Source: Octopus bimaculoides (lineage: Eukaryota). From it: a stretch of DNA of 33,868 nt. The stretch lies in NCBI RefSeq assembly GCF_001194135.2, contig NC_068992.1, forward strand, positions 58,432,516-58,466,383. Direction: 5' to 3'. Both the position numbers and the translations under genes were made by a program. The notes beneath the pieces are model-generated. The model saw only the letters and a list, made by a program, of their open reading frames with translations, was not told the origin of the DNA and did no database searches. How positions within the stretch are numbered: position 1 is the stretch's first letter; each line of letters starts with the position of its first letter. Shown piece after piece: positions 1-33,868 of the stretch.

Positions 1-230
1 TGTGTGTGTTTGCGTGTGTGTGTTTGTGTATCTGTGTTTGTCCCCCTACATCGCTTGACAACCGATGCTGGTGTGTCTACGTTCCCATAAATTAGCGGTT
101 CGGCAAGAGACCGATGGAGTACTAGGCTTCCAAAGAATAAATCCTGGGGTCGATTTGCTCGACTAAAGGCAGTGCTCCAGCATGGCCATAGTCAAATGAC
201 TGAAACAAGTAAAAAAAGTAAAAAAGAGTA
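1..230 (+). mobile_element. SINE family B, 3' part (cut by window edge)
   Basis: Near-identical in reverse complement to 2591-2920 and 13327-13727 (gtttgtcccc..catcgcttgacaaccgatgctggtgt..ggggtcgatttgctcgactaaagg..tgactgaaacaagtaaaa). Confidence 0.7.
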
Positions 231-642
231 TGTATATATGTACATATGTATGTGTGTGTTTACATATCCATCTATTTTTACATACATACACACACAAAAA
301 ACACAGGTACATACATAACTGCAAAATGTGCTTTTACACTGCACTCTTATCAACCTTAACTGCATGCAGTAGCTGTTAGTAACCTCAGTGCTGTTACCAT
401 TATTCTGGTTTCAAATCTTGGTGAGGTTAACTTTTAGCCATGCGTCGTCAATAAGGAACCAGTCAGGAACTGGTGCTGATTTAAGAAACCATGTTCTTCT
501 CCAAAATTGTTCCCCCAGCCTCATAATCGACATCATTATCATTGTAGACGTTGCTGATTTCTCAGAGGCAAGACAAATCTTGTTAGCAGCCTGAGGTGTG
601 GTGTGATAACCACCACACATGGAGGCCACCTTATATATATGT

Positions 643-1028
643 AGGCAGAAGTGTGGTTCTGTGATTATGATGTTAGCTTCTCAACCACATGGTCTTCAGT
701 TCAATCTCACTGCATGGGACCTCTTCAGCAAGTGTCTTCTACTGCGGAACCCTAGGCTAAACAAAACCTTGTGAATGGATTGTGCGTGTGTGTGTGTGTG
801 CGTGTGCGCGTACGTGCGTCTGCTTGACACTGCATGATTGTTGTAAATAAGTGTCATTCATTTCCAATATGGTACATAAACATGTCTGCTCATGGAGAAA
901 TATTACCTTGATTGGAACCAGGTAAGAGTTGGTGACAGGTAAGGCATCTGACCATAGAAAAAAAAGCCTCAATAAACACCACCTGACCCATGCAAGCATT
1001 TAAGAGGTGAATGATGATGATGATAATG
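643..1028 (+). mobile_element. Decayed tRNA-headed SINE (family B head, (TGA)n tail)
   Basis: Head 'cttctcaaccacatgg..ttcagttcaatctcactgc..caagtgtcttctact' shared with the other family B copies; ends ctgacccatgcaagcat..(gat)n. Confidence 0.6.
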
Positions 1029-1261
1029 TTTGCTGCAGTCCTGAAGAAGGAAGCTGCCAATTTGGTTACTGTACAGGGAAATCCACAGCTCACACTATGG
1101 CACTTCATGGAGGTCCGTGAGAGCCAAAACAAGTATGCATGGTACATGAAAGAGGGAATTCAATGGAACGCATTTTATGTTGTGAAAATGAGAAATGTTT
1201 TTATGTCCACTCATAGTTCAAGGATATAAAGATCAGACAATAGCACATTTTATCTTTTGTT

Positions 1262-1620
1262 TGTTTCAGCCATTCGACAGTGGCCATGCTGAGGCACTAC
1301 CTTGAAGAATTTTAGTCAAAGGAATTGACCCTAGTACTCCTTCTACCTTTTTTTTTTTTTAAGCTAGTGCTTATCTATCAGTCTCATCTACTGAACAGCT
1401 AAATTACCTGGACGTAAGCACACCAACAGCAGTTGTGAAGTTATGGTGGGAGATAAACACAGACACACACACACACGTTGGGCTTCTTTTACTTTCACAC
1501 ACAAGGATCTGGCTGGCTTGAAGCTATAGTAGAAGACACTTGCCCAAGGTGCTACACAGTGGAACTGAATCTGGAACCATATGGTTGGGAAGCAAACTTC
1601 TTACCACTCAGCCACACCTG
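1262..1620 (-). mobile_element. SINE family B
   Basis: Contains gctatagtagaagacacttgcccaaggtg and cttaccactcagccacac, the reverse complement of the family head. Confidence 0.65.
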
Positions 1621-1820
1621 TATCTATTCAACACATTGCGCAAACAGAAATAAAAAAAATAAAAAGAAAGATTATGGGTAAAATAGATTCAGTATCTTAA
1701 ACAATGCTAACTTGAACAGCATCTAACAAAACAAATCAATTCAATCAAGTTTTATTAGCTGGGTGGTTCAGCAATTTTTAAAGTACAAGGAAAATTATGA
1801 ACATTTCTATTATTATCATA

Positions 1821-1865
<45 letters not shown>

Positions 1866-2590
1866 TTTGTATGTGTGATGGAAGGGTTGGATAGAATAAC
1901 GACTTTAAACACACCTATCTAGAATATATAAAATAATTGAATTAATTCACCAAAAGACATTATTAGGTTCATACTACATAATTCAGGCATCAAATACAAG
2001 CTCCATTCTTCTTGCTTGTTGCATTTTATTTAGGTCATAGCAGTGCAACCAGTTATTTGAGGTAAACTCCATTAACTATTATACATATCTGTATTAATAG
2101 ATCTCAAAATAAATAAATAAAATAAGGAAAAAAAATTAAACAAAGCATGGGTGGAATACAAGTAGCTAGTTTGACCCTGTCCATATATATATATATATAA
2201 ATATACAGGCATACCTCACCCTACATTGTTAATTTGTTCCAATCAGATTAACTTGTCTCTAGGCTAAACCAATAATAATCATCATTCCCAGTTCTCTACT
2301 TTATTTATAAACACATTTTCAATATGTGGTTAATAAAAACCTATTTTCAGCTTACAAATAGTTTTTATTTTTTAATGCAGTACAGTAAAAAAAAAAGTAA
2401 TCTAAATTTATGAATACAATCTGGCAGTGTTTGCCGTACATCGTGGATGCTTTATTTATGAATGCAGTTTGCAATAAGACATGGTGAAATAAAAGCCTTT
2501 TTTCAGCTTAAAAAATAAATTCAGTAATCATTATTATTTTGCAATAGTAAAAAAAAAAACTAAATTATTTTAAATTTACCAGTACATACA

Positions 2591-2720
2591 GGACTTATTC
2601 TTTGTAAGCTTAGTACTTCTTCTACTGGTCTCTTTTTGCCGAACCGCTTAAGTTACGGGGATGTAAACACACCAGCATCGGTTGTCAAGCGATGGTGGGG
2701 GGACAAACACAGATACACAA

Positions 2721-2761
<41 letters not shown>

Positions 2762-2920
2762 TACGACGGGCTTCTTTCAGTTTCCGTCTACCAAATCCAC
2801 TCACAAGGCTTTGGTCGACCCGAGGCTATAGTAGAAGACACTTGCCCAAGGTGGCATGCAGTGGGACTGAACCCGGAACCATGTGGTTGGTAAGCAAGCT
2901 ACTTACCACACAGCCACTCC
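2591..2920 (-). mobile_element. SINE family B with internal (TA)n
   Basis: Reverse complement starts ggagtggctgtgtggtaag (A-box-like) ... gggttcagtccc (B-box-like); close match to 13327-13727. Confidence 0.75.
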
Positions 2921-3676
2921 ACTATATATATATATATTCATTCCAAGTGACCAGTTTTAATGCCATGTTGATAAAAAAACCTGCAAGTCATGCTGAGGAT
3001 TGAAGACGCACTTGAAAATTCATGATAAATAAGCAGAAAACGGGGCCATAACAGAAATGGGTTATTGCTGCAATATTTGTGATCAGCTCTTTAAATGCCT
3101 TTCGGGGCTCAAAGTCATTTAAGATTTCACACTATAGGTGCACGAAAGGGTCAAGCTCTGCAAGGAACAGTCACCTTACATGAGTATATACAAAGGTAAA
3201 GATGACTGTACAATAATGATGATGATGATACACATGCATAGCCTGAAGAGAATACCATCATACACAGATATATGCACAACCACAAACATCCACAAACAGA
3301 ATTACATATAAACACATATGCACTCACACACACACAAACATGAATTGACATACATACCTACCAAAACACACTAAATACACACACATATATACACAACTAC
3401 ATATACACACACATCTGGTGTGTATGTGTGTGTGTGTATTGCAAAAACTATGGAGAGAACAATCAAACTATATAACCACTAAAATACTGAACAAGGGATA
3501 GCCTTTATGTGATCACTCAACCTGCAAGAAATAGCAGCCAAATCTCTGCCATCAACAAATCGCATGATATCACCCAGGGTTGCTATAATTGGGAGAGTAG
3601 CAGATTATGTTACACTACTTTTCAGGACTGCATTCTATTTGTGCTATTTCACAGAGAAAAAAAAAAAAAAAAAAAA

Positions 3677-3806
3677 NNNNNNNNNNNNNNNNNNNNNNNN
3701 NNNNNNNNNNNNNNNNNNNNNNNNNNNNNNNNNNNNNNNNNNNNNNNNNNNNNNNNNNNNNNNNNNNNNNNNNNNNNNNNNNNNNNNNNNNNNNNNNNNN
3801 NNNNNN
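3677..3806. other. Assembly gap
   Basis: Run of N. Confidence 0.99.
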
Positions 3807-3953
3807 AGTGAGGGTGGGGGTGGGGGTGGGGGTATGAAGGCTTGTAAGCTTGTGGTTGCAGTGTTGGATGTATGATCTTTAAGATTGTGAGTTGCATTCC
3901 TGGACATTTTATGTCCAATATATAGATTCACACACATGTATACACATACATAT

Positions 3954-3994
<41 letters not shown>

Positions 3995-4344
3995 TACACA
4001 CGTATAAATACATTTAAATACACAAACATATATACACACATATCTACATGAACACACACATATACATGAATGCACATGCATGTTATACATGCACAAGGAT
4101 GCATATACACAAATACGTAAACACACACACATATGCAAAAACAAACCATTTCACTTATAATATTATATACACACATTTCTGCCAAGGTCGACCTTGCCTT
4201 CCTTCCCTTGAGGATTAATAAAACAAGTACCAGTTGAATACTGGGGCTGATGTAACTGACTTAACCCTCCCCTATTATTGCTGGCCCTGTGCCATAATTA
4301 GAAACCAATATTATACACACACACATACATGTATATATACACAC

Positions 4345-4617
4345 TGTGCTTGAGAAGACTCATCAAGCTAAGAAGTCATGGACAGTGTCAGTGACACAAA
4401 AAGGCATTTGTGCCAGTGGCACCCATGTTGGTGACACATAAAAGGCACTCATTACTCTCTTGGAGTGGTTAACCGTAGGAAGGGAATCCAGCCATAGAAA
4501 CCAAGCCAAAATCATACTGGAGTCTGGTGCAGCTCTCCAACTCACCAGTTGCTGTCAAACTGCCTAACCCATGCCAGCATAGAAAACAGACACTAAATGA
4601 TGATGATGATGATGATG
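4345..4617 (+). mobile_element. SINE or LINE-tail family C fragment
   Basis: ggaagggaatccagccatagaaac...aacccatgccagcatagaaaacagacactaaatgatgatgat, matching the reverse complements of 10404-10650 and 12692-12880. Confidence 0.5.
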
Positions 4618-4704
4618 ACACACAACATATATGTGCGTGCACACACAAATATGTACAGATACATCAATATATCACACACCTAAGTATATATACGCACACA
4701 TACA

Positions 4705-4740
<36 letters not shown>

Positions 4741-4747
4741 TTATATA

Positions 4748-5690
4748 CAGGGGTTGGACAAAATAATGGAAACACCTAGCATCATAGCATCATAATTTTG
4801 AAATATCTATAAAACTGTCAAAAGCTTGTTTATTTTTGTCTTTTGATTTATTATTAGTGTTGATTAAAATGTTTTGCTAAAATTGCTGTTTCTTTTCAGA
4901 TATCATCAGAAAAAGGTAATTAAAATTCATTAAAATAACAGATCTATCGGACTCCCAAAGAGGTCAAATTGTTGGTGCTCGTATAGCAGGTGTTAGCATA
5001 ATGAAAACAGCCGAAATGTTTGGTGTATCAAGAAGTACTGTCTCAAAAGTAATGACAGCCTTTCAGAAAGAGGGAAAAACCTCCTCGTTGAAACAAAACA
5101 AAAACTTTCAGATAGGGACTGTTGGACTCTTACGCTAATTGTTAGAAAGGATCACAAAAGTACAGCTCCCAAAATTACTGCAGAGCTTAATGACCACCAT
5201 GAGAACCCAGTTTCCACAAAAACTGTCTGCTGGGAGCTGCACAAATCCAGATTTCATGGGAGGGCTGCAATCAGAAAACCACTACTTTCAAAAACAAACG
5301 TTGCAAAGCTTTTAGCATGGAGAATGTTATTTTCTCAGGCAAGTCGTCCTTTACCATATTTCCGACCACAGGCCGAGTATACATGTGGAGACAGCAAAAA
5401 GAAGCATTTGACCCGGATTGCCTTCTTCCAACTGTTAAACATGGAGGAGGATCTGTGATGATCTAGGGTGGCTATATCTTGGAAATCCACCGGCCCAATG
5501 GTTTCCCTTCATGGCAGAATTAATAGTCAAGACTATTTAAGCATTTTATCTGATCTAATTCATGCTATGGCTGCAGAACTGTTTCCGAAGGGAAACGCAA
5601 TCTTTTAGGATGATAATGCACCAATTCACACAGTTAAAGTTGTTACTGAATGGCACAAGGAACATTCTAGTGAAGTTGAACATCTTATCC
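4748..5690 (+). mobile_element. Tc1-family DNA transposon, 3'-truncated, transposase pseudogene (~4935-5689)
   Basis: TA followed by CAGGGGTTGGACAAAATAATGGAAACACC (Tc1-type left TIR). Translates DLSDSQRGQIVGARIAGVS..KTAEMFGVSRSTVSKVMTAF (paired-like HTH), PTVKHGGGSV and DDNAPIH. Start codon reads ATA, first catalytic motif reads SGKS instead of SDES, and there are stops and frameshifts. No right TIR seen. Confidence 0.85.
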
Positions 5691-6299
5691 AGAATATAAT
5701 TTTTAACTTACACTTAAAAATAACTGAAAATAACCTTGTTCCACTAAGCACACCAAGAATTCTATTTAGCAGTACTGAATATGGTTAAATCTAATGAATA
5801 GATAAATAAATTAGTTATTAGAAAATTGATTTTTTTCATCTTTGAATAGGATATTACTTTTGTAGGATGTGTGAAAGTTAATCAAATCTTTCCTTAGGAT
5901 AAGAGGCCAAGAAGAGGTTAGGAAGTACAGCTGTATTCTATGGAACTTCTTAATAATAGAGATTTCTCACATTAGGTACAACAGGAATTTTAGAGATAGG
6001 GAGAGAGTGCGGTCACTTGAATTGACTGAAGTAGTTGACTAGTACTTATTTTATCAACCTAAAAAGGATGAAAAGTAAGATGGGATCTCATAGGATTTGA
6101 ACTCAAAATATGAAGAGCTGAAGCTTGGTACTACCAGGTATTTTCTCCAGAACTTTACTACTTCTGCCAACCACTGCCTTTGATCATCCTCATCATGTAA
6201 TGTCCTCTTTTCCATGCAGGCATGGGTTCGACAGTTTAACATGAACAGACAAGCCAGAGGGTTGCACTGAATTCTAATGTCTGCTTTGGCATAGTTTCT

Positions 6300-6514
6300 T
6301 ATTTCTTTATTGCTCACAAGGGGCTAAACAGAGAGGGGACAAACAAGGATTAAGTCGATTACATCGACCCAGTGCATAACTGGTACTTAATTTACCAACC
6401 CCGAAAGGATGAAAGGCAAAGTCGACCGCGGCGGAATTTGAACTCAGAACGTAGCGGCAGACGAAATACCGCTAAGCATTTCAGCCGGCGTGCTAACATT
6501 TCTGCCAGCTCGCC
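6300..6514 (-). mobile_element. SINE family A
   Basis: Reverse complement ggcgagctggcagaaatgttagcacgcc..gttctgagttcaaattccgcc; same family as 29246-29450 and 30285-30517. Confidence 0.75.
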
Positions 6515-6921
6515 TTTCTAATGCCAACCATTTCTCAGAGTCTGCTGGGTGCTTTTTATCATGGCACCAGCATTGGTGAAGTCACCAAGTACTCGCAAGA
6601 CAAGACCCATCAAGTGAATGGAGCATAGTATTGAAAAACAAGAAAGTAAACTATTATTCCATTTGTCATGCATTAGAGTGTTACACAGTAAAAAAATACA
6701 GGTACAGAACACACTCAAAGAAATAATCAAAATATTTAACACAGTGATTTCTGATTTAAGCACAAGGCCAGCAATTCTGAATAGAGGGCTAATTCACTGA
6801 TTTAGCAAAAAATATAAAAGAGATAGTGATAAATACTCAATACATATTTCCATTATGTAAATTATCAACAACATGAGTAGTATAGTGTAGAAGGAGATAA
6901 ACAGTAGTTTGAGGCCATGCC

Positions 6922-7074
6922 NNNNNNNNNNNNNNNNNNNNNNNNNNNNNNNNNNNNNNNNNNNNNNNNNNNNNNNNNNNNNNNNNNNNNNNNNNNNNNN
7001 NNNNNNNNNNNNNNNNNNNNNNNNNNNNNNNNNNNNNNNNNNNNNNNNNNNNNNTAACGTGCAAGTGGCTGAGC
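6922..7074. other. Assembly gap
   Basis: Run of N. Confidence 0.99.
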
Positions 7075-7363
7075 ACTCCACAGACAAGTGTACCCTTAAC
7101 GTAGTTCTCGGGGATATTCAGCGTGACACAGTGTGACAAGGCTGACCCTTTGAATTACAGGCACAACAGAAACAGGAAGTAAGAGTGAGAGAAAGTTGTG
7201 GTGAAAGAGTGCAGCAGGGTTCACCACCATCCCCTGCCGGCGCCACGTGGAGCTTTAGGTGTTTTCGCTCAATAAACATTCACAACGCCCGGTCTGGGAA
7301 TCGAAACCGCGATCCTATGACCGCGAGTCCGCTGCCCTAACCACCGGGCCATTGCGCCGCCAC
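7075..7363 (-). mobile_element. tRNA-derived SINE (tRNA-Arg-like head, resembles octopus OR-type SINEs), cut by gap
   Basis: Reverse complement of the element at 19226 and 31164; A box TGGCCCGGTGG, B box GGTTTCGATTCC. Confidence 0.85.
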
Positions 7364-7964
7364 GCAAGTGTGTAAGACTGCAGCAAATACACATATATAA
7401 AGTAGCTACCCTGTGCTGTCTGCTCACAACATACCTTAGTTCCCTTACAAGACTGATCTTGCACCTAACCTCAGTTAGAGAAAGCTCTTAACTGGTATTT
7501 TATTTTATAGACCAGTCAGTTCTTGACTGATACTTAATTTTACAGACCCCCCAAAAGGATGAAGTGCAAAGTTGACTCTTAGTGGGATTTGATATCAGAA
7601 TACCCAGAGCTGGAACAGATACTACAAGGTATTTTTTTCAGATGCTCTAATGAACCTGCTAGTTTGAAACAATGTTTTGATGATAGATAAATTTATGTAC
7701 TAAAATACAAATAAGCATATTTATTAAATGATGGAGGTATGACGTTTTCCAAACTCTACCACAGCACACAACATCGAAAGGTAGTTAATCTGTTGCTCTC
7801 AGCTTCTACAATTCTACCACTTAACCCAATATTAAAATAAATTCTTCTTTTTTTTAACATAGGAAATAGAGCTTCAGATTTGTAGGACTGGAGAGGAAAT
7901 TAAAAATTGTAGTTTTCATATTCTGTCAAAGAACATCAGACATGTAAATGAAGAATTTGTTCTA

Positions 7965-8870
7965 TAATAAAAATAATAATGATTTCATGTATTTTCCACC
8001 AGTGTGAAGGATGAGGGGGGACAATAAAAAGACAGACACAAAGTGTGGGGGTTTACATATAATGAAATAAATAAATAATAATAAAAATAGAGTAAGTATA
8101 AATGGTATACAATGAAAAGGAAGGGAAATATACATAGTATACAAAGGTTAAAAAAAAGTGGTGGGGGAGTGATGGAGATGTAGTCCTGAGACAGGATGAC
8201 CTCTAGGGATATTCAAGGAACCCCACTGTCCAAGATCTTCCTGAACAACAAAGGCAAGTGCCATTTCCAATTCCCTTCCTTCAACTCACAGGTCTACACT
8301 CAAAGAGGTACCATCCACATGTGCCATTTTTGCAACTTTCACCTACCTTCCAATAAACTCACTCAAGGACAGCACTTCCCTCTCCACTCTCAATTTCCTT
8401 TTCGAGTGAAACCTGAAGAAGTCAATGAGACCTCTATCAAAGAGGAATGTGTCTGTCCTCATGCATTTCAACCTCATCCACTGGACAACCTCTTTTGCCA
8501 TAGCCACCAGGCAGAGGAAAACTGCTTTGCCTGATTAGAGAAGGGTGGCAGGGTAATCACCACTATGGACCCATCCTACATGTGACAGCAGCTATTTGAC
8601 ATAACCCCCACAAGTCAGTAATCCCCAGACACTGAACAAGTGCATGTGGAATAGTTTTGTCACTGTGTGCATCTCGGACAAGCCCGTCTATCAGCACATT
8701 TGTGCCTGTAGAGTTTATCTCAAACTGGTAGCACTGCCAGACCAAAGGCATCTGGAAATTATCCATGATAGTTCCCAACCACAAAGTCCTCTGAAACAGA
8801 CCGGCGAGTTCATTTTCATTGATGCTCAGAGTCTTCTTCAGAACATCATCACACACCCCTGCCACTAATC
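7965..8870 (-). mobile_element. L1/Tx1-clade LINE, 3' end (ORF2 C-terminus and 3'UTR), decayed
   Basis: Minus-strand translations DNFQMPLVWQCY..DKTIPHALVQC (zinc-knuckle region) and KAVFLCLVAMAKEVVQWMRLK..TDTFLFDRGLIDFFRFHSKRKLRVEREVL, homologous to the copy at 21085-21315. Confidence 0.7.
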
Positions 8871-8877
8871 CTCTAAT

Positions 8878-8977
8878 GATAATAATAATAATAATAATAA
8901 TTATAAAGTAAAAACCAAGTTCACATATTCAATTCATCAAGAACATATTACAACAACAAGTATACTACAACTATTAT

Positions 8978-9009
<32 letters not shown>

Positions 9010-9028
9010 ATAATAATAATAATAATAA
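8878..9028. repeat. (AAT)n and (ACT)n microsatellites
   Basis: Trinucleotide runs visible in the sequence. Confidence 0.9.
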
Positions 9029-9273
9029 TCCTTTCTACTATAGGCACAAGGCTTGAAATTTGTGGGGAGGAGGCTAGTCAATTACATAGACCCCAGTGTT
9101 TCTACTGACTGTGTTATCCTAATTAATTACAAGTATTAATCAAACTATTATTAAGAGTGAAACTTAATTCATTAATACTTAAAATCATCCCCTTCTTCTC
9201 CCTGTCCACATCACAAAATAAATTACAAAATTTTAAAAGACTAAATTAAAAAAAATTGGACATGATTTGCAGT

Positions 9274-9525
9274 GGTGTAACCGTGTGATTGAGAAGCCTG
9301 CTTCCAAGCTATGTGGTTTTGGGTTCAGTCCCACTGCATGGTACCTTGGGTAAGTGTCTTCTGCTATAGCCCTGAGTCAAGCAAATTTTGTGAGTGGATG
9401 TGGTAGATAGAAACTGAAAATAAGCATGTTGTATCTATCTATCTATCTACTTACCTACATACCTACTTATTATATGTGTGTGTGTGCATGCGCGTTGTAT
9501 ATGTGTGTTGTTCCTTACCACTGCT
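9274..9525 (+). mobile_element. Decayed SINE family B
   Basis: gggttcagtcccactgcatggtaccttgggtaagtgtcttctgctatagccc core. Confidence 0.55.
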
Positions 9526-9647
9526 TCAAAGTTCAGTAAAAGGTAATAGTGCTAAACCAGGTGAAGAATTAAACCCACCAATCAATTCAAGAACAACTAG
9601 GAATGCAAAGAAAAACCAAAACAAATACTGCAAAACACAGAGGTGAA

Positions 9648-9935
9648 CATGGCAGCAAGTTTGCTTCCCAACCATGTGGTTTCAGGTTCAGTCCCACTGC
9701 AGAGCACCTTGGGCAGGTAAGTGTCTCCTACTATACAAAATCTATTTGCATGGCTTTGTCCTTGTGAACAGATTTAGTATACAGAAACTGAAAGAAGTCT
9801 GTTGTGTACACATATGGAAACAGATGCGGGTTGGCGACAGGAAGGCCATCTGGCCATAAAGAATCTGCCTCAACAAATTCCATCTGACCCATGGAAGCAT
9901 GGAAAAGTGGACATTAGAACAATGATGATGATGGT
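9648..9935 (+). mobile_element. Decayed SINE family B with (TGA)n tail
   Basis: ttgcttcccaaccatgtgg..ggttcagtcccactgc..ccttgggcagg; ends ctgacccatggaagcatggaaaagtggac..gatgatgatg. Confidence 0.6.
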
Positions 9936-10403
9936 TACAACACTGATAGAGATTTCTCATACTGATGCAAAATTATAAGTTCATAAAACAGATTCTGTAA
10001 ATGCCCAGTTTGAATTCCTGTGACTCTACAGAGAACAAAATATAACAATTATCACTCATCAAGGTTGGAAACCAGGATAAAGCTAAACATGGCATCTGTC
10101 ATTTCAAGAAGTTTGTGCATGAATTTGGATTATCATGAGAGGGGACTATTCCAGATAATCAACCTGATTCTCATAGCACTGATTTCCTAAATCAGTTGGA
10201 AGGTGGGTCAATGTAATTAGTAGTATACAAAGACACAGTGGAATGGTGAGGGCAGTCTGTATATCCCACTGAACTCTGAGGTGCGATTCTCACAGCACTG
10301 CTGTTTGACATTACCTTTTTGCCTGATGAAAGTTGACCACTGATGGTTAAAGAGTTCCCTTATACAGTTGTTGGGAAAGTCAGTCTTCAGATATATAGAG
10401 TGA

Positions 10404-10650
10404 CATCATCATCATCACTTTTTAACAGCCATCTTCCATGTTGGCATGGGCTGGACAGTTCAAAAGAATCTCATTGGCTGGAAGACTGCCTTGTGCTCCA
10501 ATACCTGCTTTGGTACGGTTTCTATGGTTGGATGCTCTTCCTAACACCAACTACTTTACAGAGTGTACTGGATGCTTTACTTTTTCTTATGGCACCAACA
10601 CTAGTGAGGTTGCCATGTAGCTCACAAAACCAACATCCCATTTGATTGAG
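10404..10650 (-). mobile_element. SINE or LINE-tail family C fragment
   Basis: (cat)n then ttccatgttggcatggg..ggatgctcttcctaacacc. Confidence 0.55.
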
Positions 10651-11460
10651 TGGAACTACAGTACAGAGAGAGACAGCTTAGTACTTACCTGTTATCAACA
10701 GTCAATTTTTTTTTTTTACTAAAGGATTAGTAAATAAGTTATTATACTTGTGAGATAAGTGTAATAGTTGATTGATGGACTTTCAGAATAGCAATCACTA
10801 CATCATGGAGAAGGAAAGAGACAATCAATTGAGTGATTGTTTAATGGTTTATTAACTAATCCTTTGCTAAATAAAAACATTGGCTGTTGAAAACAGGAAA
10901 GTATGATTAGCTCTAGGTCAGGCAATGAGAGACAAAAATGTATGAAAGGGATTGGAACAAGTTTCTTCATACTGTGATTTTTCAATGCCTGGCTTTTCAC
11001 AGAGTTTAAGACTTGTTGGCTACACTCAATCCGAATAAAGCATGACTATCAACCAATTTAATTCCTCTTCAGCCAAAGAATGTGGCCTTCAAACAGAAAA
11101 AAAAAATCACTATTTTGAAGTGTTGCTGGTTGGTCATAAACTAGCATTGTGATTAAACATATACCTATGTTCAAAGATATTTCAGTTATGGCCACTCCAT
11201 CCTGTTTTCAGAGTCGACGTATCTCAAGACAACATTTTCCAATGCAATGCGAACATTTTTTTTTCATATTGAAGGGTGTAATTTGAGCTAAATCTTGGCT
11301 GTTGTTTCTAGCAAGTGGAGTGACTATATGGAGAACCTCTCGTATGATGATGATGTCTCTAGGAACTTGTGAAAAAAATGATTTACAGTTTAAAACCAAA
11401 ACAGTAATTTAATATAAGATGCATAACTATGAACTGGCAAAAATTAAATACAAAGGCATA

Positions 11461-11830
11461 GGCATGGCTGTGTGGTTAAAAAGCTTGCTTCTCAACCATG
11501 TGGTTTGAGGTTCAGTCCTACTGTGCAGCATCTTGGACAAGTGCTTTCTATTATAGCCATAAACTGACCATAGACTTGTGAGTAGATTTCATAGAAAGAC
11601 AGTGAAAGAAGCATGTTGTGTGTGTGTGTGTGTGTGTGTCTGCACATGAGTATCTGCATGTTTGTTTACAGTTGCAGTTCTCTGAAAACTGCTTTATTCC
11701 TTCAAAGACATGTGGAATAAAATTTTTTAGTCTAAAATCAAGTAAAAGTGAGTGACAGGAAGGGCATCTGATTGTAAAACAACACCTTGATAATTTCATC
11801 TAATCCATGCTAACATGGAAAAATGGATAT
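11461..11830 (+). mobile_element. Decayed SINE family B
   Basis: ggcatggctgtgtggttaaaaagcttgcttctcaacc head; ccatgctaacatggaaaaatgga tail. Confidence 0.6.
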
Positions 11831-12691
11831 AAAAGGAAAATGAACAAATGGCCATTGTCCTCAGCACAGATATGACTCACATTCTTATGAACTTACAACC
11901 CCTCCTCGGTCCTAGAAAAAGATTCTCATTCCTAAGAGATTCACCCCTTTGTGGTGATTAAAGTGGAGAAAGAATTAATGGCAGAGTTTTATAATATATG
12001 TCCTTTGAAGTCCCATAACTCATGAGAAAAAATAAGGGCTCAGAAGTGGAGAGGGAGCAAAAATGTAAAAAAATAACAAAGAAATTTTTGTAAATGAAGG
12101 TTTCCATACTCCACAAAGATAGACAACTAAATCCAAACCTATCAGATTCCTCTGTTCCCTTTCCTCAGGTTTTCACTACAGCAAAAACTTTGTCATTTAC
12201 AACATGATTTAATGTTTGTAAAGCATTTGAAAAAAGTAATGATCAACTTCTAGCAACTGTCAGCAGAAATTGTTCCTGTCAATTATATCTTGCAAAGAAT
12301 TCCAGTCCAGTGTCTACACAAAGACTACCAGATCAATTTCAATGAAAAGTAGAACAGAGTTTCAAAACATAGCATATTACGTAAGAAAAGTATCCCAAAT
12401 TGAAGATTTTACAGCATAATTACAGTTTGACGCCCACAAAACTTTGTTTAATGATTCATAAGTCTTTAATGATATTTTGCAAAGTTAAGTTTTCAAAGGT
12501 GTAGGATGATGATTACGGTGACAAACTTTGTTTTCTTTCTTTTTACACCTTTGAAAATTAATTTTTGCAAGATTTCACTAATTTTACTAGTAAATTACAA
12601 AAATATAGTTAAACATTATTTAGTTGCTAATTACAAGAATACATTTAAGAATATTGGCATAGTTGCTAATTACAAATATATATATATATAT

Positions 12692-12880
12692 TCATCATCA
12701 TCATTTAACGTTCACTTTCCATACTGGCATGGGTTGGATGTTTGACTGAGGACTGGTGAACCAGAAGGCTGCACCACGCTCAATCTAATCTGGCAAAGTT
12801 TCTACAGCTGGATGCCCTTCCTAACGTCAAACACTCCGAGAGTGTAGTGGGTGCTTTTACATGTCACTGGCATGGGAGCC
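12692..12880 (-). mobile_element. SINE or LINE-tail family C fragment
   Basis: tcatcatcatcatttaacgttcactttccatactggcatgggttgg..ggatgcccttcctaacg. Confidence 0.6.
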
Positions 12881-13326
12881 AATCCGTGGCCCTAAATTAT
12901 AAATCGTGGAGGTGCGTGGTTTAATGATTGTAAGATTGTGGCTTCAATTCCAAGACCACACGAAGCTTTGTGTACTTGAGCAAAACACTTCATTTCATGG
13001 TACTCCAGTGCACTAAGCTTGTAAAAATGGGCAATCCTGCAATGGATTGGCATCTTGTCTGGTGTGGGGAGGTATATATACCAAAGAATCTGGGAAACCA
13101 GCCTTATAAGAGCCTATGGTTGAGGAAGGACCTTTGATCCTTTTTCTTCTTTCTTTTCAAGTTGCTAATTCCTAATTAATTACAAGAAAATGTGTAAGAA
13201 TTGTTTAGTTGATCATTACAGGAATACACATAAGGATTGCTTAGTTGCTAATTGTAAAACTATTATTAGTAAGGATTGTGAAAATACATATAAGGATCAC
13301 TTGGCTGTAAATTGCAAGAATATATA

Positions 13327-13527
13327 CTCTTTTACTTGTTTCAGTCTTTTGACTGTGGCCATGCTGGAGCACCGCCTTTAGTCGAGCAAATCGACCCCAA
13401 GACTTATTCTTTGAAAGCCTAGTACTTATTCTATCAGTCTCTTTTGTCGAACTGCTAAGTTATGGGGACATAAACATACCAACATCGGTTGTCAAGTGAT
13501 GTTGGGGAGACAAACACAGACACAAAA

Positions 13528-13564
<37 letters not shown>

Positions 13565-13727
13565 CGACGGGCTTCTTTCAGTTTCCGTCTACCAAATCCA
13601 CTCACAAGGCTTTGGTCGGCCCGAGGCTATAGTAGAAGATACTTGCCCAAGGTGCCACGCAGTGGGACTGAACCCGGGACCATGTGGTTGGTATGCAAGC
13701 TACTTACCACACAGCCACTCCTACGCC
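13327..13727 (-). mobile_element. SINE family B, near full length
   Basis: tRNA-like head at the right end, internal (TA)n, 3' tail matching 1-230. Confidence 0.8.
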
Positions 13728-16661
13728 TATATGTAAGGATTACTTAGTTGCTAAGTACAAAAATATATGTAAGGATTATTTAGTAGCTAATTCGATATGA
13801 TGTTCAATAAGGTTAACTTTAAAGCAGCAAATAGCCCAAATTAAAAACAAAAAAAAATTTAAATACTAGCATAAATTTAAATTGTAGCCCAATGTGGCCG
13901 ACCAGCTTGACACAATGTGAGAAGTCTGGATCTTTGAAAAGAGAGAACAAGGGAGTTGTAGTGGGCTGGTGCTTCATTTATCAATATTGAATTACAAATT
14001 CACTTCGGCAGGATACGAAGTCAGAGCGCAGAAGAACAAAAGACCTGGGTGAATGCAAAGCATTTTATCCAACGCTTTCACAATTCAGTCAGTTTGCTAC
14101 CTTATGATTTCCCTAAGTACCTTGATCAATTAGCTTAGAATGAACTTCATCTCTCGAGTTTCATGAAAGGTTATTGTATAAAGCTTCATACCACCTTTCA
14201 TAAAGAGAATGGAGTGCAATTTGTTTAAAAGTTTCATTTCAATTTGTTTCTTTTCTTTTCCGGTTCAAATTCCGCTGAGGTCGATTTTGCCTTTCATCCT
14301 TTGAGGGTCGATAAAATAAGTACCAGTTGAAAATTGGGGTCGAGATAATCAATTTGTTCTCTCTGTCTAAAATTGCTGGCCTTGTGCGAAAATTTGGAAC
14401 TCTTTCTCTCTCTTCTAACGTTTTTAGTTTGAATTCTAAGGTCTCAACATCGTCTTCCATTCCTCCAAAGATCAAAATCGTATTTGTGATGATTGTTACA
14501 TTCAAATTTTCTCCTCTTCTCTAATTTGTATCCTTGAACCAATGAAGGAAATCACTATTCGTCTCGTGTTATCTGTACTTCATTCTTTCGATGGAAGTAA
14601 CCAAAACCAGTGCTAGTCACGAGTTTGAGTAACACACGATATGGAATAACCCTGTTGACTATCTACAATTAAGTTAAGACTCAGGGGAGAAAGAGCACAA
14701 AGTGAGCAGTTGAGAAAGTTCAAGAATAACAGTGAACTTTAAAATAACCACCTGATAGATTTGGTAAACTGTATTAGGGGTGATGACAGCGATACAGAAA
14801 TGTTTAGAGGTGAAGGAGGAAGGATAAGGGAGAAAGAGATAAGATGCATGTTTGTTTCTGCAAGAAGTATTCTATAGAGTAACTATATGGTTACTATTGT
14901 TATTGAATGCTAAATGTAATATTACACACGTACACACACAGGTTTAGTGGATGAAAAGAGAAACAGAGCAATGTTTATTTTTAATCGACAGAAAATGACT
15001 CGAGGCACTCATCAAAGCTTAACATGCTATGCAGAAGTCTCGGCTGTAGAGACACTTTTGTAACTTTTCGCTGATAGATATACGGAAGATCAGACAAGAA
15101 AAGTAACAAATGACAATAAATGTATGAATATATAGGTTAAACTAAAGCGTTTGACCAGAGCACAAATACAAATGGAAAATAGTGTAATAGGTGTAAAGCA
15201 ACTTGCTCTGAACGAATATGGAAAAAAAAAATGTGCGCTCGCGATACATGTCTGAAAAGCCTTGGGTTTCGTTTCAAAAGTACTTGTTGAAATAGACAAG
15301 TATCAAGTTTCACATATGCTTGGAAACGAAAATCCAAGCGCTTGAGTAACGTTGTATTACAGTTCGTTATAACAATCTGCATGTGTGTGTGTGCGTGTTG
15401 AAGTGTAGCATTCATTGTCGTACAGTACACGTGGAAGTGACAAAATTGTGTTGACGTGAGAAAAGTTAAGTGATATATGAAGTTGGAGGTCGTAAAAGAG
15501 ATAGACGGTGATATGGGCAATCTGTCCGTGTGTTAAATTAGGAAAAGCATGAAAAAGATGCGTTTTTTGTGTGTTTATTATGCATATACTATCGATGTGA
15601 TGTGTTCATAACCATGTGTTTAAGTGAAACAGAAGGAAAGAATCTCTATGCAAGCTGAATCGTGAAATATTTATGAACATTTTCATGTTTGTAATATGTG
15701 CATACAAGGACTGTTGTTGCTTAGCAGCCAGTCAGCCTTGATCGAGCAGTCGTCTTAACCAAGTCGTCTCTATTGTGACCATCCCAGCTTTTTTTTTGCA
15801 TATTTATAGTTACATTAATCAACACGTCCTTCCTTTACGACGGTAGGGCGTGGTTTGAGGGAGATCTGGCCGTTATTTCTCGCAGGTCGAGCAATTATGT
15901 AGGAAGTGTGTATGTGTGTGAAAGTGATACGCGGTCTAGTTCTAAGAGACATGATGTTTTGCATATCGGAGACGAAAAGAGTGTCATTAATGAGATGTGA
16001 AAAAAAAAGTTAGAATGAAATGCGAGTACGACGTGTATTGAAAGCAAGGTGGGTCTATGAGTGTAATTGAGGGTATCACTAAAATGGGTATGTGGCTGGT
16101 GCGCCCCAGGACAGCTCTGATCGAGTGGTGTAAGATCAAAAACAGTCCTGTCGCGACTGTTTTTCCCTTTCCTACATGCAGAGAGGGGACCCAGGACTAT
16201 ACCATTCAACGAATTCATTTCTTAGACGATAATAAAGTGTGATTTGTGGGAGATTTGGCTGTTATTTCTAACAATCCGATCAACCACATAGAGGATCCCG
16301 CTTTGTCTTGGGTGGGTGTAAGTGAAATATGCACATGGGTACGTGTATGTGTGTTGTAAATAAGAGCAAGTTTGTGCAAGTGATGGGCGATTTGTTGTGA
16401 ATAAGATCAATCAGTGTGTGTGTGTAAATGATGTGTTGCGCGTCAAACCATGATTTTGTGCGCACAGACACATATATGGAAGAGAGGTGTCAATGTGACG
16501 CTGCAGTTCTTACGTAGAAATACAAATCATTTGTATTTCTTTTGTGTTTTGTTTTATTTTTAGCACAAAAAGAAAGGTTGTGAAGTTTATGCTTCAAACA
16601 GACTACAATAAATAAAATGAAACTTAATAAAGAAAAAAAAGATTTAAAAAAAAAAACTGAC

Positions 16662-16833
16662 CGTTGAGTTGGGACGATAACGATTCTCTGTCTCTTTTAA
16701 ACTTCTCACTAACAATATCGGAATGTCGAAGGCGGGACTGGATGTCATGATACATATAGACAAAATACATTAAAGACACCAAGGTTACGGCAATCAGTAG
16801 ATTCCGGATTGCAGCTCCGTTTCGCTTGATCAT
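16662..16833 (-). CDS. GOLIM4: First coding exon of a GOLIM4/GPP130-like Golgi type II membrane protein
   Basis: MIKRNGAAIRNLLIAVTLVSLMYFVYMYHDIQSRLRHSDIVSEKFKRDRESLSSQLN: short basic N-tail, signal-anchor, then a coiled coil resembling vertebrate GOLIM4 (LYYELQTQLRKAEAVALKYQQHQESLSAQLQ, recalled). Ends in phase 1 at a G|GTCAGT donor (16662/16661). A GOLM1/GOLM2-type paralog is not fully excluded. Confidence 0.7.
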
Positions 16834-18937
16834 ACTTTTTTCACTGGTTTGGAGTCGTTTACGCAGATGTTGTTGGATGGAGACAAGTAAAAAAAAAAAA
16901 GAAAAATTAGATAAGTGTGCAAACCTATATGTATGAATGTATATGGACGTGGATAGATGGAGTGGCTTGAAGCATATAATATATAGATAATATATATTAT
17001 ACTTTCGTACTAATTATTTGCTGACGTTGTTATTACACTTGCTTTTAGTGTCGGTCTGGCTGTTCGTTGCAGGGCTATTTAAGAAAGGATGCTAAATTTT
17101 CTTTTTTTGTGTTCTCTAACTCCCCAAGACATTGATCTACCTATCAATACATCTATTTAGCTATCGATCCATCATCTATTGATCTTCCGTAAACATTTGT
17201 GTGTGTGTGTGCATACGTATCCTATATTACTCCGAGACGTTCTCTTCCTGTCGTTAGCTACTATCGTACCAAGGCCACTAAGACTTCTGTTAACTATGTG
17301 TTTGCGCGTGTATGTGTGTGTGTGTGTGAGTCTATGAGAGGGTACATGTGTCAGCAATAAGTGTGTAAGACACTATACGTGTATGTCTACTAACACCAAA
17401 GCAAACACTAATCATGATTTGTCAGTGTGTGAATTCATATGGGTATATGCGGAAATTTGCATACTGGCACACACATATATATATGGTTGTATATGCGTGA
17501 GAATCTAAAATATAGACATGTGAGTTCATCTACTAGACGGTCTATACCAAAACAAATGGCATTTGTTTTCTAGTAGGCTATACGTGTGTGTATATATGCG
17601 TTTGTGTACCTATAATTGCCTGCGAACGCAACGCAAACCTCTTTAATTTCTTGTGGTTATCGTGTGTATAGAAAAATCTGACATTATTTGTATGTACCTA
17701 AATGTGTGTGTTATAATCAGTGTAAATTTTTTTCAAAAATGCGTATGCTTGTAACTACTTACGAATTCATTTATCCCTGTGTATAAATGCCGATATATAT
17801 CGATCTCTTTGTCTTTCTCTATAAATAAATATTAACAGAGGTAGATATGCGATACGTGTTTGTGTGCGCGCGTCTGCCCAACTACGAGTTAATCACTTCG
17901 AAGAAACTTTTACTGCCTTCAGACAGCCCACCTGACACGTCATTTATGGACTAAACTGCACTTGAATCGAAACAGGCCTATTGTAGTGTCCAGGGCGTCG
18001 TCATTAGGTTCTTAGTTCAACTTTTCTCGAGATCAATTTTGCTGTTTATCCTTTCTGGTCGATAAATCAAAGTACCAGTCAATACTAGAATCGGTGCTGT
18101 CGATAAACTACATCCCCTAAAAATTTCTGGACTTGTGCTTTAATTAGAAATTTTTTATATAGGCACTGGACCAACGTAAAACAATACGATAATATTTATT
18201 GCAAGGAGTTAATGAAATATAAAATACATACTGATGTAAATAAATTTGAGAATATGTTTAAAGCGTTTAGATATATATGATAGATTATATATGAATATAA
18301 GATGATATATTTATCATAAGGTCTCAGTATATAGTGAGAGCCAAATGAAAGATAAACAGCGTAGATAGATCTGAGAATTTTTTTTTTCTTAGTTGAAGCA
18401 ATTTCACTTTATTATTTCCTGGGAAAATATGTGTGCCCACAACCTTTAATTTTGCTTCAAATAAAATATATAGGGTGTTTGTCGAACAGAAACCAATATT
18501 ATAACATGTTGCGATGCTTTATTCCTGAAAAAAAAAATTATCATAGGTTTTCTCTTAAATAGTTTCAAATTTCACATTTAAACATTATATCAAAAATTGT
18601 TGAATATTTTTCTTGAATAGCCCCCCCCCCCCACTAAATTTTAGGGTGAATTATATGAAGACAGAATATTTAATTTAACAAACAACATTACAGACATGAG
18701 AGGAATGAATTGGATTCAATCATGATTCGAACCTGAATTGCCGATATACAGGTGACCAGGGTCTAAATACTCTATCACACGAAATCGACAAGTATTTAAT
18801 GCCAGATATATCTAACCGGTTAACTACAAACACATACGGTGTGAAACTGAAGAGTATTTCAAATTACATTAAAATATTTTATTAAAAGTCTCAAATTGTT
18901 TTGTTTAGTGATTTTGGCGTCAATTTCAGGTGTGTAA

Positions 18938-18951
18938 ACGTCACTTCCGGT
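18938..18951 (-). promoter_or_regulatory. Candidate ETS/CRE composite promoter motif
   Basis: Reverse complement ACCGGAAGTGACGT in CpG-retaining unique sequence between the two divergent genes. Single motif only. Confidence 0.3.
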
Positions 18952-19225
18952 TTAGGCAAATTTATTTTTCTAGAGAGCGACTCAGTTATTGCACGGTAAA
19001 GGTATTTTACTTCCGCATTAGATTCCTTCATGTAATTATTTATCGTAGAGAGCTGATCGTAGAACGATCACAGTCGGTTACATAATATTGAAAATATTTT
19101 AATTTTATTGAGTTTGGGGAGAGTATTCATATTGAGCAAAGGCGTTATCTAAACGCGATACAGTGTGAACTAGTTTTGTAATTTCCGTCACCTTTCGTTT
19201 TTTATACGTGTCTAATTGTTACGTA

Positions 19226-19964
19226 GTGGAGGCGCAATGGCCCAGTGGTTAGGGCAGCGGACTCGCGGTCATAGGATCGCGGTTTCGATTACCAGACCGG
19301 GCATTGTGAGTGTTTATTGAGCGAAAACACCTAAAGCTCCACGAGGCTCCGGCAGGGGATGGTGGCGAACCCTGCTGTACTCTTTCACCACTACTTTCTC
19401 TCACTCTCACTTCCTGTTTCTGTTGTGCCTGTATTTAAAAGGGTCAGCCTTGTCACACTGTGTCACGCTGAATATCCCCGAGAACTACGTTAAGGGTACA
19501 CGTGTCTGTGGAATGTTCAGCCACTTGCACGTTAATTTCACGAGCAGGCTGTTCCGTTGATCGGATCAGCTGGAACCCTCGNNNNNNNNNNCAATGGCCC
19601 AGTGGTTAGGGCAGCGGACTCGCGGTCATAGGATCGCGGTTTCGATTACCAGACCGGGCATTGTGAGTGTTTATTGAGCGAAAACACCTAAAGCTCCACG
19701 AGGCTCCGGCAGGGGATGGTGGCGAACCCTGCTGTACTCTTTCACCACTACTTTCTCTCACTCTCACTTCCTGTTTCTGTTGTGCCTGTATTTAAAAGGG
19801 TCAGCCTTGTCACACTGTGTCACGCTGAATATCCCCGAGAACTACGTTAAGGGTACACGTGTCTGTGGAATGTTCAGCCACTTGCACGTTAATTTCACGA
19901 GCAGGCTGTTCCGTTGATCGGATCAGCTGGAACCCTCGATGTCGTAAGCGACAGAGTGCCAACC
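19226..19964 (+). mobile_element. tRNA-derived SINE, shown twice across a 10-N gap (probably one insertion)
   Basis: A box TGGCCCAGTGG; one 12-bp TSD aattgttacgta at 19214-19225 and 19965-19976 encloses both copies (19226-19581, 19592-19964). Confidence 0.9.
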
Positions 19965-20710
19965 AATTGTTACGTATTTGGGAGCCGCTGGTAATCCTTA
20001 AGAATAAAGTCGGAAATCTTCCAGATCACCAAAAGCCGTAACCTCTTCGGATTTGTATGTTTTTAAACATCGAAGATTACGATTCTGCAAAACAAATACA
20101 AAAATCAAAATTTTATTCCTCCCACCTTAAAAACTTCTAAAAAAAAATTTTTTAAATTCGAAACGAAACATAACAAAATAATTGGGATATTTGTGAAAAT
20201 CTATATTTGCATAATCGTAATTTCTGATGTCCAACAAAGCAGAAATCTGAAAAAATATTTTGAAAAAAAAAAAAAAAGTAAGAAAAAAGAAATAAAAAAA
20301 GGAAACAGTTCGGAAAAGGGGAGGGGGAATATTTCAAATTTTATTTTTTATTTGCTTTAGTCATCAGACTGCAGCCATACTCGGGTACCGAATTTAAAGG
20401 GTTTAGACGAGCAATTTTAACCTTAGAACTTATTTTTTTAAGCTTGGTACTCATTCTATTGATCTATTTTGACGAACGACTAGATCATATGGATGTAAAC
20501 GAACCAACAGCCAGTCGGTTGCTCCACCTCCATTACCAATGTTTCATTTCCGAAATCATAAAACTTCTCACCTTTCTTTTCCTTCAGTTCTAATGACTTT
20601 CTTCTTCATTAGCATGCTGCACAATTCCCCTCGACTCATTCCGTGCACATCTCTCCTAGCATCTGTCGCTGGTTACGATCCATCTTTTCCATTGAACGTG
20701 TCTCCTAAGT

Positions 20711-20933
20711 CAGGAGTTTTCAAACTGTGGTCCGCGGACCACAGGGGGTCCGCAAGGACAAGACAGGGGGTCCGTAGACAGCAAATACTTTTTATGGGCA
20801 ATTTGATTTTATATATGTCTTTTAATCGAAATCTTTTAATTGACAATAAACCTATTTGTTAAATACTGTTAAATAAATAAATGCAAAAATATATGTTATT
20901 TTAAGCAAATATTTATGTATAAATTTCATAAGC
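20711..20933 (+). mobile_element. hAT (Charlie-like) non-autonomous element, left end only
   Basis: CAGGAGTTTTCAAACTGTGGTCCGCGGACCAC..GGGGTCCG terminus typical of Charlie-type ends; no right TIR found. Confidence 0.55.
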
Positions 20934-21084
20934 ATTTTCGAAATCACAGAACTTCTCACTTCTCTGTTCCTCCAGTTCTAATCCAAACTACTGCACTTCT
21001 TTGAATTTCACTTCACTAACATCATTTCCAATGTCTTACTGACTGAATAACTTGCTCAGCTGGAACTTAGCCCCAGGTTCCAGT

Positions 21085-22560
21085 CAACAAGAAGAAGTCG
21101 ATGAGGAATCTTCGAAAGAGGAAAGTCTCTGCCCTCAGACCTTTCAACCTCGTTCACTACACAACCTTCTAGAAAGAAATTATAGTTATAGGAAAGCATT
21201 GCAATCGTCACAAAGGCTCCATTGATAGTTGGATCCGTCCTACACGCAACAACAGCTGTTCAACAAAGCATTATAAGCCAACAATGCCCGGACACTGAAC
21301 GAGTGCTTGCAGCATTTTCTTTTTCGTGTTTTAGGGCATGAATCTTAGCTCTAACAAAGTAGCCATATGTTTTGCGTTGAAGAAATAATAAAGGACCATT
21401 CTCGATGCTAGCAAATTAGCACGATGTATTTACTAACCACCTCTTTTAGATTTCTGACTAGCTACCCCTCCACTCTAATCATGAGATTGAGGCCTGTGTA
21501 GCCGATCAAATTGAACTGTGGACATCTTACACTGTTCACAACACCTAGTTGTGCTCCTCAGACCTAAAATTCCTAATTTGCTCAATCAACTTAGATAAGA
21601 CTCGTAGACAGGGACCTTACTCGCTAGCCTGACAAATACTCTATCCAGATTCAATGCGTATGATCCATTGTGGCTGCTCCACGTTTCTACTGACCAGTGG
21701 CGGCTCGTGTATAGGCGCTGCGAAATTGCAGCACCCCCTATCTCCACTCGATATTATCGATAATATTCAATATAATGAGTCCTTGTTTCTTTAATTCTTT
21801 CTTTATACTTGTACATTATATAATCCTTAAGCTTAATGTCAGTAGCCATCCCCTAGTTATGAAAAAAAATACAAAAATCCTTGTATACAAATGTGCGCTT
21901 CACAGTTCCAGCGACACGGTGTTTGGCTGATGTGCGCATGCTCACATGCCCGAGATAGGAAGCTGCTCGCTAAGGAGAAAGAGCACTGTCGTTCATGCAG
22001 TGCTTGCCCTTGTGTGCTGGTGAAAGGTAGTGTTTCTTTTTGACTTCGCGTGTATTGTGCTTAAAAACGTGTTTATATTATTGAATGTGATAAAGTGTAG
22101 AATTAGATTATTATCCTGCTTCCAGCTACATTGTTGCTGTCAGGATTTGAAAAATAGGGCAGACTCCCCCCTTATTTTGTGATTTAGGGGGATTTTTGAA
22201 AAACAAAGGGGAATTTGCAGCGGTGTTCAGTGAACAAATTAAACACACTACCCAGCAGTGGCTAAAACGCGAACCGATCAAGTTTATGTATTAATTTTTC
22301 TTTTTATATGTTTGTTTCCTTTTACACAATACTAAAACAACGGCTAAAAATCTTCTGAAGCTGTACCCTCACTAATTTTATCTGCGAGCCGCCACTGCTA
22401 CTGACATATTAGGAAAATCCATTCAACACTTGTCAGACATTTGGAAACTTCTGAGTAGGTTTTCGAGGTTTTTGTATCCCATCTTCTTACGTGTTTGCTC
22501 TACACAGTCCCACTATGCATCAAAATATATTTCCAACAACTCATTTGTTGTCCCTAGAAA
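21085..22560 (-). mobile_element. L1/Tx1 LINE relic (endonuclease, linker, C-terminus; RT missing), interrupted by a MITE
   Basis: NLLRSFQMSDKC*MDFPNMSVETWSSHNGSYALNLDRVFVR (APE C-terminal), GYFVRAKIHALKHE (linker), LQALVQCPGIVGL*CFVEQLLLRVGRIQLS and TRLKGLRAETFLFRRFLIDFF (C-terminal). Confidence 0.7.
21695..22397. mobile_element. Non-autonomous hAT transposon (MITE-like), 703 bp
   Basis: Perfect 13-bp TIRs CAGTGGCGGCTCG / CGAGCCGCCACTG; perfect 8-bp TSD ctactgac at 21687-21694 and 22398-22405. Confidence 0.92.
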
Positions 22561-23363
22561 AGCTTCCAGACATTTGAAGCTTTTTAAACATAACATACCT
22601 TCGACTTCAACAAACATACGTATATAAAGTGGCCGCCCTGTAACAGGTTGTACACTCCAACCTATATTACTGACTCGTTGTCCATACGAGGCCCAAATGT
22701 GTTATGGGGAACTTCGCGGATGAGTTTATAGTTGGAGGCGATGAAGGAGAGGTGAGCCGGCAATTTTAAGTCAGATGCTGCACGAGGACAGAGGCTGCCG
22801 AATCTCACAAAAAACTCCACATGCTGCCTCCAAGTATTGTGAAAAATGATGTTGCAGATGAATTGCGTAGATGAACGGATAGTGGCTTCTAGTTTGTCGA
22901 GATGTCCTAAATGGAGATAACATGGTGCGCTGCGCAGCGAAAGAAGAATTTGGCGGAGGTAACAAAAACCCTAGCCCTAACTCAAACACCGGGTGTGCGT
23001 ATTCTTTAGGTAGAACGATACAGTTCTTCAACATAAACAGGACTCGATAATAATTAATTAGGTGCAACATGTGGGCAATCTTTATTGGGTTCTCACGGTT
23101 GGATTCTGGGCATAAAAGGACAAATTCCTTTTTTTTTGTATCGGCCGCTGTTAAAACCGCAGCTAACTTTTGTCCTTGGAGTGTCATTCTCTTCCATCAA
23201 ATTGGGATGAAAGCACTGCGCCTCAGGAATGAACATCATGAGACAGAATGGTCAATCTAACGAATATCATGTGTGTTTGCTTTTAGTTTCTTTCTTTTCT
23301 CTTTTTTTTTGTTGCTATGTATAAGTACTGAATAAAAATATTGAAATAAGCTTCATTTCGTAG

Positions 23364-23398
<35 letters not shown>

Positions 23399-24164
23399 CA
23401 CATACATACACACGAATCAACAAAAACGTCTGTTTGTTCGCATGAGCTGCTAGAATTAGCGGGGGGAAATGTCTCAAATAATATCTTACATAATATNNNN
23501 NNNNNNTAATATCTTACATAATATCAAAAATAACAACGGATAATATAGTATGTATTAGATATAATGACTGAAAAAAAAGTTGGGAGATTAGTAATTTCTG
23601 GAATGTTTTTTGGTCATAAGTCTGCAGTAGCTTGGACTAAAGAAGAAGAACAACACACTCACGTGCGTTCATATCAGCATTGAAGTAAACGTAAATATTA
23701 CCATGTGTAAGAGAACATTAATTAGTAAAATTAAAGAGTTACGACTAATGACTCTTTTCCGGTACCTACTCCACCGATGTTGAAATCAATAATATTAATC
23801 CAATGTGTACATTTATTCAGAACCGATTTTTATCAACAGGGAGTCAAATTCAAAGTAATAGCGTTGAAGAGAGGAAATAAGTTGTTTAAAAAAGAATGAC
23901 GCTAAACAAACGCGATATTGCCAACTGTCTGACATTTTCATGAAGGATGGATATTAAAATGAACATAATAGATAAGAATCCCGCTTTTTGAAGATATATA
24001 AAATCAGTAAGCTTTTTGATTTTCATTTCTCGTGTGCTTATTTGCATAATTCGGTATATATACAATTATATATTTCTTCATGTTATATTTTTCTGCATTC
24101 CTCTGCCTCGCTCATCCAATCAAATATTGTGGACGATTTAAATTTCATTAATTATGGTGGAATT

Positions 24165-26567
24165 ATGAAGCTACAGACATTGCTAAGCACATATGTTTTA
24201 ACCGTCCTTCTACAACATTCAGACGAGGAACAGCTAAGTTCAGATTCCGATACGTATCTGACCGTACAACTTCTGGTAGATATGCAAAGTCCCGAACAGC
24301 AGAAAATGGATCGTTTTTTTAACATTGAAACTATGATTGATTTATCGACCAAGCAATTTTATTTTTTCGAAGATTCACTAACTCTGCGCCTTTACGTTCC
24401 CAACTCAAAGATCGGTTATCCCATTCAATTTTTGCAATTTGTCAACAACCAACCATACGAAATAGCTTACAATCAAACTTGTAATAAAAATAAAAATACC
24501 GAAAATTTCTGCAAGCAAACTAATGAAGGCAGCAAATCGTACAAAATCAAAGGGTACTGTTGTCCTGAAAGTGTTCAGATTCGTTGTATTCTCTATGATC
24601 CTTTATGGTATTCTATTAATACGCTCGACGACCCTGTAATCATTCAGGGTATAAGAATGGAGGTCTTAACAAAGGAAGCAGGCGCCGAAACAGATGATCT
24701 AAAGAAAAGAGTCGCCGAAAGCAGTCGTTTTCTTGTCAACGGCAAAACTATCGAGAAGGAAGACGATAAACTTTATTTCACGGCCCGCGTTCATAATCTG
24801 GCTAACTCTACTTCTTCTACTTGTAAAAACCCAATTTGTCCAAAGTTAAATTATTTATTGTTACCAATTTCAAGAACACCATCAAACAACAGTCTACAGA
24901 ACATGGAAGGTGTTCGTGAATACTTGCTTATCAAGAAGAAAGATTTTGATATAAAAGGAATACTGTGTGCTACAACTGGAATATCTATCGGTTCTGTTTA
25001 CAGAAAGAACGACAGATGTTCAGACACCTTTGTAAAAGCTTGCTCCAAAACTCAGCCTGACCAAAATGAGGAGATAAGAAACAGCGGTACCCATGCAAAG
25101 AAATCAAAATATTTTCTATCGAAGTTTGCCGCACCTGTAGCCCCTTATACTGGGAAAATTCCTGGCTGGAATTCTAATAAGACATTGTTATTTGTAGCAA
25201 ATACAAAGCGTTCAGATAAAGCGAAGCTGGAAATTATTATAAATCTCAATAAAAACCTTTTTCCTCTTGCAATTCCATTAATAGGTAAAGGTTCTATCAG
25301 AACTATATACAGCCATCCATTTACAGATTACGACAGCCAATACGAGTTTGGAATAAATATTCTTAACACAGGGCTAGTTACAGGAAACTTTAAAATATTA
25401 TTAAACTGTGAACCGAAAAAACAGTTCAAGACATTTATATTGATGCCATTTCAAGGACAAATAGTGAAATTTTATCAGAGTATTGATTTAACTATTGAAA
25501 GAGAAAGCGACAACACTACCTCTAAAAACGCCAATAAAAAACTGTTTCCATCGCAGTGTCGAATAGAATTATGGAACGAAGATGATAAAACAATGAATTC
25601 AAAAGAACTTATTTTAAAAGAAAACAAAACATGCATATGTTTAGTCGGTTGTAAATGTAGTTGTGATCTACCATACAAATGCGAATTGACAGACTCGAGA
25701 TCTACCACTCAATCTCCTGTCACAGAAGCTCCCCGTGACAAAACATGGGTTATTGTATGCACAATTTTACTTTTACTTATGCTACTCAATTTACTAAAAT
25801 TCACTTTTGGCTTTTGCTTCCCAATTCCCGTTGGTGAAGCAGGGCTGTGTGTTTTTATAAAAAGTAGCTATCAGTGTGAATATCTCGAAAAAGACCTTGA
25901 GCAAAAAGCAGTAGAGTACGATGAAGACGGTTACCCAGTGCATCCGAAAACTAAAGAAAGAGCGCGTGCTTTGCAGTACAAGACAATGGGTGCTCTGAAT
26001 TTATTATTCTTCTTTTACTTGCCATTTATTGTCTTGCATTGGCTTTTAGTACGAACGAAAATAAATAAAAAGAAAATGGATATATCGTGGGAAAAATTAG
26101 AAACAACTGTTGAAATGGTCAAAGAAGGCGACGAAAACTTTGGTTTGCACCGTACTTTGCGAAGAACATCATGTCAAACAATATCATCAGATCAGTCCGA
26201 ATTGCCGGATCACATCCAAGAAGAAAGGAATTGTATATTAGAGGAATATGGTAGAAGAATATATAGAGGGAAATGTCGTGAGGATTCAGTGTCAAAATCG
26301 TTGGAAAAGTCTCAGAAATTATCCATGAAGGATTGCCAACGAAAGAGTAAATTTAAAAGTGTGTTTGATAATTTTCGAAAAACAGAAAAAGAACCCAGTT
26401 CAATTGAAAGTTCAGACTGTCAGAAAAGTGTAGGGGATAATCTTTCAGCATGTCACATACCTGATATAACCCAATGTATTCGCGACGGTCATGAGAGTAG
26501 TTCATCATCTGAGCGTTCTTCGTGTTCAACACTCAAGAGAACTCCTATAAAAGATAAATGTTCTTGA
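24165..26567 (+). CDS. HAP2: HAP2/GCS1-family fusexin (gamete fusogen homolog), single-exon ORF, 800 aa from the first ATG
   Basis: Ordered motifs: VNNQPYE..C..C, GYCC..RCILYDPLWYS, DIKGILCATTGIS..DRCSDTFVKACSKTQ, KYFLSKF, domain III NTGLVTGNF..NC..QCRIELWNED, stem CICLVGCKCSC, TM at 25746-25817, long Ser/Lys/Cys-rich tail. The reading frame is open upstream to 23976 without an ATG, so the start is uncertain. Confidence 0.88.
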   Translation: MKLQTLLSTYVLTVLLQHSDEEQLSSDSDTYLTVQLLVDMQSPEQQKMDRFFNIETMIDLSTKQFYFFEDSLTLRLYVPNSKIGYPIQFLQFVNNQPYEIAYNQTCNKNKNTENFCKQTNEGSKSYKIKGYCCPESVQIRCILYDPLWYSINTLDDPVIIQGIRMEVLTKEAGAETDDLKKRVAESSRFLVNGKTIEKEDDKLYFTARVHNLANSTSSTCKNPICPKLNYLLLPISRTPSNNSLQNMEGVREYLLIKKKDFDIKGILCATTGISIGSVYRKNDRCSDTFVKACSKTQPDQNEEIRNSGTHAKKSKYFLSKFAAPVAPYTGKIPGWNSNKTLLFVANTKRSDKAKLEIIINLNKNLFPLAIPLIGKGSIRTIYSHPFTDYDSQYEFGINILNTGLVTGNFKILLNCEPKKQFKTFILMPFQGQIVKFYQSIDLTIERESDNTTSKNANKKLFPSQCRIELWNEDDKTMNSKELILKENKTCICLVGCKCSCDLPYKCELTDSRSTTQSPVTEAPRDKTWVIVCTILLLLMLLNLLKFTFGFCFPIPVGEAGLCVFIKSSYQCEYLEKDLEQKAVEYDEDGYPVHPKTKERARALQYKTMGALNLLFFFYLPFIVLHWLLVRTKINKKKMDISWEKLETTVEMVKEGDENFGLHRTLRRTSCQTISSDQSELPDHIQEERNCILEEYGRRIYRGKCREDSVSKSLEKSQKLSMKDCQRKSKFKSVFDNFRKTEKEPSSIESSDCQKSVGDNLSACHIPDITQCIRDGHESSSSSERSSCSTLKRTPIKDKCS

Positions 26568-27200
26568 ATTTCATTGGCAGAATTTGTAAAACAGTTTAAT
26601 ATAAAAGATGCCATTGAAAATATTTGTAAATCTTGGAGGAAAGTGACAACCTGCAACATATTTTACCATTGTTCATTGGTAGAATTTGTGAACCTGTTTA
26701 ATATATCAAAAGAAAAAAAAACGCCATTGAAAATATTCTTGAATCGTGGGGAAAAGTGAAAACCAACATATTTGACCTCAGTGTGCTTAATATTTCACTG
26801 ACACACTGACCAGAGGAATTTTTTTGAAGAAATACTTAACATTAGAATAGAGCTTGGTTTCGTAAAAATAGACGATATAGATGTTGACGATTTATTTGAA
26901 TCCTATTCGAAAGGACTAACTCTCAGGACATTCTTAATGTAGATCAACAAGCGGGCATACAACGAAGACGAAACTGAGTCGATAAAATGTACCACAAATT
27001 AAAGGAGTGACTAAAATAATTTTGTGTTATGTTTCTCGAATATGAAATTTAAACTATTTGTGATGAATATCGATCCTAACGAACTTCATAACTATAGACA
27101 GTTACAGGCAAGGGCAGCGAAAGGAAAATATATTAATGCGTATCAAATTACCATGGTTAAGTATTTTTATTTTTTCAAAGGGAAAAATTCGTGAAAAGAT
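26568..27200 (+). mobile_element. pogo/Tigger-type transposase C-terminal relic
   Basis: LAEFVKQFNIKDAIENICKSWRKVT (DDE_1 C-terminal pattern), then EEILNIRIELGFVKIDDIDVDDLFESY; ~90-bp internal duplication (about 26570-26660 vs 26674-26770). Confidence 0.6.
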
Positions 27201-27977
27201 TATTTTCCGACGTTTTTATGTAGACTGCAGTAAAACAATGTTGCATTTCCAATAAATTGTTGAATACTAAACACATTTTCACCTGTCCTTATTACATTTT
27301 CTTCTGTAAGGATAAAACATAAATGATAATATAGTGATCAAGTGTTTTCACACATATACACACGTGCACACTCATACATACATGATTATAATACATTTAA
27401 AAGTAGACAAGGAATATAATGAATAAATCTAGAATTTTATACATTTGAATAAGTCTGCTGATTACATTCGAAAGTATATATGCATACTGACATGCGCACA
27501 CACACACCCCCACACACACATGCACATACATATATGCACTGTGGTTGTCGACTTGTAGATGAATATGACCATCTGTGACAAATGATCCTTTCCTAGATCT
27601 TAATGACAATGGTTATCAGCAATACCCGTGCTGAAATCTAAAGTCAATAACAGCTTGCACAACACTGCTACGACTCCCACCTACAAAGCCAAGTAGTCTA
27701 GAAACAAGCAAGAACAACATCTCTTGCTTCGGAATTTCTTTCTCATAGAGTGATGTCTAAACAAAGAAAAGGAGGATCTCACTCCCAGTTATTGGATAGC
27801 CTTAACTCTATTGAGTTCATCCGTCCTTTCACTGGATTTGTTTTTCGTCCTGCAGAGTGTTCCCTGCAAACAGCCCTCCTTACCAAGCATGCTTTGTAGG
27901 GTTGCCGGCCCGACCATGCGACAGGTTGTATTGGTTACATGTTACTAGTAGCACCACGAGTGACCTGACAACATCTG

Positions 27978-27981
<4 letters not shown>

Positions 27982-28047
<66 letters not shown>
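27982..28047. repeat. (CA)n microsatellite
   Basis: Perfect dinucleotide run. Confidence 0.95.
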
Positions 28048-28048
<1 letters not shown>

Positions 28049-29245
28049 CACACACGCGTTGCAAGAGGAGAGAGAAAACTGCTGCTCAGTAAAGCTGTAT
28101 ATAGGAGTTAGGAGTACACCTTTCTTGGTATTACTGTCATAACTGAGAATGAAGTAGGTCTAGTGACACGATTCAAGACGATTAGAATATTTTACTAGCT
28201 CTTGAAGTCTGCTGGAGATCCAGCTTTTCAGAAACCACTTTGAAGCTGACTACCACAGTTGTTTTCTTTCTCAGGGTATAAGCCATTAACGTTTTAGTAT
28301 TTTTCTTCTTGCACTCACCGCCAGGGTTTACAGAGCGGTGAATATTAAGCGTCTGGGTATATCTATCAAAGTTGGACTACGCACTACATACCGAAACTCT
28401 CAGTTCCTCTGAGCTTCCTTGTTAAGTTGACATAGGCCCGCAAAGCATCCAGCATCCAGTTAGTGTATATTGTCACAGGGAGGTTAAGCAGAAACCTTGT
28501 TGAACAAGGAGTCACAGACCTGACTGCTTTCCGCTTCATCAGTTGAGCTATCCGGTGGTGTGTGTAAGAACTACTGCACTAGAGCAACACACCGACCTTC
28601 ACCCACACACACGTACGCATGCGCACATATAGCATCCCTCGACTAGCACGTTAACTGGTACCGTGAAAGCACATCTTCCGTGCTAACTGACAACAATAAT
28701 CTATATAAATACAGTAATTTGTGCAAGAACATTTTCAATATGCGGTTGGATTTATGAATTAGTTTTACCATATTTTAATGTGATATAATAATAAAAAGTA
28801 ATGAAAATGTGTTCACTCTTCAACAGTTTATGGGAGCGAATTGGCAGAGTCATTTGAGCATCGGCTGGAATGAATGCCTTACGGTATTTGTCTCTGCTCT
28901 CTACAGTCTATGATCGAATCTCACTGCGACCAACTTTGCCTTCTATCCTTTCGGGGTCGATAATTAAAATGCCTGTCAAAGATCCTTCCCGAGTTACTCT
29001 CGTAAGATCGCTTTCTCGGATTCTGTGGCGCATGTATCGCTTTAGCTGCTAAAAGTAGCAGTCGCGCCGTATTAAAAACAAGGAATTTTGAAGAATATCT
29101 TTATCCACAGCAGCAATTGTGGATTCTTATTTTTGCATAATGTTTTCCTTCTCTTATCGTCAACACATGAAACTTGTTACTTCCGATATGTCGATCAGCT
29201 AGAATTAGCAAAATTTCCAACTCTAAGGTTTGCAGGGTTGTTGTT

Positions 29246-29450
29246 GAGCTCGCAGAAACGTTAGCACGCCGGGCGAAATGCTTAGCAGTATTTCGTCTGT
29301 CTTTACGTTCTGAGTTCAAATTCCGCCAAGGTCGACTTTGCCATTTCATCCTTTCGGGGTCGATAAATTAAATACCAGTTGCGTACTGAGGTCGAGCTGA
29401 TCGACTGGCCCCCTCCCCAAAAATTTCGGGTCTTGTGCCTAGTGTAGAAA
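29246..29450 (+). mobile_element. SINE family A
   Basis: gagctcgcagaaacgttagcacgccgggcgaaatgcttag..gagttcaaattccgcc..tcctttcggggtcgataaa. Confidence 0.75.
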
Positions 29451-29451
29451 A

Positions 29452-29532
<81 letters not shown>

Positions 29533-29556
29533 CATCATCATCATCATTATTATTAT
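29452..29556. repeat. (TAT)n/(CAT)n microsatellite
   Basis: Long trinucleotide run at the SINE 3' end. Confidence 0.95.
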
Positions 29557-29789
29557 ATATAATTAAGAAAAGACGTAATCTATCTTAATTAATGCGATAT
29601 TCTATTTGTCCGTGACTCCTGTATCTCAGCTCTACATTGGCATATACCTTTTTGGAATCAGGATGATTCCGGGATTGAAATTCTGCCCTTCCTTTGGTTC
29701 TTGAACATTCAACATCGGGTTCTGATTTAAAAGCATTTGGGTTGCTATTTTTAGCAGGTAAAGTTTGGCTGAATCACGTCATCTTGGTT

Positions 29790-30190
29790 GGCGTTTGTCA
29801 GATGACATCAGAGATCACAGAGAAGATAAATGACATTAGCTTCATTAATTTTACATTGAGATAGGAATTTTTGGAGGCATTCTTTTCCAAAATAGGTTAG
29901 TTTCAGACATTGAAAATAATCCCTTTCAATTATATTGTTGATACTGCATTTTTCTCCATATTTGCAACCTTCCCTCTTATACGAATATTCTGAATTACAA
30001 ATCGAGATTTGAATCTAACAAATCAACCAGAACATGCAGAAAATGTTTGGTAAACTCCCGCTGAAATTAATTAAAAAAAAATTTTATATGTGTCTTTCAA
30101 TTGTAGAGGAAAACCCAAAGCTTTCATTTTAAAAACCATGGTGCTTGGAAGAAATTCTATTCCTCGTTGCTAGTTTACTCGAAGTTAATG
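29790..30190 (-). mobile_element. pogo/Tigger transposase N-terminal relic (CENP-B-type HTH to first catalytic motif)
   Basis: Minus strand KMKALGFPLQLK, FSACSG*FVRFKSRFVIQNIRIRG, LFSMSETNLFWKRMP (cf. FxASxGWFxRFKxR and FNxDETGLFWKRMP). Confidence 0.6.
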
Positions 30191-30284
30191 TAGCTTTACT
30201 CTTATAAACTTCTTATAGAATTGTTTTTTATTAACCATTATTCCTATTATTATTACATTGATTCACAAGTATCAATTTATATTT

Positions 30285-30517
30285 CTTTTCTTTACTACCC
30301 ACAAGGGGCTACACACAGAGGGGACAAACAAGGACAGACAAACGGATTAAGTCGATTATATCGACCTCAGTGCGCAACTGGTACTTATTTAATCGACCCC
30401 GAAAGGATGAAAGGCAAAGTCGACCTCGGCGGAATTCGAACTCAGAACGTGAAGACAGACGAAATACTGCTAAGTATTTCGCCCGGCGTGCTAACCACTC
30501 TGCCAGCTCACCGCCTT
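30285..30517 (-). mobile_element. SINE family A, full length with TSD
   Basis: 13-bp TSD tcaatttatattt at 30272-30284 and 30518-30530. Confidence 0.85.
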
Positions 30518-31163
30518 TCAATTTATATTTGCCTTGCCATCTCCGCGTTCTTATTTTTTATGACCTCCAGTTTGCTCTCGCTTTTCTCTTCACACCAGAA
30601 TTTTTCTCGGAATGTTTTCTTCCATTCATGTTCATTGACGATAAATTGCATCCTCACAGAGGAGAGCGACACGATTACTATAAGAAGCACAGAACTAGCA
30701 ATGGTACCACTATATACATACATATATACATTCACATATAGGAAAGAGCACCTCTTCGGTAGAAATATTGATTTCATACAGGTTGAAAATCCACCTTCAG
30801 TGGCTTAAACACTCTATAAATATATACACTAAATTCAAGGGCTCAATTGTTTAACATGTCGTTAAACTACAATATATTGTAAGTTCAATGCAATATCCAT
30901 TATAAGAATGAGTTTGTCTAAAGATGAATTGGCTAAAAAGAAAAAGAATAAAAAGCAAAGATGTCACTGATATATCAAAATTCCATTCTTAAGTTCAGCT
31001 GCTGTTTCCACAGTTAAAACACAAACATCCTCATCATCCATTTACTAGTTTTGTCGTTCACCGAGGTATTTATATTTTTAAATAAAAATAGCCTCCTTAT
31101 TTCCCAGATTCCCAACATTCCGCTCAGTGGTGACCATCATATTCTGATTCTTACACCTCTGGA

Positions 31164-31535
31164 AGTGGAGGCGCAATGGCCTAGTGGTTAGGGCAGCGGA
31201 CTCGCAGGCATAGGATCGCGGTTTCGATTCCCAGAGCGGGCGTTGTGAGTGTTTATTGAGCGAAAACACCTAAAGCTCCACGAGGCTGCGGCAGGGGATG
31301 GTAGCGAACCCTGCTGTACTCTTCCACCACAACTTTCTCTCACTCTTACTTCCTGTTTCTGTTATGTCTGTAATTCAAAAGGTCAGCCTTGTCACGCTGA
31401 ATATCCCCGAGAACTGCGTTAAGGGTACACGTGTCTGTGGAGTGCTCAGCCACTTGCACGTTAATTTCACGAGCAGGCTGTTCCGTTGATTGGATCAACT
31501 GGAACCCTCGACGTCGTAAGCGACGGAGTGCCAAC
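31164..31535 (+). mobile_element. tRNA-derived SINE (same family as 19226), full length with TSD
   Basis: A and B boxes; 11-bp TSD acacctctgga at 31153-31163 and 31536-31546. Confidence 0.9.
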
Positions 31536-31760
31536 ACACCTCTGGAGATGGATACATTTTCCTTCGAAAGAAAAGAAGCATTTGTATAAGAATATACAGC
31601 TTGCGAACGGTACTTCCGCCGGGGGATCTGCCATATTTATTACATATTATGTGCTATATTACGTAAGCCTATAAAATACACATCCACATTGTTTATAAAG
31701 TACTTAGCCTATATGCATATATTTATGCCGTCTGTTGGCTGATACCTGGACAAGTATTTT

Positions 31761-32400
31761 TCATGGAGATGGCTCTGAATTCTCCAACTCTATATTTAGT
31801 ACCCCCTGACAGGTTGCAGAAGTGATTCTATCATCAATGAAAGGCAGCTTTAGAAGGCAAACATTGTCGTATGAGGTTTGAACATACTTAGAGATCTTAA
31901 TACATGGCTGTTTTCTGATGAAGGGTTCAGGATATCCATTAATAATACTCTTTTGAACAACTCTGTGTTGGTGATTGTATCTCATTTCACTACATTTGTT
32001 GTGTATGAGAAATTTCATTCTGTGCGGGGATGACTTTGGTGAGGCTGGTCTGTAATGCACAAATAGAACACAGCAGGTAGCTTCGCTGTGGAACCAAATA
32101 TTAATGAATGTACCTTCTGCGATTCTAAGTCGGGAATCGAAGAGAGCGAAAGAGATGGGGAGAGATCGAGATCCAACGAGGTCAGGATATTCCATTTTAA
32201 AGTCTGTGGAAGATCATGGAAAAATGCCAGCCGTACTTCAATAGCAGCAAGAAGTGCAGGTTATGCCTGGCTGAGAAGAGAGCAATTTTAAGGAGTATCC
32301 ATCACCCGGATGCTTGCCTGAATAGTAGGAGTGAGATGTTTAACCCTTGCCCACATGAAAGGAAGTACATCCTATCGTACCTGCGCACCCCAACATGACT
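31761..32400. mobile_element. Penelope-like retroelement relic, two fragments in opposite orientation
   Basis: Plus strand LWKIMEKCQPYFNSSKKCRLCLAEK..LNSRSEMFNPCPH (GIY-YIG C-terminal CCHH region); minus strand LIHNKCS..INGYPEPFI..LKLPFI (RT thumb-like). Confidence 0.6.
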
Positions 32401-32584
32401 GCAACCACAAGTCCCCGGACTCAACCTTCCACCAATGACCTCGTGCCCGACAAAAAGCTTGACCAAAACACACGCCAATGCACCCATGCACACACACACT
32501 CACCTCTATAAGGCAGACACCTCACAAAATATACTGTCTCCCACCAACACTCCAACATATACCACTTCACACACATTATACCCT

Positions 32585-32595
32585 CACACACACAC

Positions 32596-32632
<37 letters not shown>

Positions 32633-32730
32633 AAGAAAGAAAGAAAGAAAGAAAGAAAGGAAGAAATAAAGAAAGAAAGAAAGAAAGAAAGGAAGAAATA
32701 AAGAAAGAAAGAAAAAAGGAAAGAAAGAAA
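32585..32730. repeat. Compound (CA)(TA)(GA)(GAAA) microsatellite
   Basis: Visible in the sequence. Confidence 0.95.
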
Positions 32731-33767
32731 AATAACGATCATTATAACATGCGTTTCCATTAATGAAATCGATTTCAAGTATATGTGATTCTCGTTACTA
32801 CTACGTTATAGCCCGGGTCCGTATTAATGATGGTAACAAGTTGACGAGAGCTCAAGAGAGTTAAAATGCGTGAGAATAAAAACAATTCCTATGGGCTTGT
32901 AAATATGAGGTTGAGTTAGTGTGTGCTTGTAGTTAGATGTGTGAACAAGCCTCTTCAGCACTTAGGTGTTTGATGCGTGTGCATGTGCATGACTACTTTG
33001 TAGATGCACACACCTAAGTGTGTACAAATATTCATCTAAAGGGAGGTAATATTTGTCCCCACTTAAACGTGGGTGTTCTGTTAGAACAAAGTATGCTGTG
33101 GTAATTATCACGAGATAAACTCTCATATTGGCTTTTGCACTCTTGTATATATTGCCATCTCTAGCGAGACCACCATATCACGTGATTTTGACCTTCTTTG
33201 ATCATGTCAATGATGGACACTCGACCGCTAGAAATAGCAGCTATTCATCTCTCCATCAGAGATATATAGAATAACGGTGCCAGAACAGGCGCTAGTGTCA
33301 CGATTAGCCAGTGAGCTTGTTAAAAAATATATATTAATGACAGACGCACCATTAATACAGAGAGGTATCCTCAGTTAAACGTGGATGTCCTGTTAGAACA
33401 AACTACACTGCGGTAATGACCACGAGAGAAACTCGTATACTGGCTTTATTGTTTATATAGCTAGCGTAGAGATAAATCTCCGCCACCTCCTATGCTGAAA
33501 CCGCCAGATAACGTGGTCTAAAGAATCTCAACGGGCGAATCTATGGGGCAGCTTACAAATTTTTGCTGTGCCGCTAATAGCTTGGATTTGGAGGAAGCAC
33601 GTTTGTGTCTTTTGGTCTTTCTTAGAAAATATTAACATTTCTGGGGCTTTGCGCAAATCCGTATTATGTATGTCTCTTCTGTTTTTTTAATTATTACAAA
33701 TCTTCCACTGAGGAGGGAGCCGGTTTCCAACAAAGATGTATGTATGTATGTATGTACGTATGTTTGT

Positions 33768-33868
33768 AGCTTGCTTACCAACCACATCGTTCTGGGTTCA
33801 GTCCCACTGGGGCAAGTGTTTTCTACTATAGCCTTGGGCCGACCAAAGCCTTGTGAGTGGAATTGGTA
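33768..33868 (+). mobile_element. SINE family B head (cut by window edge)
   Basis: agcttgcttaccaaccacatcgttctgggttcagtcccactggggcaagtg..ccgaccaaagccttgtgagtgg. Confidence 0.7.

What the first reader, a model, noticed from the sequence alone, without database searches (positions are those of the whole stretch)
24165..26567. Intact, intronless HAP2/GCS1 fusexin in a probable cephalopod genome
Seen: 2.4 kb free of stops in a landscape where every transposon ORF is broken, with fusexin motifs in order. Established: HAP2 is a class II fusion protein for gamete fusion in plants, Chlamydomonas, Plasmodium and Tetrahymena; it occurs patchily in animals (cnidarians, some arthropods), is absent from vertebrates, and plant copies are multi-exon. 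Functional evidence in bilaterians is scarce. Inference: a retroposed (or otherwise mobilised) HAP2 kept under selection, a candidate for octopus sperm-egg fusion or a repurposed cell-fusion role. I cannot tell whether it is already annotated.
Basis: partly seen in the sequence, partly recalled or inferred. Interest (0 to 1): 0.85.

Follow-up and report, generated by a model that had tools for sequence, protein, structure and literature searches.

The report
Octopus HAP2 gene lacking fusion loops
This is a real, intact, single-exon octopus copy of the ancient sperm-egg fusion gene HAP2, kept open by selection and evolving fast, but missing the loop that every studied HAP2 uses to insert into the partner membrane, so it probably works differently.

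Summary
Window 24165-26567 (+) is an 800-codon ORF, the only long one in 34 kb. It matches Pfam HAP2-GCS1 (68.7 bits against a cut-off of 27.4). Its AlphaFold model matches HAP2 crystal structures best (E about 1e-19), ahead of Fsx1, EFF-1 and viral class II proteins.

The locus is syntenic with Octopus vulgaris chromosome OX597825.1, where the same full-length ORF is open although annotated only as a truncated 561-aa protein. A bivalve orthologue has at least 19 coding exons over 45 kb. The octopus CDS is one exon, so it has a processed-gene structure.

Between the two octopuses dN/dS is 0.90 and differences fall evenly on the three codon positions. Neutral decay would still predict about 11 stops and 20 indels. 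There are no stops and two 3-bp indels, and replacements avoid family-conserved columns. The gene is therefore functional and fast-evolving.

New here: both octopuses and their nearest relative (an unnamed Logan transcript or contig) lack about 35 residues. These are the whole cd loop, with both fusion loops and the arginine that is essential in Chlamydomonas.

Verdict: a true but aberrant HAP2, a new variant of a known kind. Its expression and function are untested.

The parts
24165..26567 (+). Complete single-exon CDS of the octopus HAP2/GCS1 orthologue (800 codons plus stop)
   Evidence: The orthologous full-length ORF is open in O. vulgaris.
24165..24221 (+). Predicted signal peptide (aa 1-19, MKLQTLLSTYVLTVLLQHS)
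   Evidence: Hydrophobic N-terminus read from the translation. It aligns with the N-terminus of P0002. No signal-peptide predictor was run.
24480..25628 (+). Region matched by Pfam PF10699 HAP2-GCS1 (aa 106-488); class II domains I-III
   Evidence: AlphaFold model; Foldseek top hits are HAP2 crystal structures.
24549..24593 (+). Tip of domain II: KGYCCPESVQIRCIL (aa 129-143). Strands c and d are joined by a 4-residue turn where other HAP2s carry the ~35-40-residue cd loop with the RGGQDC motif and both fusion loops.
   Evidence: MAFFT alignment. A profile of the family aligns the R of RGGQDC with Chlamydomonas R185. An HMM built from non-cephalopod HAP2s skips match states 163-197 in octopus and P0002. 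DSSP strands 129-133 and 138-143.
25632..25682 (+). Cys-rich stem (CICLVGCKCSCDLPYKC, aa 490-506), conserved across the family
   Evidence: Invariant or nearly invariant C490, C492, C498, C500.
25737..25802 (+). Transmembrane anchor (aa 525-546)
   Evidence: Kyte-Doolittle maximum 2.43.
25803..26054 (+). Post-TM module conserved in bilaterian HAP2s (IGxxGL...YDExGYPxHPxT...LNLLFFFYLP), including a second hydrophobic segment at aa 606-628
   Evidence: Consensus; arthropod, nemertean and bivalve proteins align through it. Local dN/dS about 0.5. Hydropathy.
26055..26564 (+). Cytoplasmic tail (aa 631-800): Ser/Cys/Lys-rich and fast evolving. It lacks the C-terminal domain ending 'YPCLN' that P0002, Solemya and other bilaterian HAP2s share.
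26570..26777 (+). Tandem duplication of about 105 bp immediately 3' of the stop codon (3' UTR or flank)
   Evidence: families D2, D3, D12.

Best explanation
The ORF is a functional orthologue of the gamete fusogen HAP2/GCS1 in an Octopus genome.

Shown:
- It has the class II (fusexin) three-domain ectodomain, a signal-peptide-like N-terminus, the Cys-rich stem, a TM anchor, and the juxtamembrane module typical of bilaterian HAP2s.
- The whole CDS is one exon, whereas a bivalve orthologue has at least 19 coding exons.
- The same ORF sits in the same place in O. vulgaris.
- The reading frame and the family-conserved core are under purifying selection, while the rest changes at about the neutral rate or faster.
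- The lineage has lost the entire cd loop: both fusion loops and the Arg that is essential in Chlamydomonas.

Inferred:
- All introns were lost in one step through a reverse-transcribed mRNA, either as a retrogene or by cDNA conversion, before the two octopuses split.
- The protein still acts at the gamete surface in fertilisation, as its rapid evolution suggests.
- It cannot merge membranes by the canonical unilateral insertion of cd-loop hydrophobic residues. The most likely alternatives are that it needs a partner on the other membrane, in an EFF-1-like bilateral or trans mode, or that it serves mainly in gamete adhesion or recognition with fusion helped by other factors.
For: Identity:
- Pfam PF10699, 68.7 bits.
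- A profile of the family matches PDB HAP2 sequences at E 1e-55 to 1e-74.
- The AF2 model (pLDDT 66) has eight HAP2 crystal chains as its top Foldseek hits, E 7e-20 to 2e-16. Fsx1 scores 1e-12, EFF-1 3e-10 and viral Gc/E1 no better than about 1e-9 to 1e-11.

Animal, vertical origin:
- The nearest relatives are bivalve, nemertean, arthropod and sponge HAP2s.
- Octopus plus P0002 form a clade with 100% bootstrap, and P0002 is closest to bivalves.

Single exon:
- Colinear one-frame alignment to all relatives.
- The Solemya gene has at least 19 exons over 45 kb.

Selection:
- Syntenic full-length ORF in O. vulgaris.
- Neutral simulation of the 211 observed substitutions gives a mean of 11.2 stops, and 0 of 20,000 replicates stay open.
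- Non-coding flanks have 0.0082 indel events per bp, so about 20 are expected in the CDS. Two were seen, both 3 bp. Poisson P=6e-7.
- Replacements are 3-fold depleted at family-conserved columns, Fisher p=7e-4, and all 18 ectodomain Cys are kept.
- dN/dS is 0.49 at conserved columns, 0.98 at variable columns and about 0.5 in the post-TM module.

Fast evolution:
- dN/dS 0.90.
- The CDS diverges more than the non-coding flanks, 8.7% against 7.1%, p=0.012.

cd-loop loss:
- Shown by three methods.
- R185A, R185Q, delta-TRA and F192A/W193A impair or abolish fusion and liposome binding in Chlamydomonas (Fedry 2017, PMC5332557).
- Deleting the Arabidopsis fusion helix abolishes function (Fedry 2018, PMC6089408).

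EFF-1 precedent: its cd loop is acidic rather than hydrophobic, and it is required on both membranes (PMC8784728).
Against: - There is no expression, proteomic or localisation evidence for any cephalopod, so 'gamete protein' is inferred from the family and from rapid evolution only.
- A pairwise dN/dS near 1 with equal change at the three codon positions (70/73/68) is also what relaxed constraint looks like. The case for function rests on frame maintenance and on the pattern across sites in only two species.
- No retroposition hallmarks (poly(A) remnant, target-site duplications) and no parent copy were found.
- The HAP2 tip is known to be hypervariable, with many indels. Other loops might therefore supply membrane contacts.
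- The AF2 model has only moderate confidence, and its coordinates could not be inspected.
- The organism behind P0002 is unknown.
Confidence: 0.55

Rival explanations
1. It is a canonical, unilateral sperm fusogen. Other tip elements (the short c-d turn PESV/QI, the bc or ij loops) supply enough non-polar contacts, as the three short loops of Trypanosoma cruzi HAP2 do. Loss of the long cd loop would then be one more variant of a hypervariable tip.
For: The tip region is the most indel-prone part of HAP2, and different lineages use different insertion motifs (PMC6089408; PMC8784728). The partner residues E99 (= Cr E126) and Q297 (= Cr Q379) are retained in octopus. The ORF is under selection.
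Against: The conserved Arg is present in every non-cephalopod sequence aligned here (Chlamydomonas and T. cruzi; animals and a dinoflagellate). A positive charge there is essential in Chlamydomonas. Octopus has no residue aligned to it. The remaining turn, P-E-S-V, is short and carries an acidic residue. Octopus has also lost 4 residues of the ij loop, including the conserved Trp that P0002 keeps.
Confidence: 0.17
2. It has been repurposed outside fertilisation, for example in somatic cell-cell fusion or adhesion, as FF proteins (EFF-1/AFF-1) act in nematodes. A retrocopy would have acquired a new promoter and a new role.
For: The single-exon structure implies new regulatory surroundings. Loss of the fusion loops and of the C-terminal cytoplasmic domain implies a changed mechanism or regulation.
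Against: There is no positive evidence. A replacement rate at or above the neutral rate is more typical of reproductive proteins than of developmental fusogens. No second, canonical HAP2 from a cephalopod appeared in the exhaustive protein search, although sensitivity with this divergent query was low.
Confidence: 0.15
3. It is a relic drifting towards pseudogenisation that happens still to be open.
For: dN/dS is 0.90 with a CI that includes 1. Differences are spread equally over codon positions. Functionally validated elements are lost. The gene is unannotated in the window's genome and truncated in the O. vulgaris annotation.
Against: The expected ~11 stops and ~20 indels are absent in both lineages (P about 1e-5 and 6e-7). 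Substitutions avoid conserved columns (p=7e-4). The deletion is shared with a relative of only 32% identity that still has an intact 1163-aa ORF, so the loop-less form has persisted for a long time.
Confidence: 0.05
4. It is the envelope gene of an endogenous virus or retroelement (a class II env such as nematode or hookworm Atlas-type elements), or contamination.
For: Class II fold. A single exon is what a virus-derived gene would show. Viral Gc proteins are found by fold search.
Against: HAP2 structures beat viral ones by about 8 orders of magnitude in E-value. The Pfam hit is HAP2-specific. The post-TM module is shared with multi-exon host HAP2 genes of bivalves, nemerteans and arthropods. 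Open segments of at least 45 aa in about 4 kb of flank on each side show no RT, gag or integrase domain. The flanks carry host repeats and are syntenic in a second Octopus species. These searches found a single copy in the window.
Confidence: 0.02

Closest known systems
HAP2/GCS1 of other animals (annotated 'hapless 2-like' in Pecten maximus, Lineus longissimus, Tubulanus polymorphus and Hymenoptera; Solemya velum KAL5009314.1)
   Same: Pfam PF10699; class II ectodomain; Cys-rich stem; TM anchor; the conserved post-TM module (IGxxGL...YDExGxPIHPxT...LNxxFFFYxP). Octopus groups with a mollusc-like relative.
   Different: Only 18-24% identity. The CDS is one exon against at least 19 exons in Solemya. 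About 35 residues of the cd loop, with RGGQDC and two Cys, are deleted. There is a 4-residue deletion with loss of the conserved Trp in the ij loop. The C-terminal cytoplasmic domain ending YPCLN is absent.
Chlamydomonas, Arabidopsis and Trypanosoma HAP2 (PDB 5MF1, 6DBS, 6E18, 5OW3, 5OW4)
   Same: Best structural matches to the model. The E126 and Q379 equivalents (E99, Q297) are present.
   Different: Those proteins insert cd-loop elements (loops 1 and 2 around alpha0 with R185; the alphaF helix; short loops) into the target membrane. Octopus has a 4-residue turn there.
EFF-1/AFF-1 (FF family, C. elegans; PDB 4OJC)
   Same: A class II fold whose domain II tip is not hydrophobic. EFF-1 is a precedent for a fusexin that fuses without a classical fusion loop, acting from both membranes. 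It is found by fold search at E 3e-10.
   Different: There is no sequence relationship beyond the fold. Octopus is clearly a HAP2 by sequence. A bilateral action is only a hypothesis here.
Processed retrogenes
   Same: All introns of the ancestral gene are absent from a complete CDS.
   Different: No poly(A) remnant, target-site duplication or parental copy was demonstrated. In-situ intron loss by cDNA conversion cannot be excluded.

Membership tests
HAP2/GCS1 (PF10699) | Match to the HAP2-GCS1 signature above Pfam's gathering score | tested here: met
   68.7 bits against 27.4, E=5e-19.
HAP2/GCS1 (PF10699) | Class II (fusexin) three-domain ectodomain fold, closest to solved HAP2 structures | tested here: met
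   The Foldseek top 8 hits are all HAP2 chains, E 7e-20 to 2e-16. The model has moderate confidence: pLDDT 66, pTM 0.48.
HAP2/GCS1 (PF10699) | Type I topology: signal peptide, ectodomain, Cys-rich stem, TM anchor, cytoplasmic tail | tested here: met
   Hydropathy and alignment. There is an extra hydrophobic segment at aa 606-628, as in other bilaterian HAP2s.
HAP2/GCS1 (PF10699) | Long cd loop carrying the conserved, functionally essential Arg (Cr R185) and the hydrophobic fusion loops or helix | tested here: not met
   Absent in both octopuses and in P0002 by MAFFT, by a profile aligned to PDB sequences and by an HMM built from non-cephalopod HAP2s (match states 163-197 skipped). Essentiality comes from PMC5332557.
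HAP2/GCS1 (PF10699) | Conserved Glu (Cr E126) and Gln (Cr Q379) that organise the tip | tested here: met
   E99 in PYEI and Q297 in KTQP. P0002 has Asn at the Glu position.
HAP2/GCS1 (PF10699) | Expression in male (or one mating type's) gametes and requirement for gamete membrane fusion | not testable with these tools
   No expression or genetic data could be reached. No paper in the library links HAP2/GCS1 to octopus. A looser 'hapless 2' plus cephalopod search listed none among the 12 papers shown.
Processed retrogene | Absence of the introns present in orthologues | tested here: met
   One frame across P0003 residues 48-676, which span at least 13 Solemya exon junctions.
Processed retrogene | 3' poly(A) remnant and flanking target-site duplications | tested here: inconclusive
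   Only short matches at chance level (e.g. 14 nt at 23985 and 26821) and a short A-run at about 26708-26722. An old insertion would have lost them.
Processed retrogene | An intron-bearing parental copy, or a new genomic location relative to outgroups | not testable with these tools
   No searchable cephalopod genome collection. The exhaustive protein search found no second cephalopod HAP2, but its sensitivity was low with this divergent query.
Endogenous viral or retroelement class II env | Linked gag, pol or LTRs; multicopy; closest relatives viral | tested here: not met
   No Pfam domain in the flanks. Syntenic single locus in two species. Viral fold hits are about 1e8-fold weaker than HAP2 hits.

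The most novel reading that the evidence does not exclude
A cephalopod lineage has kept, for a long time and under selection, a HAP2 that has lost its entire membrane-insertion apparatus (cd loop, essential Arg, part of the ij loop) and all its introns. If it still mediates sperm-egg fusion, it would be a HAP2 working without its own fusion loops. It would then act either bilaterally, like EFF-1, or through an egg-side partner. If it does not, it would be a gamete fusogen turned into a fast-evolving recognition or adhesion protein in a bilaterian.
Probability: 0.35. Interest if true: 0.75.

Novelty: new variant of a known kind. Interest (0 to 1): 0.55.

Why it matters
HAP2 is the only gamete fusogen known across eukaryotes, yet functional evidence in bilaterian animals is scarce. 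The mechanism studied so far depends on hydrophobic elements of the cd loop, held in place by a conserved arginine.

An octopus HAP2 that is demonstrably kept open by selection but has no cd loop is a natural deletion mutant of the region that experiments found essential. It gives a direct way to ask whether a HAP2 scaffold can work without its own fusion loops, either bilaterally or with a partner, or whether it has changed job.

The gene is also a clear case of complete intron loss in a fertilisation gene. It evolves at or above the neutral rate, like classical gamete-recognition proteins. In practical terms, the gene is missing from the window genome's protein set and N-truncated in the O. 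vulgaris annotation, so both should be corrected.

Tried and rejected
1. Exon skipping as the source of the cd-loop deletion (a retrocopy of a mis-spliced mRNA). Rejected: in Solemya one exon encodes GFCC...AHCLRFDPVW, so the deletion is internal to an exon.

2. A downstream exon encoding the C-terminal 'YPCLN' domain. tblastn of P0002 and P0003 found nothing in the 7.3 kb downstream in the window or the 10 kb downstream in O. vulgaris.

3. Widening the family with the search for homologous proteins, using P0002 and then a 15-sequence alignment. Both searches returned only the query's own cluster or P0001, so they were wasted.

4. Identifying the organism of P0002 from its run accessions in the literature: no hit. 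The three contigs differ only in the number of terminal A's, so it cannot be decided whether they are mRNA or genomic.

5. Target-site duplications or a poly(A) remnant: nothing convincing.

It was replaced by a scan of open segments of at least 45 aa in the flanks, which gave no hits.

7. Phmmer of the single sequence against PDB: only a marginal HAP2 hit, E=0.9. The profile search and the fold search were needed.

8. Gene look-ups for Lineus and Pecten HAP2, to count their exons: not on record.

9. Viral origin or contamination: rejected.
Full report
OBSERVATION. The window holds one outstanding ORF, 23988-26567 on the + strand. The next longest anywhere in the 33.9 kb is 195 aa. The first ATG is at 24165, with A at -3, and an in-frame TAA lies at 23973-23975. 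From that ATG the ORF encodes 800 residues. Given the window's composition (stop probability 0.068 per codon), 800 open codons has P about 3e-25 by chance. Surrounding DNA is 33-42% GC, full of repeats and stops, and includes a broken Tc1/mariner transposase at about 4920-5900.

WHAT IT IS. Pfam gives a single hit, PF10699 HAP2-GCS1, at 68.7 bits against a cut-off of 27.4, over aa 106-488. An AlphaFold2 model of aa 1-535, built on a 19-sequence alignment, is mostly beta with moderate confidence (pLDDT 66, pTM 0.48). Its best Foldseek matches in the PDB are eight HAP2 crystal chains from Cyanidioschyzon, Arabidopsis and Chlamydomonas, with E from 7e-20 to 2e-16. Archaeal Fsx1 follows at 1e-12, EFF-1 at 3e-10, and then bunyaviral Gc and alphaviral E1. 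The best viral model in BFVD scores 8e-12.

The protein has a hydrophobic N-terminus and six N-glycosylation sequons in the ectodomain. It carries the family's Cys-rich stem (CICLVGCKCSCDLPYKC) and a strong TM segment at aa 525-546. After the TM comes a module with a second hydrophobic stretch at aa 606-628, then a Ser/Cys/Lys-rich tail.

WHOSE IT IS. The word-indexed protein search found one relative, a 561-aa 'hypothetical predicted protein' of Octopus vulgaris that UniRef labels as having a HAP2 domain. It is 81% identical over the C-terminal 70% of the query. Its locus on chromosome OX597825.1 is colinear with window 19071-33090. In that locus the ORF is in fact open for the full length, with the same start (MKLQTLLSTYVLTVLLQHSDEE) and the same stop. 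The deposited gene model is therefore N-truncated. The window's own protein is not in the 15-billion-protein collection, so it is unannotated in its genome. Non-coding divergence of about 7% indicates a different Octopus species from O. vulgaris.

An exhaustive HMMER scan of 1.84 billion representatives gave only 20 hits. These were:
- P0002, 1163 aa and 32% identical, known only from Logan assemblies of three ENA runs;
- bivalves (Solemya velum; Pecten maximus 'hapless 2-like');
- nemerteans (Lineus and Tubulanus, 'hapless 2-like');
- Hymenoptera, a beetle, a spider and a scorpion;
- the sponge Sycon, and one dinoflagellate.

In a neighbour-joining tree the two octopuses and P0002 form a clade with 100% bootstrap on a very long branch, and P0002 is nearest to the bivalves. 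All these proteins, including the arthropod ones, align through the TM and the post-TM module. That ties the octopus gene to the host HAP2 genes of bilaterians. It is an animal HAP2 inherited vertically, not a viral or contaminant sequence.

GENE STRUCTURE. Every relative aligns to window 24162-26330 in one frame, and there is no other exon-like match in the window or in the 21.7-kb O. vulgaris locus. The Solemya orthologue has at least 19 coding exons spread over 45 kb. The octopus ORF runs uninterrupted across at least 13 of those junctions. Sponge and sea-anemone HAP2 genes share intron positions (PMC2766252), so an intron-rich gene is ancestral. Wholesale intron loss is best explained by a reverse-transcribed mRNA, either as a retrogene or by cDNA conversion.

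This remains an inference. I found no poly(A) remnant or credible target-site duplication, and I could not search cephalopod genomes for a parent copy. Open segments in about 4 kb of flank on each side carry no RT, gag or integrase domain.

SELECTION. Between the two octopuses the protein is 82% identical and the CDS 91.2% identical. Nei-Gojobori estimates are dN=0.092, dS=0.102 and dN/dS=0.90, with a bootstrap CI of 0.64-1.32. The 211 differences fall 70/73/68 on the three codon positions. Taken alone, this looks neutral. Three tests say otherwise.
1. Applying 211 substitutions with the observed spectrum to the ORF creates 11.2 stops on average, and 0 of 20,000 replicates stay open.
2. The syntenic non-coding DNA has 57 indel events in 6,980 aligned bp, so about 20 are expected in the CDS. 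Two are seen, both of 3 bp, giving Poisson P=6e-7.
3. Replacements are three-fold rarer at columns conserved in non-cephalopod HAP2s (5.7% against 18.6%, Fisher p=7e-4), and all 18 ectodomain cysteines are kept.

dN/dS is 0.49 at conserved columns, 0.98 at variable ones, 0.34 in the first 100 codons and about 0.5 in the post-TM module. It is noisily above 1 (1.2-2.8) across codons 100-400. The CDS as a whole has diverged more than the flanking non-coding DNA, 8.7% against 7.1%, p=0.012. The picture is a functional protein with a constrained core and a surface that changes at or above the neutral rate, as in classical gamete-recognition proteins. Positive selection is suggested but not demonstrated with two species.

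THE MISSING FUSION LOOPS. In every other HAP2 aligned here, the segment between 'GFCCxC' and 'SAHCLxFDxxWYSV' holds 30-45 residues centred on 'RGGQDC'. Both octopuses read KGYCCP-ESVQIR-CILYDPLWYS, and P0002 reads QGFCCP-HVLEAH-CFMYDPVWYS. A profile of the family aligned to PDB sequences places the R of RGGQDC on Chlamydomonas 'TRANLDC' (184TRA186, that is R185). It places F192/W193 in the same segment. An HMM built only from the non-cephalopod sequences splits both cephalopod-clade proteins into two hits and skips match states 163-197. In the AF2 model, strands 129-133 and 138-143 are joined by a four-residue turn, P-E-S-V.

This segment is the cd loop. In Chlamydomonas it is 40 residues long, with two fusion loops around helix alpha0. 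R185A, R185Q and delta-TRA abolish gamete fusion and liposome binding, and F192A/W193A impairs fusion and abrogates liposome binding (PMC5332557). In Arabidopsis, deleting the fusion helix in this region abolishes function (PMC6089408). The tip is known to be hypervariable, but the Arg is present in all the non-cephalopod sequences I aligned.

Octopus retains the Arg's partner Glu (E99) and the conserved Gln (Q297). It has additionally lost four residues of the ij loop, including a conserved Trp that P0002 keeps. The deletion is internal to a single Solemya exon, so it is not an exon skip. Because it is shared with a relative of only 32% identity that has an intact 1163-aa ORF, the loop-less form is old and has been maintained. 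Octopus also lacks the C-terminal cytoplasmic domain (ending YPCLN) shared by P0002, Solemya and other bilaterian HAP2s.

HOW IT LIKELY WORKS.
Shown: a membrane-anchored class II ectodomain, kept by selection, without the canonical insertion elements.
Inferred: it is a gamete-surface protein of fertilisation. This rests on family membership and rapid evolution.
Inferred: it cannot use unilateral cd-loop insertion.

EFF-1 is the precedent. It is a fusexin whose cd loop is acidic and unlikely to bind lipid, it is required on both membranes, and it is proposed to zipper in trans (PMC8784728).

I rate the readings as follows:
- A non-canonical role in fertilisation (bilateral or partner-dependent fusion, or mainly adhesion or recognition): about 0.55.
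- A canonical fusogen using other short loops: about 0.17.
- A role outside fertilisation: about 0.15.
- A decaying relic: about 0.05.
- A viral or transposon env gene: about 0.02.

COMPARISON AND NOVELTY. It is a HAP2 by signature, fold, topology, stem, Glu and Gln, and phylogeny. It fails one defining functional feature, the cd loop with the conserved Arg. HAP2 was described as lost from most bilaterians (PMC2766252). It has since been reported in annelids and insects, and databases already label bivalve and nemertean proteins 'hapless 2-like'. Presence in a mollusc is therefore not new. I found no paper linking HAP2/GCS1 to octopus, and a looser 'hapless 2' search listed none for cephalopods. 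What is new is the combination of a single-exon gene, evolution at about the neutral rate with strong frame maintenance, and complete loss of the fusion loops in a lineage-specific clade. I class it as a new variant of a known kind, with interest 0.55.

LIMITS.
- Only two species were available for the selection tests.
- The organism and library type of P0002 are unknown.
- The AF2 coordinates could not be inspected.
- No cephalopod genome or transcriptome could be searched, so expression, the parent copy, synteny with GOLIM4 or with the bivalve locus, and the age of the events remain open.

Noticed in passing
window 4920-5900 (+): Broken Tc1/mariner-type transposase. Open fragments match HTH_Tnp_Tc3_2 (E 9e-10) and HTH_23 and are interrupted by stops and frameshifts.
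   Followed up: partly
L001 10001-11686 against L001 9290-11686 (O. vulgaris OX597825.1): The deposited O. vulgaris gene model (561 aa) starts at an internal Met. The full 798-codon ORF, with signal peptide and the N-terminal half of the HAP2 ectodomain, is open upstream in the same frame.
   Followed up: yes
window 26055-26564; P0002 aa ~1060-1163; P0003 aa ~760-841: A C-terminal cytoplasmic domain (YYN..S.SPFL.NS..FSLCG ... YPCLN) is shared by P0002, Solemya and the consensus of other bilaterian HAP2s. It is absent from both octopus proteins and from the DNA 7-10 kb downstream.
   Followed up: partly
window 25803-26054: A post-TM module with a second hydrophobic segment is conserved from arthropods to molluscs. 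It is the most constrained part of the octopus protein apart from the first 100 codons (dN/dS about 0.5). I did not look up whether it has been described.
   Followed up: no
window 26570-26667 and 26672-26777: Tandem duplication of about 105 bp directly after the stop codon. O. vulgaris aligns to it as well.
   Followed up: no
window 1-217, 2589-2920, 13326-13732, 19226-19580/19592-19959, 31165-31531, 33766-33868 and others: Several families of SINE-like repeats of 200-400 bp, each with multiple copies in the window and in the O. vulgaris locus at 80-94% identity. One pair sits head to tail around a 10-N gap.
   Followed up: no
window 3677-3806, 6922-7054, 19582-19591, 23497-23506: Runs of N (283 in total), which are scaffold gaps of a draft assembly. 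The last one lies about 660 bp upstream of the HAP2 start.
   Followed up: no
window 23366-23393, 27983-28046, 29453-29530: Microsatellites: (AC)n on both sides of the gene, and a 78-bp (ATT)n.
   Followed up: no
window 24165-26567 against flanks 19965-33090: The CDS has diverged more from O. vulgaris than the surrounding non-coding DNA (8.7% against 7.1% substitutions, p=0.012). Synonymous sites are included (dS 0.10). Whether this reflects selection, germline transcription-associated mutation or conserved flanks is open.
   Followed up: partly
L002-L004 (Logan contigs of ERR14857104, ERR12370320, ERR12370321): Three identical 4.2-kb contigs differ only in the number of terminal A's. They encode the closest relative (1163 aa) with the same cd-loop deletion. 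The organism and the library type are unknown.
   Followed up: partly

What the first reader, a model, noticed from the sequence alone, without database searches (positions are those of the whole stretch)
24552..24611. Fusion loop apparently deleted: HAP2 converging on loop-less fusexins?
Seen: GYCC-PESVQIR-CILYDPLWY, only 7 residues between CC and the next Cys, with no aromatic or amphipathic segment. Established (recalled): Arabidopsis has PICC-PCGPQRRMPSSCGDIFDKMIKGKANTAH-CLRF, about 28 residues holding an extra Cys pair, the conserved Arg (Chlamydomonas R185, salt bridge to E126) and the membrane-inserting helix needed for fusion. Here both extra Cys and the loop Arg are gone while the Glu of QPYE remains, which suggests a clean in-frame loss. 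EFF-1/AFF-1 lack a target-membrane fusion loop and act from both membranes. Inference: this protein may fuse bilaterally, need a partner, use other loops, or have become an adhesion protein.
Basis: partly seen in the sequence, partly recalled or inferred. Interest (0 to 1): 0.85.

Follow-up and report, generated by a model that had tools for sequence, protein, structure and literature searches.

The report
Octopus HAP2 without its fusion loops
An octopus copy of HAP2, the ancient sperm-egg fusion protein, has lost the whole loop that other species use to insert into the partner membrane, yet selection keeps the gene intact, so it may be a natural test of whether this protein can work without that loop.

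Summary
Window 24552-24611 (+) encodes GYCCPESVQIRCILYDPLWY inside one uninterrupted 800-codon gene (24165-26567). Pfam and a predicted fold both identify it as HAP2/GCS1, a class II fusogen. Only 7 residues (PESVQIR) lie between strands c and d. Every other HAP2 examined has 28-84 residues there, with two extra Cys and the conserved Arg. That set includes two bivalves, two nemerteans, arachnids, a beetle, a dinoflagellate and the solved plant, algal and trypanosome structures. Octopus vulgaris carries the same stub. So does a 32%-identical, unnamed relative known from transcript-like contigs. This is therefore an old lineage trait, not an assembly error. The gene is kept open: random substitutions at the observed level would give about 10.6 stops, and none are seen. 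It has only 2 indels, both 3 nt, against 22 in the flanks. Its ectodomain evolves fast (dN/dS about 1), and the neighbouring b-c loop is the most variable stretch. Bivalve orthologues have at least 14-18 coding exons, while the octopus coding sequence has no introns, which looks like a retrogene. Exon skipping does not explain the deletion. Whether the protein fuses bilaterally, needs a partner, or only adheres is untested. Verdict: a new variant of a known kind, of moderate to high interest.

The parts
24165..26567 (+). Complete single-exon coding sequence of an octopus HAP2/GCS1 homologue (800 aa plus stop)
   Evidence: It is the only long ORF in the window. Pfam PF10699 scores 68.7 bits against a cut-off of 27.4. 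It is 82% identical to the O. vulgaris ORF. The AF2 model best matches HAP2 structures 7S0K, 5OW3, 6DBS, 6E18 and 5MF1.
24165..24215 (+). Predicted signal peptide MKLQTLLSTYVLTVLLQ
   Evidence: A hydrophobic N-terminus follows the first ATG after an upstream stop. It is identical in O. vulgaris. This was read from the sequence, not run through a predictor.
24438..24461 (+). Strand b, FVNNQPYE, with the conserved Glu (E99) retained
   Evidence: It aligns with VNNK(A/P)YE of other HAP2s. This Glu pairs with the loop Arg in Chlamydomonas (PMC5332557).
24462..24551 (+). b-c connection with two conserved Cys; the fastest-diverging stretch of the protein
   Evidence: 9 of 20 residues differ from O. 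vulgaris in aa 101-120, the maximum of any 20-aa window. Its length is ordinary, but variable region 1 has 6 residues against 13 in bivalves and nemerteans. AF2 pLDDT is below 50 for aa 119-127.
24552..24611 (+). The finding: strand c (GYCC), the 7-residue c-d stub, and strand d (CILYDPLWY)
   Evidence: AF2 model 2 gives strand 131-133, a turn at P134-V137 and strand 138-144, with pLDDT about 67-85.
24564..24584 (+). PESVQIR: all that remains of the c-d 'fusion loop' connection
   Evidence: 7 aa against 28-84 aa elsewhere, with no Cys and no aromatic residue. The DNA is identical in O. vulgaris.
24966..25058 (+). HAP2-GCS1 signature and i-j loop region (CATTGISIGSVYRKNDRCSDTFVKACSKTQP), with three Cys and the conserved Gln retained
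   Evidence: C268, C285, C293, Q297 and P298 are invariant columns in A3. The equivalent Gln379 hydrogen-bonds Arg185 in Chlamydomonas (PMC5332557, PMC6170185).
25134..25169 (+). Clade-specific insertion PVAPYTGKIPGW, shared with P0002 as SPYATFIPSC
   Evidence: It is an 11-column insertion relative to six other animals in A3 and is nearly identical in O. vulgaris. Its position in 3D is not resolved. It lies between the k and l strands, where Plasmodium also has a long loop (PMC6170185).
25632..25664 (+). Cys-rich stem motif CICLVGCKCSC
   Evidence: C490, C492, C498 and C500 are invariant in A3.
25746..25820 (+). Transmembrane segment
   Evidence: It is a hydrophobic run that AF2 model 1 predicts as helix 527-551. 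dN/dS is 0.42 for aa 526-635.
25917..26051 (+). Conserved cytoplasmic motif YDEDGYPVHP and a second hydrophobic segment (MGALNLLFFFYLPFIVLHWLLV)
   Evidence: It is conserved in bivalve, nemertean and spider HAP2. It contains 20- and 23-residue runs identical to O. vulgaris.

Best explanation
The window carries the octopus orthologue of the gamete fusogen HAP2/GCS1 as an intron-free, retrogene-like gene. In the lineage leading to octopus and to one distant relative, the entire c-d connection of domain II was removed in frame. That connection holds fusion loops 1 and 2, the Arg that docks on the strand-b Glu, and one disulfide. What is left is a tight beta-hairpin. These points are shown: homology, the deletion and its age, selection on the reading frame, fast ectodomain evolution, and a hypervariable b-c loop beside an invariant stub. 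The next step is inferred. In Chlamydomonas, replacing the Arg with an uncharged residue (R185A or R185Q) abolishes fusion, and in Arabidopsis deleting the helix does the same. The octopus protein therefore most likely cannot anchor in the egg membrane by hydrophobic insertion of that loop. I infer that it still works as a membrane-anchored class II gamete-surface protein, but that its remodelled, polar tip engages the partner gamete through protein contacts. These could be a receptor or partner protein, or HAP2 in trans as in EFF-1. Fold-back of domain III and the stem would still supply the pulling force.
For: - **Homology:** Pfam PF10699, E 5e-19. A profile built on A3 hits all solved HAP2s at 1e-35 to 1e-51. 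The AF2 model (pLDDT 69.7) matches HAP2 7S0K at E 2.4e-20, ahead of Fsx1, EFF-1 and viral Gc/E1/E.
- **Deletion:** the c-d connection is 7 aa against 28-84 aa, and 2 Cys plus the conserved Arg are missing.
- **Age:** the stub is the same in O. vulgaris and in P0002, which is 32% identical and sister to octopus in 500/500 NJ bootstraps.
- **Selection:** 208 substitutions separate the two octopus genes with no stop codon. Simulation gives a mean of 10.6 stops, and 0 of 20,000 replicates were stop-free. The coding sequence has 2 indels, both 3 nt, against 22 in 2,649 nt of flank. dN/dS is 0.30 for the N-terminus and 0.42 for the TM region, but 1.06 for the ectodomain.
- **Tip pattern:** aa 101-120 is the most variable window, while aa 129-163 has 1 change.
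- **Cys parity:** 5 + 3 Cys remain in the b-d-c and i-j regions, consistent with clean loss of one disulfide.
- **Functional need for the lost parts:** R185A, R185Q and the TRA deletion are non-functional in Chlamydomonas (PMC5332557). Deleting the alphaF helix is non-functional in Arabidopsis (PMC6089408).
- **Precedent for a non-hydrophobic tip with a bilateral requirement:** EFF-1/AFF-1 (PMC8784728, PMC8777248).
Against: - There are no expression or functional data for this gene, or for HAP2 in any bilaterian.
- An ectodomain dN/dS near 1 is also what relaxed constraint would give. With two sequences, positive selection cannot be separated from relaxation.
- The stub still carries two aliphatic residues (V137, I139) at or next to the predicted turn, and T. 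cruzi HAP2 works with small loops, so direct insertion is not excluded.
- A second, canonical HAP2 elsewhere in cephalopod genomes could not be excluded, because no cephalopod genome could be searched at the DNA level.
- The organism behind P0002 is unknown.
Confidence: 0.45

Rival explanations
1. The protein is still a unilateral fusogen with a minimal insertion motif. The few hydrophobic residues left at the domain II apex (V137 and I139 in the c-d turn, and F115 and Y126 in the b-c connection) would, once three tips come together in a trimer, be enough to grip the egg membrane.
For: HAP2 tips are known to be extremely plastic, and T. cruzi uses three small loops with no amphipathic helix (PMC6089408). 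Both stub-bearing proteins keep two aliphatic residues in the 7-aa stub, SVQI and HVLE. The stub and strand d are the best-conserved part of the tip. Domain III, the stem Cys motif, the TM segment and the tail motifs needed for fold-back are conserved.
Against: T. cruzi still has a 31-aa c-d connection with the Arg and the Cys. The octopus stub has an acidic residue (E135) in the predicted turn and no aromatic residue. The b-c connection is rich in Lys, Asn and Glu and differs at 13 of 28 positions between two Octopus species, which is unlike a lipid-binding surface. In Chlamydomonas the Arg is needed for liposome binding (PMC5332557).
Confidence: 0.2
2. The protein is no longer a fusogen. After retroposition and loss of the loops, it was kept for another gamete-surface role such as species-specific adhesion or recognition, or for a somatic role, while membrane merger is done by something else.
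For: The ectodomain dN/dS is about 1, with stretches above 1.3, and the tip loop is hypervariable, as in gamete recognition proteins. Residues reported as invariant across 38 HAP2s are lost (PMC6089408). The strand-b Glu is also lost in P0002. Octopus lacks the C-terminal tail domain that P0002, bivalves and nemerteans share. HAP2 has been lost outright from most bilaterians, so other fusion machinery must exist in animals (PMC2766252).
Against: The parts needed for a class II fold-back machine remain conserved over the large distance to P0002 and other phyla: domain III, the Cys-rich stem, the TM segment and the juxtamembrane motifs. An adhesion-only protein would not obviously need them. There is no positive evidence for any other function.
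Confidence: 0.27
3. The feature is an artefact or a dying gene: an assembly collapse at this point, or a processed pseudogene drifting neutrally.
For: The coding sequence has no introns. Its substitution divergence (8.7%) is as high as or higher than the flanking DNA (5.6-5.9% nearby, about 9-11% further out). The O. vulgaris annotation calls only a truncated 561-aa product.
Against: Two independent assemblies give the same stub, and contigs from several sequencing runs of a distant relative carry an equally short 7-aa stub of different sequence. The 800/798-codon ORFs are intact despite 208 substitutions: none of 20,000 simulations was stop-free, and the coding sequence has a ten-fold deficit of indels, all in frame. 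dN/dS is 0.3-0.4 in the N-terminal and TM regions.
Confidence: 0.03

Closest known systems
Canonical HAP2/GCS1 gamete fusogens (Chlamydomonas 5MF1/6E18/6DBS, Arabidopsis 5OW3, T. cruzi 5OW4, C. merolae 7S0K; animal orthologues in bivalves, nemerteans and arthropods)
   Same: It is homologous along the whole ectodomain. It has a signal peptide, the domains I-II-III order, the PF10699 signature with its three Cys and Gln, the Cys-rich stem and a single TM segment. It also has the animal-type tail motifs (YDEDGYPVHP and a second hydrophobic segment).
   Different: The c-d connection is 7 aa instead of 28-84 aa. It lacks Cys7, Cys8 and the Arg that were invariant in 38 sequences from four kingdoms (PMC6089408), and has no helix or aromatic residues for membrane insertion. 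Variable region 1 is also trimmed, and the N-terminal Cys pair is absent. The coding sequence has no introns, against at least 14-18 coding exons in bivalves. The C-terminal tail domain found in P0002, bivalves and nemerteans is missing.
EFF-1/AFF-1 (FF family) somatic fusogens of nematodes
   Same: They share the class II fold, and the domain II tip is polar or acidic rather than hydrophobic, so it cannot insert into lipid. That precedent goes with a requirement for the protein on both membranes (PMC8784728, PMC8777248). The octopus turn also carries an acidic residue (E135).
   Different: It is not a member of that family. Foldseek ranks EFF-1 (E 2.5e-10) well below HAP2 (2.4e-20), and the sequence signature is HAP2's. 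EFF-1 keeps a c-d loop of normal length with a changed chemistry, whereas octopus has essentially no loop. A bilateral requirement has not been tested for octopus.
Trypanosoma cruzi HAP2, the 'three small loops' tip
   Same: It is the HAP2 with the most reduced tip described so far, and it has no amphipathic helix (PMC6089408).
   Different: It still has a 31-aa c-d connection with four Cys and the conserved Arg.
Retrogenes (retroposed, intron-free copies of multi-exon genes)
   Same: All coding introns that are conserved between two distant bivalves are absent, including those flanking the c/c-d/d exon.
   Different: No poly(A) remnant, target-site duplication or parental copy was identified. 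The event, if real, is too old for those marks.

Membership tests
HAP2/GCS1 protein family (homology, Pfam PF10699) | Match to the HAP2-GCS1 profile above the curated gathering score | tested here: met
   68.7 bits against a cut-off of 27.4, E 5e-19, aa 165-547 of the ORF against profile positions 120-469 of 515. The signature Cys and Gln are retained.
HAP2/GCS1 protein family (homology, Pfam PF10699) | Class II three-domain fold closest to solved HAP2 structures | tested here: met
   The AF2 model has pLDDT 69.7 and pTM 0.53. The top eight Foldseek chains are all HAP2 (E 2e-20 to 4e-17), followed by Fsx1, EFF-1 and viral class II proteins. The model is of moderate confidence.
HAP2/GCS1 protein family (homology, Pfam PF10699) | Type I membrane architecture: signal peptide, ectodomain, Cys-rich stem, one TM segment, cytoplasmic tail | tested here: met
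   This was read from the sequence and the alignment. No dedicated topology predictor was run.
Canonical HAP2 fusogen as defined structurally (Fedry 2017/2018) | Seven conserved Cys in the b-d-c region | tested here: not met
   Five of the seven are present. The two inside the c-d connection are missing in octopus, O. vulgaris and P0002.
Canonical HAP2 fusogen as defined structurally (Fedry 2017/2018) | Conserved Arg in the c-d connection (Chlamydomonas R185) | tested here: not met
   The R(G/S)GQ(D/N)C segment is absent. R140 aligns with the His of (S/T)AHC, not with that Arg.
Canonical HAP2 fusogen as defined structurally (Fedry 2017/2018) | Conserved Glu in strand b (Chlamydomonas E126) | tested here: met
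   E99 in QPYE is present in both Octopus sequences. It is replaced by Asn in P0002.
Canonical HAP2 fusogen as defined structurally (Fedry 2017/2018) | Hydrophobic or amphipathic membrane-insertion motif in the c-d connection | tested here: not met
   The stub PESVQIR has 0 aromatic and 2 aliphatic residues and is predicted as a 4-residue turn.
Canonical HAP2 fusogen as defined structurally (Fedry 2017/2018) | Gamete-specific expression and requirement for gamete fusion | not testable with these tools
   No expression data or genetics are available here. P0002 is found on near-identical ~4.2-kb contigs reported from several sequencing runs, but the tissue and organism are unknown.
FF family (EFF-1/AFF-1), loop-less bilateral fusexins | Sequence and structural membership of the FF family | tested here: not met
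   There is no FF Pfam hit, and Foldseek ranks EFF-1 ten orders of magnitude behind HAP2. The resemblance is functional at most.
FF family (EFF-1/AFF-1), loop-less bilateral fusexins | Requirement for the protein on both fusing membranes | not testable with these tools
   This needs a cell-cell fusion assay.
Retrogene | Intron-free coding sequence where orthologues have conserved introns | tested here: met
   Octopus has a single ORF in two species. tblastn detects at least 18 coding exons in Solemya and at least 14 in Pecten, with AG/GT boundaries confirmed for the Solemya exons around the tip.
Retrogene | Parental copy, poly(A) remnant or target-site duplication | not tested
   Cephalopod genomes could not be searched at the DNA level. 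The sequence downstream of the stop was read, but poly(A) remnants and target-site duplications were not specifically looked for.

The most novel reading that the evidence does not exclude
Cephalopod HAP2 would be a naturally loop-less class II gamete fusogen. It would have arisen as a retrogene, lost both fusion loops, the invariant Arg and a disulfide more than a genus-level divergence ago, and still drive sperm-egg fusion. It would do so by an EFF-1-like trans or receptor-anchored mechanism, with the hypervariable b-c loop setting species specificity. That would show that hydrophobic insertion by the c-d loop is dispensable for HAP2-type fusion, and would link the unilateral and bilateral modes within one family.
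Probability: 0.25. Interest if true: 0.85.

Novelty: new variant of a known kind. Interest (0 to 1): 0.62.

Why it matters
HAP2 is the only established eukaryotic gamete fusogen. Its mechanism is modelled on viral class II proteins, in which loops between strands c and d insert into the target membrane. A survey of 38 sequences from four kingdoms found the Arg and Cys of that region invariant, and mutating them abolishes fusion in algae and plants. A HAP2 that has lost the whole region yet is kept intact by selection is a natural deletion mutant. It offers a direct test of whether HAP2 can act without membrane insertion, either bilaterally or through a partner, which is an open controversy in the field. 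It also bears on what, if anything, HAP2 does in bilaterian animals, where no function has been shown. In addition, it gives cephalopod reproductive biology a candidate fast-evolving sperm-egg protein.

Tried and rejected
1. **Assembly artefact:** rejected. The stub is the same in O. vulgaris, and an equally short 7-aa stub is found on contigs of a distant relative.
2. **Pseudogene:** rejected by the stop-codon simulation and the indel deficit.
3. **Exon skipping followed by retroposition as the origin of the deletion:** rejected. In Solemya and Pecten one exon encodes strand c, the whole c-d connection and the start of strand d (GFCC...DPVW). Octopus keeps both ends of that exon.
4. **Compensating loop elsewhere at the tip:** the b-c connection is not longer or more hydrophobic than in other animals.
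5. **Looking for the conserved C-terminal tail domain (YYN...FSLCG...YPCLN) elsewhere in the window:** not found.
6. **Finding more cephalopod orthologues:** all three word-indexed protein searches returned only O. vulgaris or the query itself. The exact window protein is not on record.
7. **Naming the organism behind P0002:** the run accessions appear in no paper, and the Sepia genome paper gave no link.
8. **First AF2 model (8 sequences, full length):** too poor to use for the tip (pLDDT 55.5). A 16-sequence, ectodomain-only run improved it.
9. **Other content of the window:** ten other ORFs of at least 100 aa and the region just downstream of the stop codon have no Pfam match. No tRNA genes were found.
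10. **Claiming positive selection from dN exceeding the immediate flanks:** not adopted, because more distant flanks diverge as much as the coding sequence.
Full report
**1. What is at the coordinates**

Window 24552-24611 on the + strand translates to GYCCPESVQIRCILYDPLWY, exactly as reported. It lies in the only long ORF of the window (23988-26567). The first ATG is at 24165 and is followed by a signal-peptide-like MKLQTLLSTYVLTVLLQ, giving an 800-aa protein. The rest of the window is AT-rich, repeat-laden non-coding DNA with four runs of N. Ten other ORFs of at least 100 aa have no Pfam match, and there are no tRNA genes.

**2. What the protein is**

- Pfam assigns it to HAP2-GCS1 (PF10699; 68.7 bits against a cut-off of 27.4; E 5e-19).
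- A profile built from it and seven relatives hits every solved HAP2 at E 1e-35 to 1e-51 (T. cruzi 5OW4, C. merolae 7S0K, Chlamydomonas 6E18/6DBS/5MF1, Arabidopsis 5OW3).
- An AlphaFold2 model of the ectodomain, made with a 16-sequence alignment, has mean pLDDT 69.7 and pTM 0.53.
- Its eight best Foldseek matches in the PDB are all HAP2 chains (E 2e-20 to 4e-17). Archaeal Fsx1, nematode EFF-1 and the bunyavirus, alphavirus and flavivirus class II proteins follow.
- A first model from 8 sequences was too poor for detail (pLDDT 55.5) but gave the same ranking.

The architecture is the usual one: signal peptide, ectodomain, Cys-rich stem (CICLVGCKCSC), one TM segment and a cytoplasmic tail. The tail carries YDEDGYPVHP and a second hydrophobic segment, which are shared with bivalve, nemertean and spider HAP2.

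**3. Source and closest relatives**

The only close relative in the 5.8-billion-sequence index is an Octopus vulgaris protein (P0001; 561 aa; 81% identical) that is an N-terminally truncated gene model. The O. vulgaris genome locus (L001, OX597825.1) contains the full 798-codon ORF. The window therefore comes from an octopod close to, but distinct from, O. vulgaris (dS about 0.10). The exact protein is not on record.

An exhaustive HMMER scan of 1.84 billion representatives found only 20 proteins. The next best is P0002 (1163 aa; 32% identical; E 8e-72). It is known only from near-identical contigs of about 4.2 kb. Three such contigs were retrieved, and the look-up reports them from several ENA runs. 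The remaining hits are bivalves (Solemya, Pecten), nemerteans (Lineus, Tubulanus), arachnids, insects, a sponge, a dinoflagellate and unnamed contigs.

**4. The deletion**

In alignment A3, octopus and P0002 show one clean gap of about 31 columns between the CC of strand c and the Cys that opens strand d.

| Source | c-d connection (aa) | Extra Cys | Conserved loop Arg |
|---|---|---|---|
| Two Octopus sequences and P0002 | 7 | 0 | absent |
| Eleven other HAP2 hits (anchored scan) | 30-84 | 2 | present, R(G/S)GQ(D/N)C type |
| Four solved HAP2s | 28-44 | 2-4 | present |

- Fedry et al. 2018 (PMC6089408) anchored an alignment of 38 HAP2s from four kingdoms on nine invariant residues in this region: seven Cys, the strand-b Glu and the c-d Arg. 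Octopus keeps five Cys and the Glu, and lacks two Cys and the Arg.
- The three Cys of the PF10699 signature are kept. Cys parity (5 + 3) therefore fits clean loss of one disulfide. This is an inference, because the connectivity was not seen.
- Variable region 1, just after strand b, is also short (6 residues against 13), and an N-terminal Cys pair is absent.
- The remaining stub, PESVQIR, has no aromatic residue. The model predicts strand 131-133, a four-residue turn at P134-V137 and strand 138-144, at pLDDT about 67-85.
It aligns with the His of the conserved (S/T)AHC motif.
- Octopus has Glu plus this Arg, whereas P0002 has Asn in place of the Glu and keeps the His. This pattern suggests a relocated salt bridge, but it could not be tested.

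**5. Not an artefact, and old**

- The O. vulgaris DNA is identical across the stub.
- P0002 carries GFCC-PHVLEAH-CFMYDPVWY on near-identical contigs from several runs.
- Octopus and P0002 are sisters in 500 of 500 NJ bootstraps, on long branches.
- They share further derived characters: the loss of the N-terminal Cys pair, the insertion after KYFLSKFA and a domain III insertion.

The deletion therefore predates their split.

**6. Is the gene alive?**

Against O. vulgaris the coding sequence differs at 208 of 2,397 aligned sites (8.7%). That is as much as or more than the surrounding DNA (5.6-5.9% within about 1.3 kb, and roughly 9-11% further out).

- There is no stop codon. Placing the same number and spectrum of substitutions at random gives a mean of 10.6 stops, and none of 20,000 replicates was stop-free.
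- The coding sequence has two indels, both 3 nt, against 22 indel events in 2,649 nt of flank.

| Region | dN/dS (Nei-Gojobori) |
|---|---|
| Whole coding sequence | 0.90 |
| Signal peptide and N-terminus | 0.30 |
| TM and juxtamembrane | 0.42 |
| Ectodomain | 1.06 |
| aa 151-525 | above 1.3 |

The reading frame is under selection while much of the ectodomain changes freely or adaptively. Two sequences cannot separate those two possibilities. The most variable 20-residue window in the protein is aa 101-120, the b-c connection at the domain II tip (9 of 20 differ). In contrast, aa 129-163 (strand c, the stub and strand d) has a single change.

**7. Gene structure and origin of the deletion**

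The Pecten maximus and Solemya velum genes span 14 and 45 kb. tblastn detects at least 14 and at least 18 coding exons respectively. In both, one exon encodes strand c, the whole c-d connection and the start of strand d. In Solemya this is aa 153-202, GFCC...DPVW, with AG and GT boundaries. Strand b and the b-c connection lie on the preceding exon. This agrees with the conserved introns noted by Fedry et al. 2018.

Octopus has none of these introns in two species. The simplest reading is an old retroposition. No poly(A) or duplication marks were identified, and a parental copy could not be searched for. Because octopus keeps both ends of the c/c-d/d exon, the deletion is internal to it. Exon skipping is ruled out.

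**8. How it probably works**

Shown:
- It is a HAP2 homologue with the fold-back apparatus conserved (domain III, stem, TM segment, tail motifs).
- The c-d connection, its Arg and one disulfide are gone.
- The tip is polar, with a hypervariable b-c loop.
- The reading frame is maintained by selection.

Established elsewhere:
- Chlamydomonas R185A, R185Q and the TRA deletion abolish fusion and liposome binding, and the Arg organises the i-j loop through Glu126 and Gln379 (PMC5332557, PMC6170185).
- Deleting the Arabidopsis alphaF helix abolishes function (PMC6089408).
- EFF-1 has an acidic, non-inserting c-d loop and is needed on both membranes (PMC8784728, PMC8777248).

Inferred: octopus HAP2 cannot use the canonical insertion route. 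It most likely engages the other gamete through protein contacts at its tip, either a partner or receptor or HAP2 in trans, while fold-back still pulls the membranes together (confidence 0.45).

Rivals:
- A unilateral fusogen with a minimal hydrophobic tip (0.2).
- A protein that has given up fusion for adhesion, recognition or another role (0.27).
- An artefact or pseudogene (0.03).

**9. Comparison with what is known**

Diversity of the HAP2 tip, including large deletions in variable region 3 in animals, is already described (PMC6089408). The direction of the change is therefore not new. What is new is its extent: both loops, the invariant Arg and a conserved disulfide are all gone.

No paper in the library mentions HAP2 in cephalopods. 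HAP2 was thought lost from most bilaterians (PMC2766252), and no bilaterian HAP2 has a demonstrated function. By descent the protein is a member of the HAP2/GCS1 family. It fails three of the structural hallmarks of a canonical HAP2 fusogen. It is not an FF-family protein, although it may work like one.

**10. Limits**

- Cephalopod genomes could not be searched at the DNA level, so a canonical paralogue is not excluded.
- The organism behind P0002 is unknown.
- There are no expression or functional data.

Noticed in passing
window 24165-26567; L005 and L006: The octopus HAP2 coding sequence has no introns, while the Pecten and Solemya orthologues have at least 14 and at least 18 coding exons with shared boundaries. 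This suggests that an ancient retroposition replaced the multi-exon gene.
   Followed up: partly
L001 9113-11686 (O. vulgaris OX597825.1): The public O. vulgaris gene model (P0001, 561 aa) starts at an internal Met. The genome has a full 798-codon ORF with a signal peptide and the whole domain II tip, so the annotated protein is N-terminally truncated.
   Followed up: yes
window 24462-24551 (aa 100-129): [quoted passage not shown] It is a candidate species-specificity or positively selected surface.
   Followed up: partly
window 25134-25169 (aa 324-335): A hydrophobic, aromatic insertion, PVAPYTGKIPGW, is shared with P0002 (SPYATFIPSC) and absent from other animals. It is well conserved between the Octopus species, and its place in the fold is unresolved.
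   Followed up: partly
window 26568-33868 and the whole window; P0002, P0003, P0004, P0014, P0017: Octopus HAP2 ends at aa 800 without the C-terminal tail domain (YYN...SPFL.NS...FSLCG...YPCLN) that P0002, bivalves and nemerteans share. No trace of that domain was found anywhere in the window.
   Followed up: yes
P0002 (L002 496-3987): In the distant stub-bearing relative the strand-b Glu is Asn (RPYN) and the residue before the strand-d Cys is His. Octopus has Glu and Arg at these two positions. This is possible co-variation of a relocated salt bridge.
   Followed up: no
P0015 (Megachile), P0026 (Vespa crabro), P0012: Bee and wasp HAP2 gene models carry about 1,700 aa of Ser/Lys/Glu/Asn-rich sequence inside the same c-d connection, between CCSC and RGGQDC. 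An unnamed insect-like contig has 158 aa there. The same loop therefore ranges from 7 to about 1,700 residues in animals. The long insertions are gene models and unverified.
   Followed up: partly
window 19233-19938; also 7055-7363 and 31165-31531: A 357-bp unit is present as a tandem pair, interrupted by a 10-N gap, with further copies in the window and several in the O. vulgaris locus. The consensus starts with a tRNA-like stretch, so it is probably a SINE family, although ARAGORN calls no tRNA.
   Followed up: partly
window 1-217, 2589-2920, 13326-13731, 33766-33868: A second interspersed repeat family is present, 80-94% identical to multiple places in the O. vulgaris locus.
   Followed up: no
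window 22772-24164 and 26568-27905: The roughly 1.3 kb on each side of the gene diverges less from O. vulgaris (5.6-5.9%) than the coding sequence does (8.7%) or than more distant flanks do. These may be conserved UTR or regulatory DNA.
   Followed up: no
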